Origin: a virus
Lineage: Duplodnaviria > Caudoviricetes
Strand: one strand, 5' to 3'
Length of the DNA: 64,000 nucleotides
IMG/VR virus record: IMGVR_UViG_3300031965_000014
Coordinates: 6,786 to 70,785 of that record
The position numbers were made by a program, and so were the translations under genes. Of this stretch, positions 1-64,000 are shown one piece after another (position 1 is the first letter of the stretch; each line of letters begins with the position of its first letter). The notes beneath the pieces were generated by a model, which worked only from the letters and a program-made list of their open reading frames with translations, did not search any database and was not told the DNA's origin.

Positions 1-3000
1 ACCACCGGCGGCTGCTTCGCCAGGTAGTCCTTCGCCTCCTGACGGAAAGCCTGCGTGTGCACGCGCTGACTGGCCTGGTGCAGGATGGCCTGCAGCGTGG
101 CGATCGCCTTGGTCTTGGGCAACTCCACGCGCATGGAGGATCCGGCCTTGACGAAGTCCGTGCCGGCGGCCTCGAGCACCTTCGGGTTGAGGTAGATGAT
201 GCCGCCCCTCTCGCGGGCGGCAGCAACCGAGATCCGGTAGAGATCCTCGCCGGGCAGCTTGGCGACGCGGAACACCTTCTCGTCCACGGATTCGACGACA
301 GGTTTCCCGTCAAGCGATTCGAGGAAGCCGATCGCCGCGGCCGCGTCCGGGAACTCGACCGGCATCTCGTTCAGTGACTTGTCGATGTCGAACTTCGCCG
401 GCATGAGGATGCCCTGGTGCGTGGCGCCGTCGTCGGTCGTGTAGTTGATGATCCGGCCGTTGGCGAACTTCCCGAAGCCGGCGAGCAGGTTCCCGGTGAC
501 GATGACGCGGTCCTCGCGGGTCACGGTCTGCGCCTCGTCGAAGAGCTGCAGGATGCGCTTGCCCTCGAACTCGGCTGGATTGAACTCGTCGATCAGCACG
601 AGGCCGGTGTCCACCGCGCTCGCCGGCGCCCGGTTGGCGGTGATGAGGCGCGAGGCCGGCAGGGTGACGTGCCGGATGGCGTCCGCCACGGCATAGGTGA
701 TCTTCCACGCCCCGAGGGCTGCCGGGTTCTTCGGCTTGCCCTTCTTCTCGATCATGGTCACCACCGCCGGGATCTTCCCGTAGCGCGTGGTGAGCACCAC
801 CGGGCGCCCGATGCCGCTCTGGGCGAGGATGGCGTCCAGGCGGGTGTGCGCCGCATCCAGGCGAGTCTGCGTCGCCTCGCGGTGACGCTGGTCGTGCAGG
901 CCGTCGAGCTCCTGCTGCAGGAAGTCCTTGAACTCGCTCTCGAGCTCATCGCGCATGGTGTTGATGCGCTGCGCGCCGAGCGCCTTCAATTCGGTCAGGC
1001 GCGCGCCTTCCTGGGCCTCAAGGGACAGGCGGATGCGCTCGACGAGTTCAACGCTTGTGTAGGGCTTGCCGAGCTTCTTGACGTCGACGATCTCGCCATT
1101 GGAGCCTTGTGCGAATGGGCTGGTGCCACCGCGGCCCTGCGTGACCGGAACGACTTTCTTCACCTTCGCTTCGAGGGGCAGGGTCTTGGCTTCGAGCGCG
1201 TTCTCGCCCATCCGGTCCTTCTCGTCGAGGAGGGCGAGATACTCGGATTCGATCAGGTCGTAGAGCGTCTCCTGCTCGGCAATCGTGAGAAGCGGGATCC
1301 TCCCGGTCAGTTTGCGGATGGCCCCCTCGCGCTCGAGCCCGGAGCCAGATTCGTCGTTCTTCAGCGGCGAGCCCATCTTGCGGTGCCAATCCGGGTTGTC
1401 CTCCATGAGCTGGGCGGTGACCTCGTCGCCGTACTCGTTCATGAAGTCCACCACGTCCTTGGATGTAACGGCGGAGCCGCGCGCTGCCGTGGTGTTCGCG
1501 TTCAGGCTCGCCATCTTCTTCGCGAGCACCGCCGCGGGCCGCTTCTCGGCCGGGATGTCGGCGACGAGCTGCGAGTAGATCGGCTCGATCACCTGGCCGG
1601 TACGGTGCACCCTCCCGAGCATCTGCATGTGGATGTCGATGTTCCTCTCCGGCTGCACGATGAACATGTGCCGCTGGCGCTGGTCCTTGAACTTCTCGGA
1701 TGCGTGCAGCGAGAGCCCGGTCGCGCCGGCTTGGTTGATGAGCAGGACGTCGAGCTTGCCGCTGTTGAAGCCCAGGATGGTCTCGTTGCGGCCGCGGATC
1801 GAGATCTCGCGCCCCGGGCGCAGTCGGTATATTGGCACGTCGCCCGTGTAGTCGATGAGGTGCTGGCGGCCGGTGATCTCCCCGAACGACAGCCCGGCCT
1901 TCACCACCTGCGCTTTCAGGTAATCGATCGGCGAGAGCGGGATGTCGGAGAAATCAGATTGAAGAATGTCCTCCTTGATGCTGTCCCATGCCTGCCTGGC
2001 GAACAGGCCGAGCTCATCGTCGGTGAGGCGATGGCGCTCCTTCTTGCCGAAGGCGTTGCCGATGGTGACGTCGCGCGAGCGCTCGAGGTAGCGCAGGAGC
2101 AGGTCGCGGAACGAGATGTCGACCGCGTCTCCCGTGTTCAGGCCGTGGTCCTCGACGTAGTGCTCGATGAACGAGCCCATGGTGTTCGCCACGGTCAGGA
2201 CCGGCTTCTCGCCGCGCTTCACCGCCTCGAGCGCCTTCTGCGCGGCTGGCACCACCTTTAGCGCGAGGAGCATCTGGTCGACCATGTTGTGCATGATCGA
2301 GGTGAAGTTGGTCGAGTGCACCCCGGCCAAGCCGATCGAGCCGTCCTGCGTCATGGTCTTCGCCTCGGCGCGCACAGTCTTTTTCAAGGCCGCGACGGCA
2401 CCTGCCTTCAACTGATCGAACTCCGCTACCCGGCGCATGATCGAGGACATGCGCTCCGCCACCTGGCGGTTGACCGGCGTGAGGATGGTGTTGTAGGTGA
2501 CTCCGGCAAAGGAACGCTCGCGCCGAATGTATTGCCCGGCCTTCGCGAGCATGGCGGCGACCACCTGCTGCAGCGGCACGCCGCCGGCGCGGATCGCCGC
2601 CGGCAGCGCCGCGGAATTCTCTACGGCGAGCCCCATGTCCGTCTTGAAATACAGGTCCATCACCTCGGGGCGCTTGGCATAGGTCGCCGAGGAGTAGAAG
2701 ACGGACTCGGCCATACGGGCGATGCCGCGCGCGAAGTCGGCGCGCGTCGGGTCGCGCTTGATGATCTCCTGCTTGGCCTGCACGTTCCCGCCGGCGTTGT
2801 GCGACTCGTCGAAGATCACCACCCCGCCGCGCGAGAACGCTTCCAGGAAGTCCATGCGCGCGGTGCGCTGGCCGCCCTTGATCGTCTGCATCTGGCTGTA
2901 CGTGGTGAAAATCACGTCGTAGTCGCCCAGCGAGCCCTTCGCGATGAGCTCCTGCAGATGGGCGTTGTGGTCCTTGCCAGACTTCGCCTTGAGGACGACC

Positions 3001-6000
3001 GACCCGTCATCGGTGAGAGGGATGGACTCGCCCGCGTTCGTCATCACCGGGGTCACGTCCGGCATGCCGATGTCCGCGAGATCCCGGTAGATGTCCTTGT
3101 AGAGGTTCGGCTTCTCGGTGACGAAGATGGGGGTCTTGCCGTTCTTCTGCGCCCAGCGGATCACGCCGGCGACGACCCTTCCTTTCCCGACTCCCGTAGC
3201 GTCGCCGATGATGTAGCCCGCGCCGCCTTTCATGGCGTCGAGCGCTTGCGCCAAGGCGTCGACCTGCTCGGCGCTGAAGTAGCGCCCGAGCTTGGCGGGC
3301 GCATAGTCGAGTTCCTTCGCCACGTACTGGTCGAGATCCCCGACCTTCTCCTTCAGCGCATTGAGCGAGCCGGCGATCGAGTCCTTCATGTTCACCGGGA
3401 CGAGCGTGCCGATCGCATCGACGCCGGACCTGGGCTCGTAGGCGGTCTGGTGCTCGGTCTCGAGTTCCTTCGGGCGCACCGGCGCGCGCGGTTGCTCTTC
3501 CTCTATCTGGATGGTTCCGGCCCGCAATTCTTCGACGAACCGCACCACGTAGGGCTTCATGCGGTTGATCGCCTCGGCCGTCATGGCGGCCTTCTCGCGC
3601 AGGTAGATCAGGAGCAGCCGGATTGCTTCGCGGATGTCCTGCCCGGCCTGCTTGAAGTGCTGGACGCCGGCGAGCAAGAAGGGCTTCGCCTTGGCGTAGG
3701 TCTCCTCGTCGAACTGCAGGCCGGAGCCGAGGCGCCCCTTGCCGCCGAAGAGCTGCTCGAGGCCCTTGGCGATGTCCTCGATGCCAGCGCCGGTCTCGCG
3801 CGCTGCGCTGGCTGCCGCCTCACCGGCGGTGCGTGGGGGTGCTTTCTCGACGTCGCCGAAGAGCTTGGCGAACTCCTCGTCGAAGATCTGGCCTACATCA
3901 GCCTGTTCACCAGCTCCTCGAGGCTGTCCGCGCTCGACACGTTCTCCGCCTTCAGCTCGCGCACCCGCAGTAGGTCCGGCAGCACCGGGTTGTCCTCGAA
4001 CAGGTCCGCCACGAACTGGTCCGGGTCCTCCAGGTCCACGCTCGACGGCAGTAGGTCCGAGGTCGCCAGGAGCGACTGGACGCGCTTCATCTCGAGCGCC
4101 GGCGCCGAGCTCGCCGCGAGCAGCGCCCTCGCCCTGTCGGCGATCTTCTGCACTTCGTGCTGCGTACCCAGCATCGAGCTTCTCCTCAAGCGCCCCCCAC
4201 GACTCGTACATGAGGGGCAGGTCCGCCGCCGGCAAGCCCTTTGCGGACTTCCCGCGGCCGCGGATCACCACCACGTCCACCGGCCAGGCGGCCCCCTGCT
4301 TCGAGTACAGGTCGCCCGCGACCGTGAAGTGGTCGACCACATTGTAGTCCCGGTACAGGGTGAAATAGAAGGCCCGCAGGTGCTTCCCGTTGTAGGCTTC
4401 GGCGCGCGTCTCCCCCTTCTTCATGTCGTGCGGCGCCGCAACAATGAGCACCGTACGGCCGTCGTCCTTCATGGCCTCGAGGGCCTTCAGGCTGATCGCG
4501 TGGTCGATCTGGGTGGTCGTGTAGCTGTCGTCGATCTTCCAACGCTTGTTGAAAAACTTGCCGCCGCTCTCGTCCTTCACGTAGCCGAAGGGCGGGTTGG
4601 CGATGACGACGTCGAAATTGCGCTTGCTCGGCCCCTGCTCCGAGGCGTCGAACGACTTCACGATCGCGAATCCCTGCGTCTTGAGCACCTCGTAGCGCTC
4701 GTCGTTCAACTCGTTGGCGGAGACCTTGGCCAGCGCTGCATCGATGAGCAGTATGCCGTTGCCGGCGGTCGGCTCGTAGACGGTCGTGTCCTTGCCGATG
4801 CCGGCGAGCCGTGAGGCGAGGAACGCGAGTGGCACCGGCGTCGAGTACGCCTGCTCTCGGATCGACGTCGAGGTGCGCACGGCGAGGTTGGGCTGTCGGT
4901 TGTAAAGCTCGACCAGCGCGGCGTAGATCTCCTTGTCGGTCGCGCCGCGCGCGCGCATCTGCGAGATCAGTTTGCGCGCGGCGAGCACCACGCCCAGCTC
5001 GATCGCTTCGTCGAGTTGCTTCGCGCGCGCAGTGCCCGCGCCCAGCTTGGCGTCTATGATCTCCGCCCCCCAGGCGCGCGCCTCGGTGATCGTCTTGAAT
5101 CCGTCGCGCTGCAGTTTTTCGGCCGCGCGCTCGGCGAGGCGCCTTACTTCCGCGCTTGGGAGAGGAGCCTCGGCCCGCGGTGCTTCCGCTTGCTCTTCCG
5201 CGGCGCGCCCTCCGGGTGGGCGCTGCTCATCGGCCTTGACGGGTGCCGGCTGTTGTAGATCGCGGCCGCCCGGCTTTTCGCCTCCTTCTCCGGTACGCCC
5301 TTCGCCTTCAACTTGTCCCTGATCGCTTCGTACTGCGCCGGCATCGGTCTTCTCCTTCTTCGCTTTGGCGGCGCCCTCGAGTTCGCTGACGCCTTCGTCT
5401 TCGGTCGGTTCCGTGTGCTTGCCCCACTGCACGATCGGCTTCGCGAGTTTGCCCTGCGAGCGCGCGAATACGTGCCAGCCGTTCTTCACGTGCATGTAGC
5501 TCTTGCCGTAGGGCTGGCGTTCCCAGCCGCGCTCCTCGAGGAATTTCTCGAAGCCGGCGATGTCGTCGTCAGGAAGTTGCGTCGCGTTGCCCTTGGCGGT
5601 GCGGCTGATCTCCGATTCGATCTCGCGGAGCAGGTCCGCATGCGTCTGCACCTCGGCGGCCGGCAGTGTCGTGTCCGCGGTCTCCAGCCACTCGTGGAAC
5701 TCACTGAGCTCCATGCGCGTCACCGCCGCAAGGCCGCGCCACCCTGGCGTGTAGTTGGCCATGTACGCGCGCCGTGCCTCTTCCTCGGAGGCGAAGCCGA
5801 TCATGACCTTGTGCTCGTCGAAGTGGCCGTTACCGGGCTTTCGTTGGTCGATCACGTAGATCGGCGCGTCGTCCGGGATCTGCTCCGGCGTTCCCGGCTT
5901 GATGAAGGCGTCGATGTGGTCCTTGTCCTTGCCCTTCGTGCCGCGGATGTAGCCGTAGTGCTGCTTCAGCACCGGCCATTCCGGGCGGCGCTTGGAGCCC

Positions 6001-8117
6001 TCCGGGTTCTCGATCGAGATGTCGAGCCCGCCGATGCGCACGTGGCCCTTCTGGTAGTTGCCGGCCTCTTTCTGCGGTTCGGTCGGTTGCGGCAGCTCGT
6101 TGGCCGGGCTCGTCGCCGCGGCGTGCGCGGCTTCGTCGACCGGCGACTCGAAGATCTGCTTCAGGCCGGCGGCCGCCTCCTCGAGGCCGCCGGGCGCCAC
6201 CGCAGGCCGAGAACCAGGAGGAGGAGGAGGTTCAGCGGGCCGTGGCGGCGCCGGCGGCTTTTCGGCTGCCTGCGGAGGCAATTGGGTAGAAATGGGCGGC
6301 TGCTCACTGATCACCTGTAGTGCTGTTTCCGCCGGTTTCTCAGCTACTTGCGGCTGAACTACTTGCAAGGCTGGCGTCTCCGCCTGCGGTATCTGGGTGG
6401 AAATCGGTGCGGCAGGCGCGGCAGTGGGCTCAGGCGGCGCGCCGAGGGCCTCAGCGGGCTCCTCGAGGCCGCGCACCGCGGACACGTCGATGTCGCGCGC
6501 GCCGGGCTCCAGCGGCACGGCAGGCCCGCCCGCGGGCGGCGCCGGCGGCACGACTTCCTCGCCGGCGATCATCCGGGAGAGCGCGGCAGGATCCTCCGTG
6601 GAGACCGGCGCTTGCGGCGGCGCAGCAGGCTGGGCCTCGGTGACCCTGCCTTGCTCTGCCGCCGCGCCCACCGTGCCGTACACCGTGCCCGCGACGGCGC
6701 CGGCGATCAGCGCCACCTTGAAGTTCTGCCACGCCTCCTGCAGCGTGATGTTCGGGTCGTAGCTCGTGTAGGCGTTGAGATCTTGAGCGAGCTGCGTGAT
6801 GCCCTCCTGCCCGGCCTCCTGCCCGATCGTGTTCGCCAGGCGCTTCAAGAACGGGCTGCCGGCCTTCAAGGCCACACGGAGCGGTATGGCCTCGCCGATC
6901 CCTTCCAAGATGCTGTCGACCAGCGCCGCGCGCCGCGCGATGTCGTGGGCAGCGCCTTTGGCCGTCGCCTCCCCGTAAGTGGCACCGGCCTGGAACGCGG
7001 ATCCTCCGCCGCCCGCGATCGCCATGGCGGCAACCGGATTGCGGGTCAGGATGCCTACCGAAATACCCATAAGAGTCGGCGGAGCGCTCTGCACGAACGA
7101 CCACACCCCCTGTTGCAGGTCGCTCATCTCGCCGACCGGCTGCACCAGCTCGAGATCCTTGCGGGTCTGCTCGGCCCACCGCTTGTAGTTCTCGCCCGCA
7201 GCGCGCGCCTGCTCGGTCATCGCGCGCAGCCGCGCCGCGCGCGCGCCGGTCGGCGCAGTCTGGCCTGGCAGCGTCTCCTCGGAGAGCGGGTCCCGGTGGC
7301 GGAGGATCTCCTGGCGCGGGCTGTAGGTCGCGGCGCGCTGCGCCGGCGACAGGCCCGTCAGGATCTCCTCCTCGGTCTGGCGAGCGGCCTCCTCGAAGCT
7401 CATTGCCCCGAGGTTCGCCACCGCGTTCTTGCCCGCGGCGACCATGCCAGCAGGGGCGTTGCTGAGCACGCCCTGCTCGCCGAACCAGTCGGCCTCGGCA
7501 GATCCCGTTTCCTGCTGAGCGCGCAGCCGCGCAGGCATCGCTGCGGGCGGCGGCGCGACGGTCTCGGCTTGGGGCGGCGCCGGCGCCGGCACGGCAGCCT
7601 CCCCAGAGATGTCCGGGAGGTCGGTCGGCGCGCGCCGCGCATCGAGCGACTGGCTCACCGCCTCGCCTGCCGCACTCACCAGCGCGCCGGCGCGGCGCAT
7701 GAGCGAGGGCTTCGTGCGCTCGTCGAACTCCTTGCGGGCCTGCTCGAGCTCTGGCGTGGGCACGCGCGGCGAGACGACGTCCCGCCAGAACGACATGCGC
7801 ACCGACTCCTGGCCGGCGCCGTCGAGCGCTTGGTACTTGGGCGAGGCTTCGACCTGCGACCACTTCGGGATCTGCTCCGGTGCAGGCTGCACGCCGATCG
7901 GCTTCCCGGTCGCCGCGATCTCGCGATCGAGAGAAGCCTGGTGCTCAGGAGCGGTCGCCTCGGAGCGCTCGCCGTTCAGGATCTCAAGGCGCCGGCGCGC
8001 GGCCGCCTCGCGCTCCTCCGGCGACTCGCGCGGGAAGTCCGCAGGCGTAGCCACGGACGACAAGCGCCGCGGCTTCGGGACCGGCGGCTCGACCTCGAGC
8101 GGGATGATCTCGGCCAT
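1..8117 (-). CDS. Giant DarB-like polyvalent (ejected internal virion) protein, >=2705 aa, runs off the left edge: InPase domain, N6-adenine DNA methyltransferase, Strawberry-notch-type SF2 helicase
   Basis: Absent from the ORF track, consistent with having no stop inside the window. ATG at 8117 directly follows the upstream TAG, and the same frame is coding at position 5. Hand translation of sampled segments gives GNYQKGH..ENPEGS..HYGYI..DEHKV (InPase, ~5700-6070), YEPTAGNG and VIANPPFG (MTase motifs I/IV, ~4580-4800), GDATGVGKGR and FDESH (~2790-3220), and QMLGRVHRTGQ (~1590-1625). Confidence 0.88.
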   Translation of the reverse strand, partial: MAEIIPLEVEPPVPKPRRLSSVATPADFPRESPEEREAAARRRLEILNGERSEATAPEHQASLDREIAATGKPIGVQPAPEQIPKWSQVEASPKYQALDGAGQESVRMSFWRDVVSPRVPTPELEQARKEFDERTKPSLMRRAGALVSAAGEAVSQSLDARRAPTDLPDISGEAAVPAPAPPQAETVAPPPAAMPARLRAQQETGSAEADWFGEQGVLSNAPAGMVAAGKNAVANLGAMSFEEAARQTEEEILTGLSPAQRAATYSPRQEILRHRDPLSEETLPGQTAPTGARAARLRAMTEQARAAGENYKRWAEQTRKDLELVQPVGEMSDLQQGVWSFVQSAPPTLMGISVGILTRNPVAAMAIAGGGGSAFQAGATYGEATAKGAAHDIARRAALVDSILEGIGEAIPLRVALKAGSPFLKRLANTIGQEAGQEGITQLAQDLNAYTSYDPNITLQEAWQNFKVALIAGAVAGTVYGTVGAAAEQGRVTEAQPAAPPQAPVSTEDPAALSRMIAGEEVVPPAPPAGGPAVPLEPGARDIDVSAVRGLEEPAEALGAPPEPTAAPAAPISTQIPQAETPALQVVQPQVAEKPAETALQVISEQPPISTQLPPQAAEKPPAPPRPAEPPPPPGSRPAVAPGGLEEAAAGLKQIFESPVDEAAHAAATSPANELPQPTEPQKEAGNYQKGHVRIGGLDISIENPEGSKRRPEWPVLKQHYGYIRGTKGKDKDHIDAFIKPGTPEQIPDDAPIYVIDQRKPGNGHFDEHKVMIGFASEEEARRAYMANYTPGWRGLAAVTRMELSEFHEWLETADTTLPAAEVQTHADLLREIESEISRTAKGNATQLPDDDIAGFEKFLEERGWERQPYGKSYMHVKNGWHVFARSQGKLAKPIVQWGKHTEPTEDEGVSELEGAAKAKKEKTDAGAVRSDQGQVEGEGRTGEGGEKPGGRDLQQPAPVKADEQRPPGGRAAEEQAEAPRAEAPLPSAEVRRLAERAAEKLQRDGFKTITEARAWGAEIIDAKLGAGTARAKQLDEAIELGVVLAARKLISQMRARGATDKEIYAALVELYNRQPNLAVRTSTSIREQAYSTPVPLAFLASRLAGIGKDTTVYEPTAGNGILLIDAALAKVSANELNDERYEVLKTQGFAIVKSFDASEQGPSKRNFDVVIANPPFGYVKDESGGKFFNKRWKIDDSYTTTQIDHAISLKALEAMKDDGRTVLIVAAPHDMKKGETRAEAYNGKHLRAFYFTLYRDYNVVDHFTVAGDLYSKQGAAWPVDVVVIRGRGKSAKGLPAADLPLMYESWGALEEKLDAGYAARSAEDRRQGEGAARGELGAGARDEARPVAPGDLGPTAVERGPGGPGPVRGGPVRGQPGAAGPTAGARAEGGERVERGQPRGAGEQADVGQIFDEEFAKLFGDVEKAPPRTAGEAAASAARETGAGIEDIAKGLEQLFGGKGRLGSGLQFDEETYAKAKPFLLAGVQHFKQAGQDIREAIRLLLIYLREKAAMTAEAINRMKPYVVRFVEELRAGTIQIEEEQPRAPVRPKELETEHQTAYEPRSGVDAIGTLVPVNMKDSIAGSLNALKEKVGDLDQYVAKELDYAPAKLGRYFSAEQVDALAQALDAMKGGAGYIIGDATGVGKGRVVAGVIRWAQKNGKTPIFVTEKPNLYKDIYRDLADIGMPDVTPVMTNAGESIPLTDDGSVVLKAKSGKDHNAHLQELIAKGSLGDYDVIFTTYSQMQTIKGGQRTARMDFLEAFSRGGVVIFDESHNAGGNVQAKQEIIKRDPTRADFARGIARMAESVFYSSATYAKRPEVMDLYFKTDMGLAVENSAALPAAIRAGGVPLQQVVAAMLAKAGQYIRRERSFAGVTYNTILTPVNRQVAERMSSIMRRVAEFDQLKAGAVAALKKTVRAEAKTMTQDGSIGLAGVHSTNFTSIMHNMVDQMLLALKVVPAAQKALEAVKRGEKPVLTVANTMGSFIEHYVEDHGLNTGDAVDISFRDLLLRYLERSRDVTIGNAFGKKERHRLTDDELGLFARQAWDSIKEDILQSDFSDIPLSPIDYLKAQVVKAGLSFGEITGRQHLIDYTGDVPIYRLRPGREISIRGRNETILGFNSGKLDVLLINQAGATGLSLHASEKFKDQRQRHMFIVQPERNIDIHMQMLGRVHRTGQVIEPIYSQLVADIPAEKRPAAVLAKKMASLNANTTAARGSAVTSKDVVDFMNEYGDEVTAQLMEDNPDWHRKMGSPLKNDESGSGLEREGAIRKLTGRIPLLTIAEQETLYDLIESEYLALLDEKDRMGENALEAKTLPLEAKVKKVVPVTQGRGGTSPFAQGSNGEIVDVKKLGKPYTSVELVERIRLSLEAQEGARLTELKALGAQRINTMRDELESEFKDFLQQELDGLHDQRHREATQTRLDAAHTRLDAILAQSGIGRPVVLTTRYGKIPAVVTMIEKKGKPKNPAALGAWKITYAVADAIRHVTLPASRLITANRAPASAVDTGLVLIDEFNPAEFEGKRILQLFDEAQTVTREDRVIVTGNLLAGFGKFANGRIINYTTDDGATHQGILMPAKFDIDKSLNEMPVEFPDAAAAIGFLESLDGKPVVESVDEKVFRVAKLPGEDLYRISVAAARERGGIIYLNPKVLEAAGTDFVKAGSSMRVELPKTKAIATLQAILHQASQRVHTQAFRQEAKDYLAKQPPV
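3893..4174 (-). CDS. Nested overprinted 93-aa protein (MLGTQHEVQKIADRARALL...EELVNRLM) inside the giant gene, alternative frame
   Basis: GAGGAG SD 7 nt before the ATG at 4174. Nearly all third codon positions are G/C in this frame, while the host frame becomes low-complexity G/R/P/A. Confidence 0.75.
   Translation of the reverse strand: MLGTQHEVQKIADRARALLAASSAPALEMKRVQSLLATSDLLPSSVDLEDPDQFVADLFEDNPVLPDLLRVRELKAENVSSADSLEELVNRLM
5144..5344 (-). CDS. Nested overprinted 66-aa basic protein (MPAQYEAIRDKLKAKG...) inside the giant gene, alternative frame
   Basis: AAGGAG SD 7 nt before the ATG. GC3-rich codons in this frame; the host frame here is a low-complexity linker. Confidence 0.75.
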   Translation of the reverse strand: MPAQYEAIRDKLKAKGVPEKEAKSRAAAIYNSRHPSRPMSSAHPEGAPRKSKRKHRGPRLLSQARK

Positions 8118-9422
8118 CTACTGCAGCACGTCGCGCCAGCTTGGGCCACCTGCGGGTCCGTTCGGATTCGGATCTCCGGCGCCTGCCTTCTCGCGCGCAA
8201 TTTCCTCACGGGCCCGTTTGAGCGCCGCCTTGGCGATGTCGCTCGCCGTCACCTGATCCATGCGCTTGCCGGAACTTCTCGCCTTCTGGAGCTCCTGCTC
8301 GACGATCGGCTGGGTGCGCTCGAAAAGCGGCATGTTGTCGGGCTTCATCACCTGCCCCAGCACGTTCGGAGTGAGCCCCAGCGCGTCCTTGATGTAGCGA
8401 TGCGAATCGTCGCGCGCGGCGTTGAGAACGTCGGCCCAGCGCTTGTCGTCGCCGGCGGCCGCTGTCGTCGCGGCGCGCCTCTCGGCCGGGTCCGGCGCCG
8501 TGATGACCGGCTCGGCCGTGAGTTCGCCTGCCGGCCCGGTGCGGGTTTGGTAGACGCTCTCGCCCTTGCTCAGCTTCAGCGTGGAGCTCGAGGCTCGCCG
8601 CCACATGTTGTCGAGGAGCTGGCGCGAATACTTCAGGTCCCGTCCCTGCTTGTCCTTCGCGATGGCGCCCGTTTTGTCGAGCAGGAAGATCGTCTTGCCG
8701 TCTGCACTCTGCCCGATGTCGACTACCTGTACGCCAGGCAACGTGACACTGGAAGCGTTGAACGCATCGATCGCGGCCTTTTTGTTGCCGGAAAGGACGT
8801 GCCCCCACATCAAAGCGCCTACCTGCGCATCAGTCTCGGCGCCCTTGCGGCGCAGTTCATTGAACTTCTGATCGGCCTCGAGCTCCTGGGCGGAAAGGCC
8901 CTTCTTTCGGATGGCCTCGATTTGCGGCAGGGTCTCGAACTTGTAAGTCGCCTCGCGCTCGGCGATCGCCCCGTCGATCGCCTCCTTCATCACCTTCGCC
9001 GCCCGATCCGGCCGGCCCTTCTTGATCCAATACTGACGCTGGGCCTCGGCCTGCTGCAGCCACAGCGCGCCGCTCGCTGGAGCACCAGCCGGCGCCGTGG
9101 GCGCCGCCTCCTCGGACGTACCGCCTGGCGCACCGGCTGCCGCAAGGGTGCGCAATGGTTGCCCGCTGGTGTCCTGCACAGGTTGCCCTGTGGCGCTTAC
9201 GGCTTCACCGGCGGCCGCCTCGCGCGCGCCGGCCTCTTCCTCGATGCCGCGCTTGAACTCCCCGTGCTCGATGTCGGCACGCTCCGTTTCGCGGCCGTAG
9301 CGCACATCCTCGCGGCCCTGGAGGATCTTTTTTCGCTGGCGCGCGACCTCGGCGTCCTGACCCTGCAGCGCGCCCTGGTACACCGTTGCAGCGCCGCCCA
9401 GGCTTCTCAGAAGATTCGCCAT
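8118..9422 (-). CDS. Internal virion/ejection protein (putative)
   Basis: 434 aa, helical and A/Q/E-rich; sits directly before the giant protein, where podoviruses keep ejection genes. Confidence 0.65.
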   Translation of the reverse strand: MANLLRSLGGAATVYQGALQGQDAEVARQRKKILQGREDVRYGRETERADIEHGEFKRGIEEEAGAREAAAGEAVSATGQPVQDTSGQPLRTLAAAGAPGGTSEEAAPTAPAGAPASGALWLQQAEAQRQYWIKKGRPDRAAKVMKEAIDGAIAEREATYKFETLPQIEAIRKKGLSAQELEADQKFNELRRKGAETDAQVGALMWGHVLSGNKKAAIDAFNASSVTLPGVQVVDIGQSADGKTIFLLDKTGAIAKDKQGRDLKYSRQLLDNMWRRASSSTLKLSKGESVYQTRTGPAGELTAEPVITAPDPAERRAATTAAAGDDKRWADVLNAARDDSHRYIKDALGLTPNVLGQVMKPDNMPLFERTQPIVEQELQKARSSGKRMDQVTASDIAKAALKRAREEIAREKAGAGDPNPNGPAGGPSWRDVLQ

Positions 9423-9431
9423 GACGTTCTC

Positions 9432-10385
9432 CTACGCGACCGCTCTCAACCGCCGCGGCGATCCGGTCGGGATGATGATCGCCGTACCCTCGTTTACTTC
9501 GGCAAGCAGCCGCGGCCCATACTTCCTGACCGTGTCGGCCTTGATGACGAATTCCCCACCCTCGGCCTCGATCGGCACTCCGCCCTCTGGGTGGGACGGC
9601 CCGCGCACCTCGCCGCCCTTCTCGAAGTCGGCGTATCCAGAGTTGACGAATGGCGTCGAGTTGTAGGAATTGGACAGCGCCGTTTGCGGTGGCACGGTGC
9701 TCGCGGGCTTGAAGAAGCGCTCGCCGATGCCCCCAATTGCTTGGCCGATCGCCGTCCGCGCAGTTTGGTCCTGCTGATACTGCTGACCGGCGATGGTGTT
9801 CAGTGTGCCGGCGGCCGAAAGCAGATTCCTGGAAGGGTCCGTGGTCGAGACGTTCGGATTGAAGCCACGCGCCTGTCCTGCCACCCGGATGCGCTGTTCC
9901 TGGCCGCGCACCCGTTCGCCCTCGCGCGCATGGGTAGCGGCGCTGGCGAGCGTGGCGGCGTTCGCGGCGTCCGCCGATCGGCTCCCAGCCGTGTAGGCCG
10001 GGTCGCCAGGCTTGATCCCGAGCGAGGTCAACGTGCGCGCGCGGGTGGCCCCGGTCGCGTCGATCGCGGCGTGGGCATCGGAAGCAGCGCGGGCGGCAGC
10101 CGCGTCCTGCTCCTCTTGCAAACCGGCGACCGCAGCCTCGTCGATGACCTGGAGCTGAAGCGGGAGCTCCTTCTGCGCAAGCTCTTCGCCGCGGCCGATC
10201 GCCGCGATGCCGGCCTCGAGCCCTCGCTTGCGGAATGGCTCCTCCATGGCGAACTGGCGCTCCGTCAATTCAACGCTCCGTAGTGCTGACTGTTCAGATG
10301 CCGTACCGGCGCTGCTGCCGCCGCCGCCGCTTCCAGACGCGATGACGGCACCAGCAACGATTGCGAAACTTGTGGGGTCACACAT
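9432..10385 (-). CDS. Internal virion/ejection protein (MCDP-start, gp14-like)
   Basis: N-terminal MCDP followed by a hydrophobic/Gly stretch; Ala-rich; C-terminal GGEVRGPSHPEGGVPIEAEGGEFVI motif. Confidence 0.65.
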   Translation of the reverse strand: MCDPTSFAIVAGAVIASGSGGGGSSAGTASEQSALRSVELTERQFAMEEPFRKRGLEAGIAAIGRGEELAQKELPLQLQVIDEAAVAGLQEEQDAAAARAASDAHAAIDATGATRARTLTSLGIKPGDPAYTAGSRSADAANAATLASAATHAREGERVRGQEQRIRVAGQARGFNPNVSTTDPSRNLLSAAGTLNTIAGQQYQQDQTARTAIGQAIGGIGERFFKPASTVPPQTALSNSYNSTPFVNSGYADFEKGGEVRGPSHPEGGVPIEAEGGEFVIKADTVRKYGPRLLAEVNEGTAIIIPTGSPRRLRAVA

Positions 10386-10851
10386 GGCCTACCTCCGTGA
10401 TGTACAAGCGGTAGAGCGGCCGAAAACCTGCGGCCGTCAGGAATTCATCGCCCTTGTCAGCGCGCTCTGTCGAGAGGCGGTTGATCGCAAAGATCAGGTA
10501 GTCACAGCAATTTTCGGCCGCCCACTTTTTCGCAGCACTGACCAAGGCAGACGCAGCACCGGGAGACTTCTTCTTCACGTACCATAGATACTCGCTCGCA
10601 TAGTTGGCCGTCTTGCACATGCCCCAGCCATGACGGATAAGCCCTAGCACGCCGATCAGCTCGTCATCTTTCAGGAGAACGAGTGTCGTCGATGCTGGGT
10701 TCGAGGCCATGGTCGCGAAGGTCTCGATCAGCTTCTCCGGGATCGGGTCGAATTTCAGCCCGTCCGGGTTCATTTCGGCGATCCACTCCTCCATGAGCGG
10801 GCGGAAGCGCTCGAAGTCGGAAGGGTCCGCCTTGCGCACATGGAACGTCAC
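10378..10851 (-). CDS. GNAT-fold acetyltransferase-like virion-associated protein
   Basis: 157 aa with GNAT-like pattern (LIGVLG..EYLWYVKK..GAASALVSAAKKWA..GF); located between the nozzle and ejection genes. Confidence 0.65.
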   Translation of the reverse strand: MTFHVRKADPSDFERFRPLMEEWIAEMNPDGLKFDPIPEKLIETFATMASNPASTTLVLLKDDELIGVLGLIRHGWGMCKTANYASEYLWYVKKKSPGAASALVSAAKKWAAENCCDYLIFAINRLSTERADKGDEFLTAAGFRPLYRLYITEVGHV

Positions 10852-11150
10852 GAGCCCACCTGTTCACCGCGAAGCTGCGCCACGAGATAGTTGTATGCCG
10901 TGGTCAGGTTCTCGAGGTCCTCGACGGCCTTGTCGAATTCCGCTTTTGTCGGTGGATCGACTGCGGCCACGGCAGATTGCTGCTCGACATCGGCCACGCG
11001 CATATCACCGAACTTCACCGCCTGCGAGAGTTTGTCGATGCCACGCAACCCGGCGAGCGAATCGAGGTTCTGCTTGATCGCCTGCAGGATAGGGGTCAAC
11101 CCATGCGGCAAGCCGCTCGGGATCTCCGGGATCTGGGCAAAGCGGCTCAT
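10848..11150 (-). CDS. Hypothetical virion protein
   Basis: 100 aa, coupled by overlap to both neighbours. Confidence 0.6.
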   Translation of the reverse strand: MSRFAQIPEIPSGLPHGLTPILQAIKQNLDSLAGLRGIDKLSQAVKFGDMRVADVEQQSAVAAVDPPTKAEFDKAVEDLENLTTAYNYLVAQLRGEQVGS

Positions 11151-13198
11151 ACGCGCTCCAGGGATTTGACCGTCTCGCCGAGCACCACACGATGGACGAC
11201 GACGTTACCAGCGAGCCCTATCTCGACCGTATCCACCTTGTAGCCGTCTTTCAAACGAAACGGCTTCTTGAGGTTCGTGATGTTCCTGCTGAAGCGGAGC
11301 TTGCGGTCTGCAAACAGCGTGAAGGTCAATTGCTGCAGGCCAGCGGTCGACGGCGCCGTCTGCAGCAAACTCCCATTCAAGACCATCTCATTGAGAACGA
11401 CGCTGTGCATGTCGCCATTCGTCTCCCCGGCCGGGATCGCGCTATTCGCGGCGATGATCGAAGCGGCGAGCGCCTCGATCTCCGCTACCTCGCCCGCGCT
11501 CAGGTCGAACTCCGCATCGACCTTCGCCGCGCCGTAGTTGGCTGGCTTTGGCAACACGATCACCTTGGAGCGGTAGTCCATGATGAGACGGATGGCCATA
11601 TCCGCGTCCCACTGTTTGATCTCGTTGCCGTGCAGAACGTAGAGATCTCCGGTCCGCTTGTCGTAATACCCGCCCACGATCGGGATGTTGGAGGTGGCAA
11701 GGCCGCCAATGTTGTTCTCGCGATCGAGGAGGAACGTACCGCCGACATCATTCCCATCGTCATCCTGGCCGGAAGTGAACGCACCGAAGTAGCGATCGGC
11801 GAACTGAAACGCGCGTAGCGTGGACGGGAAGATCGCCGCCCAAGTGTCGCGATCATGGTAGGGGACAGTCGCAACGGTCGTGCCGCCTTCGCTCACCATC
11901 ACGAGGCCCTCGGCCGACGGATAGAACACTGCGTATCCGAGGCTCACCATGCCGCGCTTCGAGAGGCACGGATGATTGATCTTGGTCAGTTTGTTCTCGG
12001 CCATCGTGGCTGGGTGCGACCCGGAATAGACGACCGGGTTGCCATTGGTGCCGATCACGAGGCTCGCGCCCACGACGCCAGTCCCGACACCTGAAAACGG
12101 CATCGTGCGGCGATACTTCTCTGGCCAGGCGTGCGTGAAATAGGGCTCGCTGAAACACACTTCGTTGCTCGAGACCCCGGCGAGGATGCCGTTGCCCATG
12201 TCGACGATGGCCTTCATATCGATAGGCGGCATGTCCCAATCGAGGCTGGGAATCGCCTCGTTCAGCGCAACCGCTGCATCGGTCTCGGTGTCGGCGTAGG
12301 TCGTATCCACCTCATCTATTTCGGCGACGAAGCGATAAAACGCTCCGGCGTTGCCGATGACGGTGCGGTAGATCCGCTTCTTGAGAACGTCGTGGTTCGT
12401 CTTCGCGGTGATGGTCCCGGTCGCAGGCGAGGCCGGCGTGCCGCTCACCGTGTAGCTGAACTGCGTATCGGAGATCCGCGTGATCTCGAACGTGCCGTTG
12501 TATTCGGTCTCGACTGCTCCTGCGATGATGACGCGGTCTTTGTCGGTAAACCAGTTCACATAGCCGGCCGGAATCGTCACCGTCGCTACTGCCCCTACCC
12601 GGGTGATCGACGAGACCGGCACCACCCAGCGCGGGATACTGGTGAGATTGATCGTCTCCCCGGACATCGCGGAGATGATGGCCGAAGGCGTGGACGGCGC
12701 GCTCTCGTCAGTCTTGCCGCTCGCCCAGGCGTGGACGAAAGTCACAAGGTAGACGCGATCGCGCGCCGTGCCGGATCCTCCGCCGCCAGAAGCCAGGCTC
12801 GGTGCGGTGATCGGCGCAGGCACGCCCAGGCGCCACCAGTCCGTGGGCTTCGGAGTCCCGCCAGTGGCGAGTGTGAAATCGGTGGTCTTCGGCGAGCCGT
12901 AGCCGGTGAAGCAAATCCGCTGCGTGATGTCGCCGGCGATCAGGGACTCGACCACGTCTACGTCCTCGACCCATTCCAGCCACACGAGGGCCCCACCGCT
13001 GTCGCGCATCGGGTAGATCGACTGCACCGTGCCGCTCTTCGCCAGGCCGGATGCCGTCTTCATCCCAAACCACGGTTTCAGCTTCCCGTCGAAGAGCTTG
13101 CAGTTGAACGCCTGCTGCGCGTACCCGGCCGGCAGCAGGCGAGGGCTGAACTTCGGCGCCTCGCCGCGGAAGAAGTCCAGGACGATCGGGTCGGCCAT
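11147..13198 (-). CDS. Tail nozzle / DNA-stabilisation-like protein (683 aa)
   Basis: True start is MADPIVLDFFRGEAP at 13198 (TGATG overlap with the upstream gene). Beta-rich; contains CFSEPY..HAWP; position fits a podovirus tail gene. Confidence 0.7.
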   Translation of the reverse strand: MADPIVLDFFRGEAPKFSPRLLPAGYAQQAFNCKLFDGKLKPWFGMKTASGLAKSGTVQSIYPMRDSGGALVWLEWVEDVDVVESLIAGDITQRICFTGYGSPKTTDFTLATGGTPKPTDWWRLGVPAPITAPSLASGGGGSGTARDRVYLVTFVHAWASGKTDESAPSTPSAIISAMSGETINLTSIPRWVVPVSSITRVGAVATVTIPAGYVNWFTDKDRVIIAGAVETEYNGTFEITRISDTQFSYTVSGTPASPATGTITAKTNHDVLKKRIYRTVIGNAGAFYRFVAEIDEVDTTYADTETDAAVALNEAIPSLDWDMPPIDMKAIVDMGNGILAGVSSNEVCFSEPYFTHAWPEKYRRTMPFSGVGTGVVGASLVIGTNGNPVVYSGSHPATMAENKLTKINHPCLSKRGMVSLGYAVFYPSAEGLVMVSEGGTTVATVPYHDRDTWAAIFPSTLRAFQFADRYFGAFTSGQDDDGNDVGGTFLLDRENNIGGLATSNIPIVGGYYDKRTGDLYVLHGNEIKQWDADMAIRLIMDYRSKVIVLPKPANYGAAKVDAEFDLSAGEVAEIEALAASIIAANSAIPAGETNGDMHSVVLNEMVLNGSLLQTAPSTAGLQQLTFTLFADRKLRFSRNITNLKKPFRLKDGYKVDTVEIGLAGNVVVHRVVLGETVKSLERV

Positions 13199-13425
13199 CA
13201 GGGTGCCAGCGCCTTCAATTCCGCTGCCAGGGCGATCGTGCGCTCCGCATCCGCGATCCTGTTGTCCAACATCTTCTTCATCGCCGCCGGGATGTCTTCG
13301 GGCGCCGTGACCTCGATCAAGGGGGCGAGCTCGGTGTCGATGATGTTGGTGCGGTGGGCATTGAGGATGGTGTACTGCACCGCCCCGCGAACGATTTCCA
13401 GAATGAGGGCTTTCTCGAGGCTCAT
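13198..13425 (-). CDS. Hypothetical protein (75 aa)
   Basis: Coupled at both ends; normal codon usage. Confidence 0.6.
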   Translation of the reverse strand: MSLEKALILEIVRGAVQYTILNAHRTNIIDTELAPLIEVTAPEDIPAAMKKMLDNRIADAERTIALAAELKALAP

Positions 13426-13820
13426 GGCTTGGCTTTCCTTTCGCTCTCTGCCAGCTCGTTCTCGAGCAGGTTGAGTAGCAGTTCAACCGCTTTGGCTTGA
13501 TTCTCGGCCTTGGCGATGTCGCCCAGGTCGAGCGCCGTCTGCGCCTTGGCGATGGCGTCCCTGTGCTCCTTCACCTTGATCAGCTTCAGCGCGGCCTCCT
13601 TGGGTGTGATGACGTCGCGATTCATCTTCGACACGATGTCGTCCACCATGGCCAAGGCGAGCAGCGTCGCCTCATTGATGACGTTCTGCACTTGCTGGGC
13701 TGGCGCCGAGAGCTGCTTGGAGACCGGGATCTCGGCTGGCTTGGGCTGCATGATGCCGCAGCCGCCCAGCGCCATGCTTGCGCACAGCGCCAGGGCGGTA
13801 AGTAGTTTGGAGGCTTTCAT
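13422..13820 (-). CDS. Lipoprotein in the lysis cassette (spanin-like role possible)
   Basis: MKASKLLTALALCASMALGGC lipobox, followed by amphipathic helices. Confidence 0.7.
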   Translation of the reverse strand: MKASKLLTALALCASMALGGCGIMQPKPAEIPVSKQLSAPAQQVQNVINEATLLALAMVDDIVSKMNRDVITPKEAALKLIKVKEHRDAIAKAQTALDLGDIAKAENQAKAVELLLNLLENELAESERKAKP

Positions 13821-13830
13821 GTGCCCTCCG

Positions 13831-13998
13831 CTACTTCACCGAGCTCACGCCAGCACGCAGCGTGGCCAGTCCAAGCCCTTCCAGCGAACGCACCACGGTA
13901 TCGGCCAGAGACAGCTCGCCGGTCAGGAATGCGACTACGGCGCTGACCACTACACCAACAGCGACGACGTACGTTTTCTTGCCAGATAGAAATTGCAT
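13831..13998 (-). CDS. Small holin-like membrane protein (55 aa)
   Basis: Below the ORF-track size. AAGGAGG SD; MQFLSGKKTYVVAVGVVVSAVVAFLTGELSLADTVVRSLEGLGLATLRAGVSSVK; next to the endolysin. Confidence 0.65.
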   Translation of the reverse strand: MQFLSGKKTYVVAVGVVVSAVVAFLTGELSLADTVVRSLEGLGLATLRAGVSSVK

Positions 13999-14014
13999 GA
14001 CTACCTCCTTGTAG

Positions 14015-14446
14015 CTATGGATAGAACGTGCGCTTGCCGGAGCCAGGCGCGCGCGTGGTCAGGTGCGTCCAACCCGGCGTTGCGGTCGGGTGCTCCCTGT
14101 AAAGACCGTACTGCTCGAGCTTCGTGTTTCCGCCATCGCCGACCTCGAACTTGTCGAGCCAATTGTCCAGCCGGTCCTTGGGGTCGAAAGGATCGACACC
14201 AGTCGCTCCACGATGACTCGAAAGTTTGCCGCCCGTACGGGAACCTGGCGTGCGAAAGCCGCCATCGCCGTCGCCACCATTCTTGCCGCTGATCTCGGTC
14301 CCGGTGTCCGGGTCGATCTCGCGCTCGAACTCGCCGGCTGTCACGGCTTCGTCGATCAGGGCATTGGAGCGCCGGATCAGATCCTCGGCGGCCGCCGACT
14401 GTTCGGGGCTGTGCGGCTTGCGGAAATAGTCCTCGCTTGACATCAT
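14015..14446 (-). CDS. Endolysin, peptidase M15-type (Zn D,L-peptidase)
   Basis: GGFR..SSHRGATGVD (SxH..D) and PGWTHL Zn-ligand motifs; ends RTFYP. Confidence 0.75.
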   Translation of the reverse strand: MMSSEDYFRKPHSPEQSAAAEDLIRRSNALIDEAVTAGEFEREIDPDTGTEISGKNGGDGDGGFRTPGSRTGGKLSSHRGATGVDPFDPKDRLDNWLDKFEVGDGGNTKLEQYGLYREHPTATPGWTHLTTRAPGSGKRTFYP

Positions 14447-14448
14447 CT

Positions 14449-14733
14449 TTACTTACCTCTCTGCACTTTGCGCATGTTCTCGAGACGGCCACGGAGATAG
14501 TTCAGGTGGTTGATCTCCGCAGCGGTCAAATTCTCCTTTCGCTCGAGCGCCGCGATCTGCGCGACCAGATCCTCCATCTGCTTGTCGAGCAGGTAGTCCA
14601 CCTGGGCGCCGACCAGCAGGATCTCCTGCTTGCTGGCGAAGTTATCTGCCAAGTAGCCGCGCGCGTGCCAGCCGCCAAACGCGAGCCCGGCGACCAGAAG
14701 GGACAGCAGCCCGGTGAGTAACTTGCTAATCAT
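14449..14733 (-). CDS. Single-TM coiled-coil protein (lysis-associated)
   Basis: N-terminal hydrophobic helix plus coiled coil; adjacent to the endolysin. Confidence 0.6.
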   Translation of the reverse strand: MISKLLTGLLSLLVAGLAFGGWHARGYLADNFASKQEILLVGAQVDYLLDKQMEDLVAQIAALERKENLTAAEINHLNYLRGRLENMRKVQRGK

Positions 14734-14735
14734 GG

Positions 14736-15149
14736 TCAGCCTCCTTTGCTCTGCTGGGACATCTGCCGCACCGCCTCGACGCGCTTTTCAACTTCGTCCC
14801 GCGTCGGGCGTTTGCCCAGCTCGGTCAAGAGCGACGTGTGGATGCCGTGCAGCGTGGTGGTCTGCTCCTTGAGCGCGCCGAGTACCTCGTGGTGCATATC
14901 GACATCACGCTGGATGTGACCGTTGAGATCCGCGTACACGCCCCTGATGTCCTCGCGGCGGTGGTCCTCGGCCTGCGCCGCTGCTTCAGCGGCCGCGCGC
15001 GCGTGCTCGTGCGCCATGTTGATGCGCTTGCTGAGGCCGCTGTAGACCTGCCTGCTCAGCCAGCCAAGCACCACGAGGATGCCAGCAGCCACGGAGCCGA
15101 CGAATCCGCTGTGCTGCTCGGCTGATTTCAGGAGGGCGATGATGTCCAT
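14736..15149 (-). CDS. Single-TM protein (holin/antiholin-like)
   Basis: One TM segment (residues ~14-32) followed by a charged helix. Confidence 0.55.
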   Translation of the reverse strand: MDIIALLKSAEQHSGFVGSVAAGILVVLGWLSRQVYSGLSKRINMAHEHARAAAEAAAQAEDHRREDIRGVYADLNGHIQRDVDMHHEVLGALKEQTTTLHGIHTSLLTELGKRPTRDEVEKRVEAVRQMSQQSKGG

Positions 15150-15197
15150 TTAGGCTGTACCGCCGTTCATCAGTTAGTCACCGTTGGCGATGAGGGC

Positions 15198-15225
15198 TTG
15201 CCATTCCCGGTGATCGGCGTATGTT
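15198..15225 (+). promoter_or_regulatory. Candidate sigma70 promoter of the antisense moron
   Basis: TTGCCA-N16-TATGTT, ending 8 nt before the ATG at 15234; no SD, so possibly leaderless. Confidence 0.4.
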
Positions 15226-15233
15226 CCTGTGGC

Positions 15234-15542
15234 ATGAGGCTAGTTATCATGCTGTCCTTGATCGTTTCTGGCTGCGCGTCCGCACCGTATTGGGAACGCA
15301 CATGGGAAGGCGCACTCACCACGAGAATCATCTACGTCGACGTGATCGCGGGCAGCGGGGATTGGGGCCACGTCAACGGTTGGGCGTCGTGCGACAAGAT
15401 CAAGCGTCATTGCGACCTGTTCATCTACTCCGGCGCACAGAATCGGCAATGCACCGAAGCGCATGAGCGGAAACACGCGGCCGGATTCGATCATCCGAAG
15501 CATCGCGCCAGTCTAGATTGCGTGTTCATGCGGGCTTTCTAG
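15234..15542 (+). CDS. Antisense moron: small lipoprotein with metzincin motif (102 aa)
   Basis: MRLVIMLSLIVSGC lipobox; HERKHAAGFDH matches HExxHxxGxxH; the only convincing + strand gene in the late arm. Confidence 0.65.
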   Translation: MRLVIMLSLIVSGCASAPYWERTWEGALTTRIIYVDVIAGSGDWGHVNGWASCDKIKRHCDLFIYSGAQNRQCTEAHERKHAAGFDHPKHRASLDCVFMRAF

Positions 15543-16372
15543 TCGCTCGGGCTCGTCGAGGCAGCGTCGAGCGTGCCGGTGATCGTCCAAGGCCCCCCGC
15601 CAGTACCTCGATTGATTGCAAAGTTCGCTACTGCCTCTCCGTCGTTCAAATGATGGTAGATGAGCGGCGCAGTTCCAGTTGGCGACGCTCCAGTTGTTCC
15701 TAGACCTACAGGCTTACCAATCGCAGAGATGAATCTGCGACGATTGGCGACGACGGAGAAATCTAGGTATTGGCCAGGAGCGAAATAAAACTCAGCCAGA
15801 CAGCCATTTATCCTATTGAAAGTGGGCGGGAAAACTCCTATCCACCAGTCACCAACCGTGTAATCTATCGTGTCGTTTGTCAGTGTAGTGACCGTGAGAT
15901 CACTGGCATCATTCGTATAAAGATGCGCAGCGGCAGCAGCTAAATCCCACGAGCACAAGAAATGCCACCATGTTGCGCCCGATGAGTAACTGGCTGTACT
16001 GGTAATGTCGAGGATATTGGTGGCAGAGGTATTCCGAGCGACTACTCGTATAGGAGAAGAACCTCCCCAATTGGCGAAGAACCTCACCGTGCCGCCACCT
16101 AAGGTTGTCTCTCCGTTAATGAAATTGCCAACCTGATTGGCATCAAAACGAACCCAAAACGACAGGATTCCGGTTTTACTGTCTAACGCGCCTGTTAAAC
16201 CAGCGCCGAGTCGCATGTTGTCGTTGAAGCCGTCGAAGTCGGCAGCATCTATCTTGAACGGGGTCTTCATAAACCCCATCGGCGTGAAGAACCCGCGCTG
16301 CTTGAACCACGAGCGCGGCATGCTTCTACTGCGCGGCGGCGTCCAGAGCTTGCGGTCAGGCTTCAGGATCAT
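15539..16372 (-). CDS. ConA/LamG-like lectin-domain tail-associated protein (277 aa), low-GC body
   Basis: Start MILKPDRKLWTPP overlaps the upstream stop. AADFDG..SFWVRF..WWHFLCSWD..NGCLAEFYF is a LamG-like pattern. Confidence 0.65.
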   Translation of the reverse strand: MILKPDRKLWTPPRSRSMPRSWFKQRGFFTPMGFMKTPFKIDAADFDGFNDNMRLGAGLTGALDSKTGILSFWVRFDANQVGNFINGETTLGGGTVRFFANWGGSSPIRVVARNTSATNILDITSTASYSSGATWWHFLCSWDLAAAAAHLYTNDASDLTVTTLTNDTIDYTVGDWWIGVFPPTFNRINGCLAEFYFAPGQYLDFSVVANRRRFISAIGKPVGLGTTGASPTGTAPLIYHHLNDGEAVANFAINRGTGGGPWTITGTLDAASTSPSD

Positions 16373-17283
16373 TGGAGGGCCTGCACTTGGAGCAAGGAGC
16401 CCGCGGCGCCGATGCTGATGTGACACCTGAACTTGTGGCCGTTCGTAGTGGTGAAGGCATCGCCGGTGACGAAGGTAAAGCCGCTCGTCGTGATCGCCCC
16501 GGCAGAGGCGTTGTTCGTGATGTCGAGGAGGTAGCTTCCTACGTTGGCCGAGGGCGCCAGCGTGTGCGCCCCGCCGTTGACGTAGTGCTGCATCGGTCGG
16601 TCGCCCGGGTCCGGCGTCACGGTGCCGGTGGTCTTCGTACCGAGATCCTTCGAGGTCACGATGACGCCGCCGCTCAAGACCTGATCCTCGGTATCCAGGC
16701 TTGCATTGTTCGGCACGTTGAGCAAGATCATGTCGGTGCCGTCGTAGTGGAGTATTCCGATGATGCCGGCCTTGATCTCTCCCGCGGTGAGCGCGCCACC
16801 ACCTAATTTCTTGATCGTCTTTGCGCCATAGCTGTTCAGATTCAGCGTAGGAGCGGAGACCGTGTTCGCGTTCGGGAACTTGAAGAAGTAGATTTGATCC
16901 GTGTTGTAGCCGTTCGGCACCGGGTCGAGGTTGCCGGTGTAGGTGTCCGTGCCAGAGCCGATGACCGCGTCAATGGCCTCCTGGTCGATCGCCTCAAGCA
17001 TGACGTTGCACGGGCGCAGCTCGAACCGATCACCAGCGCTGTAGGCGAGCCCCGTGGTGCCGTCCTGGCCGCGCACCGCCGTCAGCACGTCCCCGGAGAG
17101 CGCCGTCACCTTCACCACCTCGAGGTTGTTCGAGGCATCGGCGAGCGTCCCGTAGAAGTAGTCGGACGCGCCCAGCGTCGGGAAGCGTGCGCCGTGCGTC
17201 GCGGTCAGCGTGATCGAGGTCTGGCTGTTCGTGATCCCGGAGGCGAGCGTCCCGGCCGCGTTGTTCTTCGTCTTCAGTCCCAT
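16369..17283 (-). CDS. Tail fibre/tail protein
   Basis: N-terminal NNAAGTLASGITNSQTSITL..EVVKVT..RGQDGT, typical of podovirus fibre N-termini; G/T-rich beta repeats. Confidence 0.7.
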   Translation of the reverse strand: MGLKTKNNAAGTLASGITNSQTSITLTATHGARFPTLGASDYFYGTLADASNNLEVVKVTALSGDVLTAVRGQDGTTGLAYSAGDRFELRPCNVMLEAIDQEAIDAVIGSGTDTYTGNLDPVPNGYNTDQIYFFKFPNANTVSAPTLNLNSYGAKTIKKLGGGALTAGEIKAGIIGILHYDGTDMILLNVPNNASLDTEDQVLSGGVIVTSKDLGTKTTGTVTPDPGDRPMQHYVNGGAHTLAPSANVGSYLLDITNNASAGAITTSGFTFVTGDAFTTTNGHKFRCHISIGAAGSLLQVQALQ

Positions 17284-17293
17284 TGCGTTCTCC

Positions 17294-18022
17294 TTACGAG
17301 ATCGTCAGCGTCCAGGTGATCGTCATGGAATCGGCCGCACCCTTGTTGACCACCGAGAACGTCGACCGATTCGTCATGACGTCCTGGTAGAGCGTCAGCG
17401 TGCCGTTCGCACCTACCGCAGTGGTGTAGAAGGTGAAGGTGTCGGCGGTCGGCACGGTCTGGATCGTCGCCCCGCCGTTCAGGCCGGTGTCGGTCGCCGC
17501 GGCGATGCCGATCGCGCGGTCAACCGCCAGGCCGTGCGTGGTCTTCGTGACCGTCACCGTGTTGGTGGACCTGGTGTACGCCAGGCCGGCGGCGGCCGCG
17601 GCGGTGCCGTTGAAGAGGCCGGCCTCCACCAGAGCGCCGGTGCCAACGCCTGCGGGGAAGGTGCAGACGTAGATGGCCTCGTTGTTGCGCACCGTGGTCG
17701 AGGCGAGGGCCGTTCGGCTGGACCCCACTTCGGCGATAAGCGCTGCCTGCGCGGCGGCCGCCGCGCTGCCGTCGGTGCCAACCGCCATGTGAGTCGGGGC
17801 CGCGGTCGCCACCCCCTTGAGGCGCGAGGCAATTGTGCTCTTGCCGGAATTGACGACCAGGTTCTCGAATTCCCGGCGATCCTTCAGTTTGCCGCGCGGA
17901 TCGAACAGGTCGATGCGCACGTGGCCCCTGATATTGAACGCATCTCGAATGCCGCCCGGGATCTGGCCGAGAGGCACCATGAGGCCCTGTTTGTTTTCGA
18001 TGAATGCGTGGCGTTCGATCAT
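17294..18022 (-). CDS. Virion structural (tail) protein
   Basis: ENLVVNSG..HMAVGT..EAGLFN..VNKGAADSMTITWTL, with an inserted beta domain. Confidence 0.65.
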   Translation of the reverse strand: MIERHAFIENKQGLMVPLGQIPGGIRDAFNIRGHVRIDLFDPRGKLKDRREFENLVVNSGKSTIASRLKGVATAAPTHMAVGTDGSAAAAAQAALIAEVGSSRTALASTTVRNNEAIYVCTFPAGVGTGALVEAGLFNGTAAAAAGLAYTRSTNTVTVTKTTHGLAVDRAIGIAAATDTGLNGGATIQTVPTADTFTFYTTAVGANGTLTLYQDVMTNRSTFSVVNKGAADSMTITWTLTIS

Positions 18023-18032
18023 GTCGTGCCCC

Positions 18033-19028
18033 TTAATTGAGCGTCAGTTCGTTCAGCGTGGCGCCATTGAGAACTGTCGGCTGGATGAGCAGCAGTGAAA
18101 TCAGGTCGCTGGCGGTGATGCTGTCGGTCAACGGCTTGCCCATCTGGACCGCGAGCCAATCCGATGGCATCAGCCAATCGCCCGTATCGCTGTAGTTGAG
18201 AGCCCATTGGTTCAAGGGCGCGCCATTGATGGTGGACGTGACCCCGTCGTGGAGCTCGCGGGAAGAGTTGTGCTCCATCGACATCACATCGATCACCGCC
18301 ACGGAATCCGAGAGCGCCTTTGCAATGCTGTAGGCGAGCGCGTCCAATGTCGCGGTGGAGTCTGCGAGCAATTTCTGAACATGCAAGGAAGCGATTGCGT
18401 CGCTCGAGCTCACTGAATCCGCGAACACCTTTCTGGGCTCAAGGCTGATGTGGTCAGAAGCAAAGAACGTATCCCCGGTGTCGTTGCCGTTGAGTACCCA
18501 CTGATTGAGAAGCGCGCCGTTCAGCGTCGAAGTGATCCCCTCGTGGAGCTCGAGGGAGTAGACAAACTCGAATTCGATCAGGTCGCCCGCCGATACTGCA
18601 TCGGCGATAGATCCCTCGCTCACCTGGAATGGCGTCGCTACATCCAGAATGACGACGAAATCGCTGAGGACCTTTTCAATATCGAACTTGTTGATCTCAT
18701 CGTCGACGACCACAGTATCGAGCGGCGACACGGAACGGACGTGAACGACATCGTCCGTGACCAAGACCACATCAGCGAACTCGAGCTGCCAGATCAGGGA
18801 GCTTTCGACCAGCGATACGAAGGGCTGCCCGTACTCAACGAGCGAGATGACCGCCGCGGCGGGCGCGGCGGCGGCAATGGATGCCGCCGGCGCGACGTGG
18901 GCCGCATAGCGCGGCTTGGACGTCTCGGCCTGGGCTGCCGGGTAAACGACCTCGGCGCTCGCCGCCAGCGTGACCCACGACGCCGTGACGATGGCGGCGG
19001 CTACGGTCGCGCGAAGGCCGGCCCTCAC
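18033..19028 (-). CDS. Virion structural protein with internal repeats
   Basis: Repeated D-x-V/I-x-x-S-D pattern and three LNGxxLNxxxLN motifs. Confidence 0.6.
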   Translation of the reverse strand: MRAGLRATVAAAIVTASWVTLAASAEVVYPAAQAETSKPRYAAHVAPAASIAAAAPAAAVISLVEYGQPFVSLVESSLIWQLEFADVVLVTDDVVHVRSVSPLDTVVVDDEINKFDIEKVLSDFVVILDVATPFQVSEGSIADAVSAGDLIEFEFVYSLELHEGITSTLNGALLNQWVLNGNDTGDTFFASDHISLEPRKVFADSVSSSDAIASLHVQKLLADSTATLDALAYSIAKALSDSVAVIDVMSMEHNSSRELHDGVTSTINGAPLNQWALNYSDTGDWLMPSDWLAVQMGKPLTDSITASDLISLLLIQPTVLNGATLNELTLN

Positions 19029-19357
19029 GCGAACTCCTCACGCAACTTGAATTTCAGCAGTTCAAACACTGTCTGCACATCGCCATCGCTATGCGTGATC
19101 TCGATCTCGCCCTCATAGAGTCCGGCGTCGACGTCGAGCGCTGCGCCGTTGAACTTGAAGCGCGTCTTGCCGTCCGTACCATCGGTGACGTGCGTGCAGG
19201 CGAGCGTCGCCAGGGTCGCCGTGGTGCCGGCTTTTCGGAACTTGACCACCTCGGTCGCGCCCGCCAGGTTCATCGGGAGCCCGGTGCCCTCGTCCGTGAT
19301 CGTGAGCACGATCTCGGGCCGGTTGTCGTTCCTGACGAGTTTGATCGAGGTGCCCAT
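19025..19357 (-). CDS. BppU-N-like immunoglobulin-fold structural protein
   Basis: IKLVRND.RP.I..T..D..G.P.NL.G..V.KFR..G.YEGEIEIT pattern. Confidence 0.6.
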   Translation of the reverse strand: MGTSIKLVRNDNRPEIVLTITDEGTGLPMNLAGATEVVKFRKAGTTATLATLACTHVTDGTDGKTRFKFNGAALDVDAGLYEGEIEITHSDGDVQTVFELLKFKLREEFA

Positions 19358-19362
19358 GGCCG

Positions 19363-20010
19363 TTACCCGATGTCGTAGTAGGGAACGGTGCGCAAGGGCG
19401 CATTGGCGAAGCCCTTGGCTGCATCGACGTTGTGCTTGCCAATGGCCGTGTTGAACCTGCCGAGGTTCTCATCGGCCTTGCGCGTATTGGTCCATTCCTT
19501 GCCCGGCATCGCCAGCAGGTTCGCCAGCGCACCGTAGGCGACGTCGTCGAAATGCTCGTTGAAGAAGCCTTCCTCGAAGGTAAGGGCGGTCTTGGACGGC
19601 TTCAGGGCCACCTCGATCAGCAGCCCATCCGCGATCGCGGTGTCAGGCGTCAATACGAGGCGCAACTTGCGACGGAAGTCCTTCAGGTAGTAGGCAAACG
19701 GTGTGCCGGTCTCCGTCTGCCATCCCGGGCGCTCGATGTCGAGCTGGGCAGGGCTCTTCGGATCGATCGGCGTGCCGTCGAGCGCGACGCGCAGGACTTC
19801 GTGCACCACCGTATCGTCTGGCACGTCGAACTCGTAGTCGGGTATCCCGGCCTCGACTTGCATGGGGTCCAGCTCGAGCCGGTAGGCTTTGCTGCGCTCG
19901 CAGAAGATGATCGCCGCATTGCGCACGGCGTCCTTCGCGAGCTGGTCGATGCAGCCCGGGACATACGGGAGGATCTGCGGCAGGAAGTCACTGAGGGGTT
20001 TGTTGGGCAC
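19363..20010 (-). CDS. Head-tail adaptor-like virion protein
   Basis: 215 aa; FLPQILPYVPGC..AVRNAAI.FCERS; located between capsid and tail genes. Confidence 0.6.
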   Translation of the reverse strand: MPNKPLSDFLPQILPYVPGCIDQLAKDAVRNAAIIFCERSKAYRLELDPMQVEAGIPDYEFDVPDDTVVHEVLRVALDGTPIDPKSPAQLDIERPGWQTETGTPFAYYLKDFRRKLRLVLTPDTAIADGLLIEVALKPSKTALTFEEGFFNEHFDDVAYGALANLLAMPGKEWTNTRKADENLGRFNTAIGKHNVDAAKGFANAPLRTVPYYDIG

Positions 20011-20647
20011 TGGCCGCCTCCGGTTTTTCCGCTTCCTTCTTCGTCGCCTTGCCCACGCCCACGAGCACCGCGAAGCCGTCGTAGAAGAGCTTCGCGCGGT
20101 TGGAAAGAACCGCCTCGTCGTCCTTCGCCTCTGCGCGGAACACCATGTAGTGGTGCATCGCCGTGTAGTAGGTCTCCTGCACCTGCGCTGGGATCTGCGC
20201 GGCCACGTCGGCCATCTCCGCAGGGATCTCGGCCCACTGCCCGACGAGCGTCTGCGGGTCCGGCGCCTTCGGGTAGATGAAGAACTTGAGCGGGTCCTTC
20301 TCCTGGCGAATCCAATTCTCCGCCGCCGCCGCGGCGTCGTTCAGCCAGTTCGGGTTGAAGCGGTCGATGTCGCGGCGCTTGCCCTCGGTGACGACCCTGC
20401 CATCCTTCACCTGGAAGATGTCCATGAGGACGATGGCGCCCGCCGGCGCGCTCTGCAGGCAGGTCCCTGCGGTGCAGGTGATGTCGCCGATCGTGGAGAA
20501 AAGGTCCGGGCGAAGAAGGGCCAGCTCGCGCACGAAGTCGTTCGCGTACTGCGTCATCTTCGCGTCCGAGATCCGGTAGGACGGGTCGCTATCCTCGTCC
20601 TGGATCGTGTCCCGGACCTTCGAGACGATCGTCGAGAGCGCCGGCAT
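19988..20647 (-). CDS. Head-tail adaptor/connector-like protein
   Basis: 219 aa; IVSKVRDTIQD..ELALLRPD..FFIYP..YMVFRA; positional evidence. Confidence 0.6.
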   Translation of the reverse strand: MPALSTIVSKVRDTIQDEDSDPSYRISDAKMTQYANDFVRELALLRPDLFSTIGDITCTAGTCLQSAPAGAIVLMDIFQVKDGRVVTEGKRRDIDRFNPNWLNDAAAAAENWIRQEKDPLKFFIYPKAPDPQTLVGQWAEIPAEMADVAAQIPAQVQETYYTAMHHYMVFRAEAKDDEAVLSNRAKLFYDGFAVLVGVGKATKKEAEKPEAASAQQTPQ

Positions 20648-20650
20648 CGC

Positions 20651-21031
20651 TTACTCGAGCGTGCGCGCGCTCTTGCTGGTCGCCACGGTCGGGCCCTGCC
20701 TGGCGGTATCGGCTTGGGTCTCCGTGGCGGCCTCGTTCGTGTTCTTGGTGATGTCGCCGTTGGTCTCGACCTTCGGCTTTTCCTCGCCGGCCTGGCTGAC
20801 GGCGCCGGCGTCATCCACCACCGCAGCGCCCACTAGGTCCGAGGCTTTGCCGAGCTTCCAGATCTCGGTGTGGCGCAGGAGCGAAGCCGCCTTGTCGAGC
20901 GGGTAGGGTTGCACGTCGCCGGGCTTTTGCCACACGGTCTTGGTGTGGTTCACGTTGTCCGTTTTGTAGTCCTTCTTGCCGACGTAGACGATCGGCACCA
21001 CCTGCTGCTGTGCTTGCGGGAGTTGCAACAT
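20651..21031 (-). CDS. Hypothetical head-module protein
   Basis: 126 aa, GGAG SD, normal codon usage. Confidence 0.6.
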   Translation of the reverse strand: MLQLPQAQQQVVPIVYVGKKDYKTDNVNHTKTVWQKPGDVQPYPLDKAASLLRHTEIWKLGKASDLVGAAVVDDAGAVSQAGEEKPKVETNGDITKNTNEAATETQADTARQGPTVATSKSARTLE

Positions 21032-21047
21032 GCTCGTCTCCTATTTA

Positions 21048-21437
21048 TTAGTACACGTTCTTGTAATGTCCGTTTTGAAATGTCACTAGGCGATGGCAGT
21101 TCGCACACAGAGTTTCGAAATTCTCTTGAGCATTGTTTTTACGGTTGCCATCCTTGTGATTTATATCTAGTTGACCAATGATTTGCGGAACAAAACCACA
21201 TCGTTCGCAAGAATTCTTCTTGAATCTCCTATCTCGTCTCTTCTTCTTCCAGCTACCCGGCCTTTTAGCCTTCCAGCCTTTGCTGCACCTCCAACCATGG
21301 CCGACAAAAAGCTCGCCTTTGTGCTTCTTGTAAGCATTCGACCTAATGCTGACTGGTCCACAGTGGGCACAAACTGCTCTACGATTTTCTTCATCAATCG
21401 CGCTCAATCTATGAACCCTATGAACCAACTGAGTCAT
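21048..21437 (-). mobile_element. Free-standing HNH endonuclease gene 1 (low GC)
   Basis: CERCG..DINHKDGNRKNN..LCANCH; visibly AT-rich against the GC-rich flanks; likely start is the ATG at 21437. Confidence 0.8.
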
Positions 21438-21444
21438 TGAAATT

Positions 21445-21469
21445 GGGTGGCCCTTATTAGGGGCCACCC
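21445..21469 (-). terminator. 9-bp perfect hairpin after the capsid gene cluster (terminator or translational control of the HNH gene)
   Basis: GGGTGGCCC / 7-nt loop / GGGCCACCC; only a weak U-tract follows. Confidence 0.45.
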
Positions 21470-21482
21470 TCCTTGTTTCCCA

Positions 21483-21857
21483 TTACGCCGCGGCCGCGTC
21501 GCCCGCTGCTACCCAGGCCAAACCGTTGAACATGGCCTCGATGAACCCGTTGGCCGATGCCTGGATCACGCCGATCGCCGAACCGCCGGCAGCCGTACCG
21601 TTGTTCACGGTGACGGTGAACGCCCCCGGCGTGCCCGAGTTGCGGACCAGCCGGAAGCGATCGTTTCGCCTCGCGTTCCTGACGTTCACCCCGACGACCA
21701 CGTTGCCCGACAAGTTGTGTGTCAGGGCGTAGAGCTCGGGATGCACATCGCCAGGGAAAAGATCGAGGTTGCCGGTCGCGTGGGACGAGTCGACCTGGAT
21801 GCCGGCGAGCTTGGCGGCGCTGATGACTTGCACCTTGCCGTTTTCGCGAATCTGCAT
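21483..21857 (-). CDS. Capsid-associated hypothetical protein
   Basis: 124 aa, beta-rich, AAGGAGG SD. Confidence 0.6.
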   Translation of the reverse strand: MQIRENGKVQVISAAKLAGIQVDSSHATGNLDLFPGDVHPELYALTHNLSGNVVVGVNVRNARRNDRFRLVRNSGTPGAFTVTVNNGTAAGGSAIGVIQASANGFIEAMFNGLAWVAAGDAAAA

Positions 21858-21867
21858 GTCGGCCTCC

Positions 21868-22182
21868 TTAGTTGTTGGCCGGCCAGCCCACCGTCACGCT
21901 GATGGCGCCGGACGTCCACGCGGAGACGTTCGCCCGGTGTTTCGGGTAAACGTCATCGAGCTCGATGTCCTTCTCCTCGGCGGAGGACGACGTCGCCTCC
22001 GAATGCAGGTCGGTCCAGTTGGTGCCGTCCACCGAGCCTTGGATCTTCGCCGTGGCTGTGCCGCTTGCCATGGAGATGTGGAAGATCTTCTTGCCCGGGG
22101 GAAGCGAGACCGGCTGGCTGAGGGTGATGGCCACCACCGCGGAAAGGAGCAGTTGGGTCTTCACTTGCGAGTTGTAGTTCAT
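21868..22182 (-). CDS. Small beta-sandwich protein (paralogue of 31092-31409)
   Basis: KIQGSVDGTNWTDL..HRANVS motif. Confidence 0.65.
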   Translation of the reverse strand: MNYNSQVKTQLLLSAVVAITLSQPVSLPPGKKIFHISMASGTATAKIQGSVDGTNWTDLHSEATSSSAEEKDIELDDVYPKHRANVSAWTSGAISVTVGWPANN

Positions 22183-22194
22183 GGCGTCTCCCGT

Positions 22195-22623
22195 TTACTT
22201 CGTGCCCGTCGCCTCGCCGCTCATGACCGAAGTGAGCTTGGGCGAACCAGTGAAGTTCGCACCTCCCACGGTCACGGTGACGTAGACGTCGAAGTCGAAG
22301 GTGATGGGATGGGCCGCCGAGCGGAATACGCCCGCCGCGGCTGCCACGTCGATGCCGGTGCCCCAGAAGTCGTCGACGGCCGAAGGACCGAGCGACGGGT
22401 CCACGGGGGCGTAGCCCAGCTTGGCCGTGACGCTCGTGCCGCAGTCGTCGAAGACGAGCTTCGCCTCGTCGACGCGCGCACCAGCGGGAAGCCGCTGGAT
22501 GCGCAGAACGTCGGCGTTGAGGACGCCCGCCTTCGTGAACGACTTCGACCAGACCGACAGGTTGCCGTACTCGCCGGCGTGGGGGACCTGTTGAACCAGG
22601 CTATCGTTGTCAATCGTTGGCAT
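22195..22623 (-). CDS. Capsid decoration/cement-like protein
   Basis: 142 aa beta-sandwich directly after the major capsid gene. Confidence 0.6.
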   Translation of the reverse strand: MPTIDNDSLVQQVPHAGEYGNLSVWSKSFTKAGVLNADVLRIQRLPAGARVDEAKLVFDDCGTSVTAKLGYAPVDPSLGPSAVDDFWGTGIDVAAAAGVFRSAAHPITFDFDVYVTVTVGGANFTGSPKLTSVMSGEATGTK

Positions 22624-22635
22624 TGTCTTTTCTCC

Positions 22636-23898
22636 TTACAGCAGCGCCTTACCGGCCGCAGAGTTGGGATCGGGCGCATAGGAGTCGACCACGGCCACGC
22701 CGTGATCGGTGGTCTTCTGCGTTGCCCCCGTGAGCACCAGGAAGCGGTTCTTCGCGCAACCGCCCATCCCGGCGACCGAGGTCTCGACCGCGTTGTCGTG
22801 GTCGACACGCTCCTCGTGCCAGGAATAGTGGTAGTCCGAAGCGCCGTGAATCCCGTATGCCTTGGATTCGGCTTGCGCGCCCATGAGCAGCGCCCTGTCG
22901 GTATCCACCGCGCAGGTTGCCGTCGTCGTCGCGAACACGTCCGCGTTCGTCGCCACCGTCACCACCTCGCCCGCCGCGAAGCGGACAGCGATGCGCTTGA
23001 TGGGCCGAACGAGGATGCCCGCCCAGATCCCGACGTCGCCGAAAAACAGCGGATGCCTGGACCCCTCGAAGCGCTTGTAGGCGTTCGAGAGGAACGTGCG
23101 CCAGGCTTTTTCCCCGGTGCGCGTCTGCAGGTAGTGCCACTGCCTCCACGTGACAAGCAGGAGCCAGATGGGGTCGTCCCACCCGTACTTGTCCTCCTTG
23201 ACCCGGATGGGTTGCAGGGGGACGTCGGACTCGTGCATCGTCGCCGCAAGGCGGTCGATGGTCGGCAGGTCCAGCAGGTCCGCAGAGTCCAGATTCGCGA
23301 GGCCCGTCGCGTCGCCGGCGTAGAAATGCCGGTTGAACGTGGGGGCCAACACCGAATTCACCATGATGCTGGCGAAATCTGGATCGCTCGCAAGAGGCAC
23401 GATCCAGTCGGCGTTGTTCTGGCTACCGCGGGCACCGGCCAGGTGGACGTAGCCGATCTGGTCTTCCATCCTGGTTGCCCAGCCGCCAAGCGACGCCATG
23501 GCGATGCCGCGCAGGTTGTGCACGGTACGCTTCTGGGTCATCCGCCCGCCGGAATCCACACCGCCGCGGTACTGGTCGATGCGAATTTCCATCGTCGAGC
23601 TGGTCAGCGACATCATCTTGCCGGCGATCTTCTTGTCGCCCATCACCGGCTTGCCCTGCACGATGTTGAACAGGTCCACCGAGACGAGATCTCCGGCCCC
23701 CTTGGTGAGGTCGGTGATCTTGACGATCGGGTAATCGGGGCTGGTCTGCCCCTTCAGCTTGGCTTCCGCGTCGGATTGCTTGGGCGCCGGGCCCGAAAGC
23801 AGGTTCATGAACCCGGGCTGCTGCTGCACCGTGGCGAACAGTGCCGCACCGAACACCTTTCTTGCGAGCGGAGAGCCGATTGGGATTTGCGTCGGCAT
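22636..23898 (-). CDS. Major capsid protein (N4-gp56/DUF4043 type)
   Basis: 420 aa; DLTKGAGD.VS.DL..GKPVMGD..GGRMTQKRT.HNLR; downstream of the scaffold gene. Confidence 0.88.
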   Translation of the reverse strand: MPTQIPIGSPLARKVFGAALFATVQQQPGFMNLLSGPAPKQSDAEAKLKGQTSPDYPIVKITDLTKGAGDLVSVDLFNIVQGKPVMGDKKIAGKMMSLTSSTMEIRIDQYRGGVDSGGRMTQKRTVHNLRGIAMASLGGWATRMEDQIGYVHLAGARGSQNNADWIVPLASDPDFASIMVNSVLAPTFNRHFYAGDATGLANLDSADLLDLPTIDRLAATMHESDVPLQPIRVKEDKYGWDDPIWLLLVTWRQWHYLQTRTGEKAWRTFLSNAYKRFEGSRHPLFFGDVGIWAGILVRPIKRIAVRFAAGEVVTVATNADVFATTTATCAVDTDRALLMGAQAESKAYGIHGASDYHYSWHEERVDHDNAVETSVAGMGGCAKNRFLVLTGATQKTTDHGVAVVDSYAPDPNSAAGKALL

Positions 23899-23926
23899 TG
23901 CCGTTTACTCCTAAAAATGGATGTGG

Positions 23927-24985
23927 TTAGAGCCTCGCCAGTTGCTCCTGGATCTTCTCCGGCGTCATGCCCATGAACCTGTTGCCGATTTCAACGGCCG
24001 AGAGGTTCTCGAGCGATTCCGACGGGGTCGACGGGGGCTTGCCAGCGGGCAGATCGGAAAGCGAATTGGGCGCCGTGGGCTTGGTGCCCGCGACGATCGC
24101 ATCCGCCTTCTCCTGTTCGGTTCTCTTGTCCTCGGGCGATGGGTCGGGCGGGGTGGCAGGCAGACCGATTTCCTGCTTCACGCGCTTGACCACTTCCTTG
24201 TACCGGGCAACGTCGTCTGTCAGAAGCTCGGGATGGGCGTCCATGAACGCCTTGTCCTTGAAGAGATCTCCCTCGACGGCTTGCGCGCGGGCGAAGAGGT
24301 AGGGCGTCTTTTCACGCCATCCCTGCAGCTCCGGCACCTGGCCGATCAGGCTCTCGACTTCGGACTCGACATCCTGAGTACGCTCGCGTTCGGCACTGCC
24401 GATGCGCTTCTCAACGGCATCGAGTTTCCCGATGGCGTGCTTGAAGAGCGCCTGCTGTGCCTCGACGGCCTTGGCGATCGTCGGGAACTCGGACTTGAGC
24501 GTATCCATCAGCTCCTTGGGGAGCTCCATGGTCACGGGCGCATCCGCGGGCTTCGCGCCGCCGGCTTCGAGGGCCTTGATCCGCTCGTTCACTTCGCGGA
24601 TGTTCGCCTCGAGCTGCGTCGCGTAGTCCTCGGCCGCCTTCCTGGCTACCGCTTCGGCTTCCTTGGATTCCGTCGCTTCGTTGATCCGACGTTCCATCTC
24701 CGCGTAGGGGATGACATGCTGGCCGTCCTTGGTGAGCACGCCTTCGATCTTCGGCTCGCCGGCGGGTTTATCCGCGGGCTTGTCGTCGACCTTGGGCTTC
24801 TCGCCGGCGGGCGGCGTATCCCCTGGTGCGTCCGGGTGAGCGGCCTGGTGCGCCTCGAAGAGCTTCTCGATTGCTGCGGCGTCCGTGGGCATCTCGTGCG
24901 GGTGCTCGAGGTAGTAGTCGAGCGTCTTCAGCTCGTCCTTCACCTCGGTCTCCGGGCCGGCCGGTTTATCGGAATTGGTCGTCAT
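23927..24985 (-). CDS. Scaffolding protein
   Basis: Acidic, P/E-rich, with coiled coil; KDG.H.IPY motif; immediately before the capsid gene. Confidence 0.75.
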   Translation of the reverse strand: MTTNSDKPAGPETEVKDELKTLDYYLEHPHEMPTDAAAIEKLFEAHQAAHPDAPGDTPPAGEKPKVDDKPADKPAGEPKIEGVLTKDGQHVIPYAEMERRINEATESKEAEAVARKAAEDYATQLEANIREVNERIKALEAGGAKPADAPVTMELPKELMDTLKSEFPTIAKAVEAQQALFKHAIGKLDAVEKRIGSAERERTQDVESEVESLIGQVPELQGWREKTPYLFARAQAVEGDLFKDKAFMDAHPELLTDDVARYKEVVKRVKQEIGLPATPPDPSPEDKRTEQEKADAIVAGTKPTAPNSLSDLPAGKPPSTPSESLENLSAVEIGNRFMGMTPEKIQEQLARL

Positions 24986-25085
24986 CGCTTGCCTCCATTT
25001 ATCGGATGGGTCCGAAAGGTGTTCCCCGGTGCGTCCGGGTTCGCCGTCGGCTTATCGGCGCCGTGCCGAAACTGCTTCGCTTCGA

Positions 25086-25102
25086 TATACATTACACGCA
25101 TA
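25086..25102 (-). promoter_or_regulatory. Degenerate operator-like 17-mer upstream of scaffold/capsid
   Basis: TATGCGTGTAATGTATA on the minus strand, within an AT-rich intergenic patch. Confidence 0.35.
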
Positions 25103-25121
25103 TCGCTGCGCAAAAAAATGT

Positions 25122-26471
25122 TCATGGTGTGCCGTTCGCCGCCATGGCGAAGAAGTCGTCGTTCACCGCTTCCGAGATGCGGATAGGCAGATAGGTCGGG
25201 GGCGGTCCTGCCTCTCCCCCGAACCCGATCTGCGCGCAGGAGACTGGTGCCCCCGTGCGAATATGCATATTGTCCTCGTACCGGAAGGTCGTCTCGGCGG
25301 TGCCGCTCGGCTCCAGCCCTGAGCCGTCGTTGTTATTGGCGTTCGCATAGGAATTCAGTTGTAGCTGGTTGTAGCCCCCGCTCGCGGCCATGGCGCTCGT
25401 GTCGAGGTTGCTGATGTCGAGGATCAGCTTTTCCGCTACCGTGGCGCTGCCGAACCAGATCCGAATGCGGCTGTTCGTCAGCCCCATATTCTCGAAGTGC
25501 CCTCGCGCACACCCCCACGTCCCGAATGACCAGTCCACCGCTTGGTCGTAGACGCTCGGATCGGCGGCATAGTAGAAGGCCACGTCAGAGCACTCGAATA
25601 CGCCGAGCGTCTGCGTCGCCGCGTTCAGCTTCGTTTGGCAGCCAGACTGGGTCTCATTCCCAAAGCCAGCCTGCTGATAGAGCAAGGCGTGCTTGTCGAA
25701 CGGCGTCGTCTGCGTGGCACCGCTGGGATGGTTATACATAACAAAAAGTGAGTCAGCCTGATCTCCCCACTCATTATGCTTCCAGGCAATGAAAAAGATA
25801 TTGCTCGCGACGACATTGCTGGCGTAGGCAATCGCCATCGTGATCCCGAACGTCCGCCGCGTGCCCCCGAGACTCCGGCCGGAATGAATGTCCGTGGTGT
25901 TCGGAAACCCGCCTTTCACGCGATGGGCGAACGACACTGCGCCATCGAAACTCCCGCTGCCTCCCCCGGCTCGGCCGCTTGGTGGGGTAATCGACGGCAC
26001 TTCGACGTTGTAATCAGAATCACGCATCATGGCGATGCCGGTGCCGGTCACAGCCTGCCAGCGGTTCGTGGCGTCCCAGGCCCCCGCATTGCACGTCCCA
26101 GCCCCGCCAGTGTCACAGGTACAGCCCAGGGTTGGGCTCGAGGGTTGACCCTCCGGCCAGTGGTCGCCACCGCCGCCCGCATTCATATCGCTCCACACTT
26201 GGCGGAAGTAGGAATTGAAGCCCCGGAAACACGTGAATCCGCCGCCTGTCTCGTCGTACCAGGGACCGTAGTACGGGGCTCCGTTGCCGACCCCTTGGTC
26301 ATTGACCAGCGTCGGAGCTTCCCAGTCCTCGCAGACGAGTAGCGCCGTGTCGTTCAGGTCACCACCCTGCACGCGGTCGCAGTAGCAGTCCACGCCCTTG
26401 GTGCAGGAGGCCGCACTACCGAACTCCGGTAGCAGCGCAAGGATCGTGGCGAGGAGCAGAGTGCGCATCAT
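25122..26471 (-). CDS. Signal-peptide Cys-rich protein, jelly-roll/polysaccharide-lyase-like (449 aa)
   Basis: MMRTLLLATILALLPEFGSA signal peptide, TAATG-coupled to the upstream gene; CEDWE..WGCARGHF..RIRIW..FRYEDN..C pattern. Confidence 0.6.
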   Translation of the reverse strand: MMRTLLLATILALLPEFGSAASCTKGVDCYCDRVQGGDLNDTALLVCEDWEAPTLVNDQGVGNGAPYYGPWYDETGGGFTCFRGFNSYFRQVWSDMNAGGGGDHWPEGQPSSPTLGCTCDTGGAGTCNAGAWDATNRWQAVTGTGIAMMRDSDYNVEVPSITPPSGRAGGGSGSFDGAVSFAHRVKGGFPNTTDIHSGRSLGGTRRTFGITMAIAYASNVVASNIFFIAWKHNEWGDQADSLFVMYNHPSGATQTTPFDKHALLYQQAGFGNETQSGCQTKLNAATQTLGVFECSDVAFYYAADPSVYDQAVDWSFGTWGCARGHFENMGLTNSRIRIWFGSATVAEKLILDISNLDTSAMAASGGYNQLQLNSYANANNNDGSGLEPSGTAETTFRYEDNMHIRTGAPVSCAQIGFGGEAGPPPTYLPIRISEAVNDDFFAMAANGTP

Positions 26472-27355
26472 TATTGCGTCCAGTGAGTAGGCCGATTGGC
26501 GTTCCACCACGCCGGTTCGTGGCCAGCGCCGCTTTTGTCCGAGATGTCGCTCGCGTCGGCTGGGTTCATGTTCAAGTACCACAGCCCCGGGATGCTGTTC
26601 GCGGTGACCGCTGCGAGTACGTCAGCATCGGTCTCCAGCGCCTCCAGGATATTGATCTGCGTCGTCGTCAGCAGCGCGTTGTAAATCTGGATGCCCCGCA
26701 GCACGCCGTTCGCCCGTTCCGCGCTCGGATTCCAGGGTGCGTCTGCAAAAGTCAGCGCAGGCGAGGGCGGCGTCTGGTTGCCCCACGTGCTCGCCGTAGC
26801 GTGCGTCACCAGCGCGGTTGTCAGGTCTGGCAGGTTCCAGTAATACTCGTGGTTCTTGACCGCGCCGTTCGCACCCCAAGAACGAAACGCCTGGGAGTAC
26901 CAGACATCCTTTACCACTGGCTCCGTATCTACGGTGTCGGTGTTTTCTACGGCAATTTCCCATAGATGGTCGGTATCGAACCCGGTGAAGTCTTCCGGGA
27001 ACGGATGGGCACCGTAGTAGGTATCTGGGAAGCCACTATCCCACTCGAACGTGGCGGCGTTGCCGATGCCGTCGTCGTTGCCCCAGAAGAAGCAGGTGTA
27101 GTAGCCGGTTTGTTGGCGCGGCCTGTACTTCCACAGGTAGGTCACCCCAGCGCCGTCCGTGCCGTAGATCGGGATCAGGGCAGCGCCCGTAAATCTGAAC
27201 CGCACGCTCGCGTCATTGTCCAGCGACCCCAGGTTGCTGGGAAAATCCAAGCCGCTCAACTGCTGCTCAACGCTGACCGTGATGGGCAGGTACGTCGTCT
27301 GCGGCAGCGCAACCACAGCGTAGACTGACAGCAGGATGGCGGCGAGCAGCCTCAT
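26471..27355 (-). CDS. Signal-peptide ConA/LamG-like protein (294 aa)
   Basis: MRLLAAILLSVYAVVA; ..NGVLRGIQIYNALLT..WYLNMN is a LamG-like end. Confidence 0.6.
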   Translation of the reverse strand: MRLLAAILLSVYAVVALPQTTYLPITVSVEQQLSGLDFPSNLGSLDNDASVRFRFTGAALIPIYGTDGAGVTYLWKYRPRQQTGYYTCFFWGNDDGIGNAATFEWDSGFPDTYYGAHPFPEDFTGFDTDHLWEIAVENTDTVDTEPVVKDVWYSQAFRSWGANGAVKNHEYYWNLPDLTTALVTHATASTWGNQTPPSPALTFADAPWNPSAERANGVLRGIQIYNALLTTTQINILEALETDADVLAAVTANSIPGLWYLNMNPADASDISDKSGAGHEPAWWNANRPTHWTQ

Positions 27356-28203
27356 GGTTGATCGTCGTCCAGGGTCAGGATGTCGAAATTGTCGGTGACC
27401 ATCTGCTGAGTGAATGCCTCAGCGTAAATTGCGGCGTAGAACAGCGCGCCGTCGAACGAACGGTCGAAGGAACCACCGGAGTCGCGGTTGAACGCGATCA
27501 GGTCAAGGTCGGCGGCGAGGGCGAGGGTTTCGTTGAGTCCCACGTTGTCGCCGATGCCCGTCAGATCCAACGCACCGTTGATGTAGACCCGGATGCGGTT
27601 GGTCGCGGTGCCCTGCGTGCTGTCGAGCACGATATGGACCACGACGCGGGCCGTGCCGATGTTCGCGGATTCGGGGGAGGAAACGTCGTTGAACGACAGG
27701 TTGAGCGCGGTATTGACGTCGTTCGGCGCCTTGACTATTAACTCGCCATCGCTGCCAGCACGGTCGTTGATGCCGAAAACGCGCCCGCCGTTGCTGTTGC
27801 CGGCGTCCAGGCGCAGCACCAACTCGATGGTGGCCTGCGTGACGCCAGCCAGTGCGTCCCTCACCGCGTCCGAAGTGTTGTCGATCGCGCGCATTGCGCG
27901 CTGCGTGCCGTTCACGCTTATGCTATCCAGAGCGCGCATGCCTGCGGCGGGCTCGGCGTAGGCCATGTTGCCCGCACCGTAGTTGATGGTGGTCAGGTCG
28001 TAGCTGTTGCCGCTCCTGTCCACCACGGCAGTCGGGCCGGTCCCCGAGGCCGCTTCGTCGACGTAGTAGCGGACGACCGGCGTGCCGACGAGGCTCGGGC
28101 CACCTCCTGGCGCGGGGTGGAACGCCGGGCCGTGGAAGACCTGCGCGCTCGAGCTGAGCGCGAAGGCGAGTGCGAGGAAGCCGAGGAAGAGGCGGCGCTT
28201 CAT
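27352..28203 (-). CDS. Signal-peptide ConA/LamG-like protein (283 aa)
   Basis: MKRRLFLGFLALAFALSSSA|Q; ATIELV..HIVLD..RIRVYING..FDGALFYAAIY. Confidence 0.65.
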   Translation of the reverse strand: MKRRLFLGFLALAFALSSSAQVFHGPAFHPAPGGGPSLVGTPVVRYYVDEAASGTGPTAVVDRSGNSYDLTTINYGAGNMAYAEPAAGMRALDSISVNGTQRAMRAIDNTSDAVRDALAGVTQATIELVLRLDAGNSNGGRVFGINDRAGSDGELIVKAPNDVNTALNLSFNDVSSPESANIGTARVVVHIVLDSTQGTATNRIRVYINGALDLTGIGDNVGLNETLALAADLDLIAFNRDSGGSFDRSFDGALFYAAIYAEAFTQQMVTDNFDILTLDDDQP

Positions 28204-28295
28204 CGCGGACGCTCCTGCTTGGGGAATGGCCACGGCGGCGGGAGTCCAAGCACCTTGCGCACGAGTCGCTTCATCCACCAGATCAGCGTACTCAT
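28200..28295 (-). CDS. 31-aa micro-ORF (MSTLIWWMKRLVRKVLGLPPPWPFPKQERPR)
   Basis: ATGA overlaps at both ends, exactly filling the gap between two large genes. Confidence 0.5.
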   Translation of the reverse strand: MSTLIWWMKRLVRKVLGLPPPWPFPKQERPR

Positions 28296-31090
28296 TGCGT
28301 CTTCGTGTAGCGCAGGGTCACGTTGAGAACGGTGCTGTTCACCGTGCTGGCATCTTCCGTGGCGTCGCCGTCGCGCGCGAGTCTGATGCGCCATGTCTGC
28401 CCGGCGGTGAGCGCAGCGCCCCATCCAGTCAGCGTCGTGAACGCCACGCTCTCCACGTCGCCGCTTGCGCCCGAGCCGTCACCGGCGAAGTCGAGGTTGA
28501 TCGCGGTCGCCAGCGTGCTCGCGGTCGGCACTGCGCTGTCGGCCACGCTCACCGTGCTGAGCACGTAGCGATGCGTGGCTGTGTCTGCGGCGCCGAGCAG
28601 GAACTTGATGCTCCCCGCGAGCTCAACGCCGGTGTTCAGGTCATCCGGCACCCTGATGTACCACTCGACGTAGTTCGCAGCGAGGTCCGCCGAGTTGCTG
28701 CACGTCGGCCTGCCGTAGCCGATGGCCGTCGAGGTCGTGCCCACCGTGCAGCCGGTGCCGTCTACCAGGTCGGGATGCGTGAGCTGGATGTAGCCGAGCT
28801 GCGTGAGGATGTTGCCGGTGCCAGCCGCGTCCAGCGTCTTGTTGGTGAAGGTGGCGGTGTCCGAGGCGTAGGCCGTGAACTCCGTTTGCACGTAGGCCGT
28901 AGTGGCGACCGATGTATCGTTGTCGTTCGCGGCGGGCGTGGTAGCGGTGGCCGCACCCACGTCGCCAGCTTGGAATAGGAGCGCCCCCGTACCGGACTCG
29001 TCCGTAACGATGGCCCGCAGCTCCGCACTGGTGTCTATGTCGGCCGAGGAGAGCGCGCCGCCGGCAGCAGTCCCATCCCCTAGCTTCACCCAAGCCGCGC
29101 CGTCGAACTGGCACAGGCTCGTGACTGAGCCAGCGGCCGAATCGCAGGCGCCCGCCGTGCTGTCGTCGGTGACGATTACCACATCGCCAGCCGTAGGAGT
29201 GCCAGGGAAGGCCGTCACGCGAGGCAGCCGCAGGAACGACGTGTGGATCGAGCCGGAGAGCGTCGGCCCCGTAGCGAGCGCGATGCCGCCAGTGCCGGTG
29301 ACGTTCTGGCCAAGAGCGGTAGCAACGCCTGTGCCGAAGGCCGTGATGCCGGTGCCTCCATTGGCGACCGGCAGCGTGCCCGAGACTGCAGCTGCCAATG
29401 CCACTTGGGCGCAGGTAAGGTTCCCGCTCGCCGCGATGGTCGTCGCAAAGCGATCAGCGGCGCAGTCGGTCGGATCGGCCGCCAGCGCGGTGGCGGTCGC
29501 CACATTGCCAGAGGTCAGTGCCACAGTGCCGGTGGTAGCTGGAAACGTGGCCGTGACGGTGCCCAGAGCGCCTGTCGTCGGGGCCAACGTGATGCTTCCC
29601 GAGGTAACGTTGCTAAGCTGCACACTCCCAACGCTCACGCCGGCCACGCCGAGTTGGATCTGCGAGGCGCCGTCACTGGTCAGGCCAGCCACAGTCTCGG
29701 GCCCAAAGCCGGTTCCGCCTCCAATGACTAGGCCATTGTTAGCGAGTGCGGCGCTGGACGAGATGTTCGTGCCATCAGTCCAGATAGCGCCGCCGCTGGT
29801 GAGCGCGCCCGAAAGTGGCGCGAGGTTCGACGCCGTGACCGTGCCAGTGATCGTGGCATTGCCGCCGACGGACAGGTCGCCGACCCCGCTCACGTCGTCG
29901 AGGTCGTTGATGGCGATGCCGCTGTTCTGCACGCCGCGCGAGGTGCCGTCGGAGCGCACCAGCACGTTGTCGGTGGCGAAGGTCGAGGTAGCCGTGACAG
30001 CGGTGGCGCCGCCTCCAGCCGTGCCGTCGCCGATCGATACCCAGCTCGAGCCGTTCCACTGACACCAGCTCCGTGCGCTCCCCGCCGCGCTATCGCAAGC
30101 TCCAGCTACCGAGTCGTCGGTGATGATGACGATATCGCCGCTCGCGGGCGTTCCAGGGAAGGCCGCGACGCTCGGCGCGTTGAACTTGGTTGTGAGCACC
30201 GCCGAGTCGATGGTGGGAGCGGTGCCGAACACCAGCAGGCCAGAGCCCGTCTCGTTGGTGAGCGTCGCCGCCAGGTTCGCGCTGGTAGCCGCTCCCCACC
30301 ACGTTGCCATGCCGGAGGCGAGGCTCGTGACCCCGGTGCCACCGTTGGCAGCAGGAAGGGTGCCGGTGACTTCGCTCGCAAGATTTACCGCCGCTCCGCC
30401 CTCACAAGCCCCGGAGGCATCGATGCCGCGCGGCAGGAGGCCCGCACCGCAGTTTGCAGGGTTGGCAGCGAGGGCTGAAGCAAGCCCTGCTGTCAAGCTC
30501 GCCGCCGTGCCGCCAGCGTTGGTGAGGGTGATGCTCGATGGAGTGCCGCCAGCGCCGTTGAAGAGCACGGGCGCGCCCGCGCTGCCCACGTTGATCGCGA
30601 GCGCCGTGTCGATCCCGACTCCAAGGCCGGTGATGCCCGCCAGGGGCGCGGCCCCAGCGGTGAGTCCGGCCGCCGTGCCGGAGATGTTCGTGCCTACGAG
30701 GGCCGAGGGCGTGCCGGCGTCGCCGTTCTGGAAGTAGAGCGCTCCCGTGCCGGTTTCGTCCGTCAGAATAGTGCGCAGTTCGGACGAGGTATCGATGTCC
30801 GTCGAGACAAGCGTGCCGCCCGCGGCCTGGCCATCGCCAAGCGAAGCCCAGCCAGAGCCGTTCCAGCGGCAGAGCGTGACAGCGCTGCCGGCAGCGCTAT
30901 CGCACGCGCCCTGCACAGAATCATCGGTGACGACGACGATTTGCCCGAGAGACGGATTCACCGGCAAGGCTGTGACGCTGTCGATGAGAGTTCCGCCAGC
31001 GGCGCCTGCAGCCGGCGTGACGGTGACGCCCTGGGCGAGCGCGGCGCCGGTGGCAAAGAGGAGTGCGATGAGAAGGGCGAGCCGTTTCAT
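28292..31090 (-). CDS. Signal-peptide fibre-like protein with triplicated Cys-pair modules (932 aa)
   Basis: MKRLALLIALLFATGAALA|Q; GTLP(V/A)ANGGTG twice and DNDTSVATTAYVQ, typical of phage fibres. Confidence 0.7.
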   Translation of the reverse strand: MKRLALLIALLFATGAALAQGVTVTPAAGAAGGTLIDSVTALPVNPSLGQIVVVTDDSVQGACDSAAGSAVTLCRWNGSGWASLGDGQAAGGTLVSTDIDTSSELRTILTDETGTGALYFQNGDAGTPSALVGTNISGTAAGLTAGAAPLAGITGLGVGIDTALAINVGSAGAPVLFNGAGGTPSSITLTNAGGTAASLTAGLASALAANPANCGAGLLPRGIDASGACEGGAAVNLASEVTGTLPAANGGTGVTSLASGMATWWGAATSANLAATLTNETGSGLLVFGTAPTIDSAVLTTKFNAPSVAAFPGTPASGDIVIITDDSVAGACDSAAGSARSWCQWNGSSWVSIGDGTAGGGATAVTATSTFATDNVLVRSDGTSRGVQNSGIAINDLDDVSGVGDLSVGGNATITGTVTASNLAPLSGALTSGGAIWTDGTNISSSAALANNGLVIGGGTGFGPETVAGLTSDGASQIQLGVAGVSVGSVQLSNVTSGSITLAPTTGALGTVTATFPATTGTVALTSGNVATATALAADPTDCAADRFATTIAASGNLTCAQVALAAAVSGTLPVANGGTGITAFGTGVATALGQNVTGTGGIALATGPTLSGSIHTSFLRLPRVTAFPGTPTAGDVVIVTDDSTAGACDSAAGSVTSLCQFDGAAWVKLGDGTAAGGALSSADIDTSAELRAIVTDESGTGALLFQAGDVGAATATTPAANDNDTSVATTAYVQTEFTAYASDTATFTNKTLDAAGTGNILTQLGYIQLTHPDLVDGTGCTVGTTSTAIGYGRPTCSNSADLAANYVEWYIRVPDDLNTGVELAGSIKFLLGAADTATHRYVLSTVSVADSAVPTASTLATAINLDFAGDGSGASGDVESVAFTTLTGWGAALTAGQTWRIRLARDGDATEDASTVNSTVLNVTLRYTKTQ
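29072..30976 (-). repeat. Three 49-codon repeats at ~30830-30976, ~30023-30169 and ~29072-29218
   Basis: Each encodes V.A.P..P..G..V..TDDS..GACDSAAGS....C.(W/F).G..W...GDG. Confidence 0.85.
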
Positions 31091-31091
31091 G

Positions 31092-31409
31092 TCATTGCCC
31101 CATGTCGAGGGACACCGCAGCATCGGTGCCCGTGAGGTTTCGCACGGTGCCGCGCACGAACCGCCAGGGCGCATCGCTCGCGAAGCCACCGTTGGCCGTG
31201 GTGGTGCTGAGCACGAGGTTGATGGTCGCGATCAGGGTCCAGTTCTCGCCGTCGTTCGAGCCTTCGACGTCGACGTCCGCGGTGCCGGCGCCGGCGCTCG
31301 TCAGGCCGTTCGCCTGAAAGGTGCGCTTCGCGCCCAAGGGCTGGAATGCCTGCCCTGAGCCGTTCGCAATGACCCCGTCGAGCAGTTTGTAGATCCGTCC
31401 TTCTCTCAT
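31092..31409 (-). CDS. Small beta-sandwich protein (paralogue of 21868-22182)
   Basis: DVEGSNDGENWTLI..WRFVRGTV motif. Confidence 0.65.
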   Translation of the reverse strand: MREGRIYKLLDGVIANGSGQAFQPLGAKRTFQANGLTSAGAGTADVDVEGSNDGENWTLIATINLVLSTTTANGGFASDAPWRFVRGTVRNLTGTDAAVSLDMGQ

Positions 31410-31416
31410 GGCAGCC

Positions 31417-33777
31417 TCACTTCTTCGTGTTGGCGGGCGACGTGACTTTTTTCTCGAGCTTGTCGATGCGCTTGCCGACTTTCTCCTCGATACCCTTCAG
31501 CGCCTTTTCGATCTTTTCGTTCATGCCGGCGACTGCCTCGGCCTTCTGGCGCTCCATGCTGGCGATCGCGATCTTCGCGCCGGCATCCAGGCGGGCCCGG
31601 TACTCGTCGGTTCCAGCACGGGTGTCGGCCTCGTGGATCTTCGATTTCATGGCGGCCTGCAGGGAGTCGATCTTCGCCTGCAGCTTGCGCACCTCTTCCT
31701 GCGCCTCTTCGATGACCTGCTGGACCTGCTTTTGCACCTCGGCGAGGGCATCGGGCGAGATCTCGCCCTCGCCCTCCTGGCCCATGGTGTCGATCTCGCG
31801 CTGCAACTTCTCGCCCTCGAGCTCGGCGTTTCGGACTTCGGCCTCTTCGGCGCGGCGCATGAGCTCGGCCTTCCTCTGCTGCTCGGCCTTCTCGCCCTCC
31901 TGCTTGGCGGCCTCCTCCTTGTTGCGCGGCTTGTGGGAGCCCTGCAGGCCCAAGTGCTGTCGGATGCGCTCGCCGATCTGGCGCCGTTGCGGCAGGTCCG
32001 TCGCCTCGATGATGAAGTCCGAGATCAGGGCCTTCATCTCGTCGGGCAGGCCCTTGGTGAACTCGGTGAGGTGCGCGAGCTGCCCGGCGCGGAAGGTCGG
32101 GGTCGAGGGCACGTCGTCCAGGACAAGCGAGACGCCGGCGCGGATCACGTCGTTCTTGACGTAGGCGCCGAACTCGTCGGTTGCGTCCTCGTTCAGCGTC
32201 ACCTCGTGGCGCTGCATGCCCTCTCCCACCGTGACGGTGGTGCCGTTGGCGATGTCCTCGCGCACGTTCTCCATCAGGATGGCGCCCACCTGGCGCCGCG
32301 CGTAGCGGAAGTTGTCGTTGATCTCGGCGAGGGTCGTCGTGCCCTGCTCGATGAGAGAGTTGATGGCGATGCCGGACTCGGCCTTCGACTCTTTTCCGAG
32401 AAGCGCCTGGTAGACGCCGGCGACGTCCTGCAGGGATTGCTTCGCGTTCTCGTAGATCTTGAACTGCTGGTCCGAGAGCTGCAGGTTGTCCTGGATCTCG
32501 AACTTCGATGTTGGCTTTCTGTGGGCGTTGAGGACGATGTAGGCATCCGCCCGCGCGACCTCGCGCCGTACCTCCTCGTGATCGAGCACTGCATCGTGGT
32601 CGACGACGACCTGCTTGGAGGAGAGCAGCCACATCATCTTTTGCTTGCGGGCGTTGATCTCGTCTTGCTGGTCGCGCATGTTGCGGATGAGCCCGTAGGG
32701 CGCGCTCGAGCGGTCCTCCCGGTAGCCGAAGAACGGCACGTAGGGGAAGAAGTGGTGCTTGTAGGGGCTGGGCACGTCGATCAGGCGGTGCGGACCGATC
32801 CAGAACGACAGGCGCACCTTCGGCACCGGAAGAATCTGCGGCACGATCAACCCTTGCGCCACCGCGGCGACGTGCAGGCGGTTTTTCCGGTCGTATTCCA
32901 CCCAGCGCCCGTCCGGGAGGTGCAGCATCGGCAGCGCCTTCCAGGTGCGATACCAGATCTCGTAGACGCAAAGACGTTTGCGCAGGTAGTCGCGGAACTC
33001 GTATTCCTCGATCGCGGTCGCGCGCTCGACGTCCCAGGCGGCGGCGAGGCCCGTGTCGCTCGAGCGCATCACGTCGTCCCACCAGCCAGACCACTGGTTT
33101 CCGATCATCTCGATCAGCTTTTCGTGGCGCGGGAACATGGCTTTCACTACGTCCTCGTCGAACCACTGCCGGCGAACTAGGTAGCGCCAGTCGGAGGTGT
33201 CGGGTTCCTTGCCGCGCCAGTCCCATGCGATCTCTCGCCGGTGCACGTAGCGCACGCGGTACGGATAGCGGTACGGGACGATCTCGCGCGAGACTTCGAC
33301 CCACCCGAGGCCCACCTTGATCTGGGGCGCGTAGGCGTCGGAACAGGCTTTGTCGGCGTGGCCCTCGCGCTCGGCTTCCTTCATCTTCACCGACATCGCC
33401 TGGGCGACTTCCTCCCACTGGTCGTTGTCGTGCTTGACGATCCAGTCGGTGCGCGTTTTTGCCTCGAGCCCGAGCACCGCGTCGATCGTCGGGCGGCAGA
33501 GGTTCTCCTTGATGGCCGGGAAACCCTTCAGGCGCAGCTTTTCGAGGATGTCGGCGGTGAGCTGGTGCCCGTCGTAGTAGTCGGCGTCGATGTCGCACTG
33601 CCGGCGCCAATCTGGTTGCTCGCGGATCTCCTGCAGCCAGGTTTCCAGCGTCTCGAGTTTGAGGGCTTCCTTGTCGGGCGTGGCGTAGTCGTGGCCGTGC
33701 GAGGTTGAATCGACCGGGCGCGCCGGCACGCGCATTCGCGCGAGCTGGCTTTTCAGCGGTATGACCTGGGCGGCCAT
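31417..33777 (-). CDS. Portal protein (P22-like)
   Basis: 786 aa; DADYYDGHQL..EN..PTIDAVLG.E..FPYVPF..YGLIRNMRD.Q.EIN; C-terminal coiled coil; follows terL. Confidence 0.9.
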   Translation of the reverse strand: MAAQVIPLKSQLARMRVPARPVDSTSHGHDYATPDKEALKLETLETWLQEIREQPDWRRQCDIDADYYDGHQLTADILEKLRLKGFPAIKENLCRPTIDAVLGLEAKTRTDWIVKHDNDQWEEVAQAMSVKMKEAEREGHADKACSDAYAPQIKVGLGWVEVSREIVPYRYPYRVRYVHRREIAWDWRGKEPDTSDWRYLVRRQWFDEDVVKAMFPRHEKLIEMIGNQWSGWWDDVMRSSDTGLAAAWDVERATAIEEYEFRDYLRKRLCVYEIWYRTWKALPMLHLPDGRWVEYDRKNRLHVAAVAQGLIVPQILPVPKVRLSFWIGPHRLIDVPSPYKHHFFPYVPFFGYREDRSSAPYGLIRNMRDQQDEINARKQKMMWLLSSKQVVVDHDAVLDHEEVRREVARADAYIVLNAHRKPTSKFEIQDNLQLSDQQFKIYENAKQSLQDVAGVYQALLGKESKAESGIAINSLIEQGTTTLAEINDNFRYARRQVGAILMENVREDIANGTTVTVGEGMQRHEVTLNEDATDEFGAYVKNDVIRAGVSLVLDDVPSTPTFRAGQLAHLTEFTKGLPDEMKALISDFIIEATDLPQRRQIGERIRQHLGLQGSHKPRNKEEAAKQEGEKAEQQRKAELMRRAEEAEVRNAELEGEKLQREIDTMGQEGEGEISPDALAEVQKQVQQVIEEAQEEVRKLQAKIDSLQAAMKSKIHEADTRAGTDEYRARLDAGAKIAIASMERQKAEAVAGMNEKIEKALKGIEEKVGKRIDKLEKKVTSPANTKK

Positions 33778-35316
33778 TTACATCCCCGTGCGCCAGTCAT
33801 CGGGATCGGGCGGCGGGCGCGTGATGCCGCGGCGCTGCGGAACCTGGAAGCGGTGCGCGAAGGTGAGCGCCGCTCCCCAGAATCCATCGGGGGATTTCAA
33901 TCCCCTCTTTTTCATGTGCTTCGAGGACTCGACGATGATGCGCATGCTCGAATCCTTGCTAACGGTCGGGCCGGTGAGATCCTGCTGTAGCTCGTTGGAA
34001 TCGGCGATGCGGTTCGGCTTGTCGTCGAACCACAGCTTCATGTCGAAGGCCATTTCGTCGCGGCGGCCCTTGTAGAGCGCTTCCTCGAAGGCTTTTTCGC
34101 CGAAGTGCACGCGAATTACCGGCAGGCCCAGCTCGAGCAGGCGATCGGCTGGCCCTGTACCGACGCCGGTCACGTCGACCATGAGCGCCATGGGCTTCGG
34201 TTCGGGCTCCTTGTCGTACTCGACGGCGACTTTGCCGACGAGGTCCATGGGGCCGACCTTCGCCCAATACTTCGAGTCGTAGATCACGCGGCCCTGGCGC
34301 CTGCAGAGGTTCGAGCGATCGTCGCCGTACTCGGCGACGTCCAGGCCCCACAGTTTCGGCGCGTTCGGGTCCGGCGTGATCTTGGAGTTGCGGGCGGCCG
34401 CCACCAGGATCGGCTTGATGAGCGTGTCCGGGCTCGAGGAGAGGAAGGCGTGCTCGGGCGTGGCCGGATATTCCTGGTCGAACTGCTGGATGTCGCCCTG
34501 AAAGTCGTCGCGGATTTTCAGGCGCCGGAAATACATCTGCTCGGCGTCGAGGTTTAAGGCTTCGGCGTACTCGATCTCGTCGGCGTCGAGCACGAAGTCC
34601 GCGGGCGGCGTACGGCGGTACTCTGTGGACCAGAACCAAGGCGTGAAGATGGGGATGTAATCGCCCTCGCCCGCGGTCGCGATCTGCCAGCCCTCGTGAA
34701 ACGGATTGCCGATGCCGAATGCGGTCGATTCATAGATGATCTCGGTGTCGTCCTCGTTCGGGACGGTCTGGCCGATGCCGGCGAGGTGGTCCTTGGCGTT
34801 GGGCCAAAAAGCCATTTCGGAGCCGTGAAAGAGCTGCACGGTGGCCGAGCGCCCGGCGCCCTTGGTGCCGGCAGTCGCGACGAGGTAGCCCGAGTCCAGG
34901 CGATCGAAGTAGAGCTCCTTGGCGGAAGCGTTGCCGGCGTGGGGCTTCAATTCCTGTGGCAGCTTCTCGTAGTAGCGGTTGACGATCTCGAACAGGTTGT
35001 CGGTCGCCTGCTGCTCGTGGGTGAGGATGGCGGCGCGCAGTCCGAAGCCGGTGACGGTCTTGCGGAAGTGCCGTGAGGTGATGTAGGTGGATGCCCCCTG
35101 CTGGCGTCCTTTCAACCAGTAGGCGCGCACGCGGCCGATGCGCGCGCGCTGGTCCTCGAGCATGCGGTGGCCGAAGAGCTGAGGGGCGTTGAGCTTGAGC
35201 GGGATGATCTTGCCGTTCTTCACCCTGATCTGCATGCAGCGCTCGGCGTACTTGGCGTGGTCGGCGAGGACCTCGTCGAAGATTTCGTGATCGGTGCGCA
35301 GGGCCAGGGATGCCAT
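33778..35316 (-). CDS. terL: Terminase large subunit
   Basis: LKGRQQGAST Walker A, FHGSEMAFW Walker B, YESTA motif, GLDVA nuclease motif. Confidence 0.92.
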   Translation of the reverse strand: MASLALRTDHEIFDEVLADHAKYAERCMQIRVKNGKIIPLKLNAPQLFGHRMLEDQRARIGRVRAYWLKGRQQGASTYITSRHFRKTVTGFGLRAAILTHEQQATDNLFEIVNRYYEKLPQELKPHAGNASAKELYFDRLDSGYLVATAGTKGAGRSATVQLFHGSEMAFWPNAKDHLAGIGQTVPNEDDTEIIYESTAFGIGNPFHEGWQIATAGEGDYIPIFTPWFWSTEYRRTPPADFVLDADEIEYAEALNLDAEQMYFRRLKIRDDFQGDIQQFDQEYPATPEHAFLSSSPDTLIKPILVAAARNSKITPDPNAPKLWGLDVAEYGDDRSNLCRRQGRVIYDSKYWAKVGPMDLVGKVAVEYDKEPEPKPMALMVDVTGVGTGPADRLLELGLPVIRVHFGEKAFEEALYKGRRDEMAFDMKLWFDDKPNRIADSNELQQDLTGPTVSKDSSMRIIVESSKHMKKRGLKSPDGFWGAALTFAHRFQVPQRRGITRPPPDPDDWRTGM

Positions 35317-35317
35317 T

Positions 35318-36001
35318 TCAGGCGGCCTTTGCGTAGCGCGCGGCGAGGATGATGTTGAAGCGCTTCACCTGTTCCTCGCTGAAATGCTGGACGTAGAGCT
35401 TCACGGGCGGCACGGCGTGCCAGGGGCGCACCGCCACCTTGTGGCCGCGGCAACCAGCGCCAGTGAAGAGCGTGCGTTCACCGGACCTGGGCGGCTCGAC
35501 GTAGCGCTTGTAGCCCTTGTCGGTGCCCTCGATCTCCCAGCCCTCGCGCATCAGCTTGAGAATGTCGTCGGGGTGCGCTCCGCCGCAGAACGAGCACGTG
35601 CGCGGCTGCCAGGCCCACTCCCAGCGATCGCCGCCCTGATACCAGTTGAAGCGCTCGGCGATCCAGCGCGCGAGCATGCCCAGGCGATCGAAGTCGCGCC
35701 TGCGGGCGACAGTCCAGCCCCAATCGGAGATCAGGCGCGCGCGCTTGGCGAGCGGGCCGTTGTGCAGCCAGTAAGTGAGGTGGCGGCGCCAGCGGGAGCC
35801 CCATTGGTTCGTCCTCCACCAGTCCGCGCCGCCGCGGTATTCCCATGGCCCTGGCTCGCTCATGCGCCGCGGGCAGGTCTGCTCACCCCTGATCCAGCCG
35901 TCGGCGATGAGTTTCGCGATCGCCCAATGCTTCGCGCCGGCGGGATTACGCGCGCCGATGAGGCACTTCCAGAAGATCCACCACCACGTAATCGGTTTCA
36001 C
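35318..36001 (-). CDS. Trp-rich hypothetical protein (227 aa)
   Basis: GTG start overlapping the upstream stop; CSFCGGAHPD..TDKGYKRY domain. Confidence 0.6.
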   Translation of the reverse strand: MKPITWWWIFWKCLIGARNPAGAKHWAIAKLIADGWIRGEQTCPRRMSEPGPWEYRGGADWWRTNQWGSRWRRHLTYWLHNGPLAKRARLISDWGWTVARRRDFDRLGMLARWIAERFNWYQGGDRWEWAWQPRTCSFCGGAHPDDILKLMREGWEIEGTDKGYKRYVEPPRSGERTLFTGAGCRGHKVAVRPWHAVPPVKLYVQHFSEEQVKRFNIILAARYAKAA

Positions 36002-36378
36002 GTCTGGATCCTCCGCATCTTCGGGGTGAGCCATTCCGGCTGATCGGGGCCGGCGGTCTGCAGGATCTCGAAGGAAGTGCCGGCCGCGTCCTTGCGGATC
36101 TGCGCGCGCGCGCCGCGGCCGCACTCCTTGCAGGTCGCCCCTTTCATCATGGCTTGCTCGGTCTGCAAGACCTCGAAGACCATGAACTCGGGCGCCGCGC
36201 AGAACGGGCACGGCATGTGGATGTGCACGTTGCCGATGCCGAAGCCGTCGATTTTCTCGTTGGCGTTGAAGCGCCGGAGGTACTCGGCGGCGTTGCGCGG
36301 CTCTGGCGTGGGTGCGCCCATGCGGTCCTTGGTGGCGGTGACATCGGCGAGGTAGAGCTCGTGGTGCATGGGGCTCAC
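35998..36378 (-). CDS. Zn-finger hypothetical protein
   Basis: CPFC..CKEC motifs. Confidence 0.65.
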   Translation of the reverse strand: MSPMHHELYLADVTATKDRMGAPTPEPRNAAEYLRRFNANEKIDGFGIGNVHIHMPCPFCAAPEFMVFEVLQTEQAMMKGATCKECGRGARAQIRKDAAGTSFEILQTAGPDQPEWLTPKMRRIQT

Positions 36379-36935
36379 TTCAGCGCTTCGTGTTCAAGCT
36401 CTTCCAGGCGCCGGGCGCGGGCCCCATGCCCACCGGCGCCAACCGGCTCGAACTTCTTCTTCACCACCAGCTCCTTCTTGAGCTCCATGTGCTGGCCGTA
36501 CTGGTACTCGCGGTTCTCCCGGGCCTCCTTCTCCGCCCGGTCGATGTTCTTCGCTCCCTTCGCCCCGACCATGCGCGCCCCGGCCTCGATCACGCCGGAC
36601 GCGCGGCGCACGAGCCCGCCATCGGCGTACTTCAGGAGCCGCGGCCCACGCGCCTTGACGCGCCGGCGCACCCCTCCACCTCCCGCGTACTGCTTCACGG
36701 CCATCGCACTTCCCGGCGGAACCTGCGTCGGCATGGCATCCCTCCTTTCATCCGCCTCGATCGGCGGCGGCGTGTAGCTCTCAGAGCGCAACTTGGCGGC
36801 GCCGACAGCCTCCTCGCTCGTCGCGAAATCCGGCGTGTCGGGAAGCTGCTGCCCGGCCCGTGGAGTCTTCGCGCCGTAGACGTTGATCCACCGCCCATCG
36901 GGACGCTGGATCGTTTCCGACTGCTCGTGCGCCAC
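36375..36935 (-). CDS. Basic hypothetical protein, possibly internal virion
   Basis: GTG start; GRWINV..F.T.EEAV.AAK.RS and YADGGLV motifs. Confidence 0.55.
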   Translation of the reverse strand: MAHEQSETIQRPDGRWINVYGAKTPRAGQQLPDTPDFATSEEAVGAAKLRSESYTPPPIEADERRDAMPTQVPPGSAMAVKQYAGGGGVRRRVKARGPRLLKYADGGLVRRASGVIEAGARMVGAKGAKNIDRAEKEARENREYQYGQHMELKKELVVKKKFEPVGAGGHGARARRLEELEHEALK

Positions 36936-36944
36936 CTTCTCGCC

Positions 36945-37298
36945 CTACACCAGCTTCTCGAGCCGCTCGGCCAGATAGTTCGCCTGCCGGCACAGGTCGT
37001 TGGCCGCCATCTGCACGTCGTCCAACTGCATCTCCAGCGAGTTCGGCCTGTCCGCCGACTTACTACCCACCGGCCCCACCTGCGTCGGCGGCGCCAACGA
37101 CAGCCGGTTCGCCGACTTCGAGATCCGCGTCAGGTTCGACTCCAGCTCACGCAGCGTCAGCGCCAGCGTCTCTACCCTCGCCACCAGCAGCGGCTTCTCA
37201 ACCTCGACCGCAACATCCGGCCTTCCTTGTCCAGCGTCCATCGCAGCACTCCTTTCGTCGTCGATTGCTTCACGTGGAACGTGACGCACGCCGCGCAC
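36945..37298 (-). CDS. Hypothetical coiled-coil protein (start uncertain, possibly 37241)
   Basis: Heptad-like helix with normal codon usage. Confidence 0.5.
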   Translation of the reverse strand: MRGVRHVPREAIDDERSAAMDAGQGRPDVAVEVEKPLLVARVETLALTLRELESNLTRISKSANRLSLAPPTQVGPVGSKSADRPNSLEMQLDDVQMAANDLCRQANYLAERLEKLV

Positions 37299-37470
37299 GC
37301 ATCAAATCGCGCTGGCGCTCGTTGTATCGAACCCGATTCGCCACTCGCCACTTCTCCACACGCGCCGCTTCCTTGTTAGCTACGGCGTTAGCTACGGCTT
37401 CCTTCTCGAAAACGTGCTCCCCACCAAGCCGGTGCTCGTGACCGCACAACCGACACCGCGGCAGCTTCAC
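37270..37470 (-). CDS. Small Zn-binding/basic protein
   Basis: GTG start; CRLCGHEH..ERQRDLMRARRA. Confidence 0.5.
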   Translation of the reverse strand: MKLPRCRLCGHEHRLGGEHVFEKEAVANAVANKEAARVEKWRVANRVRYNERQRDLMRARRASRST

Positions 37471-37495
37471 GACAGAGTCACCTTCCCCATGAGCG

Positions 37496-37631
37496 AAAAC
37501 CAAAATCCGAAAATTTTGAAATCGCGGAACGCGGAAAAGCCCATCGAAAATTGCTCATGCACTACTTCCAGGGGCCCCATGGGGTGGGCGCGCGCCGCCG
37601 CGGCGGGGCACCCCCCTGGGGGTGGTGGGGG
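37496..37631. other. A-tract plus G-tract segment downstream of terS (candidate pac-associated element)
   Basis: Several A4/T4 tracts at 37496-37550, then six G3-G5 runs at 37571-37631. Confidence 0.35.
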
Positions 37632-37819
37632 TCGAGTCGTGCCAGGTGCGCGCACCGCGTCGCCTGCAGGAGATCTCGTTCGAGCTGGCGTCGATCAGCT
37701 CGCGCGCTTCGCTGCTCGATGGGCCGGTGCGATCGGTGGGGTAGCTGGCAACCAAGGCGTCGCCCATGTGCATCAGGCACTTGGCGCTGGGCGCGCGGCC
37801 GACTGGCGGAATGGGGGAG

Positions 37820-38458
37820 TTATCCACCGGCCATCGCCCTCTTCTTCTCCACCTTGTCCTGCGTGCCGCCGGTGTGCCAGTCGCGCAGCCGGTCCTCGTA
37901 GGGCTTCTCGTCCTCGGCCACGTTCAGGCCGTAGGCGGTGCGCTCCAGCGGCACCATGCGGGCGAGACTGTTGGCCACCTTGAGCAGCGCGTCCGCGATC
38001 GTCTCCTTCGGGCCGAGGAACGCCACCTCGCCGGGCTTGTTCAGCGCGAGCAGGTGAAGCTGGGCCGCGAGCAGCTTCGCCGCGCTGATGCCGTCCAGCA
38101 GGGCTTGCCGATGGCGCAGGACCACGGCTACGCCAGCGGTCGCGGCCGACTGCACTAGGTCCTCGTCCGAGCGTGAACCGCACGACACGCTGTCCGCCGC
38201 AAGCCGCGCATTGACTTCGACCTGAACGTCCTTGCGCAGGTCACGTTTCCAGTCCTCGTCTTTGCGGCGCCTGACGAGAGCGGTGATGGAGATGCCGTAC
38301 TTTTCGGAGAGGTGTGAGTAGGTTAAGCCGGTGCGGTAGTCGGCGTGGACGTGCTCCCAGACGTATGGGTCGATTGACTTTGGTGTTACGGGGAGCGGGC
38401 TGACGTTGGACGTGGCTGGGTCTTGAGCGGACGTAGCGGGGGCTGGGGCGCGGTCCAT
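37820..38458 (-). CDS. terS: Terminase small subunit
   Basis: W....ADYRTG.T...LSEKYGIS..AL.RR.K.E.WKRDL N-terminal HTH; first gene of the late arm. Confidence 0.8.
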   Translation of the reverse strand: MDRAPAPATSAQDPATSNVSPLPVTPKSIDPYVWEHVHADYRTGLTYSHLSEKYGISITALVRRRKDEDWKRDLRKDVQVEVNARLAADSVSCGSRSDEDLVQSAATAGVAVVLRHRQALLDGISAAKLLAAQLHLLALNKPGEVAFLGPKETIADALLKVANSLARMVPLERTAYGLNVAEDEKPYEDRLRDWHTGGTQDKVEKKRAMAGG

Positions 38459-38537
38459 GGTGCTGGAAACTAGCCCTTTTCAATGGGTTGGGGCAATGAG
38501 TTGACAAGGTGCTTTATGTGGTGTGAGTGGATTACAT

Positions 38538-38566
38538 TTGACTTCAGTATGACGTAGGCGCATATT
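38538..38566 (+). promoter_or_regulatory. Sigma70 promoter of the early operon, overlapped by an operator (38548-38564)
   Basis: TTGACT-N17-CATATT; TATGACGTAGGCGCATA inverted repeat. Confidence 0.7.
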
Positions 38567-38630
38567 GCAGGTGCGTGCCACGCATAGGCACGAGGGCAAC
38601 ACCACTACCAACTGACGAGAGAGGCACCGA

Positions 38631-38849
38631 ATGAACCGCTACGGCGACGACGACCGCGACGACTTCGCGGACCCCGGTGGACGCAGCGCACTGCGCGCCG
38701 CATCGAAGAGCAACCCACGCAACCTGCCGTGCCCGACATGCGGCACGAAGAACGTGCTCACGCCGAAGGACAGGGCGCTCGGCTACCAGTGCAACCGCTG
38801 CGCCGACCACGCCGAAGGTCTCGGACCGAACGGCGCGGGGGAATACTGA
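38631..38849 (+). CDS. Zn-ribbon early protein
   Basis: CPTC..CNRC; first gene after the promoter. Confidence 0.7.
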   Translation: MNRYGDDDRDDFADPGGRSALRAASKSNPRNLPCPTCGTKNVLTPKDRALGYQCNRCADHAEGLGPNGAGEY

Positions 38850-39379
38850 TGACGACCAAGCCCAACGGCACCGAGCACCCGCGCTTCGGCTACGACTTCG
38901 CCGGGGTCCCGAACACCAAGGCGGGGCGCAGGTTCATCGAGCAACTGCGCACCTACATCAACCGACCGGCCACCGAGCGCGTGCGCATCCTGTGCAATGG
39001 ACCGAGGAACGCGGCGCGCGAGGCCGAGAAGCGCGCCAATCCAGACGCGCACACGTGGCACTACGACAGTTACCTGCCCCAACGCCACGCGAAGACGTTC
39101 CGGGTCTACATCGACCGCAAGGCCGAGAGCGAGGCCATGCGCGAACGCTACGACCTCATGGAGCAGGTGCGCACCGTGCGCGCGGCCAACGAGAAGTTCA
39201 GCACCGCGCTCACCGCGCTCCAGCACGACAACCACGACCTGACCGAGTGCGTCAGCGCGCTGCACGAGAGCCGAAAGCGCCTCGCCGAGGCCAACGTCGC
39301 GCTGCGCGACCGCTACCAGCACGTGCCGCTGTGGCTCGCCCACGCCTGCGCGTTCCTCGCCCAATGGGGGAAGTCATGA
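38849..39379 (+). CDS. Hypothetical early protein (176 aa)
   Basis: TGATG-coupled; C-terminal coiled coil. Confidence 0.65.
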   Translation: MTTKPNGTEHPRFGYDFAGVPNTKAGRRFIEQLRTYINRPATERVRILCNGPRNAAREAEKRANPDAHTWHYDSYLPQRHAKTFRVYIDRKAESEAMRERYDLMEQVRTVRAANEKFSTALTALQHDNHDLTECVSALHESRKRLAEANVALRDRYQHVPLWLAHACAFLAQWGKS

Positions 39380-39546
39380 CCACCTACGCCGAGCGCGTGC
39401 GCCAACTCGAAGACGAAGGGCTACCGACCAGCGACGCGCAGGCCGTGGCCGACGCGGAGCAGGCGCAGGGGCGCGTCTTCACCTTCGACGTGGGCCACCC
39501 AATGGACGCGGTGCTCGACCCGGCCACCAACTGGCCGTTCCGATGA
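39376..39546 (+). CDS. Small early protein (LEDEGL..SDAQ type, 56 aa)
   Basis: ATGA-coupled; motif recurrent in phage early genes. Confidence 0.6.
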   Translation: MTTYAERVRQLEDEGLPTSDAQAVADAEQAQGRVFTFDVGHPMDAVLDPATNWPFR

Positions 39547-39653
39547 GCCTGCCCTGCCGCATCCTCGACCTGCGATCCGACTGGATACGCGCGGGCGACG
39601 CTGACACGGCGGGCGGACTCGACGCGCTGCTCGTCGCAGCCTACGGAGCCTGA
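39543..39653 (+). CDS. 36-aa early micro-ORF
   Basis: ATGA-coupled, GC3-rich. Confidence 0.4.
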   Translation: MSLPCRILDLRSDWIRAGDADTAGGLDALLVAAYGA

Positions 39654-39657
39654 CACC

Positions 39658-39840
39658 GTGAACCTCGCCATGCGCGTCCTGCTCGCCGCCGTGCTGCTCG
39701 CGGCGGCGGGCATCTACCTCACCAAGTGCATCGCGCAAGCGGTGCAACGCGACGACCTGGACCCGCCGCGCGGGATCGCGCTCGGCGTGGTCATCGGCCT
39801 CGGCATCTACGCCGCCGTTCTCATCGCCTTCTTCGATTGA
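39658..39840 (+). CDS. Small two-TM membrane protein
   Basis: Two hydrophobic helices. Confidence 0.55.
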   Translation: MNLAMRVLLAAVLLAAAGIYLTKCIAQAVQRDDLDPPRGIALGVVIGLGIYAAVLIAFFD

Positions 39841-39852
39841 AAGGACAACCCA

Positions 39853-40428
39853 ATGACCACCAAGCACACACCTTGGGGCGCCACACAGGACACCAAGCAA
39901 GTCGCGCCCGGCATCACCCGCATCGACACCGCAAGCCACGGCGGCTACCACCTGAGCGCCGAGCGCCTCGCCGACATGCCCGAACAACTGCGCCGCTTCA
40001 CGCCCTACGCGGGCGAGGGCTGGTACGAGGAGGACTGCGATTGGGCCATCGTCGCGCTCGCCTTCCCGCAGCACTTCAGCACCTACGCGGTGCTGTGCGC
40101 GGTGGAGCAGCAGTCGGGAGAATTCGGCCAACCGCTCGCGCGCGAGTACCTGGAGCAGCACCCGAGGGGCAAGGAGGCAGCGCGCCGCGCCTTCGAGTTC
40201 CGCCGCATGAACGCCGAGAAGTTCCGCGACCAGGGCGGCATGTCAAGCGGCGACTGCAACTGGACCATGTGGGCCGAGAACCTCGCGCACACCGTGCGCC
40301 TGACCGCCGACTTCCCAAAGGCCAACAGCATCGAAGAAGGCCACTACGCGCTGCCCACGCTGTTCACCGAGGCCGACATCGAGCGCCTGGGCGGGCGCAT
40401 CGTCAAACGCGAAGGAGCAAGAGCATGA
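39853..40428 (+). CDS. DUF7007-like protein
   Basis: TPWG..Q....APGI....TASHGG..LS..WYEEDC.WAIV motifs. Confidence 0.6.
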   Translation: MTTKHTPWGATQDTKQVAPGITRIDTASHGGYHLSAERLADMPEQLRRFTPYAGEGWYEEDCDWAIVALAFPQHFSTYAVLCAVEQQSGEFGQPLAREYLEQHPRGKEAARRAFEFRRMNAEKFRDQGGMSSGDCNWTMWAENLAHTVRLTADFPKANSIEEGHYALPTLFTEADIERLGGRIVKREGARA

Positions 40429-40637
40429 ACCTAGCCCGCCGCCACATCCTCGGCGCAATCGCCACGCGCGCGACGATGGTTCACGCGCTGAACGCAAGCG
40501 CCTTCGTGCAGATGACCCCGCTTCCAAACGATTGGTACGAGATCGCCGTCAAGACCGACCGCGCCAACCTGCTGCCAGTCGCCAACGGACGCACGTGCAT
40601 CGACCCTGATGCTCAATCGAAAGGAGCGAGAGCATGA
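40425..40637 (+). CDS. Hypothetical early protein (70 aa)
   Basis: AAGGAG SD, ATGA overlap. Confidence 0.55.
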   Translation: MNLARRHILGAIATRATMVHALNASAFVQMTPLPNDWYEIAVKTDRANLLPVANGRTCIDPDAQSKGARA

Positions 40638-40709
40638 CCACCGAGAGCTACATCCCCCCCGAGGGCGCAGCCGGGGCGGAAGCGCCCACCAACGAAAGGA
40701 GCGAACGCT

Positions 40710-40890
40710 ATGCAGAACTTGAAGATGGAAGTGAACGGCGACGAGCTGCTCATCCGCATCGACCTGTCGAAGAACTGCGGGCCGAGCCATTCGGGCAAAA
40801 GCATCATCATCGCCACCATCGGCGGCAACACCGAGGTTCCGGGGCAAGCCGGGTCTCAAGATCGGCATCAACTGCTACAGGGCGCAGTGA
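40710..40890 (+). pseudogene. Small conserved-type protein (..IDLSK..GPS.SGK.IIIA..GN..VPG..KIG.N.YR) with an apparent +1 frameshift at G4 (40841-40844)
   Basis: The family-like C-terminus PGLKIGINCYRAQ* lies in a shifted frame; deleting one G restores a 59-aa ORF. Confidence 0.55.
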
Positions 40891-40930
40891 CGCACGCCCA
40901 TCCCCAACTGACGAACAGGAGAACGAGACC

Positions 40931-41272
40931 ATGAGACTGACAAACGAAGCCGCCGCGCGCGACGCGCTGCGCGCCATCCTCAGCGTGCTGAACCAGGACG
41001 ACGACGGCGACTACTTCATCTGCAAGGAGGCCGAGCAGACCATCGCGCACTGCCGCGCTGTTGCCGAAGGCGCAAAGGGCGCTGACTTCTACCATCTGGA
41101 CGACCGTGAGCATGCGACGGTCCTCGCCGCGCTGCGCTACCGGCAGGCCGGGCTCGCCAAAGACGAGAGCGGCAGCGAGTTCGACTCAATCGCCACGAAC
41201 GCAGGGAAGTTCGACGCCCTCGGCGTGGACGAGATCGACGCGCTCTGCGAGCGCCTGAACTGCGGAGGCTGA
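40931..41272 (+). CDS. Hypothetical early protein (113 aa)
   Basis: AGGAG SD; REHATVLAALRY..DEIDALCERLN. Confidence 0.65.
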   Translation: MRLTNEAAARDALRAILSVLNQDDDGDYFICKEAEQTIAHCRAVAEGAKGADFYHLDDREHATVLAALRYRQAGLAKDESGSEFDSIATNAGKFDALGVDEIDALCERLNCGG

Positions 41273-41274
41273 CC

Positions 41275-41451
41275 GTGGACAAGACTTTCACCTACACGCT
41301 CATGCTCGACGCCGAGCGCGCCACCAACCCGGAGGCCCTGCGCTTGGCGTGCGCGCGCGCCATCGAGTACGCCCTGGACAACGACCTTGAGGGCGCGGAG
41401 GTCCTCAACCGCAACACAGTCGGGCAGGTTTCCATCATTGGAGGAGGCTGA
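41275..41451 (+). CDS. Hypothetical early protein (58 aa)
   Basis: GTG start with GGAGG SD. Confidence 0.5.
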   Translation: MDKTFTYTLMLDAERATNPEALRLACARAIEYALDNDLEGAEVLNRNTVGQVSIIGGG

Positions 41452-41453
41452 CC

Positions 41454-41822
41454 ATGAAAGGCTACGTCATCTACGCAGGGCGCAGGCATCGCGTCCTCGG
41501 TACGTGGACCAACGGCTACGGCGCTCTCATGGCGAGGCTCAAGCCCTTCCGAGGGCCTGAGATCGCCGTCAACGCGATCAACTGCACGCCGTGGAAGCGC
41601 GGCAACGTACGCCACATCAACGGCAAGCAACCGCATCGCGGCAAGCGGCCCGTGCACCTTCGCATCGACACGGCGGGCGAACTCATCAGCGTGCACCTGA
41701 AGGGCACGCGCCAGCACCTCACCTGCACCTTCGGTGGGCTGTACGACATGCTCGCGCGGCAGACGACCATCAACGCCAAACGCGACCGCGCATTCGCCAA
41801 ATCCACCGGGAGGAGAGCATGA
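41454..41822 (+). CDS. Basic hypothetical early protein
   Basis: GGAGG SD, 122 aa. Confidence 0.6.
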   Translation: MKGYVIYAGRRHRVLGTWTNGYGALMARLKPFRGPEIAVNAINCTPWKRGNVRHINGKQPHRGKRPVHLRIDTAGELISVHLKGTRQHLTCTFGGLYDMLARQTTINAKRDRAFAKSTGRRA

Positions 41823-42079
41823 GCTATTCCTGCGTAGACGGATGGAGCGACCTGATCGACGAACTCGAACACTTCAAGCTGCTGAAGCTGACCAAGCGCG
41901 CCAGCGAATCCGAGGACCCGAGCCAGTCCACCACCGAGGCCCTGCGGGCGATCCGGCGCGCCTGGCGCGCTGTCAAGGCGCTGCGGGCGCTGATCGACGC
42001 ACACGATGAAACACCTTCCATGCTGACAGCCAGCGAATGGGCTGCCGCACGCCGCGCGATCAAGAAGTTCCCCAACTGA
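41819..42079 (+). CDS. Hypothetical early protein (86 aa)
   Basis: ATGA-coupled. Confidence 0.55.
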   Translation: MSYSCVDGWSDLIDELEHFKLLKLTKRASESEDPSQSTTEALRAIRRAWRAVKALRALIDAHDETPSMLTASEWAAARRAIKKFPN

Positions 42080-42102
42080 CGACCAACGAAAGGAGCTACA
42101 CC

Positions 42103-42489
42103 ATGGACACGACAATCGAGAAGCGCAAGGACGGATGGCAGGCCAAGACCTACATCATCATCGGACCGGCCGAGGACCACTTCAAGCGGTCCGGCGAGCG
42201 GCGGCTTTGCATCGACACTAGCAAAGCGCTGCGCGGTGGGCTCGTCACCAGGGCATCCGTTTCCCTGCACCAGGGCAACAGCTACTCGCACGCCTTCGGC
42301 CTTGGCACCGGCCTGGGCGACTACTCGAAGCGCGTCCTCGTCACCGCAACGCGCTGCACCGAGAAGGCCGTACGCGAGCAGCACGCCCAGGCACTCGGGC
42401 AAACCGACGCCCTGCTCGCCGAGGCCCGCGACTTCTACGCGGCGCAGGAAGCGCGCAAGGCGCAGGAAGCGCAGCGGAGGGCGGCATGA
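42103..42489 (+). CDS. Hypothetical early protein (128 aa)
   Basis: AAGGAG SD; preceded by the repeat motif. Confidence 0.65.
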   Translation: MDTTIEKRKDGWQAKTYIIIGPAEDHFKRSGERRLCIDTSKALRGGLVTRASVSLHQGNSYSHAFGLGTGLGDYSKRVLVTATRCTEKAVREQHAQALGQTDALLAEARDFYAAQEARKAQEAQRRAA

Positions 42490-42743
42490 CGCCGGGACCG
42501 TGGTACGAGGCGAAGACCGGGAATCATCAAGGGCTCGTCATCTCGGAGGCCACGGGCGCAAACGTGGCCGTGGCTTACGACAAGAAGGACGCCCCCTTGA
42601 TCGCCGCCGCGCCTGACATGCTGGCGGCGCTGGAAACGATCGCCAAGTCGGAGCGGCTAGAGACCGGGACGTTCGTTTGCGACTTTGACACGCTGCAAAG
42701 CGTGGCGCGCGCCGCCGTCGCCAAGGCGAAGGGAAGCGCATGA
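42486..42743 (+). CDS. TPGPW/LIAAAP-type phage early protein
   Basis: MTPGPW..LIAAAPDMLAALE. Confidence 0.65.
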   Translation: MTPGPWYEAKTGNHQGLVISEATGANVAVAYDKKDAPLIAAAPDMLAALETIAKSERLETGTFVCDFDTLQSVARAAVAKAKGSA

Positions 42744-43168
42744 GCCAGGACCTCGCCTACGTCCTGCGCGAATTCATCCCGCGCGAGCAGGGCAAGGCGC
42801 TCCGGGAGATCTGCCGCACCAAGGAGGGCAAGCAGGAAATGGCCGAGCCCCTCACCCGCCTCGTCGCTACGGTTCAGGCCATGCCCAAGACCTACGAGCA
42901 GGAGGGCAAGGGCGAGGAGGCCGTGGTGCACCTGCACTACTTCACCGGCGGCTGCGACTGGTGGATCACCGAGCGCGACATCGACGACGACGGCGAGGGC
43001 CAGGTGCAGGCATTCGGGTACGTGGACCTGGGCGATCCGCAGAACGCGGAACTCGGATACATCAGCATCAAGGAGCTGTGCGAGATTCGCACGATGAACG
43101 TGGACCTCTACTGGACGCCCATCACGCTGCGCGAACTGGTCGCGAAGCGCCAAAGGAGAGCGGCATGA
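42740..43168 (+). CDS. DUF2958-like protein
   Basis: LHYFTGGCDWWITE..AFGYVDLG...AELGYIS..EL. Confidence 0.7.
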   Translation: MSQDLAYVLREFIPREQGKALREICRTKEGKQEMAEPLTRLVATVQAMPKTYEQEGKGEEAVVHLHYFTGGCDWWITERDIDDDGEGQVQAFGYVDLGDPQNAELGYISIKELCEIRTMNVDLYWTPITLRELVAKRQRRAA

Positions 43169-43479
43169 AATCCTACGAAGGCGACACAGACCTCAACGTG
43201 TACGTGGTGGAGAAGACTCGCCGCGCGCCGCTCGCGCTCCGCTTGGACCTGCGCAACCACAGCCCCACGGGCTTCGCCTGGGGCTATGGCGGCAGCGGCC
43301 CGGCGCAACTCGCGCTCGCCATCCTCGCCGACCTGCACACCGATGCGAAGGCGCTGGCGTGGTACATGCCGTTCAAGTGGCGCGTCATCGCGCAACTCAA
43401 GCAGCTCGAGCCTTGGACGCTATCCGCGCAGCAGGTAAACGACGCGCTCGCGGTGCTCGAAGCTGAAGGGCGCGGATGA
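43165..43479 (+). CDS. DUF6166-like protein
   Basis: LRNHSPTGFAWGYGGSGPAQLALAILAD. Confidence 0.7.
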   Translation: MKSYEGDTDLNVYVVEKTRRAPLALRLDLRNHSPTGFAWGYGGSGPAQLALAILADLHTDAKALAWYMPFKWRVIAQLKQLEPWTLSAQQVNDALAVLEAEGRG

Positions 43480-43553
43480 GCTGACGGTTCAGGCGGGACC
43501 TCGCGGCCCCGCCCTCCCCGGCTATCCCCAACTGACGAAGAAGGAGCAAGCAC

Positions 43554-43841
43554 ATGGAGTTTACCAGCATTCAAATCCCCGACCACGCCTGGGAACCATC
43601 GGGCGACAACGACAACCCGCGCGCGCGGCTGCTCGCCAGCATGGGGTTGAACGGTCAACCGTTCCACGTCGAGGCGTACCAGGTGAAGACAGCCGACAAC
43701 GGCGAGCAAGTCGTCGCCGATCCGACATTCGAGTCCGAGTGGCTCGGGATCTGCGCGCTCCAGAACGACGGCGGCGCATTCCGTACCGTGTTCATCGAGG
43801 ACCGCGAGTACGTGATCGTGGTCTCGCCCTTCCTGGCATGA
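43554..43841 (+). CDS. Hypothetical early protein (95 aa)
   Basis: AAGGAG SD; preceded by the repeat motif. Confidence 0.65.
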   Translation: MEFTSIQIPDHAWEPSGDNDNPRARLLASMGLNGQPFHVEAYQVKTADNGEQVVADPTFESEWLGICALQNDGGAFRTVFIEDREYVIVVSPFLA

Positions 43842-44080
43842 CGCGCAGCTCGCGGCCGGAAGTCCGTAACCCGCTGGTCAACCTGCCGGCGGCGCAGATG
43901 ATCCGGCAACTATCGCCCGAAGCACAGCACGCGATCCGGCTGCTTTGCAAAGACATCGCCGCCGACGCGCGGGCGCGCGCCGAGAAGTGCTGGCGCACCC
44001 ACAAGGCACCGATGGCCGCGTACTGGAAGGCGGTCGCGGTCTACGCCACACACGCAGCCCGTCTCATCAAACCAAACTGA
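43838..44080 (+). CDS. Hypothetical early protein (KAPMAAYWKAVAVY type, 80 aa)
   Basis: ATGA-coupled. Confidence 0.6.
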   Translation: MTRSSRPEVRNPLVNLPAAQMIRQLSPEAQHAIRLLCKDIAADARARAEKCWRTHKAPMAAYWKAVAVYATHAARLIKPN

Positions 44081-44092
44081 AAAGGGCCACCC

Positions 44093-44296
44093 ATGAAACG
44101 TTGGACCATGCCTGCGTGGATGGAGCCGTACCGCGCGATGATCGTAAACACCGGCGGCAATCCCATCGAGGAACTGATGAATGACGACGGCACGAACAGC
44201 AACGTGTTCAACAACGCGCCGCGCGCGCTGATCTGCGTCGCGGTGAAGTCGCAGGTGCAGTTGCTCAAAGCTCTTCACGAGCAAGGGATGCTCTGA
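44093..44296 (+). CDS. Hypothetical early protein (67 aa)
   Basis: Normal codon usage; coupled to the next gene. Confidence 0.6.
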   Translation: MKRWTMPAWMEPYRAMIVNTGGNPIEELMNDDGTNSNVFNNAPRALICVAVKSQVQLLKALHEQGML

Positions 44297-44508
44297 TGCC
44301 CGCCGGGCTCGCCCCCTGGATGGCGATCGCCAGCTACGGCGCCTGGCACCCTGGCGTGCCGCAGGGGAAGGTCTTTGTCTACGCCACGCGCGGCGGCACG
44401 CATGCCCGCCATGCACAGCGGCGCAAGTTCCTCGTGCCAGCATCCGAGGTCGCTGGCCTCGCGCCCCCGTTCCTGGTCAACTTGGCGACAGCCGAGGAGG
44501 TCCCATGA
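44296..44508 (+). CDS. Hypothetical early protein (70 aa)
   Basis: TGATG-coupled. Confidence 0.45.
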   Translation: MPAGLAPWMAIASYGAWHPGVPQGKVFVYATRGGTHARHAQRRKFLVPASEVAGLAPPFLVNLATAEEVP

Positions 44509-44759
44509 CCAACCGCCGGCGCGGGCTGATGGACCAGGCGGTCTTCACGCTCGCCGCGCAGCGCCTCGGCATCACCGCGCGAAACAAGGGCTTCAACGCG
44601 GCCCGCAAGGTGATGTGCGAGGGAGCGTCCGTCCCGTCGGTCATACGCCTCCACCAAACCAATCGTCAAAATGTTCATGCGGCCATCAAGAGAATCGAGG
44701 GGGCCTACAGGGAGTTGGGCGTGTGCCCGTACTGCGGAGCACCGTTCAGGGAGGTCTAG
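44505..44759 (+). CDS. TrfB/KorA-like HTH regulator with C-terminal CPYC
   Basis: AARKVMCEG.S...V......NRQNVHAAIKRI resembles the KorA/TrfB HTH. Confidence 0.5.
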   Translation: MTNRRRGLMDQAVFTLAAQRLGITARNKGFNAARKVMCEGASVPSVIRLHQTNRQNVHAAIKRIEGAYRELGVCPYCGAPFREV

Positions 44760-45097
44760 CGCAACACCAGCTCGCCGCGGTACACCGCCTCCAGCATGGT
44801 CCGGGCCGCGAACTCCATTTGCAGACCGTGATTGGTCTCCCAGGTGACGTGGCCGCGGTGCAGCTCCATGTGGTCCGGCCTGCATAACGGCAGGGCGAGG
44901 AAGTCAGGCGTCCGAGTGCCGGTCCCCTTCAACCCGCCGCCAATGAGGTGGTGGGCGTCCACGCCACCGCCACGCCCGCAGATGCAGCACGGTAGCGTGC
45001 GCACCCACACGAGGTACGCCGGCGCCTCGAGCGGCTCGACCAGGCCGCGTTGAAGGGCCATCCAGAACGAGAGGCCAGGCGGGATCAGGAGGTCCAT
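44756..45097 (-). CDS. DUF968/Ref-like HNH-fold protein
   Basis: YLVWVRTLPCCICG..DAHH..PLC..DH.ELH. Confidence 0.7.
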   Translation of the reverse strand: MDLLIPPGLSFWMALQRGLVEPLEAPAYLVWVRTLPCCICGRGGGVDAHHLIGGGLKGTGTRTPDFLALPLCRPDHMELHRGHVTWETNHGLQMEFAARTMLEAVYRGELVLR

Positions 45098-45486
45098 CAG
45101 CGGAAGAGGTCCGCGATCGCCTTGCCGAGGCGCCGCGTGCCGTAGGCCGTCGTGGCGTGGTGCTTGGCGTCATAGTTGAGGTGGCAGCGCTGGCACCACG
45201 CGCGCAAGTTCTCGTCCGCACAGTTCTCCGGCGTGTGGTCCAAGTGGCCGATGGTCAGCACGATCAGCGTCACGGAGTCATCATCAGCAAGAGCCCATGA
45301 CTCGGCCAGCAGCCCGTCGTCGGTCAGTTCGCCGGTCACGTTGTTGCGCAACCAGCCGTTCGGCACACGGCAATCGGGAAACTTGGGCGAGCCCTCGCAG
45401 CGATTGCCGGCGCGCCCGAGGATGCGCGCGCGGATCTGCGGCCAGTCCTTCGGGTAGCGGTGGGCGTTCTCACGCTTTATCGGCAC
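45097..45486 (-). CDS. HNH-type nuclease
   Basis: YP.DW..IR..IL.RAGNRCE..LTIGHLDHTPENC..ENLRAWCQRCH. Confidence 0.75.
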   Translation of the reverse strand: MPIKRENAHRYPKDWPQIRARILGRAGNRCEGSPKFPDCRVPNGWLRNNVTGELTDDGLLAESWALADDDSVTLIVLTIGHLDHTPENCADENLRAWCQRCHLNYDAKHHATTAYGTRRLGKAIADLFR

Positions 45487-45676
45487 TCGCTACCTCGTCG
45501 ATGATGAGCTTCGTGTCGCCGCCGAGAATCTCGTGGCAGACCACGCGGTACTCAAGGAACCTGGCGATGACTCGCGCATCGAGCGCCGACACGCCCATGC
45601 AACGCAGGGCGTTGTAGCGGGCATCCTCGCGCTCCTGGTTGCGCACGCCCTTATCCGGCCGCACGTTCGCCTTCAT
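45470..45676 (-). CDS. Hypothetical protein (68 aa)
   Basis: Coupled in the operon. Confidence 0.5.
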   Translation of the reverse strand: MKANVRPDKGVRNQEREDARYNALRCMGVSALDARVIARFLEYRVVCHEILGGDTKLIIDEVASADKA

Positions 45677-45879
45677 ACGCGCTTGGCACCGCGATTCCTC
45701 GACGTCCCGCGCGTGCGCGGCCGCGGCGCGTTGCGAAGGAGCGCGCGCTGGCGCCGGATCTCGGCGGCCGCCTCGCCGTAGATCATGTCCGGGAACCTGC
45801 GAGCCAGGGCCTCGAGGCGCCCGAGGAGATCGAGGCCGCGCTCGTTGGGCGGGATGAAGAGCGCCGGGATCTGCTTCAT
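45673..45879 (-). CDS. Hypothetical protein (68 aa)
   Basis: ATGA-coupled start at 45879. Confidence 0.5.
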   Translation of the reverse strand: MKQIPALFIPPNERGLDLLGRLEALARRFPDMIYGEAAAEIRRQRALLRNAPRPRTRGTSRNRGAKRV

Positions 45880-46064
45880 TTCTTCTCGAACTCCTTGCAA
45901 AGCACGGGCCGCGTGGTGGGCACCATGATCCTGTGGACGAGGCAGTAGGCGACCTGCTTCTCGGGCTTCTTGTCGCCGGCGTGGCTGCACGAACCGCACA
46001 GCGCGGACAGTTCGCGGTTCTGTTCGATCTCTTCCGCTCTGAGCAGGAAGCGCGGGCGCTCCAT
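45876..46064 (-). CDS. Small Cys-rich protein
   Basis: CGSC.H..C..H..C. Confidence 0.55.
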   Translation of the reverse strand: MERPRFLLRAEEIEQNRELSALCGSCSHAGDKKPEKQVAYCLVHRIMVPTTRPVLCKEFEKK

Positions 46065-46837
46065 CAGAACGGCACCTCGCCGTCAGCTGCCGGCGCCCGC
46101 GCCACCTCTTGTCGTTCCTGCTCACGGCGGTCGAGCTCCGCCTTGGCGCAAAAGCGCACGTCCTCGCGGTCGTAGATCTTGCGGAGGATCCAGAGCAGAA
46201 AACCCTCGTCCACCTCGGCCCACGGCTTGCCGCGCCACTCGCCAATAGGGCAGCGCGGCAGCATGGCGGGCTCGGTGGTCCACTTGAGCATGTCCTCCAC
46301 GCTCACCTTCACGTGGAGCAGCAGGTCGTTGAGGATCTGCGTGGTCACCTGCGCGTCGTGCAGCGCGCTGTGCGGGGCCTGGTGGCACTTGCGCCCTGTG
46401 CCGTAGCCCAGGTAGTACCGGAGCGTCTCGTTGTTGTGCGCCGGGGCCTCCGGCCACACGCGAAGCGCCGCCTTGTACGTGCACAGCCAGCGCAGGCCCG
46501 GCAGCTGCGGCAGCTCGCGCTCGAGCAGCGTCTTCTCGTAGGCGGCGTTATGCGCGACCGCGATCACGCCCTCGGGCGCAAGCAGATCGAAGAGCTTGAA
46601 GCCCTCCTCGTGCCAGTGAGGCGCCTCGGCGACGTCGCTGTCGGTGATCTGGTGTATGGCCGAGGTTTCGGGCGGGATCTGGATCGGCGGCCGCACGAGC
46701 CCGCCGTGGCACTCCATCCGCCTGCCGGTCCCGAACCACTCTGGCTCGATGCGCACGGCAGCCCATTCGACGATGTGCGCGTCGGCTGGCTCGCGGCTGG
46801 TGGCTTCAAGATCGACGACGACGAAGACTGTGCTCAT
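46064..46837 (-). CDS. exoX: DEDDh 3'-5' exonuclease, ExoX-like
   Basis: VVVDLEAT, AVAHNAAYE, HSALHDA motifs; C-terminal G.W.G.PW..V..G.L.W.L. Confidence 0.75.
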   Translation of the reverse strand: MSTVFVVVDLEATSREPADAHIVEWAAVRIEPEWFGTGRRMECHGGLVRPPIQIPPETSAIHQITDSDVAEAPHWHEEGFKLFDLLAPEGVIAVAHNAAYEKTLLERELPQLPGLRWLCTYKAALRVWPEAPAHNNETLRYYLGYGTGRKCHQAPHSALHDAQVTTQILNDLLLHVKVSVEDMLKWTTEPAMLPRCPIGEWRGKPWAEVDEGFLLWILRKIYDREDVRFCAKAELDRREQERQEVARAPAADGEVPF

Positions 46838-46838
46838 T

Positions 46839-47228
46839 TCATGCGGCCCTCACGGAAAGCGGATTGACGCGGCGCTCGAAGAACCCATCGCGGTCCGGGT
46901 GCATCAGGATGTAGAGCCGCGACAAATCCGGCACGACGTTGTTGTTCAACTTGAACTCGTACTCGTTGGGACCTTCCTTGACGACGGTCTCGTGGCGCAG
47001 GTACTCGTAGATCGTCCTGGCGCTGTAATGGCGCCGGCCCATGTTCCAGATCCGGTCGGCCTCGAACTCGAAGGCGACCCACACGTGCCAGTTCGTGATG
47101 AGCCAGTCCATGAAGTCGCGGCGGAAGTAGCGCTGCTCGGCCACGACGACGTGGAAGGCATAACGCTTGCGATAGATCGCGCTGAGCCAGCCCTGCGGCG
47201 CGCCGTAGAGGGCGAGCGGCTCGCTCAC
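46839..47228 (-). CDS. Hypothetical protein (R.HYSARTI.E.LR..FKLNNN type)
   Basis: GTG start overlapping the upstream stop. Confidence 0.6.
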   Translation of the reverse strand: MSEPLALYGAPQGWLSAIYRKRYAFHVVVAEQRYFRRDFMDWLITNWHVWVAFEFEADRIWNMGRRHYSARTIYEYLRHETVVKEGPNEYEFKLNNNVVPDLSRLYILMHPDRDGFFERRVNPLSVRAA

Positions 47229-47479
47229 GCGGTCACCTCGTCGCACTCATCAATGGACTGCTCCTCTGACGGCGGCTCGACCTTGCGCAACCAAGAGAGC
47301 GGTACAACGCCGCGGTTCTGAACGGTGATCTGGCCGTGCAGGCAGTTCGCCTTATGTCGGCAATCACCGCAGATCGTGTGCGACTGCGTTATTGCCTCCA
47401 GCTCGCCAACCCAGCCGAGGTGTTTGCGGCCCTCGGGGCAGCACGCCCACACCAGCATCACCATGTCGCCGGGCTTCAC
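47225..47479 (-). CDS. Small Cys-containing hypothetical protein
   Basis: GTG start, coupled. Confidence 0.5.
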   Translation of the reverse strand: MKPGDMVMLVWACCPEGRKHLGWVGELEAITQSHTICGDCRHKANCLHGQITVQNRGVVPLSWLRKVEPPSEEQSIDECDEVTA

Positions 47480-47928
47480 GCTGCCGCCCATGGCGGTGGC
47501 GGACGACCCTGCAGCCTCCCGCCTGGCCTGCTGTTCAGGTAACCCTTGATGGCGAGGATGGCTTCCTCGGCGCACCACGCGACGACGACGTGGTAGCCCA
47601 TCGTGCGCAGGTAAAAGATGAACTCGGCCTGCTCCGGGCTCGGCACGTTGGGCTTACGCTTCATCTCGATGAAGAGCCCCGGGCAGAGCGCGCCGCGGTC
47701 CACGTAGACCACGGCGAGCATCAGGTCCGGCACGCCAGGGCGCACGCCCTCGGCCTTCATCTTCCCGGCCTGACCCTTCTGCGCGCCGGCGCCCGCGTTC
47801 GGGATGGCGAAGAGCGCATGCGGCGGGAGATCCCACTTCTTGCACTGCCAATTCCACCAGTCCACGACGCAAACCTGCGATTCATGCTCGGAGGGCTTGC
47901 GCGGGCTCGAGGTGGTCTTCGCCCTCAT
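47476..47928 (-). CDS. VRR-NUC domain nuclease
   Basis: SEH..Q..AIPNAG..MKAEGVRPGVPDL..LFIEMKR..SPEQ. Confidence 0.85.
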   Translation of the reverse strand: MRAKTTSSPRKPSEHESQVCVVDWWNWQCKKWDLPPHALFAIPNAGAGAQKGQAGKMKAEGVRPGVPDLMLAVVYVDRGALCPGLFIEMKRKPNVPSPEQAEFIFYLRTMGYHVVVAWCAEEAILAIKGYLNSRPGGRLQGRPPPPWAAA

Positions 47929-48434
47929 TCTTCGCTTTCAGCACCAGCGGCGCGCGCGTACTCGCGCGGGAGCATCCCGTCCAAGCCGTGGCGCTGCGCC
48001 CAATCCAGCACCACCGGCGGCGAGATCGCGCCCATGCCCTCGCCGCCCAACTGGCGCGCGAGCGACAGGCCCCACGGCGACTGCCCGGTCGAGCCCTTGC
48101 TGCCGTCGGCCTTGCCGATCGCGCGCTGCACCGCCGGCGCGTTGAAGAAACCGTGCTGGTAGAGGATCTGCGCCTGGTCCGAGTACGGCTTCTCGGGCGT
48201 CGGGCCTTTCTTTCGCAGGCTCGCTCCGTCGGCGTCCTTCAGCATGTGCAACGTGACCAGCACCTCGCAGTCGTGGTAGCGGCTCGAGCCGAGCATCAGG
48301 GCGAGGTCCGAGTCGGGCGATTCCGAAGGAACGAAGAACTCGATAACGTTGCCTGAGACAAGCAGTTTCGGCTTCCTGATGTAGGCTCTGAGCGCACCGA
48401 CGAGTTCGTAGGCGGCAAGCTCGGCCTCATCCAT
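47925..48434 (-). CDS. Hypothetical protein (GFFNAP.V..AIG type)
   Basis: 169 aa, coupled. Confidence 0.55.
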   Translation of the reverse strand: MDEAELAAYELVGALRAYIRKPKLLVSGNVIEFFVPSESPDSDLALMLGSSRYHDCEVLVTLHMLKDADGASLRKKGPTPEKPYSDQAQILYQHGFFNAPAVQRAIGKADGSKGSTGQSPWGLSLARQLGGEGMGAISPPVVLDWAQRHGLDGMLPREYARAAGAESEE

Positions 48435-49317
48435 CGAAGAACTCCGCCTGCGCGCGGCCGCGCTTCATCGCCTCGACGGCCGCCTTGTTCAACCACACGA
48501 CTTCGGTGCGCCACTGTCCCGCGTCGGCCATCGCCTCGCGCTCGTGGCGCTGCCAATCCGGGTAGAGCTCGAGGTCGTAGAGCTCGCAGCCGTAGCCCGA
48601 GAGCACCACCATGCCCTTCACGCAGTGGAGCACTTCGGCCAGGCCACGGTGATCGTCGTCCAGCATGTCGCAGGCGTAGGCGCGCTCGACGTCGCCGGCG
48701 CAGCGGATCGACGAGCGCGTGCTCTGCGGATACGGCGGGTCAACGTAGAACAGGGTCTCGTCGGAATCCTGCTGCAGGATGACCTCGAGCGCCGGGCGGT
48801 GCTCGATCGTCACGCCGCGCAGCCGCTCGATGAAGGACTCGACCTGCGCCGGCCAGGCGGTCCAGTCCTGGGCGCCGGTCTGGTTGCGCCGGTACGCCTT
48901 CGCCCGAAAGCCGGACCGGCCGATACGCCTGGACGTCGACCCGTAGGCCATGTAGCCGCGCGCGATCGTGCGCCGCGCCTGCTCGACCGGGTCGTCCGAG
49001 GGCTCGTAGGCGAGCATGAATTCGTCCCGCGCCCACGGCGTGAGGTAGCACAGCTCCGCCAGGCGCCGCGCGCGCACCGGGTCGCGGAGGATCCGAAAAA
49101 TATTTACGACCTCTCCATCAAGGTCGTTAATCACTTCCGCGAAGCTCTTTGGCTTACGCATCAGCACGGAGGCCGCCCCGCAATACGGTTCGACATATAT
49201 GCGGTGCTCTCCGAAAAAACTGATGATCCACGGGGCAAGACGAAATTTGCCTCCATGAAATCTCAGCACCGGCCGCCGCGGCGGCGGTGGGGCGCATTCG
49301 GCGGCCTCCACGGTCAT
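48427..49317 (-). CDS. dam: DNA adenine methyltransferase (Dam/D12 class, 296 aa)
   Basis: RFHGGK..YVEPYCGAASV..NDLD..FYVDPPY; true start MTVEAAE at 49317. Confidence 0.9.
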   Translation of the reverse strand: MTVEAAECAPPPPRRPVLRFHGGKFRLAPWIISFFGEHRIYVEPYCGAASVLMRKPKSFAEVINDLDGEVVNIFRILRDPVRARRLAELCYLTPWARDEFMLAYEPSDDPVEQARRTIARGYMAYGSTSRRIGRSGFRAKAYRRNQTGAQDWTAWPAQVESFIERLRGVTIEHRPALEVILQQDSDETLFYVDPPYPQSTRSSIRCAGDVERAYACDMLDDDHRGLAEVLHCVKGMVVLSGYGCELYDLELYPDWQRHEREAMADAGQWRTEVVWLNKAAVEAMKRGRAQAEFFDG

Positions 49318-49502
49318 CGCTGGCGCGCCTCCGCCTTGAGCTTCATCACCCTCCTGAGAAGCTGCTTGTTGTCGCTCTCGAGGTAGGCGTTGCGGCGCTT
49401 GAGCGCGTCGTGCGCGGCGCGCAGGCGCTCGACGTACTCGGTGGTCAGCGACACCGCTTCCGGGGCGATGGCGCGCGCCAGGCGCTCGCGCAGGCCGCTC
49501 AC
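49314..49502 (-). CDS. Small coiled-coil protein
   Basis: Coupled at both ends. Confidence 0.55.
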   Translation of the reverse strand: MSGLRERLARAIAPEAVSLTTEYVERLRAAHDALKRRNAYLESDNKQLLRRVMKLKAEARQR

Positions 49503-49687
49503 GATGGCACCATGCAGCGCTTGAGATCGTCGGCTGGCTCGCGCGCCTCAATGACGCGACCATCGAACAGGTGCACGATCGAGCGCACGCCATGCCATTG
49601 AGAGGACGGGCCCGCCTCGGTGATGGTGGCGATCGCGGCATCGTTGACGTGCACCTTGCGGCCGTCGATCTCGGTCACTGTGATCAT
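49499..49687 (-). CDS. FlbD-like small protein (62 aa)
   Basis: MITVTEIDG....VN...I..I.E; TGATG overlap with the replication gene. Confidence 0.5.
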   Translation of the reverse strand: MITVTEIDGRKVHVNDAAIATITEAGPSSQWHGVRSIVHLFDGRVIEAREPADDLKRCMVPS

Positions 49688-50676
49688 CACGAGGGCCTCG
49701 GGGGGGTGGACTGTCGGCTGCGCACCTGCTGCACCGCGTTGTAGAGCGTGATCTCGCGCTCGTCCGGCAGCCACGGCCCGTCGCCTGCCGCGACGAGGAC
49801 CCGCGCCCGGTACGTCAGCCACTCGGACGCCCCGGCCGCCGGCGCCGGGATCTTGAGCTCCTCGCCCTTCATGCGCATGCCCTCGTCGGACTTCCACCAC
49901 TGGTCCGGCACGGCCGAGCGCTGGGGCTTGGCGGGCGGCGCCGCGGCGAGCATCTTCGCCTCGAGCTGCGTCCACTTCTCGCGCAACGTGCCGGGCGAGA
50001 GGATATTCGTGCGCCAGAAGGAGTCGTGGTTCGCCCACTCGAACACGGTCCAGATCTGCTCGTGGGTGTGCTCGTCGTGCTCGCGCATCAGCCGGATCGC
50101 GTTCGCCCAAGCCGCATAGCTCGGCTCCTTGGCCGATGGTGCGACGAGCTTCACGGCCTCGAACATCCTCTTGGCGAGGGCTTCGTCCTCCGCGGTGTAG
50201 ACGAGCTTCGGATTCTTGCCGCTGGTCGCCACGTCCGCGCGCTTGCGCGTCGGACGAGAAGGTTTTCTCGAGGAATCAGGAATCAGTAACAAGGAATCAG
50301 CCGGGCTAGCGCCGATTTTTTCAGTGCTGGACTCGTGCTCTGCACTGTTTAAGACTGGTGCAGGTATGGTGCTGGCAACCTCATTGACGTGAGGATTCTG
50401 GTGCTTGTCCCATGCTAGAACCTGTATGTACTGGTGCCCGTCTGATTCGTATCTGAGAATGAACTTGTGCTTGTGCAGATCAGTAAGTAGCTGATCTGCA
50501 TCGCAATCGTCGTATGGGAGGACCTCCGCCTTTATCCTCTTCGGACGATCTTGCAGCCGGCCATCACGGTCGGCGATCGTCCATAGGCCGGCGAACAAGA
50601 TGCGCCCGAGCGGGTCGATATCCGCCAGAGTCTCGTTTCTGAAGAAGCCTGGCTTGATGTTGCGAGAGCGGGCCAT
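49687..50676 (-). CDS. Replication initiator (lambda O-like replisome organiser)
   Basis: MARSRNIKPGFF.NE.LA..RILF.GLWT.ADR.GRL; second helical domain WANAIRLMRE.D..W..NILSPG.LR.KW. Confidence 0.8.
   Translation of the reverse strand: MARSRNIKPGFFRNETLADIDPLGRILFAGLWTIADRDGRLQDRPKRIKAEVLPYDDCDADQLLTDLHKHKFILRYESDGHQYIQVLAWDKHQNPHVNEVASTIPAPVLNSAEHESSTEKIGASPADSLLLIPDSSRKPSRPTRKRADVATSGKNPKLVYTAEDEALAKRMFEAVKLVAPSAKEPSYAAWANAIRLMREHDEHTHEQIWTVFEWANHDSFWRTNILSPGTLREKWTQLEAKMLAAAPPAKPQRSAVPDQWWKSDEGMRMKGEELKIPAPAAGASEWLTYRARVLVAAGDGPWLPDEREITLYNAVQQVRSRQSTPPRPS
50271..50300. repeat. GGAATCAG x3 within the replication gene (candidate iterons/ori)
   Basis: Copies at 50272, 50279 and 50293, next to an AT-richer stretch. 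Confidence 0.45.
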
Positions 50677-50695
50677 CTAGGCAGATTTGCGCGCT

Positions 50696-50899
50696 CTACC
50701 GGACCTTGTCGCTTCCTACCGCGCGCGCCAACCGCTCCGCTAGTACCTTGATCGCGTGCCCCTTGCCAAGCAGCGCTTCGGTCAGCACCTCGCGCGCCTC
50801 CTCGCCAAGGTCGTGGTCCTTCGCGTCCGCGAGCATCGCGAGCGCCTCGTAGGCGTCGCGTGGAAGTCGTACCTGCACGGTCTTGAGGTCGAGGCTCAT
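50696..50899 (-). CDS. Ribbon-helix-helix-like regulator (CII position)
   Basis: KTVQVRLPRDAYEAL..LA; located between cro and the replication gene. Confidence 0.6.
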   Translation of the reverse strand: MSLDLKTVQVRLPRDAYEALAMLADAKDHDLGEEAREVLTEALLGKGHAIKVLAERLARAVGSDKVR

Positions 50900-50902
50900 G
50901 GT

Positions 50903-51133
50903 CTATGCCTCCGGCTGGAAGGAGCGGTAGCGCCTGGGGAAAAGTACGTGCATCTCGTTGAGTCCCCTGCGCCTGAAGATCCTGGCGAGCTTGGCGGCCA
51001 CCTCTGCGCTGCAACCCCAGCGACCGAGCTCGATGCGCGCGTAGTGCGATTGGTCGATCCGGGCCCGTGCTGCTACTTCGTCCTGGGTCAGACGGCTCAC
51101 TTCCCGGGCCTTGCGGAGGGGGGTCTTGGGCAT
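50903..51133 (-). CDS. cro: Cro-like HTH repressor
   Basis: LRKAREVSRLTQDEVAARARIDQSHYARIELG; divergent from cI. Confidence 0.8.
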   Translation of the reverse strand: MPKTPLRKAREVSRLTQDEVAARARIDQSHYARIELGRWGCSAEVAAKLARIFRRRGLNEMHVLFPRRYRSFQPEA

Positions 51134-51153
51134 TTTTCTGCTGATTTGGCCGG

Positions 51154-51206
51154 ATTATGCGTATAGATCATTCTTTCGGTCAAGCGAACTATGCGCCTAC
51201 CTCCTT
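51154..51206 (-). promoter_or_regulatory. cro promoter with two operators (51156-51172, 51190-51206)
   Basis: Minus strand TTGACC-N18-CATAAT; operators TATGCGTATAGATCATT and TATGCGCCTACCTCCTT. Confidence 0.7.
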
Positions 51207-51240
51207 TGGCTTGCAGTCCGGCCTTAGAGAGAATCCCGGG

Positions 51241-51633
51241 ATGGCCTACGAGATCTTCAGGACCCGGCTGGGGGCCGCCATTCGGCACCGGCGCAAAGAG
51301 CGCGGGCTGACGCAGGTGCAACTCGCCGAGAAGATTGGGATCGACCAGGCGAACATCACCCGTCTCGAGCGCGGCAAGCAAGGGTTTGATTCGGAGACGA
51401 TCTTCAACGTCGCCGCGGCCCTCGGCTGCACGCTCACCGAGATCTTCGCCGAGGTCGAAAACGTCCGGGCCACGAACCCACCGAAGGACGCCCTCGCCGT
51501 CGCGCTCGCCTGGCAGTGCTTGCCCAAGGGTATGCGGGAGGAGTATAGGCGGCGCCTGCAGCTCCTCGCCGAGGCTCACGCTCACGAGCTCCCGGGCGAC
51601 GCACCGCACAAACACGCCCGGCTGCGGTCCTAA
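51241..51633 (+). CDS. cI: CI-like XRE repressor without a peptidase domain (130 aa)
   Basis: IRHRRKERGLTQVQLAEKIGIDQANITRLERG; probably leaderless from TTGGCT-N17-GAGAAT. Confidence 0.8.
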   Translation: MAYEIFRTRLGAAIRHRRKERGLTQVQLAEKIGIDQANITRLERGKQGFDSETIFNVAAALGCTLTEIFAEVENVRATNPPKDALAVALAWQCLPKGMREEYRRRLQLLAEAHAHELPGDAPHKHARLRS

Positions 51634-51663
51634 GAGCCCTCGTTTCACCGATTTTGCTCACGT

Positions 51664-51704
51664 TATGCTCTTGACGCATGCGTCGGATATGAGTATGGTG
51701 CATT
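51664..51704 (+). promoter_or_regulatory. Rightward sigma70 promoter with two operators
   Basis: TTGACG-N17-TATGGT; TATGCTCTTGACGCATG (51664-51680) and TATGAGTATGGTGCATT (51688-51704). Confidence 0.7.
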
Positions 51705-51708
51705 TCTC

Positions 51709-51990
51709 GTGCATGCCGTCTTCAGAATTCGAGTCAATAGCCAGCGGGACCGGGACCGGGTCCTGCCGCGCCTGTTTCGCAATGCCCTGAACTGCACGAT
51801 CGCCGTCTTCTACCCGCCGCGGGCGGGCAAGCTCGTCTACGTCGCACCCACCCACCAGCACTACTACCAGCGCATCGCCATGCAGGACCCCGACCGAATC
51901 ATCGGGGTCTACCGCAACACCGGCGACCCGGTAGCCCTTCTCGAAGCTCTCATGGAGGACTTGCGCGATGCCGCAGCCCGGTTGGCTTGA
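51709..51990 (+). CDS. Hypothetical protein (start uncertain)
   Basis: GC3-rich body that overlaps the next gene. Confidence 0.5.
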   Translation: MHAVFRIRVNSQRDRDRVLPRLFRNALNCTIAVFYPPRAGKLVYVAPTHQHYYQRIAMQDPDRIIGVYRNTGDPVALLEALMEDLRDAAARLA

Positions 51991-52831
51991 AGTGCACGTT
52001 CGCGCGTCCAGCATCAAGGACGCCCTCGATTGCGCCATGCGCTACGAAGCGAAGAACCTCCTCGGCATCCGCATGCCGAGCGCCGGCATCGCCCACCTGG
52101 GCACGGCGATCCACGCCGGCGCCGCGATCTACGACCAGTCCGTGATCGACGGCAAGCCCGTCTCCCACGACGAGGCGGTAGGCCGGTTCGTGGACACGCT
52201 GCACTTGGACCGCAACCCGGAGGAGCCGACCGATGACGGAGTCGCCTGGGACGAGGACATGCCGCGCGCCGAGGCCGAAGAGGTCGGCACCAAGGGCATC
52301 ATCAACTACATCGAGGACATCGGCTCGAAGCGCCGCTACAAGGCGGTCGAGGCGAAGCTCGAGAAGTTCCCGGTCTCCTTCCCGGACCAGCAGGTCACGA
52401 TCATCCTCACCGGCAAGACCGACCGCATTCGCGCGGTCGAGCGACAGGTTTTCGCCGGCGGCATCGGGCACGGCATCACCGACATCAAATCTGGCAAGAC
52501 ACGGGTCTCGAAGGGCGAGAAGCGCGTCAACGTGAACGCCGAGAAAGCGCAGCTCGCCGTTTACGAACTGATCGCCGAGAAAGGTACTGGTATCCCCATA
52601 ACGGCGCCGGCGGAAATCGCCGGGATCTCGACCGCCAAGCACGCGAGCGTGGCCACCATCGAAGTGCACGGCACGCGCCAGGCCCTCGTGGGCACCGGCG
52701 AGACCCCGGGCGTGCTCGACTTCCTCGCGAGAATGCTGCGCAGCGGGACGTTCCCACCCAACCCATCATCGCATCTTTGTAGCCGCCGTTTTTGCCCTCT
52801 GTGGGAAAACCACTGCCCATATCGAGACTAG
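51968..52831 (+). CDS. PD-(D/E)XK (RecB/Cas4-like) exonuclease
   Basis: RASSI....DC..GTAIH..GKTD..TDIKSG..QLAVY..C...FCP.W..C. Confidence 0.8.
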   Translation: MPQPGWLEVHVRASSIKDALDCAMRYEAKNLLGIRMPSAGIAHLGTAIHAGAAIYDQSVIDGKPVSHDEAVGRFVDTLHLDRNPEEPTDDGVAWDEDMPRAEAEEVGTKGIINYIEDIGSKRRYKAVEAKLEKFPVSFPDQQVTIILTGKTDRIRAVERQVFAGGIGHGITDIKSGKTRVSKGEKRVNVNAEKAQLAVYELIAEKGTGIPITAPAEIAGISTAKHASVATIEVHGTRQALVGTGETPGVLDFLARMLRSGTFPPNPSSHLCSRRFCPLWENHCPYRD

Positions 52832-52842
52832 GAGATCCTGAC

Positions 52843-53454
52843 TTGACCAAACGCTTGGTTAGAGATGCGCTGGAGGATCGTGTTTGTGCGCTTTACCGCT
52901 CCGGCGCGACGTGCGAACAAATTGCGCGACAGGTTGGCTGGTCGCCGATGACGGTCTATCGCATAACTAAAAAGGCTGGGATCACGCTTTCTCTAGGCGC
53001 GCGCTCGAAGGGAAAGCCAAACCTAGCGCGTCGTAGATTCGACCGTGGGAGAGCGCGGGAAATGTATGCGGCCGGGTTGTCATCCACCCAAATAGGCAAG
53101 CAACTTGGCGTCTCAAAGGCAACCGTATTGCGCGCCTTTCACGATGAGGGAGTTGATGTTCGCTCCAATCATGAAAGCAATTCTCTTCGCGCGCGCGGCA
53201 AGAAGGGAGCCTCAAGCCACGGCTACGTTCGCGTAAACGTCGGGAACAGAGAGCGTCAATACGAGCACATCCTTATAGCCGAAAAGGTACTCGGCAGACC
53301 ACTGAAGCGTCTTGAGCGCGTCCATCACGTTTACGGCGATCGCAGCGACAACCGCAATCTACTGATCTGCACGCACCAATATCACCTCGCGTTGCACCAT
53401 CGGATCTACAAAAAGTACGGCACTTGGAATTTGCCGCCACCGCCCGAATGCTGA
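52843..53454 (+). mobile_element. Free-standing HNH endonuclease gene 2 with tandem HTH repeats (low GC)
   Basis: Two MY.AG.S...I...G.S HTH units; YEH....E..LGR.L...E.VHH..GDRSDN..NL; AT-rich. Confidence 0.8.
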
Positions 53455-53654
53455 TCGTCGGCAGCGACCACCTGCTCTACCTCGTCGCCCTTTTCGTCGG
53501 GCTTGGCGTGGGCGTGGGTCTATACGCCGCCGGCGTCCTTCTCGAGCTGTGCTCGGAGAGGCCAAGGTCCATCACCGACGAAGACCTGGTCTCCGAATTC
53601 GCCAATCTCGTCATCGCATTTAACAGCAAGGGGAAGTCCGATGCTGCTGACTGA
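53448..53654 (+). CDS. Small membrane protein
   Basis: One long hydrophobic helix. Confidence 0.5.
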   Translation: MLIVGSDHLLYLVALFVGLGVGVGLYAAGVLLELCSERPRSITDEDLVSEFANLVIAFNSKGKSDAAD

Positions 53655-53940
53655 AGAAGAAGCCTCGAGGAAGTGGTGCCCGCTCTCGCGCGTGATCGTC
53701 ATCACGCCGCAAGGGGGAGCTCAATCGCCCGCCTTCAACCGCACGCTGCAGTCCGAGGCGAAGCAGATCATGGCGCCCGGCGCACCTGGCGAAGTGACCC
53801 TCAGCCTTCCCGAAGCGACGCAGTGCGCAACTTCGGGTTGCATGATGTGGCGCTGGCTCGACCACGAGAAGACCGAGAACAACGGCCAGCGCCGCGGCTT
53901 TTGCGGACTCGCGATGAATCCCCTCACCTTCATGCACTGA
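53641..53940 (+). CDS. Cys-containing hypothetical protein
   Basis: KWCP..C..SGCMMWRW..GFCGL. Confidence 0.6.
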   Translation: MLLTEEEASRKWCPLSRVIVITPQGGAQSPAFNRTLQSEAKQIMAPGAPGEVTLSLPEATQCATSGCMMWRWLDHEKTENNGQRRGFCGLAMNPLTFMH

Positions 53941-53954
53941 ACAAAGGAACCATA

Positions 53955-55250
53955 ATGAACGAAGTCGATACTTCAATCGATACCCTGCGCGTGTCACAGC
54001 CGGTCCACGGCGCAATGGTCACCGCCGATGTGGAGCGCGCGGTGCAGGAGGTCCAGGCGGCGCTCATCATCGCCAAGCGCTTCCCGCGCGACGAACAGGA
54101 GGCTTATAACCGCATCATCAAGGCTTGCAAGCGATCCGGGCTCGCCGAATCTGCGCTCTACGCCTATACGAAGGGCGGCACCGAAGTAAGCGGCCCTTCG
54201 ATCAGGCTCGCCGAAACCCTCGCCCTTCAATGGCGCAACCTGAAATTCGGTTGGCGCATCTTGACCCAGGACGAAGATAGATCCGAGGTCGAGGCATTCG
54301 CGTGGGATCAGGAAGCGAATACGCAGAATTCCATCCAGTTCACCGTGCGCCACGAGTTCAAGGCGAAGGGCGCGATCAAGAAGGTCAGCGATCCGCGCGA
54401 GGTGTATGAGCTCGTGGCAAACCAAGCCTCGCGCCGGTTGCGCGCTTGCATTCTGCGCGTGATCCCGGGCGATATTCAGGATTCCGCGGTAGACCAATGC
54501 GAAAAGACCCTCAAGGATGGCAGCGGCAAGCCGCTCTCCGATCGGGTGCGCGACATGCTCGCCGCGTTCCTGAACGAGCACGGCATCACGAAAGAGATGG
54601 TCGAAACGCGCCTCGGCAAGAAGATCGAAGCGATCAACGAGACCGAGTTTGTCACCCTCGCCCGCATCTACGTGTCGCTTCGCGACGGCATGGCCAAGGT
54701 CGAGCAGTTCTTCGACGTGACGGGCGGCGTGACTCCGACGGCCAAGGACCTGCAGGCGCAGGGCTCCGCTGCGCCGAAGAAGGACGACCCCAAGAAGCCG
54801 GCCGCCACCGCGCAGCAACCAGCGAAGTTCACCCCTGGAACGCCAACCATGTTCACGGTGGTCGACGCCTTGGCGGCGGTCAACAAGGGCGACTTCGACG
54901 CGGCGCGCGACCTGGCGCGCGGGTTTTCGGAGGACGACAGGAAGAAGATCGAGGCGTCGATCGTCGCCCGCGGTGGTGGTCCAGCGCAGCCCGCGGCCGC
55001 GGCGGAGCAGCAGGCCGAGGAGCCCGGCGAGCCGCTCCCGCCCGCCCGCACCGAGGATCTCGAGTTGGTCGACGTCCTGAAAGCGTTCAAGGACGCGAAG
55101 ACCTTGCAGGACTTGACGGCAGCCGGGGTGCTGATCGACGACCTGCCGCCCGAGGACCAGGACACTGCCAGGCGCAAGTGGATGGAGCGCAAGTCAGAGT
55201 TCGAGGCCGCGCAGCCAGCGCGGCGCGCCGGGCGCAGGGGCATCGAATGA
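53955..55250 (+). CDS. Putative single-strand annealing/recombination protein (AKRFPRD family, 431 aa)
   Basis: AV.EVQA....AKRFPRD..LY....GG..V.GPSIRLAE; near the exonuclease; acidic C-tail. Confidence 0.6.
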   Translation: MNEVDTSIDTLRVSQPVHGAMVTADVERAVQEVQAALIIAKRFPRDEQEAYNRIIKACKRSGLAESALYAYTKGGTEVSGPSIRLAETLALQWRNLKFGWRILTQDEDRSEVEAFAWDQEANTQNSIQFTVRHEFKAKGAIKKVSDPREVYELVANQASRRLRACILRVIPGDIQDSAVDQCEKTLKDGSGKPLSDRVRDMLAAFLNEHGITKEMVETRLGKKIEAINETEFVTLARIYVSLRDGMAKVEQFFDVTGGVTPTAKDLQAQGSAAPKKDDPKKPAATAQQPAKFTPGTPTMFTVVDALAAVNKGDFDAARDLARGFSEDDRKKIEASIVARGGGPAQPAAAAEQQAEEPGEPLPPARTEDLELVDVLKAFKDAKTLQDLTAAGVLIDDLPPEDQDTARRKWMERKSEFEAAQPARRAGRRGIE

Positions 55251-55504
55251 GCGACGACGCCGAGCAAGCGGCCCGGCAGGCTGAGGACCTCGTCGCCACG
55301 GCCGTCGCGCGCCTGCGCGAGGACATGCCGCGCGCTTTCATCCTCGCCTACGAAACGGGCGAGGGCGAGAAGAGCGAACTCCACATCATCACGCACTGCA
55401 ACCTGAACTCGGCGCGCCAACTGCTCGAGTTCGCCATGGAGCAGATCTCCAGCCAGTACGCCGTGGGCGTTGCCCGCAGCGCCACCACCGAGAAACCAGC
55501 ATGA
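55247..55504 (+). CDS. Hypothetical protein (85 aa)
   Basis: ATGA-coupled. Confidence 0.55.
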   Translation: MSDDAEQAARQAEDLVATAVARLREDMPRAFILAYETGEGEKSELHIITHCNLNSARQLLEFAMEQISSQYAVGVARSATTEKPA

Positions 55505-57213
55505 AGATCACCGGCATTCGCATGGAGAACGTTCTGCAGATCCGCGACATCGATGTCGCGCTCAAGCACCCGATCACGATCTTCGCCGGTGACAACAACG
55601 TCGGCAAGACGTCGATCCACGAGGCCATCCGCATCGCCTTCACCGGAGAGGCCGCGCGCGTGAAGCAGAAGAAGGACTACGGTTCCCTCCTGCGAAGCGG
55701 CGCGAAGACCGGATCGTCCATCGTCGAGTTCCAGCACGCCGGCAAGACCGGGCGGGCGACCGCGATCTTTCCGTCCATCAAGCAGGAGTGCAGCCCGCCG
55801 GCGCCGCCCGAGCTCCCCTACATCCTGGACGCGCCGCGCTTCGGCGCCCTGGACGACACCGCGCGCCGGCGGTTCCTGTTCGATCTCTTCGGCGTGCGCG
55901 CGAACGTGCAGGCGGTCTCGGAACGCATGGCGAAGAAAGGCTGCGCCGACGACCTCATCAAGATCGTGATCCCGATGCTGCGCGGCGGCTTCGAGCCGGC
56001 CGAAAAGTACGCGATCGAGCAGCAGCAGCAGTGGCGGGCGAACTGGAAGGCCATCACCGGCGAAACCTATGGCGAGGTAAAGGCCGAGAGCTGGAAGGCC
56101 CCGCTCAGCATGGCCGAGATCAACAAGGACGGCATCGCCGGTATCGCATCGACGATTGCCACGCTCACCGAGGAGCACAGCGGCATGCAGCGCGAGATCG
56201 GCGCCGCAAAAGCCTACCTCACGAGCAAGGAGCGCCACGACCGCGAGGCCGTCAACCTGAAGGCGAAGGCGTCGAACCTCGCCAAGCTGAAGCGCGAGGT
56301 GGAAACGACCGAGAAAGCCATCCCCAAGGCGCGCGCCAAGGCCGAGCAGTCCAAGGCGAAGCTCTCGACCGCGCGGCTCACGGGCCAGCCTTGCCCGTCC
56401 TGCGGGACCATCCTCGCGGTCAAGGAGGGCGGCAAGATCGTCGAGGTCGAGGCCCACAAACCCTCGCAGGTCGCCGCCCAGGAGGCCGAGGCGCAGCAGG
56501 ACGACGCCGCCCTGCGGACCCTCGAGCAGACCCTCGAGACCGTGCGCCAGCAGTTCCAGGATTCCATGGCGGCCGCTTCGCAGCTCTCCGCCATGGAGCA
56601 GGCCCTGGACAACCCGACGACGCCTGAGAAGCTCGCCGATCTCGTCGGTGGCGCGGATAGCCTCACCAAGGAGATCGCCGAGTTCGTCGAGAAGAAACGC
56701 CAGCTCGAGGACTCTGTCGCCGAAGTGGAGGCCGCCAAGAAGACGACCGAGCAGGCCCGCCAAGCGCACATCAAGTTCAAGGCGTGGACCATCGTCCGCG
56801 AAGTGCTCTCGCCCGAGGGCATCCCGGGCGAGATCCTGGAGGAGACGCTCGGGCCGCTGAACACCCGCCTCAAGGCATCGGCCGAGTTGGGCGACTGGCC
56901 GGTGCCACAGCTTCGCGGCGACATGGAGATCCTCGTCAACGGGCTGCCCTACGGCCTGCAGGGGGAGTCGGTGCGCTGGCGCGTCGACGCCATGATTGCC
57001 GAGGGCATCGCCCATGCGTCGAAGCTGAAGCTGCTCGTCCTCGATCGGATCGACGTGCTCTCGATCGGGCGCCGCGGGGAGCTCCTGGACTGGTGCTACC
57101 AGCTCGTCGAGTCGCAGAGCTACGAGTCCATCTTGCTCTTCGGCACGCTGAAGGAAAAACCGAAGATCGACGACGCCAACGTGTTCTGGCTCGAAAACGG
57201 GAAGGTCGCATGA
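55501..57213 (+). CDS. SMC/Rad50(SbcC)-like ATPase
   Basis: GDNNVGKTS Walker A, long coiled coil with a central CPSCG Zn-hook, C-terminal LVLDRIDVL Walker B. Confidence 0.85.
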   Translation: MKITGIRMENVLQIRDIDVALKHPITIFAGDNNVGKTSIHEAIRIAFTGEAARVKQKKDYGSLLRSGAKTGSSIVEFQHAGKTGRATAIFPSIKQECSPPAPPELPYILDAPRFGALDDTARRRFLFDLFGVRANVQAVSERMAKKGCADDLIKIVIPMLRGGFEPAEKYAIEQQQQWRANWKAITGETYGEVKAESWKAPLSMAEINKDGIAGIASTIATLTEEHSGMQREIGAAKAYLTSKERHDREAVNLKAKASNLAKLKREVETTEKAIPKARAKAEQSKAKLSTARLTGQPCPSCGTILAVKEGGKIVEVEAHKPSQVAAQEAEAQQDDAALRTLEQTLETVRQQFQDSMAAASQLSAMEQALDNPTTPEKLADLVGGADSLTKEIAEFVEKKRQLEDSVAEVEAAKKTTEQARQAHIKFKAWTIVREVLSPEGIPGEILEETLGPLNTRLKASAELGDWPVPQLRGDMEILVNGLPYGLQGESVRWRVDAMIAEGIAHASKLKLLVLDRIDVLSIGRRGELLDWCYQLVESQSYESILLFGTLKEKPKIDDANVFWLENGKVA

Positions 57214-57584
57214 GCCTGCCTGACTATCTGAAGGACATCGAGCGCATCCACAGTTGGCTGACGTGGTACGCCGAAGTGCGCGATTTCGATAACTACGTGG
57301 CGTTGCACCTGCTCTACCGCGCGCCAGACAGCCAAGAGATCACTCACGTCGGCGCGCCCGTCGTATTTCAAATGCAGCCCCACGAGCGGCATGCTCTCAA
57401 AGCGCCAGTACCGACGCTGCAGCTCGATCGCCAGGCCGCCACGACGCTGATGACGGAACTCTGGCGCGTCGGTGTGCGACCGGGCGGCATCAAGGAGTTG
57501 CCGAAGCCTGCGGAGATCGCCGCCATGCAAGCGCATCTCGACGACATGCGCCGGCTGGTGTTCAGTACCCGGCGCGTCGCGTGA
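57210..57584 (+). CDS. Hypothetical protein (124 aa)
   Basis: ATGA-coupled; A..LM.ELW..G.RP..MQAHLDDMRRL. Confidence 0.6.
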   Translation: MSLPDYLKDIERIHSWLTWYAEVRDFDNYVALHLLYRAPDSQEITHVGAPVVFQMQPHERHALKAPVPTLQLDRQAATTLMTELWRVGVRPGGIKELPKPAEIAAMQAHLDDMRRLVFSTRRVA

Positions 57585-57828
57585 ACGTCGCCAAGTATTA
57601 CCGAGCGCGCAACCGCGTCGTCTCAGTGCGGCGCGTTCTGTCCTCGCAAAACCACAGTGCTGGCAACGGCATCGCGCCTGTCGAGAAGCACATGATCGAG
57701 TTGGACTTTACTCGGCGCCGTCCGTCGAGCATCAAGCCGCACAGCCATCCCCACCAGCAACCGGGCTACCGCCAGCCGTCGGAGCAGCAGCGCCGGCGCG
57801 CGCGCCAACTTCTCAAAGGAGACCGCAG

Positions 57829-58173
57829 ATGAGCAACATCCGCAGCGCCACATCCATCCTGACCGAGATCCGCGACGGTCGGGCGGTCCTCGAACTTTCG
57901 CAGCAGATTCACGACGCGATCGCCGCGGTGCTCGAGCACGGCAAGCCGGCGAAGATCAACCTCGAGATCACCATCGCGCCGCTCAGAAAAGGGGCGGAGA
58001 ACCTCACGGAGGCCCCGCTCGTCTTCGCCGCCGAGGTCTCGAGCAAGTTGCCCAAGCAGGATGCGGAGGTGACGCTCTTCTTCGTCGATGCGGAGCAGAA
58101 CCCGAGCCGCCAGCCCGGCGAGCGGCAGAACAGTCTCGGCCTGCAGGTCGCCACCGGCGCCGTCAAGCCCTAA
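57829..58173 (+). CDS. YfdP-like protein
   Basis: L.EIRDG..V.ELS......AV.EHGK...I.L.I.I; AAGGAG SD; precedes YfdQ. Confidence 0.6.
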   Translation: MSNIRSATSILTEIRDGRAVLELSQQIHDAIAAVLEHGKPAKINLEITIAPLRKGAENLTEAPLVFAAEVSSKLPKQDAEVTLFFVDAEQNPSRQPGERQNSLGLQVATGAVKP

Positions 58174-58202
58174 CCCTCAACTGACCCACAGGAGCCAACG
58201 CA

Positions 58203-59060
58203 ATGGAACTCGAACAGATTCTCGAAGTGAACACCAACGCGGCCGTGCTCGCGGCCATGGTGGCCTGCTTCAGCGAAGTGCACAAGAACCCGCATCAGGA
58301 CGGGCGGGATTTCGTCATCGTCCCCGCTGGCGGCGGGCAATGGAAGGTCGAGTACCTCGAACGGCCGCCCCTGCCCATTCGCAAGAGCGGCATCGTCGAC
58401 GTCTACGACGTCGAGAGCCTGTGCAAGTACGCCGACCGCCACTTGGACAAGGACTTTTCGGTCATCTACGCGAGGCTGAACCCGGCCAAGTTCATCGCCG
58501 TCCTGAACGACCATGGGATGGGGCACAAGGACGCAACTGGCTGGGGCGACCATCACTGCGTCTTCGACCTCAAGCACTCGCCCGAGTACGCGGCCTGGAT
58601 CGCGAGGAGCGGCAAGCCGATGGACCAGGCACAGTTCGGCGAATTCATCGAGGCGAACCTGCCGGACTTCACGCAGCCGCCGGGCGCCGCCATGTACGAA
58701 CTGGCCCTCAACTTCCGGGCGAAGCAGGAAGCGTCCTACTCCGGCGCGATCAGGACCCAAAGCGGAGACATCGAGCTCACCTACACGCAGAAGACCACCG
58801 ATGCGGTTGGCGCCGTAGCCGGCAAGATGACCGTCCCGGAGCGCTTCTCGATCGAGATCCCGGTCTGGGCCGGCCTCAACCAGAAAAAGCATGCGTTCGC
58901 CGCCAGGCTGCGCTACCGCCTGGGCGGAGGCACGGTGGCCTTCACCTTCGAGCTCGACCGGCCGCACAAGGTTGTGGAGCGCGCTTTCGAGGACGTGCTC
59001 TCGGTCATCCGGGAGAAGGTGGCGGCGCCGGTCTTCTTCGGCCTGCCGCAAGGAGCGTAG
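58203..59060 (+). CDS. yfdQ: YfdQ/DUF2303 family protein
   Basis: GW.DH...F....S.EY.AW..MDQ..F.EFIE.N..P.GA..F.I.IPV..ARLRYR. Confidence 0.75.
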   Translation: MELEQILEVNTNAAVLAAMVACFSEVHKNPHQDGRDFVIVPAGGGQWKVEYLERPPLPIRKSGIVDVYDVESLCKYADRHLDKDFSVIYARLNPAKFIAVLNDHGMGHKDATGWGDHHCVFDLKHSPEYAAWIARSGKPMDQAQFGEFIEANLPDFTQPPGAAMYELALNFRAKQEASYSGAIRTQSGDIELTYTQKTTDAVGAVAGKMTVPERFSIEIPVWAGLNQKKHAFAARLRYRLGGGTVAFTFELDRPHKVVERAFEDVLSVIREKVAAPVFFGLPQGA

Positions 59061-59063
59061 GCC

Positions 59064-59285
59064 ATGCCCACCATCGAAATGGACCCGTTCCGTCAGCAGT
59101 ACCGCGAGCTCTCCGAAGAAGAGAAGCGCCACGTCGCCAACCTGAAGGGCTACGCGACGGAGCTCTACAAGGGCCTGCTCGACGCGAACATGCCGCGCCC
59201 GGGCTGCGACGCGCGCTGCCTGGCGCTCGCCCGCACCAAGCTCGAGGAGGCCGTGTTCTGGGCGGTCAAGGGAATCAGCGCATGA
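59064..59285 (+). CDS. acb2: Acb2/Tad1-like cyclic-nucleotide sponge (anti-defence candidate)
   Basis: YRELSEEE...NLK and R.LALARTKLEEAVFWAVK hairpin motifs. Confidence 0.6.
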   Translation: MPTIEMDPFRQQYRELSEEEKRHVANLKGYATELYKGLLDANMPRPGCDARCLALARTKLEEAVFWAVKGISA

Positions 59286-59488
59286 GCACGGCGGCGCAGT
59301 GCGATCGATGCGGGGAGCTCTACCCGCCACAGCATGGCGTCGTGGAGATGAATGTCAACGTCATGCAGAAAGACGCTGATACATACAGTTCATGGAGCGA
59401 CGTCGATCTCTGCCAGAAGTGCAGCGCCGAACTCCTTCGCTTCATCAAGCCGGCGCTCAACGACCTCGATCCAGAGCTAGGCAACTGA
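59282..59488 (+). CDS. Small Zn-finger protein
   Basis: CDRCG..DLC.KC. Confidence 0.6.
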   Translation: MSTAAQCDRCGELYPPQHGVVEMNVNVMQKDADTYSSWSDVDLCQKCSAELLRFIKPALNDLDPELGN

Positions 59489-59502
59489 CAAGGAGACCCA
59501 CG

Positions 59503-59895
59503 ATGGGACAGGAAGAAGGAAGCAAGGTAGTGGCCGACATGGCCGAGCAGCGCGAGGCGGCCGCCAAGGTCGAAATGACCATCCTCGACGCGATCGACGA
59601 CGCGCAATGGCTTCGCCGCACGCCCGATGGCGTAGTCGGGCCCATGCGGCTGCGCGGCATCGTCGACACGCTGCTCTCCGCGCTCGAGCGGAGCCGCTGC
59701 TACTACAACGCGATGCGCCGCGGGCAGGAGACGTTCGTGCTAGTGCAGCAGGACCGCGCGGCGCCGGCGGCCATCGGTCAGTGGGCGGCAATCGCCGCCA
59801 CGCACGGCTGCCCAGACGACAAGGTCCAGAACGCCCTCTCGACCGCCGAGCGCTGGCGCAAGCAGTTGGCCACCGCCACGAAGTGGCCGACATGA
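59503..59895 (+). CDS. Hypothetical protein (E.FVL..QD..AP.AI..WA type)
   Basis: AAGGAG SD. Confidence 0.6.
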   Translation: MGQEEGSKVVADMAEQREAAAKVEMTILDAIDDAQWLRRTPDGVVGPMRLRGIVDTLLSALERSRCYYNAMRRGQETFVLVQQDRAAPAAIGQWAAIAATHGCPDDKVQNALSTAERWRKQLATATKWPT

Positions 59896-60128
59896 CGACC
59901 ATCGTCAAGGTCGGCCAGATCTGGCGCGACAACTACAACTATCAGAGGGCGTTGGTGCGCTACGTGAAGATCCTCTCGGTCCCGCATTCTGGCTTCTCGC
60001 GCGTCACGATCAAGCGTTGCAAGATGAACGGGGCGCCGATGCCGGGCAGCCCGACGGTGCGCACCGAGATCGAGCGCTTCCACAAGGGCGGCAAGAGCGG
60101 CTTCACGCTCGTCAAGGAAGCTGGCTGA
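59892..60128 (+). CDS. Small beta-barrel-like hypothetical protein
   Basis: VKVGQIWRD..RYVKILSV. Confidence 0.55.
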   Translation: MTTIVKVGQIWRDNYNYQRALVRYVKILSVPHSGFSRVTIKRCKMNGAPMPGSPTVRTEIERFHKGGKSGFTLVKEAG

Positions 60129-60535
60129 TGCGCCGTCTCTCGCTCGACGAGTACGACGTTCGCGACTGCGGCTATAAAACGCCGTGTTGGATAGCACGCG
60201 GCCATCCAAACTCAGCAGGCTACCCGCGCAGAACCATCAACGGGAAACGGACTTATGCGCCCCGTGCCATGTACGAACGAGAGAAGGGGAAGATTCCTGC
60301 AGGTCTGGTTCCAGATCATCTGTGTTCGATCCGCATGTGCATCAATCCAGACCACCTCGAGCCAGTTACCGAAACGGTAAACGGTAGGCGCAGTAAGCGC
60401 GCAAAGATCAACGAGCAGATTGCTAAACAGATTTTGCAATCGAAGCGCTCTACGAAATGGTGGGCGGCGAAGCTAGGAATCGCCGTATCAACCGTGAGCA
60501 ACGTGCGCAGCGGTGCTCGCTGGAAAGGAGTCTGA
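60128..60535 (+). mobile_element. Free-standing HNH endonuclease gene 3 (low GC)
   Basis: CWI......GY..DHLC..RMCINPDHLEPVT..N; AT-rich. Confidence 0.8.
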
Positions 60536-60770
60536 CTTGTCTCCGTGCCCGATCTCGGTCTGCGAAGAGCCGGTGCCGGACGACCGGCTCATGTGCCGCG
60601 CACATTGGTTCATGGTCCCGGAGAAACTGCGCAGCGCCGTCTTGCGGGCTTACCACCGCTACCTGGCAAAGCGCACGGACGGCAATCTCGATGCGCTCCG
60701 GGCCGCGCAGAAAACTGCGGTGGACGCGGTGGAGGAACAGCTCGACGCGCGTAGCCAGCGCAAGGCATGA
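60513..60770 (+). CDS. Small Cys/His protein (start uncertain)
   Basis: CP..C..MCRAHW..VP..LR. Confidence 0.5.
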   Translation: MLAGKESDLSPCPISVCEEPVPDDRLMCRAHWFMVPEKLRSAVLRAYHRYLAKRTDGNLDALRAAQKTAVDAVEEQLDARSQRKA

Positions 60771-61054
60771 GCGCCTTCAAGATCGAATGGCACGATAGCG
60801 GACGCGAGCCTCAATGCCCGCCCAATCCCGCCTTCCCGAACGGAAAAGACATCGACATCGCCGAGGGCATGTGCAGAGAGGGATGGCCGCGCTGCAAGGT
60901 GGATCTGCCCTATCCGGCCAAGCGCATCGGGTACTACATGATCGAGTGCGAAGCCTGCGGGTCCACCGTCGTCGTCACAACCGCCGGACGCCCTGACGAT
61001 CCGCGCTCGGTGACGATGCCATGCAAGAAGCCTGACCCGCGGGAGGTCCATTGA
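60767..61054 (+). CDS. Zn-binding hypothetical protein
   Basis: GREPQC.PNP.FP.G..C..LPYPA..C..CG..TAGRPDDP. Confidence 0.6.
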   Translation: MSAFKIEWHDSGREPQCPPNPAFPNGKDIDIAEGMCREGWPRCKVDLPYPAKRIGYYMIECEACGSTVVVTTAGRPDDPRSVTMPCKKPDPREVH

Positions 61055-61302
61055 TTACCAAGTTCAGCGAGGCCCACGAGCGCATGCTGTCCAGCCCGGA
61101 CCTGCAGGTGCGCACGCACCGCTGGCGCGAGGTTCGGCTTCCCCCGGCCAAGGGCAGGAAACGACGCAACAATCGTGGCGCCCGCCCGGTAATCATCGGC
61201 GGCGTCTCCTATCCAAGCATGAAGCAAGCGCGCAAGGACCTGAAGATCGGCGTGAGTAAGTTCTACAGCATGCTGGACACCGGGCAAGCACGCTATGCCT
61301 AG
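61051..61302 (+). CDS. Small basic DNA-binding-like protein
   Basis: PV.IGGVSYPSMKQARKDL pattern. Confidence 0.5.
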   Translation: MITKFSEAHERMLSSPDLQVRTHRWREVRLPPAKGRKRRNNRGARPVIIGGVSYPSMKQARKDLKIGVSKFYSMLDTGQARYA

Positions 61303-61483
61303 CGTCGGCACCATGCTGAAGCAGCTCGAGGGCATGCTCGGAACCGCTGACCTCAGCGATTGGGAGCAGAAGTTCGTCGCCAACTGCCTCGAGCAGTCCG
61401 ACCAGGGACAGCACACGCCCAAGTTGACCGGCAAGCAGGTCGAGAAGATCGCACAGGTCTGGGAAAAAAACTTCGCGGGATAG
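61295..61483 (+). CDS. Hypothetical protein (62 aa)
   Basis: LSDWEQKFV..LTGKQ..I. Confidence 0.55.
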   Translation: MPSVGTMLKQLEGMLGTADLSDWEQKFVANCLEQSDQGQHTPKLTGKQVEKIAQVWEKNFAG

Positions 61484-61485
61484 GC

Positions 61486-63183
61486 ATGAAGAACATCGAC
61501 CTCGGCAAGATCTCGGTTCCCATGGACCAGTACGCCAGCCAGGGGAACGCAATACTTGGCATCCGCGGCTCAGGCAAGACCTATACCGGGACGTACATTG
61601 CGGAGCGGCTGCTCGACGCTGGACTACCGATTACCGTGCTCGACCCGATCGGCATGTGGCGGTTCCTGCGCGTACCCGGCACCGGCAAGGGCTATCCAGT
61701 AGTCGTCGCAGGCGGCGAGCATGGTGACATTCCGCTGCCCGTCCATGCCGCTGCGGAGATCGCGCGCGCGGCAATGCGCGACGGAATCTCGATCGTCTTT
61801 GATCTTTACGATGCCGCGCTCTCGAAACGCCAGTGGCGGGACATCGTGGAAGCCGTGGTGAAGACTATGCTCTACGAGAACAAAGCGCATGGGCTCCGGC
61901 ACGTCTTCATCGAGGAAGCTGCGGAGTTCGTCCCGCAACGGATACGTCCCGATCAAGGTGCGGTCTACGATGTCGTCGAACGCCTGGCCCGCATGGGCGG
62001 TAATGCGCAGCTTGGGCTGACCCTCATCAATCAGCGGGCCGAGGAGGTCAACAAGGCCGTGCTCGATCTTTGCGACCTGCTCGTGCTTCACCGGCAGAAG
62101 GGCAGGAACAGTTTGCTCAATCTCGGCAAGTGGATGGACGTCGCCAGCGTGACGAACGCGGCGAACGTCGCCAAAACCGTGCCAGGGATGGAAAACGGCG
62201 AGGCGTTCGTCTGGCCGGCGGAAAGCGGCGCCCCCGTCCTGACCAAGATCCCGCAGAAGCGCAGTTACCACCCTGACCGCCGGGCCATGCACAAGGCGGT
62301 TGCGGCCGAGGCGAAGCGCGTCGATGTTGGCGCGTTCGTCGAGACCATGAAGGGATCGCTCGACAAACTAACCAAGGAGACCGAAGCGAACGACCCGCGG
62401 CGCCTGCGGATGACGATCGCCGCGCTGCAGCGCGAACTTGCGGCGAAGCCGCCCGCCGGCGCCGATCGGATGGCTGTGGAAAATGCACACAGGAATGGCT
62501 TCATGCTCGGTAAGGATTCCGCGCTACAGCGGTTCCGGGAGATCGGCCCCCTTCTGGATGCATTCGTCGAGGGCGCCGGGAACATCCGAAGCCGCGTGCA
62601 GGCAGCTCTGACGCACAGTCAGCGCGATGTCGTCGCAGCTCCGCATCAGGTCCAGCGCCACCATCCTCCGGTGCCGCAGCCTCGTAAAGCCCTGCAGATG
62701 GCTTCTACAGGCCCCGGCGACGCCTCGCTCGGCAACAGCGGGAAGCGCCGCATGCTGATCGCCCTCGCCCAGAACCAGAACGGCCTGACCTACACGAAGC
62801 TCTCGATCCTTACTGGCATATCGCAGTCGGGTGGCACCTGGCGCACCTACTTGGGAGATCTGCGGGGCCACAATCTCGTAGACCCGGGCGAGCCGGTGCG
62901 TATCACCCAGGCGGGCCTGAAGGCGCTCGGGAACTACGAGCCGCTGCCGACCGGGCAGGCGCTCATCGACTACTGGCGCAGCCGACTCGGGCGCAGCGGC
63001 AAGCGCGCGATCTTCGACGCCGTGCTCGCCGCCTACCCGCGCGGCGTCGCGCAGGAGGACGTGTCGGCGCGCACCGGGATCTCGATGGCCGGCGGGACCT
63101 GGCGCACGTACCTGGGCGAATTGCGCGGGCTCGAGCTCATCGTTGGCCGCGGCGAACTGCGCGCGAGCGAGGAACTTTTCTGA
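61486..63183 (+). CDS. HerA/FtsK-like P-loop ATPase with two C-terminal winged-helix-like repeats (565 aa)
   Basis: GIRGSGKT, VLDPIG, FIEEAAEF.PQ, GR-like RMGG, NQR; repeats SGGTWRTYLGDLR and AGGTWRTYLGELR. Confidence 0.75.
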   Translation: MKNIDLGKISVPMDQYASQGNAILGIRGSGKTYTGTYIAERLLDAGLPITVLDPIGMWRFLRVPGTGKGYPVVVAGGEHGDIPLPVHAAAEIARAAMRDGISIVFDLYDAALSKRQWRDIVEAVVKTMLYENKAHGLRHVFIEEAAEFVPQRIRPDQGAVYDVVERLARMGGNAQLGLTLINQRAEEVNKAVLDLCDLLVLHRQKGRNSLLNLGKWMDVASVTNAANVAKTVPGMENGEAFVWPAESGAPVLTKIPQKRSYHPDRRAMHKAVAAEAKRVDVGAFVETMKGSLDKLTKETEANDPRRLRMTIAALQRELAAKPPAGADRMAVENAHRNGFMLGKDSALQRFREIGPLLDAFVEGAGNIRSRVQAALTHSQRDVVAAPHQVQRHHPPVPQPRKALQMASTGPGDASLGNSGKRRMLIALAQNQNGLTYTKLSILTGISQSGGTWRTYLGDLRGHNLVDPGEPVRITQAGLKALGNYEPLPTGQALIDYWRSRLGRSGKRAIFDAVLAAYPRGVAQEDVSARTGISMAGGTWRTYLGELRGLELIVGRGELRASEELF

Positions 63184-63383
63184 TGGTCGAGCGTGAGATC
63201 CACAAGAGATTCAGCCAGTGCGGTGTAATCAACGCCGTCAAGTTGGTACGAGGGGCCGCGGGCGGCTGGTCCGTACATCTCGTGCTCGACGTCGCCTACC
63301 AGCTCACGGACGGCCGCCAGGTGATCGTCAAGCGCCATATTGGCGTGCGCGCTACGGAGCAGATCGGAAGGAAGCCGGCATGA
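63183..63383 (+). CDS. Hypothetical protein (66 aa)
   Basis: TGATG-coupled. Confidence 0.45.
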   Translation: MVEREIHKRFSQCGVINAVKLVRGAAGGWSVHLVLDVAYQLTDGRQVIVKRHIGVRATEQIGRKPA

Positions 63384-63491
63384 GAATGCGCCCGCCCGCC
63401 TTGGCCCATCCTGGGCATGCGTTATTCCTTGGCGTGGCGGGGGATCCAAACATTCGCGCATTTGCCAACCGAGCGAATTGAGAGGAACAAC

Positions 63492-63752
63492 ATGATCGAC
63501 ATGAACGACCCGAACATGAAAGCGGCCCTCAAACTGACCGAGGACGCGGTGAAAGCGCAGGCGGAGTGCGACCACTACTGGATTCCAAACAGTGGCCGAG
63601 GCGGTGAGCCGGAGTTCAGGCCGAACCGCCAGATGTCTAGCGATCCGCTGATGCACGTCACATGCTCACTGTGCGGCACGCGGACGTGGTTCACCGAGGA
63701 GCAGTGGTGGGCAATCCCGGCGACCGTACCGCCACAGCGCCCCGGTAGGTAA
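63492..63752 (+). CDS. Small Zn-binding hypothetical protein (86 aa)
   Basis: GAGGA SD; C.H..C..CG. Confidence 0.55.
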   Translation: MIDMNDPNMKAALKLTEDAVKAQAECDHYWIPNSGRGGEPEFRPNRQMSSDPLMHVTCSLCGTRTWFTEEQWWAIPATVPPQRPGR

Positions 63753-63920
63753 CACCACGAACATGAGATCAGCAGCCACGCAGGAACGTCCTTTTAATAC
63801 CAACGGGGGCCGTTCGGGGGCGCGTTATAGCGCGAGTAAGAATCCCGACATGGCGACAGGCGAAGCTCCCCGTGTTCTTGCGCTGGCTGCTGTCTTCGGC
63901 ACTGGCGCTGTAGAGGAACG

Positions 63921-64000
63921 ATGAACACCTACGTTTGCTTCGACTCCTGGGCTGGCCGTACGCAGGCTCGCGTGACGGTGCTGAAGGTCTGCGCCAAGCG
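63921..64000 (+). CDS. Partial ORF running off the right edge
   Basis: GAGGA SD then MNTYVCFDSWAGRTQARVTVLKVCAK. Confidence 0.5.
   Translation, partial: MNTYVCFDSWAGRTQARVTVLKVCAK

Follow-up and report, generated by a model that had tools for sequence, protein, structure and literature searches.

The window analyzed here, a 64,000-nucleotide stretch of the genome of a tailed virus, contains a giant gene on the minus strand that encloses, in a different reading frame, a short open reading frame (ORF) preceded by a Shine-Dalgarno (SD) sequence. The gene is 65–70% GC, and alternative-frame ORFs of at least 50 codons are common in it. The question is whether this particular ORF is a gene in its own right and, if so, which of the two overlapping readings is the older one.

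The giant host gene and the ORF nested in it

The host gene (minus strand, positions 3–8117) is a stop-free ORF of 2705 codons that is open at the window edge and extends past the window start; it is predicted to encode a giant polyvalent virion-type protein of more than 2705 aa. Pfam searches identify an InPase domain (PF18823, E-value 1e-46; host aa 681–812, positions 5682–6077, minus strand) in the module upstream of the nested ORF, the core of an N6-adenine methyltransferase (MTase; N6_Mtase/Eco57I, host aa ~1085–1233, positions 4419–4865, minus strand) in the module downstream of it, and a Strawberry-notch/SNF2-type helicase module (AAA_34, 3e-25; ResIII; Helicase_C_4, 5e-23; host aa ~1617–2253, positions 1359–3269, minus strand). 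The gene also matches a DarB-like PHROG with an E-value of 2e-47. With several unrelated enzymatic domains, N6-MTase and helicase included, in one polypeptide, the host is of the polyvalent, DarB-like kind. It closes the structural operon, preceded by the genes for TerL, portal and internal virion proteins, and this position suggests that the product may be packaged in the virion and injected.

The nested ORF (minus strand, 5144–5344) consists of 66 codons and a TAA stop, starts with ATG and lies entirely within the host ORF in the +1 frame ((8117 − 5344) mod 3 = 1), with 924 host codons on its 5' side and 1713 on its 3' side. The overlapped part of the host protein is a linker rich in G, E, A, P, R and Q (minus strand, 5142–5345; host codons 925–992). 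The first-pass annotation, which had described this ORF as one of two small nested genes of the same design, is accurate in its particulars: both ORFs (5344–5144 and 4174–3893) are in the +1 frame; the ATG is formed within a GAT-GC (Asp-Ala) pair of host codons (GAT-GCC, Asp925-Ala926); an AAGGAG sequence (minus strand, 5352–5357), itself within host codons, precedes the ATG with a spacer of 7 nt; the nested codons are GC3-rich (0.92 over 5144–5344); and the product is K/R-rich (9 K, 9 R and 3 H versus 5 D+E; pI 11.3). A scan of positions 4900–5900 of the window found no internal promoter motif.

As evidence, the nested-frame GC3 is partly confounded because the host linker, rich in G, A, P and E, imposes a high GC1; more telling is the host-frame GC3, which drops to 0.54 across the nested gene, compared with 0.87 ± 0.12 gene-wide. 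In a codon-shuffle control, SD-led alternative-frame ORFs that start with ATG and span at least 66 codons arose in 49% of 200 synonymous-codon shuffles of the host gene. By themselves, then, the ORF and the SD do not exceed chance, and their significance rests on homology and comparative data.

A family of small phage proteins

A phmmer search started with the nested product against 1.84 billion representative proteins detects 85 matches with E-values of 1e-3 or lower (the best one 4e-14), nearly all of which are 44–130 aa long and align from Met1. A second protein database adds 21 relatives, and IMG/VR contains 189. Such a set of relatives argues against a chance ORF, and the possibility that the family consists of mis-called frames of one host domain is excluded by the existence of stand-alone, AT-rich copies. 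The typical length is 45–75 aa, and the consensus is MPxQYEAIRDxL...G...AK..AAAIYN..HP..PV followed by a basic tail. In an alignment of 83 members, P2, Y5 and A26 are invariant, and M1, R9, D10, G16, A22, A27, N31 and P38 are conserved in at least 90%; the window protein carries all 11 of these residues. Judging from these comparisons, the window ORF encodes a member of an unnamed but widespread family of small phage proteins, defined here by the MPxQYEAIRD motif.

The window protein has no Pfam match at an E-value of 1 or lower, and no informative relative was obtained from Pfam, PHROGs, a PDB sequence-profile search or a Foldseek search with the AF2 model; a hairpin of two helices has too simple a fold to be matched. 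Its exact sequence is absent from a collection of 15 billion proteins. A tblastn search of GenBank phages and PLSDB plasmids gives weak matches only and no cultured phage carrier; the matches to T7-like internal virion proteins were rejected as weak, chance-like, in-frame stretches, and the other weak match was to the N-terminus of the phiYS40 protein. A pattern scan of GTDB genomes found no prophage copy, and the literature searches turned up neither the MPxQYEAIRD family nor any case of a gene nested within that of a polyvalent protein.

Two described families resemble this one at the N-terminus. Members of DUF7218 (PF23855) possess a similar N-terminal motif and are also small and without an assigned function; among the clusters of the ESM Atlas that bear a Pfam domain, DUF7218 is the nearest (score 0.80), and its HMM produces weak matches in 16 of the 83 family members. 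Membership in DUF7218 was rejected because the best of these matches (E-value 0.0064) is too weak and the window protein yields none; DUF7218 is a distant relative at most. The first ~45 residues of PHROG 32268 (Thermus phage phiYS40-type, 361 aa, function unassigned) align with the family from Met1, with an E-value of 0.01 for the window protein and 2e-7 for the copy in locus L054. There, however, the hairpin forms the N-terminal part of a non-nested protein of ~360 aa, whereas the family consists of free proteins of 45–75 aa.

Recurrent nesting in giant viral genes

A census of 100 viral loci gives 76 distinct family copies, 25 of which are deeply nested in giant ORFs, all with the same offset (25 versus 0), and the others stand alone; the second locus scan comprised the best 80 of the 189 by score, so the proportions of nested and stand-alone copies may be biased. 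Counting all ORFs of at least 150 codons, 30 copies lie wholly inside at the offset host = small+2, compared with 2 at the other offset. The hosts of nested copies reach more than 2699 codons and span a GC content of 0.37–0.67. Of 21 nested starts, 18 are preceded by a GGAG or GAGG motif, compared with 9% of the other +1-frame ATGs of the same host ORFs, and the ATG is kept in the nested copies examined. Stand-alone members start at the equivalent Met and have an SD of their own. On the family tree, the state (nested or stand-alone) changed at least four times. The host flanks are mostly non-homologous among loci, and BLASTP finds few links between the neighbors of stand-alone copies and the two halves of nested hosts. 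The use of TAC for Tyr5 in 21 of 21 nested copies was dropped as evidence because it is circular, nested copies being defined by an open host frame.

These observations bear on two further explanations. The first is programmed +1 frameshifting, by which the host gene would yield a truncated, InPase-containing product with the nested sequence as an alternative C-terminus. The alternative frame is indeed open for 113 codons, starting 47 codons before the ATG, and SD-like motifs within genes can stimulate frameshifting. Nevertheless, the start of stand-alone members at the equivalent Met, behind their own SD, and the alignment of relatives from residue 1 point to initiation at the ATG; the alternative-frame region 5' of the ATG is not protein-like, and reading the sequence by eye revealed no conserved slippery site. 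Frameshifting is accordingly very improbable. The second is that the giant ORF is an artefact of assembly or annotation and that the locus actually consists of several distinct genes separated by small ones, which would agree with the junk-like, neutrally evolving character of the host-frame linker. However, the host frame is stop-free over more than 2705 codons and contains Pfam domains in the same frame on both sides of the nested gene, and the continuous arrangement recurs on 25 contigs with distinct small-gene sequences, including contigs with a GC content of 0.37–0.45, where 50–66 stop-free codons are not expected. Such an artefact is scarcely tenable.

The homology of the host to 10 other giant genes starts at host aa 973–1007, right after the nested stop or within the last 20 codons of the nested gene, which places the gene precisely at the junction between the InPase module and the MTase-helicase module. 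Five other loci (L041, L043, L069, L081 and L093) encode the same InPase domain and also have the nested gene downstream of it. Three complete phages possess homologous MTase-helicase giant genes without a member of the nested family, so this module does not depend on the nested gene, which is accessory.

Selection in the two frames

The closest relative of the nested gene (L004/L021) retains the SD, the ATG and the ORF. Pairwise comparison with this one close relative, on which the estimate rests, gives a dN/dS of 0.32 for the nested frame, 1.17 for the host frame and 1.21 for the third frame; the substitutions include a switch between serine codons, AGC to TCG. Across 210 nested pairs, the small frame shows an amino acid identity of 0.55, compared with 0.36 for the host frame and 0.38 for the third. 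When the comparison is confined to nested-only clades, conservation is highest in the small frame in 18 of 18 pairs, even between copies with a GC content of 0.37 and 0.64. In an 8-member subgroup the contrast is weaker (pN/pS of 0.66 versus 1.05), for which saturation and variable tails are partly responsible. The host frame contains ~6 stops in AT-rich stand-alone copies and none in AT-rich nested copies. Taken together, these comparisons indicate that the small frame bears the amino acid constraint and that the host frame is selected to stay open while its amino acids are unconstrained. The nested ORF is enclosed in a longer gene of the same strand but read in a different frame, has conserved start signals of its own and is under purifying selection; on this evidence, the linker of this polyvalent protein contains a genuine second coding frame that carries its own signals for translation.

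The same data are relevant to the possibility that the nested sequence is a relic, i.e., a once free-standing gene that was engulfed by gene fusion, lost its translation and persists through recency alone. Stand-alone copies, repeated changes of state on the tree and the location at a module junction are what such a history would leave behind. Against it stand the low dN/dS of the nested frame, the consistently best conservation of the small frame in nested-only clades across a wide GC range, and the retention of the ATG and of the SD far above the background of the same host ORFs, so that the relic hypothesis is quite improbable.

The second nested ORF and the remaining alternative frames

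The other nested ORF (minus strand, 3893–4174) is also in the +1 frame, encodes an acidic protein of 93 aa and is located in the linker between the MTase and the helicase. Its ATG is formed within GAT-GCT, with GAGGAG 7 nt upstream, and its product has three relatives of 93–95 aa. In comparison with L004, the amino acid identity is 95%, dS is 0.067 versus 0.37 in the MTase, and dN/dS is 0.47 in the nested frame and 1.43 in the host frame; the host GC3 over this region is 0.36. Judged by these values, the second ORF also bears the signatures of an overlap.

A further dip of the host GC3, at 6434–6132, does not correspond to a nested gene given that both alternative frames contain stops. The other alternative-frame ORFs (e.g., 7642–7400 and 949–758) were rejected as Arg/Pro/Ser-rich; in L004, their counterparts are absent, contain stops or are conserved merely as a shadow of the host frame. 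The contrast of these ORFs with the family member, together with the database relatives of the latter and the frame specificity of selection, leaves a chance origin of the nested ORF hardly credible, even though SD-led ORFs of its length are frequent in shuffled sequences.

Predicted structure and function

An AF2 model built from the 83-row alignment contains two helices, residues 3–14 and 19–33, which form a hairpin that represents the conserved core of the family (codons 3–33; minus strand, 5246–5338); 10-residue blocks across residues 1–30 average a pLDDT of 92–96. The remainder (codons 36–66; minus strand, 5147–5239) comprises the HP..P motif and a basic tail with 10 K+R among 31 residues and a pI of 12, for which the blocks average a pLDDT of ~58–72. 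The tails of nested family copies contain 29% K+R and 8% D+E. The nested product is thus confidently predicted to be a two-helix hairpin with a disordered K/R-rich tail.

Stand-alone copies of the gene adjoin TerL, portal, DNA polymerase and MTase genes, and the giant hosts of nested copies match PHROGs of internal virion proteins and virion RNA polymerases. From this composition and neighborhood, it seems possible, though short of probable, that the product is a nucleic acid-binding accessory protein associated with the head or with packaging. The first-pass annotation had proposed a DNA-condensing internal capsid protein or a partner in the loading or ejection of the giant protein; the basic tail and the head-module neighborhoods appear compatible with either role.

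Origin of the arrangement

Combining these lines of evidence, we infer that the nested ORF is most probably a functional small gene with a translation start of its own, located in the +1 frame of a giant gene for a polyvalent virion protein. Ribosomes would initiate at the AAGGAG-N7-ATG signal on the mRNA of the giant gene and produce a basic protein of 66 aa, with the hairpin at residues 3–33, the HP..P motif and the disordered K/R-rich tail. Across the overlap, the host frame encodes a sequence-tolerant linker between the InPase and MTase-helicase modules that only needs to remain open.

The first-pass annotation had called the gene overprinted, i.e., born within an older linker, and had suggested that the packing of small genes into linkers of polyvalent proteins is a general strategy. 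The latter proposal gains from the recurrent nesting (25 distinct copies with the same offset) and from a second nested ORF with overlap signatures, but the direction implied by overprinting is probably wrong. De novo overprinting implies a nested frame that is younger and narrower in distribution, and here stand-alone copies occur in many unrelated contexts. The host stretch evolves like untranslated sequence. Given the wide stand-alone distribution of the family, the conservation of the small frame and the location at a module junction, the host linker looks like the younger reading, and the small-gene family is probably older than the linker. A pre-existing small gene might have been engulfed by the fusion of flanking genes, or the reverse split might have occurred; nucleotide changes that leave the small protein unaltered (e.g., TAT/TAC at Tyr5) would toggle a TGA in the host frame.

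A bolder reading, which we consider somewhat unlikely, is that the small gene serves as a hinge for the fusion and fission of giant virion proteins, that its product acts together with the modules of the giant protein, and that genes hidden in linkers are a general class missed by annotation. Under this scheme, TAT<->TAC (Tyr5) or CGT<->AGG (Arg9) changes, synonymous in the small gene, would create or remove host stops, and the gain or loss of a stop would split or fuse the flanking modules and leave the small protein unchanged. The small protein would be translated from an internal start on the giant mRNA and would act, e.g., as a co-packaged DNA-binding partner.

Comparison with known systems

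The combination of InPase, N6-MTase and SNF2/Sbno-type helicase in one protein encoded among virion genes is that of the polyvalent, phage P1 DarB-like MTase-helicase virion proteins (PMC5512222). The words 'overlapping' and 'linker' are absent from the text of that study (Iyer et al. 2017), so linker-nested genes lie outside the picture of polyvalent proteins described there. The nested genes add to this picture a natural replicated system in which one family recurs with an unchanged frame offset in 25 or more distinct giant genes over a wide GC range and which can be used to study the maintenance of dual coding, the modular assembly of large polyvalent or ejected proteins, and the small proteins that accompany them. 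Junk-like linkers of giant phage proteins can conceal conserved genes, a point of relevance to how viral dark matter is annotated and to the search for counter-defence or packaging factors.

Gene callers discard fully embedded out-of-frame genes. A few textbook examples aside, such genes have, to our knowledge, rarely received firm comparative support in tailed phages. The closest parallel is Rz1 of phage lambda, a small gene that is embedded in Rz, is read from the same strand with a +1 shift of frame and has its own ribosome-binding site. In related phages, the members of the Rz/Rz1 pair are embedded, overlapped or separated, and the nested gene described here resembles Rz1 in all these respects, including the variation of the embedding among relatives. 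Rz1, however, is a secreted lipoprotein that pairs with the product of its host gene, whereas the product of the nested gene is predicted to be a basic hairpin protein of the cytoplasmic type; and unlike Rz, the host protein is a giant virion protein of many domains, whose overlapped stretch is not a functional domain but an unconstrained linker. A different kind of overlap is represented by the B, E and K genes of phiX174, overprinted genes of a small virus in which one stretch of DNA encodes two proteins in different frames (PMC8227390). In overprinting, the nested frame is the newcomer; in the giant phage genes analyzed here, by contrast, the nested frame is old and widespread, and the newcomer is apparently the host reading.

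A conserved small gene nested in a giant polyvalent-protein gene

The ORF at 5344..5144 on the minus strand, which lies inside the giant InPase-MTase-helicase gene (8117..3, minus strand), very probably represents a genuine member of a conserved, undescribed small-protein family, and sequence comparisons indicate that this family's nesting in giant virion-protein genes is both recurrent and selected. No earlier description was found in the literature or through a term search of the 2017 polyvalent-protein paper (PMC5512222).

The virus record comprises 70.8 kb (IMG/VR, estimated 95% complete), of which the window covers 64 kb. The host gene is a single ORF of more than 2705 codons that starts with the ATG at 8117, reaches the edge of the window and is the last gene of a structural operon with large terminase (33778-35316), portal (31417-33777) and internal virion protein (11147-13486). 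Its product contains, all on the minus strand, an InPase domain (aa 681-812, E 1e-46), an N6-adenine methyltransferase (MTase) core (~aa 1085-1233) and a Strawberry-notch/SNF2-type helicase (aa 1617-2253), and also matches a DarB-like PHROG. At 48427-50676 (minus strand), a stand-alone DNA methyltransferase gene (404 aa) adjoins a replication-initiator/DnaD-like gene (329 aa); thus, the phage has a second MTase besides that of the giant protein.

The nested ORF (66 codons; TAA at 5146-5144) is in the +1 frame relative to the host gene. As the first-pass annotation described, its ATG is made from host codons GAT-GCC, AAGGAG (5357-5352) precedes it with a 7-nt spacer, and the product is basic (pI 11.3; 18 K+R versus 5 D+E); this ATG is the first start codon of the open frame. 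The host gene, at 65-70% GC, is rich in alternative-frame ORFs, and at least one ATG-started ORF of 66 or more codons with a Shine-Dalgarno (SD) motif occurs in 49% of 200 synonymous-codon shuffles. By themselves, the nested ORF and its SD are therefore not beyond chance; the case for a real gene is made by homology and selection. GC3 in the host frame, 0.87 ± 0.12 along the gene, falls to 0.54 across the nested ORF, and GC3 in the nested frame is 0.92. The GC3-rich codons noticed initially are thus present but are in part imposed by the G/A/P/E-rich linker of the host; the informative signal is the drop in host GC3. Another dip (0.55-0.66) in a P/Q/A/E-rich linker (6434..6132, minus strand, host aa ~560-660) was rejected as a nested gene because both alternative frames contain stops; it is an oddity of composition that may be repeat-like.

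A GC3 frame scan of the host gene yielded no further candidate apart from a companion in the MTase-helicase linker (4174..3893, minus strand, +1 frame, 93 aa, acidic), probably the first of the two SD-led nested genes of the same design claimed in the first-pass annotation. Its ATG is indeed embedded in host GAT-GCT, with GAGGAG 7 nt upstream, and host GC3 across it is 0.36. It is 95% identical in the closest relative, L004, with a dS of 0.067 compared to 0.37 for the neighbouring MTase; nested-frame dN/dS is 0.47 and host-frame dN/dS 1.43. Three relatives of 93-95 aa have been called in other metagenomes. The companion, too, is probably a real gene, albeit with far fewer relatives than 5344..5144.

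The small-protein family

A phmmer search of 1.84 billion representative proteins with the 66-aa product identifies 85 matches at E<=1e-3, nearly all of them 44-130 aa long and aligned from residue 1. A second database adds 21 matches, each of them unnamed or labelled 'hypothetical' and lacking Pfam domains, and IMG/VR contains 189 relatives; none were detected in GenBank phages at E<=0.01 or in GTDB genomes by a pattern scan. The exact sequence is absent from a 15-billion-protein collection and was therefore never reported by any gene caller. The consensus of an 83-sequence alignment is MPxQYEAIRDxL...G...AK..AAAIYN..HP..PV followed by a basic tail, and every invariant and near-invariant residue is present in the window protein.

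In an AlphaFold2 prediction based on the family alignment, residues 3-14 and 19-33 form two helices; pLDDT averages 92-96 in 10-residue blocks over residues 1-30, and the tail is of low confidence. Neither Foldseek nor PDB profile searches yielded a significant match. Pfam DUF7218 is weakly matched by 16 of the 83 family members (best E 0.0064), and a DUF7218 cluster is the nearest Pfam-bearing neighbour in the ESM Atlas (0.80). In PHROG 32268 (Thermus phage phiYS40 type, function unknown), the N-terminal ~45 residues match the family from Met1. Both appear to be distant sequence links of the family. At L054:4001-4525, L087:4001-5017, L102:4001-4327 and L002:1501-2589, the hairpin module is found at the N-terminal end of longer proteins (108-363 aa), PHROG 32268 among them, whose C-terminal parts match no known family.

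Stand-alone copies adjoin genes for large terminase, portal, DNA polymerase and methyltransferase. The favoured assignment, though somewhat less likely than not, is a nucleic-acid-binding accessory protein tied to the head or packaging module; the protein could also be an interaction partner for the modules of the giant protein, or a small factor with an early or counter-defence role. The DNA-condensing or loading/ejection role originally proposed is not established.

Recurrent nesting and frame-specific selection

Family members were located by HMM in 100 viral loci (the best-scoring 80 of the 189 IMG/VR relatives and 20 seed-matched loci), giving 76 distinct ATG-started copies. Thirty are fully contained in a same-strand ORF of at least 150 codons with the host frame at small+2, the offset seen in the window, and two with it at small+1; with at least 100 host codons required on each side, the counts are 25 and 0. 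Within this sample, the suggestion that such nesting in giant genes is a repeated arrangement is borne out. The host ORFs span 733 to more than 2699 codons, at locus GC of 0.37-0.67; their flanks are mostly not alignable from locus to locus, and a few match internal-virion-protein or virion-RNA-polymerase PHROGs. AT-rich stand-alone copies carry ~6 stop codons in the frame corresponding to the host frame, whereas AT-rich nested copies (L022, L033, L040, L100) have none, so it is selection, not composition, that keeps the host frame open.

The closest relative (L004/L021), 82% identical to the window in the MTase, retains the nested SD, ATG and ORF, with every indel a multiple of three in length. 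Between the two, the nested frame has a dN/dS of 0.32, compared to 1.17 for the host frame and 1.21 for the third; an AGC->TCG serine switch and series of changes at third positions of the nested frame are among the differences. When 21 nested copies are compared over their first 33 codons (210 pairs), the small frame shows an amino acid identity of 0.55, the host frame 0.36 and the third frame 0.38. In nested-only clades, 18 of 18 pairs are most conserved in the small frame, among them pairs whose GC contents are 0.27 apart. GGAG or GAGG lies 5-17 nt upstream of 18 of the 21 nested starts; of the remaining +1-frame ATGs in these host ORFs, 9% have such a motif. Thus, in the nested state amino acid constraint acts on the small frame, and the only demand on the host frame is that it stay open.

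Module junction and direction of evolution

Ten other giant MTase-helicase genes (L005-L019) are homologous to the host from host aa 973-1007 onwards (~5100-5200), starting where the nested gene ends (aa 992; the linker comprises codons 925-992) or shortly past it, and their upstream parts are unrelated; this region is a module or recombination boundary within the polyvalent protein. Five loci (L041, L043, L069, L081, L093) have the upstream InPase module in common with the host, and in them, too, the nested gene follows this module. Among MTase-helicase-module loci other than L004, the family occurs in 0 of 15 within the fetched flanks, and is entirely absent from five whole records (three of them 100% complete). 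Together, these observations place the nested gene at a module junction, as an accessory. In L089, the small gene comes after a 1256-aa protein (210-3980) homologous to the host parts downstream of the nested copies in L075 and L103; therefore, small gene and module do not occur in a fixed order.

The first-pass annotation considered the small gene to be overprinted on the host, a direction that is not established and that the history favoured here reverses. The free form is widespread, the host-frame stretch over the nested gene behaves like unconstrained sequence, and in stand-alone loci the upstream ORF often stops 8-32 nt inside the small gene, in the frame of the nested host, at a TGA created by TAT-GAR or CGT-GAY. 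Most economically, a pre-existing small gene would have been engulfed when flanking genes fused by losing such stops, or fused genes would have split again by regaining them. The small-protein tree is poorly resolved overall, but its well-supported branches force at least four changes between the nested and stand-alone states. Three closely related loci (GC 0.38-0.41) provide a snapshot of the free-to-nested transition: in L025 the small gene stands alone, in L024 there is an overlap of 29 nt, and in L022 an upstream ORF of 150 aa with a C-terminal extension covers it completely.

Expression

Positions 4900-5900 contain neither a sigma-70-like promoter nor a terminator, so the nested product would come from internal initiation on the giant mRNA. 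Access to the nested frame by a +1 frameshift from the host frame is unlikely, given that free-standing relatives begin at the nested Met with their own SD and the alternative-frame sequence upstream of the nested ATG is not protein-like. Ribosomes would instead start internally at the nested ATG on the giant gene's mRNA, as in other embedded phage genes.

Follow-up and report, generated by a model that had tools for sequence, protein, structure and literature searches.

The window analysed here, 64,000 nt in length, is part of a 70,785-bp IMG/VR phage record judged to be 95% complete. Its late genes are located on the - strand and encode small and large terminase, portal, major head protein, and virion proteins, and in addition a tail-fibre N-terminal domain, an internal virion protein, and a giant DarB-like protein; a replication initiator is also present in the record. 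On the + strand, an ORF was found which closes at TAG 15540-15542 and could open at TTG 15198, GTG 15210, or ATG 15234. A preliminary description of this DNA had called it the only convincing + strand gene in 38 kb of late genes, and a non-exhaustive look at the ORF lists agrees. In the alignment, all close homologues open with Met-Arg matching ATG 15234, and DNA similarity to L002, the nearest long contig, sets in at 15228. Therefore, 15234-15542 (+ strand, stop included) was taken as the gene, which specifies a precursor of 102 aa and is referred to here as the mini-zincin gene. TTG 15198 and GTG 15210 were discarded as starts, since the homologues and the DNA homology set in at the ATG region. 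The gene is flanked by a lysis-like cassette (13422-15149, - strand) and by a convergent gene for a LamG/pentraxin-fold protein (15539-16282, - strand). The stops of the two convergent genes share the sequence CTAG at 15539-15542, so that the overlap noted earlier is indeed present.

Relatives of the mini-zincin are encoded at twelve metagenome loci, and eight metagenome proteins with 51-91% identity were obtained. Compared to the three closest homologous loci, codon position 3 holds 20 of 29, 31 of 44, and 34 of 53 differences, and the ratios of synonymous to non-synonymous codon changes for the same loci are 21:5, 27:11, and 27:15. Purifying selection has acted on the frame from ATG 15234 to TAG 15542, which is a real gene. 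An antisense ORF (15240-15503) was also considered, but the substitution pattern tracks the + frame and the ORF was ruled out as a true gene.

The N-terminus of the product has the order of a standard lipoprotein signal, MR followed by the hydrophobic stretch LVIMLSLI and by V-S-G-C14, residues 11-14 being the lipobox (15264-15275). A basic n-region, a hydrophobic core, and a lipobox of the type [LVI][ASTVI][GAS]C in the first ~35 residues, by which bacterial lipoprotein signals are recognised, are all present. The predicted signal peptide of 13 aa together with the predicted lipid-modified Cys14 occupies 15234-15275 on the + strand, leaving a mature chain of 89 aa. Four further cysteines are found in this chain, C53, C60, C73, and C96, with codons at 15390, 15411, 15450, and 15519 (+ strand, span 15390-15521). 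Thus, the lipobox, the four additional cysteines, and the mature chain of about 89 aa mentioned in the preliminary description were all recovered. In an alignment of 77 family members, the lipid-modified Cys is present in 68, Gly at position -1 in 61, and Ala at +2 in 51. By the rule established for E. coli, Ala at +2 fits sorting to the outer membrane, and the protein is probably destined for its inner leaflet. Conservation of the other cysteines differs: C73 is found in 65/77, C96 in 67/77, and C60 in 49/77 members, C53 is variable, and in another subgroup of the family a different pair of cysteines occurs instead, at positions 40 and 50. C73 and C96, which flank the zinc motif, probably form a disulfide. 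Twelve of the 77 members have no signal peptide, and nine of these fall inside the clade that holds the protein from the window (SH-aLRT 98 in a quick, unrooted tree).

The predicted zinc-binding and catalytic motif, H77-E78-x-x-H81-x-x-G84-x-x-H87, reads HERKHAAGFDH and is encoded at 15462-15494 (+ strand); it is an exact HExxHxxGxxH, as had been stated before. When 1.84 billion cluster representatives were searched with a profile, 88 proteins (50%-identity clusters) were obtained at E <= 0.001. Family members are nearly all about 90-125 aa long, the full H-E-x-x-H-x-x-G-x-x-H motif is contained in 86 of 94 retrieved proteins, and most of them possess a lipobox. At a mean column identity of only 21% among the 77 aligned members, H77, E78, H81, G84, and H87 are invariant columns; W20 is conserved in 76 and Y19 in 71 of the sequences. 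Lack of motif conservation among homologues had been named beforehand as a finding that would speak against the original proposal. As the motif is kept in 77/77 members, the proposal is not refuted on this point.

No family for this protein exists in Pfam, PHROGs, or NCBIfam, and a few members show weak matches to DUF6782, Peptidase_M10 (M10), or Astacin in Pfam. Neighbours in the ESM Atlas belong to unnamed clusters from bacteria and viruses, and the best-matching proteins in BFVD come from uncultured phages and are uncharacterised as well. Tblastn searches of 50,697 GenBank phage records gave no match. In 185,579 species genomes, one genome each, no relative was detected apart from one motif-only stretch in Streptomyces, and a search of IMG/VR with family patterns yielded one relative (L016) and one motif-only stretch. 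Fused or longer forms were not found, which is weak evidence, and no paper on such a mini-zincin family was found in the literature. The mini-zincins are a previously undescribed, fairly widespread phage protein family that is not named in current libraries.

When the family profile was compared to the PDB, the best match was an astacin-type hatching enzyme (3vtg, E 1.6e-4), followed by weaker matches to other astacins, meprin, and ADAM8 (E 0.005-0.035) and also to ADAMTS5 and snapalysin. The match is not restricted to the motif, but covers in addition the strand region ahead of the helix. Structure prediction had been suggested as a check in the preliminary description; AlphaFold2 (AF2) with the family alignment produced a model with a pLDDT of 87.6. 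The model contains strands at residues 29-35, 49-54, and 59-65, a short helix at 42-46, and the active-site helix at 71-82, followed by only ~20 residues without regular structure. Foldseek against the PDB gave nothing at E <= 0.001. Exhaustive alignment against 48,161 chains retrieved weak matches (Z <= 4.3), and almost all among the matches listed are zincins. The highest scores were obtained with YbeY (Z 4.3, 3.9, and 3.7), MMP-12 (3.8), and SprT/Spartan (Spartan, 3.7), and lower ones with archaemetzincins, ADAMTS, ADAM, minigluzincins (Z 2.9-3.3), and snapalysin.

Designation of the protein as a metzincin, as proposed originally, could be upheld only in part. The motif is shared with astacins (M12A), adamalysins (M12B), and matrixins (M10), and the predicted sheet-plus-helix core superposes weakly on MMP, ADAMTS, ADAM, and snapalysin. 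A Met-turn downstream of the third His is not conserved, however: the window protein has Met99, but 24/77 members show a gap in this column, and Met is no common residue there. The two-lobed fold of the metzincins (clan MA(M)) with a five-stranded sheet, helices A and B, and a C-terminal lobe with helix C is not seen in the AF2 model. Many members even end right after C96, and P0215, a distant relative from L024, ends one residue past the third His. Since the motif and the sheet-helix core are present, but no conserved Met-turn and no lower lobe, the protein was filed as a mini-zincin with a metzincin motif. It is a zincin-like core with a metzincin-type third ligand and not a proven member of any known metzincin family. 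In contrast to metzincins, its mature chain comprises 89 aa (~76-86 in some relatives), there is no backing helix, and a lipid anchor is predicted. Snapalysin, the smallest solved metzincin, is larger (132 aa).

Two other groups of proteins are instructive for comparison. The minigluzincins proabylysin, projannalysin, and selecase (104-109 aa) are likewise minimal zincin domains standing alone, although the mini-zincin is smaller still. They are soluble archaeal proteins with a Glu on a separate helix as the third ligand, whereas in the phage lipoprotein the third ligand is a His three residues past the Gly turn. The endoribonuclease YbeY (UPF0054), which gave the best structural scores, has the metal motif H-x3-H-x2-G-Y-D-H, ending in G-aromatic-D-H as does that of the mini-zincin, but without the Glu. 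YbeY is cytoplasmic and acts on RNA, while in the mini-zincin family no member has lost the Glu and most are predicted to be exported. That the top structural match is an RNase nevertheless argues against reading the protein as a peptidase. Furthermore, the Met-turn and the lower lobe, which shape the S1' pocket in metzincins, are missing, and peptidase activity is therefore not assured. An ImmA/IrrE-type repressor protease was ruled out, as the protein is a predicted exported lipoprotein.

The metal might also only hold the fold, and the protein would then act stoichiometrically as a zinc-stabilised binding module that blocks, for instance, a receptor or some protein of the periplasm. The absence of the parts completing the metzincin cleft and the very small, disulfide-rich domain are compatible with such a function, and the known exclusion lipoproteins, T5 Llp and Cor, act by binding. 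On the other hand, the general-base Glu is as invariant as the three His (77/77), a purely structural site would not need it, and catalytically dead zincin homologues usually lose it. A non-catalytic module is accordingly regarded as distinctly unlikely, and a zinc site with a catalytic function is preferred in the following.

How the gene might be expressed was addressed by inspecting the region around its start. A -35-like hexamer, TTGCCA (15198-15203, + strand), and a -10-like hexamer, TATGTT (15220-15225, + strand), are separated by 16 nt and match the consensus in 9/12 positions, with the ATG 8 nt downstream. The candidate promoter is thus present exactly as described before, as one consensus match. 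It is the sole sigma-70-like site on both strands within 13000-17500, a count equal to the expectation from shuffled sequences (1.0). Since sites are no more frequent than in shuffles, only the position ahead of the ATG is informative; a rough estimate from site density gives a chance of about 1 in 1000 that a match falls in the correct 10-nt window. A TTGAC-like hexamer is also found ~35-36 nt ahead of the ATG in L002, L003, and L005, although the scanner flags the site of the window alone; the counterpart in L002 has 8/12 matches, which is below flagging. No Shine-Dalgarno sequence is present in 15226-15233. As the -10-like site is located 8 nt from the ATG and a Shine-Dalgarno sequence is missing, the mRNA may be leaderless or nearly so. 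The scan of 13000-17500 revealed no terminator-like site 3' of the gene.

A tyrosine integrase (PF00589, 47 bits, 398-aa frame) is encoded just outside the window, upstream of its first base, near the beginning of the record (G000:C1:1393-1866). By this gene the phage is temperate, and expression of the mini-zincin in lysogens is possible. The mini-zincin gene had been interpreted as a moron. Its inversion relative to the late genes, its GC3 of 0.71, its presence or absence beside the same neighbour (see below), and the integrase are in line with this interpretation.

Among the genes of the window, only the LamG gene is kept beside the mini-zincin gene in other loci. Its ORF is open to 16426, but homologues align only from ~16282 down, about residue 50, and the annotated start at 16426 is therefore probably too far upstream. 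The family is very large and consists of proteins of ~250 aa with 50-60% identity; PF13385 was detected on most of 513+ homologues. The AF2 model resembles agrin/laminin LG and pentraxin folds (E 5e-7) with a jelly roll, and in several loci the gene comes after fibre genes. The protein is probably a fibre-end or receptor-binding protein. Homologues with 50-60% identity adjoin the mini-zincin gene in convergent orientation in L002, L003, L004, L005, L007, and L008, and in tandem in L010, L011, and L012. Altogether, adjacency was observed at 10 of 14 loci (9/13 plus L024, in which the mini-zincin is divergent in sequence).

Comparison at the nucleotide level revealed a shared unit. Similarity to L002, L003, and L005 is limited to 15228-16249, that is, to the two genes, and often extends as one alignment over the convergent junction. 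The cassette is the only DNA common to the window phage and otherwise unrelated phage contigs. GC3 is 0.54 for the LamG gene and 0.71 for the mini-zincin gene, while 0.76-0.90 was determined for the other late genes examined. Judged by composition and similarity, the two genes are a foreign cassette transferred between phages, and the LamG gene looks like a recently imported fibre-end module. The association is not strict. Sixteen of 17 viral loci with a LamG homologue are devoid of a mini-zincin gene, and L001, L006, and L016 harbor a mini-zincin gene without a LamG gene, in L006 after an HTH regulator. Mini-zincin is therefore considered an optional gene that usually rides with the gene of a fibre-end lectin. 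To L001, similarity is restricted to 15267-15543, the mini-zincin gene alone, and stops at the ends of the gene. The L001 copy (88% identical, GC3 0.75) faces an unrelated gene (1019-1579, - strand) in convergent orientation. The product of that gene starts with a twin-arginine-like signal and continues with a lipobox, and GC3 of the neighbours is 0.40; here the mini-zincin gene apparently moved alone.

Such a gene pair, strongly adjacent and transferred together, could be explained if the mini-zincin were a chaperone or a processing protease needed for maturation or assembly of the neighbouring LamG fibre protein. In L010-L012 the tandem arrangement of a fibre gene and a small gene indeed resembles fibre/chaperone pairs, and these versions have no signal peptide. 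Most members, including that of the window, are exported lipoproteins, however, and fibres assemble in the cytoplasm. In addition, hundreds of LamG homologues (50-60% identity) face a handful of mini-zincin genes, and each gene occurs without the other at the loci given above. A role in fibre maturation is for these reasons very unlikely. Complex prediction with the mature domain, the LamG protein, and zinc gave a score of 0.00, which speaks neither for nor against binding.

The second flank of the mini-zincin gene is formed by the lysis-like cassette, which was recognised by sequence features, as no significant Pfam or PHROG match was obtained. It encodes two coiled-coil proteins of 137 and 94 aa with N-terminal TM segments, a LAS-peptidase-like protein of 143 aa, a TM protein of 55 aa, and a lipoprotein of 132 aa. 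The 143-aa protein (14015-14446, - strand) has no Pfam or PHROG match either, but shows by eye the pattern S-x-H-x6-D ... W-x-H, as is usual in peptidoglycan peptidases of the LAS/M15 type; it is probably the endolysin, from a divergent family. The 132-aa lipoprotein (13422-13820, - strand), with the lipobox LGG|C and a long helical mature part, could be an unusual outer-membrane spanin, and it has no similarity to the lipoprotein of 133 aa encoded at the same position in L029. Different modules are found elsewhere: in L012 (2271-2699) and L005 (8526-8957) members of the same holin family (phrog_3427, E about 1e-28) are paired with small peptidases of the M15/Hedgehog type, a compact arrangement unlike that of the window.

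Proximity to these genes leads to the main rival explanation, according to which the mini-zincin is a lysis accessory. Anchored at or released to the interface of outer membrane and peptidoglycan, it would cut a tether or an envelope protein late in infection and thereby aid endolysin and spanins. Lysis-type genes adjoin the mini-zincin gene in the window, L005/L004, L009, L010, L012, and L024; they specify the holin phrog_3427, M15/Hedgehog-type (LAS) peptidases, a GH24-like lysozyme, and TM coiled-coil proteins for which weak Rz-like matches were obtained. Forms without signal peptide are co-oriented and tightly packed with lysis genes: in L010 and L012 they follow the LamG gene in tandem and precede genes for TM proteins, endolysin, and holin, and L009, of which the upstream flank is missing, has the same downstream layout. 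In L005, moreover, the mini-zincin is the sole convincing lipoprotein near the cassette. A precedent is also available in Listeria, which is made more sensitive to phage lysis by a phage-derived metzincin that has a lipoprotein as its partner (PMC8235301). Against this stands the inverted orientation relative to late or lysis genes in the window, L002, L003, L005, L007, and L008. The adjoining lysis genes are not homologous across loci, but the LamG gene is; the other flank in L002 is a head-closure-like gene; in L006 an HTH regulator precedes the mini-zincin; and the cassette of the window already contains its own lipoprotein. Considering both sides, a lysis accessory appears rather unlikely.

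If the mini-zincin itself were an unusual outer-membrane spanin subunit, it would pair with one of the adjacent TM coiled-coil proteins. A lipoprotein gene beside genes for candidate inner-membrane spanin-type proteins fits this arrangement, and weak matches to Rz-like and T7 o-spanin models were noticed at the level of the signal peptide. The PHROG Rz-like match, however, covers the signal peptide only (residues 14-30, E 0.062), the gene for such a subunit is expected inside, overlapping, or behind the inner-membrane spanin gene on the same strand but the gene of the window lies on the opposite one, the model predicts a compact folded zinc domain instead of a short proline-rich chain, and relatives without a lipobox exist. 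Taken alongside the fibre chaperone or processing role, which is unlikely as well, a spanin is the least probable of the functions considered and highly improbable.

Small outer-membrane lipoproteins encoded by accessory genes are well known from other phages. T5 Llp, Cor of T1, phi80, and N15, and Bor of lambda are specified by genes beside tail-fibre or lysis genes, and such genes are often oriented against the late operon. Lambda bor, for instance, is antisense and located beside the lysis genes, and T5 llp adjoins the gene for the receptor-binding protein pb5. In the same way as llp travels with pb5, the mini-zincin gene travels with the gene for a putative receptor-binding LamG protein, a linkage seen in the 10 of 14 loci. 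By this analogy, the association with a fibre-end gene makes a receptor-directed role more plausible. Llp, Cor, and Bor differ in that they contain no catalytic motif and act by binding; a sequence relationship to the mini-zincin was not seen with Pfam, PHROG, and NCBIfam, which gave no match for the latter.

From these data it appeared possible to outline a function. The molecular part is well supported by the sequence features: an exported, lipid-anchored mini-zincin bearing a zinc site, with a Glu as constrained as the ligands. The protein would be exported and lipidated at Cys14 and would probably end up in the outer membrane, on its inner leaflet, with almost no tether between the lipid anchor and the folded domain. 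The 89-aa domain may be viewed as a radically reduced zincin with a three-stranded sheet, the H-E-x-x-H helix, the Gly turn, and the third His, in which the near-invariant N-terminal P-Y-W and the probable C73-C96 disulfide would stand in for the Met-turn and the C-terminal lobe. Most likely one zinc ion is bound, and a peptide bond of an envelope component near the outer membrane would be hydrolysed. The gene is envisaged as an accessory gene of a temperate phage, inverted in the late operon, read from its own promoter, probably into a leaderless mRNA, and moving between phages as a cassette with the gene for a LamG-fold fibre end. The LamG cassette, the inversion combined with the promoter-like site, the temperate lifestyle, and the scant tether suggest an accessory function that is directed at the envelope and linked to the receptor or the entry route of the phage.

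As for substrate and exclusion, which we infer from analogy, the leading role would be to disable the receptor or entry route used by the LamG fibre protein. Lysogens or infected cells might thereby be shielded from superinfection, and progeny from debris, so that the mini-zincin would achieve by catalysis what receptor-blocking lipoproteins such as T5 Llp achieve by binding. For the overall explanation, a lipid-anchored zinc hydrolase of the envelope encoded by a LamG-linked accessory gene, with receptor-directed exclusion as its leading role, a probability of roughly 0.45 is suggested, slightly below even odds. Several observations speak against parts of it. For an enzyme located in the periplasm, the surface loops of a receptor are out of reach. 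The signal-less forms of L010 and L012, placed in tandem between LamG and lysis genes, need extra assumptions if exclusion is the only function, and most LamG genes have no such partner (16/17 viral loci). The two genes could also be adjacent because both were inserted at one hot spot, where fibre and lysis genes meet. Doubtful is a more far-reaching version, in which the protein would be the smallest self-contained metzincin-type protease known so far (~76-89 mature residues), with P-Y-W and the disulfide replacing the Met-turn and the lower lobe, and a catalytic, receptor-destroying exclusion factor exchanged together with its cognate LamG protein.

An enzyme to which the mini-zincin can be likened by description only is Mtz, a secreted phage-derived metzincin of a Gram-positive host, Listeria, which has the TIMP-like lipoprotein Tim as partner (PMC8235301). 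In both cases a phage-associated protein with a metzincin motif would act on the envelope, and Mtz/Tim influences phage lysis; the lipoprotein is the partner of the enzyme in Listeria, but the enzyme itself in the phage described here.

If the mini-zincin is active, the minimal active site of the metzincin type would have to be redefined as one without Met-turn or lower lobe, and a very small disulfide-pinned scaffold would be available for structural and engineering work. With such activity, the few envelope-directed accessory lipoproteins of phages, which to our knowledge act by binding, would be joined by one that works as an enzyme. Cassettes of a fibre lectin and a lipoprotein enzyme could then serve as a handle to predict receptor/exclusion pairs in uncultured phages. 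An inactive mini-zincin would still represent a new, fairly widespread phage protein family.

Two further observations concern genes outside the cassette. In the window, an ORF for 139 aa (21048-21467, - strand) lies in a stretch of low GC content (0.56) between virion genes; Cys pairs and an H-N-H-like pattern were seen by eye, and it possibly specifies a homing-type HNH endonuclease. In L005 (9604-9993, + strand), and also in L004, the conserved upstream region is separated from the mini-zincin gene by an inserted gene. The product, 129 aa long, carries a cleavable signal peptide, ends in an aromatic residue, and by eye resembles outer-membrane proteins. It begins with MAVVKWGMR, a sequence seen again as the N-terminal extension of P0002, which suggests a duplication or an insertion at the start of the mini-zincin gene.

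Follow-up and report, generated by a model that had tools for sequence, protein, structure and literature searches.

An uncultured, short-tailed phage with a genome of 70.8 kb and 65% GC carries, between its portal gene and a scaffold-like gene, four consecutive minus-strand genes (A, B, C and D) whose products all begin with what appear to be genuine bacterial export signals. The genes occupy a cargo hotspot as an inserted block, and such cassettes are swapped between sister phages. Because all four proteins bear export signals, their maturation is expected outside the cytoplasm, the compartment in which phage particles are built. The explanation that we favor, and to which we give roughly an even chance, is that the cassette is a late, Sec-exported, disulfide-stabilized, glycan-targeting module that is released at lysis and horizontally exchanged as an accessory block. 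Literature searches returned no description of such cassettes.

An insertion site between portal and scaffold

Coordinates (Table 1) refer to the window, the whole stretch of 64,000 nucleotides that was analyzed. The sequence-only reading had placed four translationally coupled genes between portal and scaffold. Their number, lengths (932, 283, 294 and 449 aa) and position hold, and coupling is supported by overlaps between B and C (ATGA) and between C and D (TAATG), but A and B lie 88 nt apart, with a GGAG preceding B. The scaffold-position gene is homologous to the CF418P1 gene between portal and capsid and is followed downstream by the gene for the major capsid protein (phrog_334). A single base separates A from a 105-aa ORF that was absent from the gene list of the sequence-only reading. 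This ORF matches phrog_16217 (E 1.5e-6) and, below threshold, Pfam F5/8 type C (E 0.005-0.007), and may encode a small sugar-binding-type beta-sandwich.

Table 1. Cassette genes, their flanks and the canonical fiber gene, in window coordinates
Feature	Position	Strand	Remarks
Portal gene, left flank of insertion site	31417-33777	-	phrog_156, E 2.8e-153
105-aa ORF	31092-31409	-	between portal and A; no signal peptide
A, 932-aa fiber-like protein	28292-31090	-	predicted Sec signal, fiber repeats
B, 283-aa probable LamG/ConA-like protein	27352-28203	-	predicted Sec signal
C, 294-aa protein, function not assigned, maybe LamG-like	26471-27355	-	signal-like N-terminus
D, 449-aa Cys-rich ConA-type jelly-roll protein	25122-26471	-	predicted signal, structure model
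AT-rich 136-nt spacer, D to scaffold-like gene	24986-25121	-	conserved right boundary of swappable block
Scaffold-position gene, right flank of insertion site	23927-24985	-	phrog_479
Canonical tail fiber gene without signal peptide, outside cassette	16369-17283	-	phrog_8469, E 3e-26

The 6.3-kb block has been inserted at a hotspot for cargo genes. The portal gene of CF418P1 and LKA5 is immediately followed by those for scaffold and capsid, and among 53 relatives portal and capsid lie 1.1-1.3 kb apart in 22 cases and 3.6-7.8 kb apart in 15. GC3 is 0.74-0.81 in the cassette genes versus 0.82-0.90 in the portal, scaffold and capsid genes. At the same site two relatives encode signal-less proteins, an 818-aa Ig/Hoc-like one (L177) and a tail-fiber-PHROG one (L193).

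Cassette swapping is seen directly in the sister phage L150, whose portal is 94% identical. L150 retains the 105-aa ORF (95% identical) and A (76%), and in place of B, C and D it encodes three different signal-bearing proteins. The 5' part of A keeps ~90% nucleotide identity, its distal parts and the partner genes differ, and identity resumes at 25187; the last ~13 residues of D and its 3' flank are shared with the unrelated enzyme that takes D's place in L150. The cassette recurs in other phages: a similar fiber-plus-D form is present in the unrelated long-tailed phage L011 and in L114.

The cassette is apparently transcribed as part of the late operon. Consensus scans of the coding strand from 24500 to 34000 detected no promoter- or terminator-like site, which is weak evidence in a genome of 65% GC, and the junctions between the cassette and the late genes are tight. 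Since the block has no promoter or terminator of its own in these scans and is tightly joined to late genes, it is unlikely to be expressed in a lysogen or in early infection.

We also considered a lambdoid moron and rejected it on the same two observations, that the consensus scans found no promoter- or terminator-like site on the coding strand and that the late-gene junctions are tight. Like the cassette, the lambdoid morons (lambda lom, bor) are exported, lie in or beside virion genes and are horizontally acquired at module junctions. Each of them, however, is one small gene under a promoter and terminator of its own that is expressed in the lysogen, whereas the cassette comprises four genes, has no detected promoter or terminator of its own, and encodes a fiber-like and an enzyme-like product.

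Export signals and their conservation

As read from the sequence, the N-termini of A, B, C and D each combine basic residues, a hydrophobic core and a small-residue cleavage motif; our criteria were a basic n-region, a hydrophobic core of 10-15 residues and small residues at -3/-1. Cleavage is predicted at ALA/QG in A (signal MKRLALLIALLFATGAALA/QG), SSA/Q in B (MKRRLFLGFLALAFALSSSA/Q), VVA/LP in C and GSA/AS in D. A crude genome-wide scan, based on a hydrophobicity, charge and cleavage-site script with a GC2 filter, flagged B, C and D; A, which displays the same features by eye, was dropped solely by the GC2 filter. Beyond the cassette, the scan flagged seven short ORFs (55-159 aa). Two are probable lysis genes (14449-14733 and the lipobox-bearing 13422-13820), and four of the seven are encoded on the strand that does not carry the late operon.

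The sequence-only reading had named true starts past the hydrophobic segments as an observation that would undo its proposal. In A, B and D any such in-frame start truncates the conserved mature domain. C also begins with a signal-like N-terminus, but could start at a downstream TTG (codon 33 or 36).

Signals were found in 87 of the 119 best A relatives (from more than 1300 homologues), in 79 of 119 C relatives (from 426 homologues) and in 36 of 150 B relatives (from 758 homologues), the remaining 114 B relatives being without one. The nearest homologues of C (70-83% identical) also have no signals. Homologues of D carry variable signals or lipoboxes immediately ahead of a conserved CTxGxDCYCD. 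In the D and A families, and in the majority of C relatives, the position of the signal is kept, its sequence is not, and the mature domain follows directly. Signal-bearing relatives of A have a median of 11 cysteines (86% with even counts) versus 1 in signal-less relatives. One accessory protein has a signal in L114 and none in L009; the two versions are 72% identical, and the L009 protein starts at the predicted cleavage site. Because of this family-wide conservation and the cysteine statistics the export signals appear genuine, in agreement with the Sec-type signal peptides initially ascribed to all four genes.

Modules and folds of the four products

By its sequence, A is a fiber-like protein that shares repeat modules with phage fibers. 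It is made up of a two-Cys beta domain of ~50 aa that is present three times, fiber repeats and a C-terminal domain that differs among relatives in the alignment; only the three small domains are confidently predicted in its structure model. The fiber motifs (GTLPVANGGTG and DNDTSVATTAYV) and paired cysteines reported earlier are present, with 12 cysteines in six local pairs. The description of D as Cys-rich is likewise correct (12 cysteines), and B has no cysteine and C one. The repeats of A recur in signal-less phage fiber-like proteins and in viral contigs, with 484 related stretches in the latter. No tail-fiber N-domain of PHROG or Pfam matches A, whereas the canonical fiber of this phage matches phrog_8469, phrog_30299 and phrog_25788, in each case within its N-terminal domain.

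The layout of A resembles that of the MAT (mosaic adhesive trimer) fibers of Bdellovibrio bacteriovorus, which are exported adhesins (Caulton et al. 2024, PMC10769870). Both have a signal, a conserved beta-rich N-terminal domain, a long shaft like that of phage tail fibers and, at the C-terminus, a binding tip that can be exchanged. However, MATs are encoded by chromosomal genes of a predatory bacterium and shown on its own surface, whereas A belongs to the late operon of a phage, and the MAT N-terminal domain spans ~130 aa, whereas that of A is a repeated two-Cys module of ~50 aa. No solved chain, MAT fragments included, matched an A-family profile in sequence.

B and C are probable sugar-binding proteins. 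B is probably LamG/ConA-like, with the domain at residues ~43-283; its family is mostly signal-less. It matches PF13385 clusters in the Atlas (feature score 0.98; TM 0.66-0.73 with the Atlas's own model) and has a marginal match only among PDB sequences. C may be LamG-like, with weaker support than B: its Atlas match (feature score 0.97) comes from language-model features alone and it has no sequence match in the PDB. Thus the ConA/LamG look that had been attributed to two of the smaller proteins probably applies to B and more tentatively to C. In Pfam neither protein matches PF13385 at E <= 0.1, and their profiles are unrelated to each other. The C family is bacterial, occurs on contigs of up to 915 kb and is mostly exported (Sec, lipoprotein or Tat).

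The structure model of D (pLDDT 83.5) shows a ConA-type jelly roll that comes nearest to PL14, PL36 and PL20 polysaccharide lyases, and with the match to 5gmt it bears out the jelly-roll or lyase-like fold suspected from the sequence. Against 5gmt, the PL14 enzyme AkAly30 of Aplysia, Foldseek gives E 7e-8 and VIA a Z of 13.3, with an rmsd of 3.5 over 231 aligned residues. Over all fold matches the values are E 7e-8 to 1e-5, Z 13.3-11.5 and rmsd 3.4-3.7 over 213-231 residues. The jelly roll is shared with the Chlorella virus PL14 lyase vAL-1 (3a0n/3gne), the PL36 lyase Aly36B (6kcv) and a PL20 glucuronan lyase (2zzj), but D is ~200 residues longer, carries a Cys-rich N-terminal extension and is 8-12% identical to these enzymes, the likeness being one of fold alone. 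GH131, GH16, Cip1 and calnexin come close to the lyases in score, and ConA-type folds also occur as pure lectins. D has no Pfam, NCBIfam or PHROG match, and its sequence does not place it in a CAZy PL family. Within the D family K231, E234, D400 and H403 are invariant and R83, R184, R397 and Y398 nearly so. D is of bacterial origin, from polysaccharide-synthesis clusters: its bacterial homologues sit among GT4, polysaccharide deacetylase, Acetyltransf_6, GDSL and Wzy_C/PEP_O_lig_1 genes.

Where the exported proteins may act

We envision that Sec carries the four products to the periplasm of the host, which is presumed to be diderm solely on the grounds of a lysis-region lipobox protein and of relatives that infect Proteobacteria. 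Their signals would be cleaved there, A, with its six Cys pairs, and D, with its 12 cysteines, would form disulfides, and B and C would be exported alongside A and D to end up in one compartment with them. Lysis would release the whole set. Outside the cell D could cut or modify host surface polysaccharide, B and C could bind, and A could serve as a fiber with a variable binding tip, the four proteins cooperating free of the particle. We infer co-export because B, which lacks cysteines and comes from a mostly signal-less family, bears a signal here. Autonomy from the particle is suggested by the presence of a similar fiber-plus-D cassette in the long-tailed L011 and in L114 and by the canonical signal-less fiber that this phage already has.

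The cassette would be strain-specific and swappable like phage receptor-binding/depolymerase modules, with the core particle built without it. Those modules also combine fibers with glycan-active enzymes, are exchanged between close relatives and vary at the C-terminal tip. In contrast to the cassette, their known examples have no signal peptide and are assembled in the cytoplasm via an N-terminal particle-binding domain; all cassette members are Sec-signaled, A has paired cysteines, no anchor domain is recognizable, and the genes lie in the head-gene region.

Alternatively, A, perhaps carrying B, C and D, could fold oxidatively in the periplasm and dock on the finished head, neck or tail only once lysis mixes the compartments; we regard this, the main inference of the sequence-only reading, as possible, if on the unlikely side. 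Pick-up by virions is a live rival because relatives encode signal-less proteins at the same site and because the cultured Cellulophaga phage phi10:1 (KC821618) has proteins with signal-like N-termini (gp091-094) that are annotated as structural by MS/MS. The position of the cassette inside a structural operon and the sharing of A's repeats with signal-less fibers are consistent with docking, and L150 keeps the 105-aa ORF and 5' A and swaps distal parts and partners as receptor-binding modules do. In its conserved 5' part A is reminiscent of receptor-binding proteins, whose anchor end is likewise conserved, and this likeness, together with the signal-less fiber-, tail-fiber- and Ig-like genes at the site, argues for attachment. 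However, the mature N-terminus of A has no recognizable virion-attachment domain and no match among 50,697 GenBank phages, and its N-terminal Cys domain is found in phages of different tail types. The fiber-plus-D cassette in L011, the canonical fiber and the derivation of D from bacterial polysaccharide loci also count against docking, and if docking occurred only after lysis B would need no signal. In phi10:1, as in the cassette, consecutive late tailed-phage proteins with signal-like N-termini lie beside a glycan lyase (pectate lyase gp095), but this distant phage has a Bacteroidota host, the block lies at the tail end, virion presence comes from an annotation note that may reflect co-purification, and the likeness is one of arrangement, with no sequence relationship expected. 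The broader proposal of an extracytoplasmic branch of tailed-phage assembly, in which Sec-exported disulfide fibers and lectin or enzyme partners pre-assemble in the periplasm, dock on completed capsids or tails only at lysis and are swapped as ready-made cassettes, seems to us rather doubtful.

The alternative offered by the sequence-only reading, in which the target is the infected or lysogenic cell, is improbable; the proteins would then serve as surface-displayed adhesins, in receptor masking or superinfection exclusion, or as a periplasmic enzyme that remodels or blocks the cell's own polysaccharide export. Exported envelope proteins encoded beside structural genes have a precedent in lambda lom and bor, the phage looks temperate, judging by its F116- and Stx-phage-like portal, and the bacterial relatives of D belong to polysaccharide-synthesis loci, where periplasmic lyases and hydrolases act on nascent polymer. 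However, a cell-surface decoy fits poorly with apparently purely late expression, a 932-aa fiber with a variable tip would be odd as an exclusion factor, and Sec alone does not put proteins on a diderm cell surface.

Finally, that the hydrophobic N-termini are uncleaved membrane anchors, or the starts lie elsewhere, and the proteins are ordinary cytoplasmic virion parts is very improbable: the signal-less homologues nearest to C, those of B and the TTG codons in C point this way, but later starts in A, B and D remove conserved residues, small-residue motifs are present at -3/-1, signal and cysteine count co-vary across the A family, and the D family is exported throughout, lipoprotein variants included.

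Four genes with predicted Sec signals in the late operon

The phage is represented by a single 70,785-bp virus record of about 65% GC, of which the window covers bases 6786-70785. Its late operon runs from the terminase and portal through the cassette region to the scaffold-position gene, the capsid, further structural genes, the internal virion protein and a giant ORF. The closest cultured relatives by portal similarity are Achromobacter phage CF418P1 (44%), the Pseudomonas F116/LKA5 group and Stx2 phages, which are short-tailed and largely temperate; because the portal relatives are of these types, an N4-like identity was dropped. The cassette genes, A to D, lie where the sequence-only reading had placed them. 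Its proposal that they are translationally coupled held in part. Three junctions are tight: A starts with an ATG at 31090, 1 base past the stop of a 105-aa ORF, B and C overlap in ATGA, and C and D in TAATG. Between A and B lies a short spacer of 88 nt, and B starts at 28203, preceded by GGAG. The 105-aa ORF, missing from the original gene list, has sub-threshold similarity to F5/8 type C domains.

Positions in the window of the cassette and of other late genes
Feature	Position	Strand	Remark
Large terminase	33778-35316	minus	first of the listed late-operon genes
Portal	31417-33777	minus	phrog_156, E 3e-153
A	28292-31090	minus	932 aa
B	27352-28203	minus	283 aa
C	26471-27355	minus	294 aa
D	25122-26471	minus	449 aa
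Scaffold-position gene	23927-24985	minus	phrog_479
Major capsid protein	22636-23898	minus	phrog_334
Canonical tail fibre	16369-17283	minus	no signal; T7-type N-domain
Small protein	14449-14733	minus	N-terminal membrane segment
Small protein	13422-13820	minus	lipobox (LGGC)
Internal virion protein	11147-13486	minus	phrog_511
Acetyltransferase-like ORF	10378-10851		near the giant ORF; phrog_1249
Giant ORF	3-8117 and beyond (genome 3437-14902)	minus	up to 3822 aa; closes the late operon

As first proposed, all four products begin with a Sec-type N-terminus when read in sequence: basic residues lead into a hydrophobic core, which ends in a cleavage motif of small residues. Any in-frame start past the hydrophobic segment would, in A, B and D, cut conserved residues of the mature domain; for C, the overlap with B favors the annotated start, with a downstream TTG as a possible alternative. 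B, C and D were picked up in a genome-wide scan that applied a crude rule based on hydrophobicity, charge and cleavage; A has the same features and was dropped by the script's GC2 filter alone. Since the scan otherwise flagged only seven short ORFs (55-159 aa; four on the strand opposite to the late operon, and two of the seven probable lysis genes, one with a lipobox), the run of four long genes with predicted signals is not a matter of chance. A PEP-CTERM tag was rejected for A-D, none of which has a C-terminal transmembrane segment.

Family comparisons provide what we consider the strongest evidence that the predicted signals are real. Nearly all of the approximately 100 metagenomic homologues of D carry a variable signal peptide, some with a lipobox, and the signal or lipobox directly abuts an invariant mature start, CTxGxDCYCD. 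The A family comprises more than 1300 homologues, with signal-like N-termini in 87 of the best 119; those of the remaining 32 resemble the N-termini of phage tail fibres. The mature part of signal-bearing A relatives has a median of 11 Cys, with even counts in 86%, against a median of 1 in signal-less relatives, and A itself has six local Cys pairs (63/74, 214/229, 332/343, 543/560, 649/660 and 781/797). Such co-variation is what real export and oxidative folding would be expected to produce. Next to D homologues, an accessory protein has a signal in locus L114 (5561-6241) and none in L009 (11318-11986; 72% identity), the signal-less start coinciding with the predicted cleavage site. In the B family, 114 of the best 150 relatives have no signal; B itself bears one and contains zero Cys. 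Members of the C family are mostly predicted to be exported, via Sec, lipoprotein or Tat-like signals, and the family, found on contigs of up to 915 kb, is bacterial.

Folds and origin of the cassette proteins

Searches of A-D against Pfam, PHROGs and NCBIfam gave nothing significant, and megablast and tblastn searches with the region and with A-D gave no match in 50,697 GenBank phage records. The model of D (pLDDT 83.5) is a ConA-type beta-jelly roll whose best fold matches are the PL14 alginate lyase 5gmt, PL36 Aly36B and PL20 glucuronan lyase, with GH131, Cip1, GH16 and calnexin close behind. For 5gmt, the Foldseek E is 7e-8, and the VIA alignment spans 231 residues with Z 13.3 and an rmsd of 3.5. 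Four residues, K231, E234, D400 and H403, are invariant in the D family, accompanied by near-invariant Arg and Tyr residues, and this conservation suggests a candidate active site. B is probably LamG-like: its feature score is 0.98, and the model that the Atlas itself provides reaches a TM of 0.66-0.73 against PF13385 clusters. Its profile had a sole, marginal match among PDB sequences, to Aly36B (E 0.048). C may be LamG-like, with feature-based support (score 0.97), and its profile matched no PDB sequence; a comparison with hhalign gave no relationship between the profiles of B and C.

The monomer model of A is poor (pLDDT 44), as would be expected for a trimeric fibre, and collagen-like and fibre-like BFVD matches to this full-length model were given no weight for that reason. 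Its confident parts are three two-Cys beta domains of about 50 aa each (residues 35-88, 305-352 and 623-672), with the consensus FPxxPxxGDxVVITDDSxxGACDSAAGSxxxLCxWNGSxW, for which there is no Pfam model. The domain follows the signal in 17/17 signal-bearing fibres of one alignment (A2), and not all signal-bearing relatives among the best 119 carry it there. In the aligned family, the signal and the two-Cys domain come first, then the fibre repeats, and last a globular C-terminal domain that varies among members. This layout most closely resembles that of the Bdellovibrio MAT fibres, which consist of a signal, a conserved N-domain, a fibre and a variable tip (PMC10769870), with no sequence relationship to solved chains detected. 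Homology to the solved MAT fragments is not supported, the A-family profile having no hit among PDB sequences at E <= 1.

Homologues of D, a family with no Pfam or NCBIfam model, occur inside polysaccharide-synthesis clusters in bacterial MAGs (Myxococcota, Deltaproteobacteria, Spirochaetaceae and others) and on many metagenome contigs. Bacterial loci in which these clusters are conserved include L003, L006, L092, L093, L106, L107 and L125. Neighbors in L003 and L006, identified with Pfam and NCBIfam, are a GT4 glycosyltransferase, a polysaccharide deacetylase, Acetyltransf_6 and GDSL proteins and a Wzy_C/PEP_O_lig_1 ligase; N-terminal motifs alone point to asparagine-synthase-like and YdjC-like neighbors in further loci. 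Neither A nor C was found in five of the MAGs in which D lies in such a cluster, a weak negative that had no positive control. With its homologues in such clusters and A and C not found there, D looks like an exported bacterial polysaccharide-locus enzyme captured by phages.

Recurrence of the module and exchange at the portal-scaffold junction

Modules of similar gene content recur in unrelated phages. In L011, whose portal belongs to phrog_21 and capsid protein to phrog_371 and which also encodes a tape measure protein, the cassette lies between head and tail genes and comprises a signal protein of 112 aa, an A-like fibre of 996 aa that bears a signal, a second signal protein of 247 aa, a D homologue and a third signal protein of 131 aa. 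In L114 and L113, D is accompanied by an A-like fibre and two signal proteins, one of 226 aa and the other, Ig-like, of 137 aa. In L004 and L094, D is fused to further domains and occurs with a fibre-like protein and a signal-bearing one of about 250 aa. L012 and L026 encode a signal-bearing fibre with further signal proteins, and in L012 this set comes after a canonical signal-less tail protein. In L026 (IMGVR_UViG_3300020045_011308, 9929-13728), a phage of 45% GC, the signal-bearing fibre has 680 aa and precedes two signal proteins. GC3 in its fibre and signal genes is 0.56-0.57, well above the 0.30-0.40 of their neighbors, which suggests that they were recently acquired.

CF418P1 and LKA5 have their scaffold and capsid genes immediately after the portal. 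Among 53 IMG/VR portal relatives, portal-to-capsid distances fall into three groups, 1.1-1.3 kb (22 loci), 1.5-2.6 kb (16 loci) and 3.6-7.8 kb (15 loci), and these mark the portal-scaffold junction (window 24986-31416) as a cargo hotspot in this phage group. The cassette block itself is a mobile insertion and resembles tail-fibre and depolymerase cassettes in its evolutionary behavior; GC3 is 0.74-0.81 in its genes and 0.82-0.90 in portal, scaffold and capsid. Cargo in the other relatives compared (L150-L229) is mostly signal-less. Besides an 818-aa Ig/Hoc-like repeat protein without a signal in L177, it includes recurrent ORFs of about 90 and about 130 aa. L193, L195 and L198 each have a protein in the range 411-441 aa there, the one in L193 with matches to tail-fibre PHROGs.

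The sister phage L150 (IMGVR_UViG_3300011425_000004, 70.5 kb) matches the window at the protein level in terminase (91% identity), portal (94%), the 105-aa ORF (95%), A (76%), the scaffold-like protein (88%) and capsid (99%). It has no B, C or D, and at their place encodes three different proteins with signals (276, 249 and 580 aa; 15585-18903). We read beta-helix-like repeats in the 580-aa protein, a reading supported by a sub-threshold DUF5123 hit. Nucleotide identity extends from the terminase to about 600 nt inside A and resumes 65 nt before the stop of D. D and the 580-aa protein, with unrelated bodies, have in common the tail DDFFAMAAN(G/S)TP and the following spacer. A scar of recombination and a peptide with a docking function are both possible explanations of this tail. 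The differences between the two phages are modular exchange as at receptor-binding or depolymerase loci.

Release at lysis or docking on virions

We favor, with about an even chance of being right, a model in which A-D would constitute an exported, periplasm-matured, glycan-targeting module that is set free at lysis. The main rival, close to the idea put forward in the sequence-only reading, is that the cassette products dock on virions after lysis; we hold this to be possible and distinctly less probable. A link to the virion is suggested by the position of the cassette within the structural operon, by the genes for Ig/Hoc-like and tail-fibre-like proteins without signals that occupy this site in relatives, and by the conservation, between the sister phages, of the 105-aa ORF and of A in its 5' part. 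Similarly, in the cultured Cellulophaga phage phi10:1 (KC821618; 5848-12879), gp091-094 and the pectate lyase gp095 have signal-like N-termini (e.g. MKKILLLLLFISASLSAQT), and gp091-094 are annotated 'structural protein ... experimental MS/MS'. However, the window phage already has a canonical signal-less tail fibre, A has no recognizable attachment domain, and its N-terminal domain also serves phages with different tails, all of which argue against A as an ordinary fibre, as does the acquired signal of B, which suggests that the partners must meet in the periplasm. A lysogen-expressed moron or exclusion factor is less likely, since no promoter- or terminator-like site was found on the cassette coding strand in scans that are weak at 65% GC; by this criterion the block also differs from a lambdoid moron.

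Tailed-phage fibres and depolymerases are taught to be cytoplasmic and signal-less, and our full-text literature searches found no description of Sec-signal-bearing tailed-phage fibres. The cassette departs from the textbook as a whole kit of fibre, lectin and enzyme with predicted Sec routing, a departure backed by the family-wide co-variation of signals and paired Cys, the apparent capture of a polysaccharide-locus enzyme and the exchange of kits between sister phages. Assembly would include an extracytoplasmic step if the kit joins the particle. Should the kit act free, phages would release purpose-built, oxidatively folded glycan-degrading complexes at lysis, which would matter for how phages spread in biofilms and for predicting host range from genomes. 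Either way, a signal peptide is no ground for excluding genes from receptor-binding or depolymerase annotation in phages. The window contributes a head-module insertion site, the putatively captured enzyme, Cys-versus-signal statistics and a sister-phage pair with swapped payloads that amounts to a natural swap experiment.

The lipobox protein and the small protein with an N-terminal membrane segment, neither of which had a match in a Pfam scan, are probably the products of spanin or lysis genes, and this putative pair suggests that the host is diderm.
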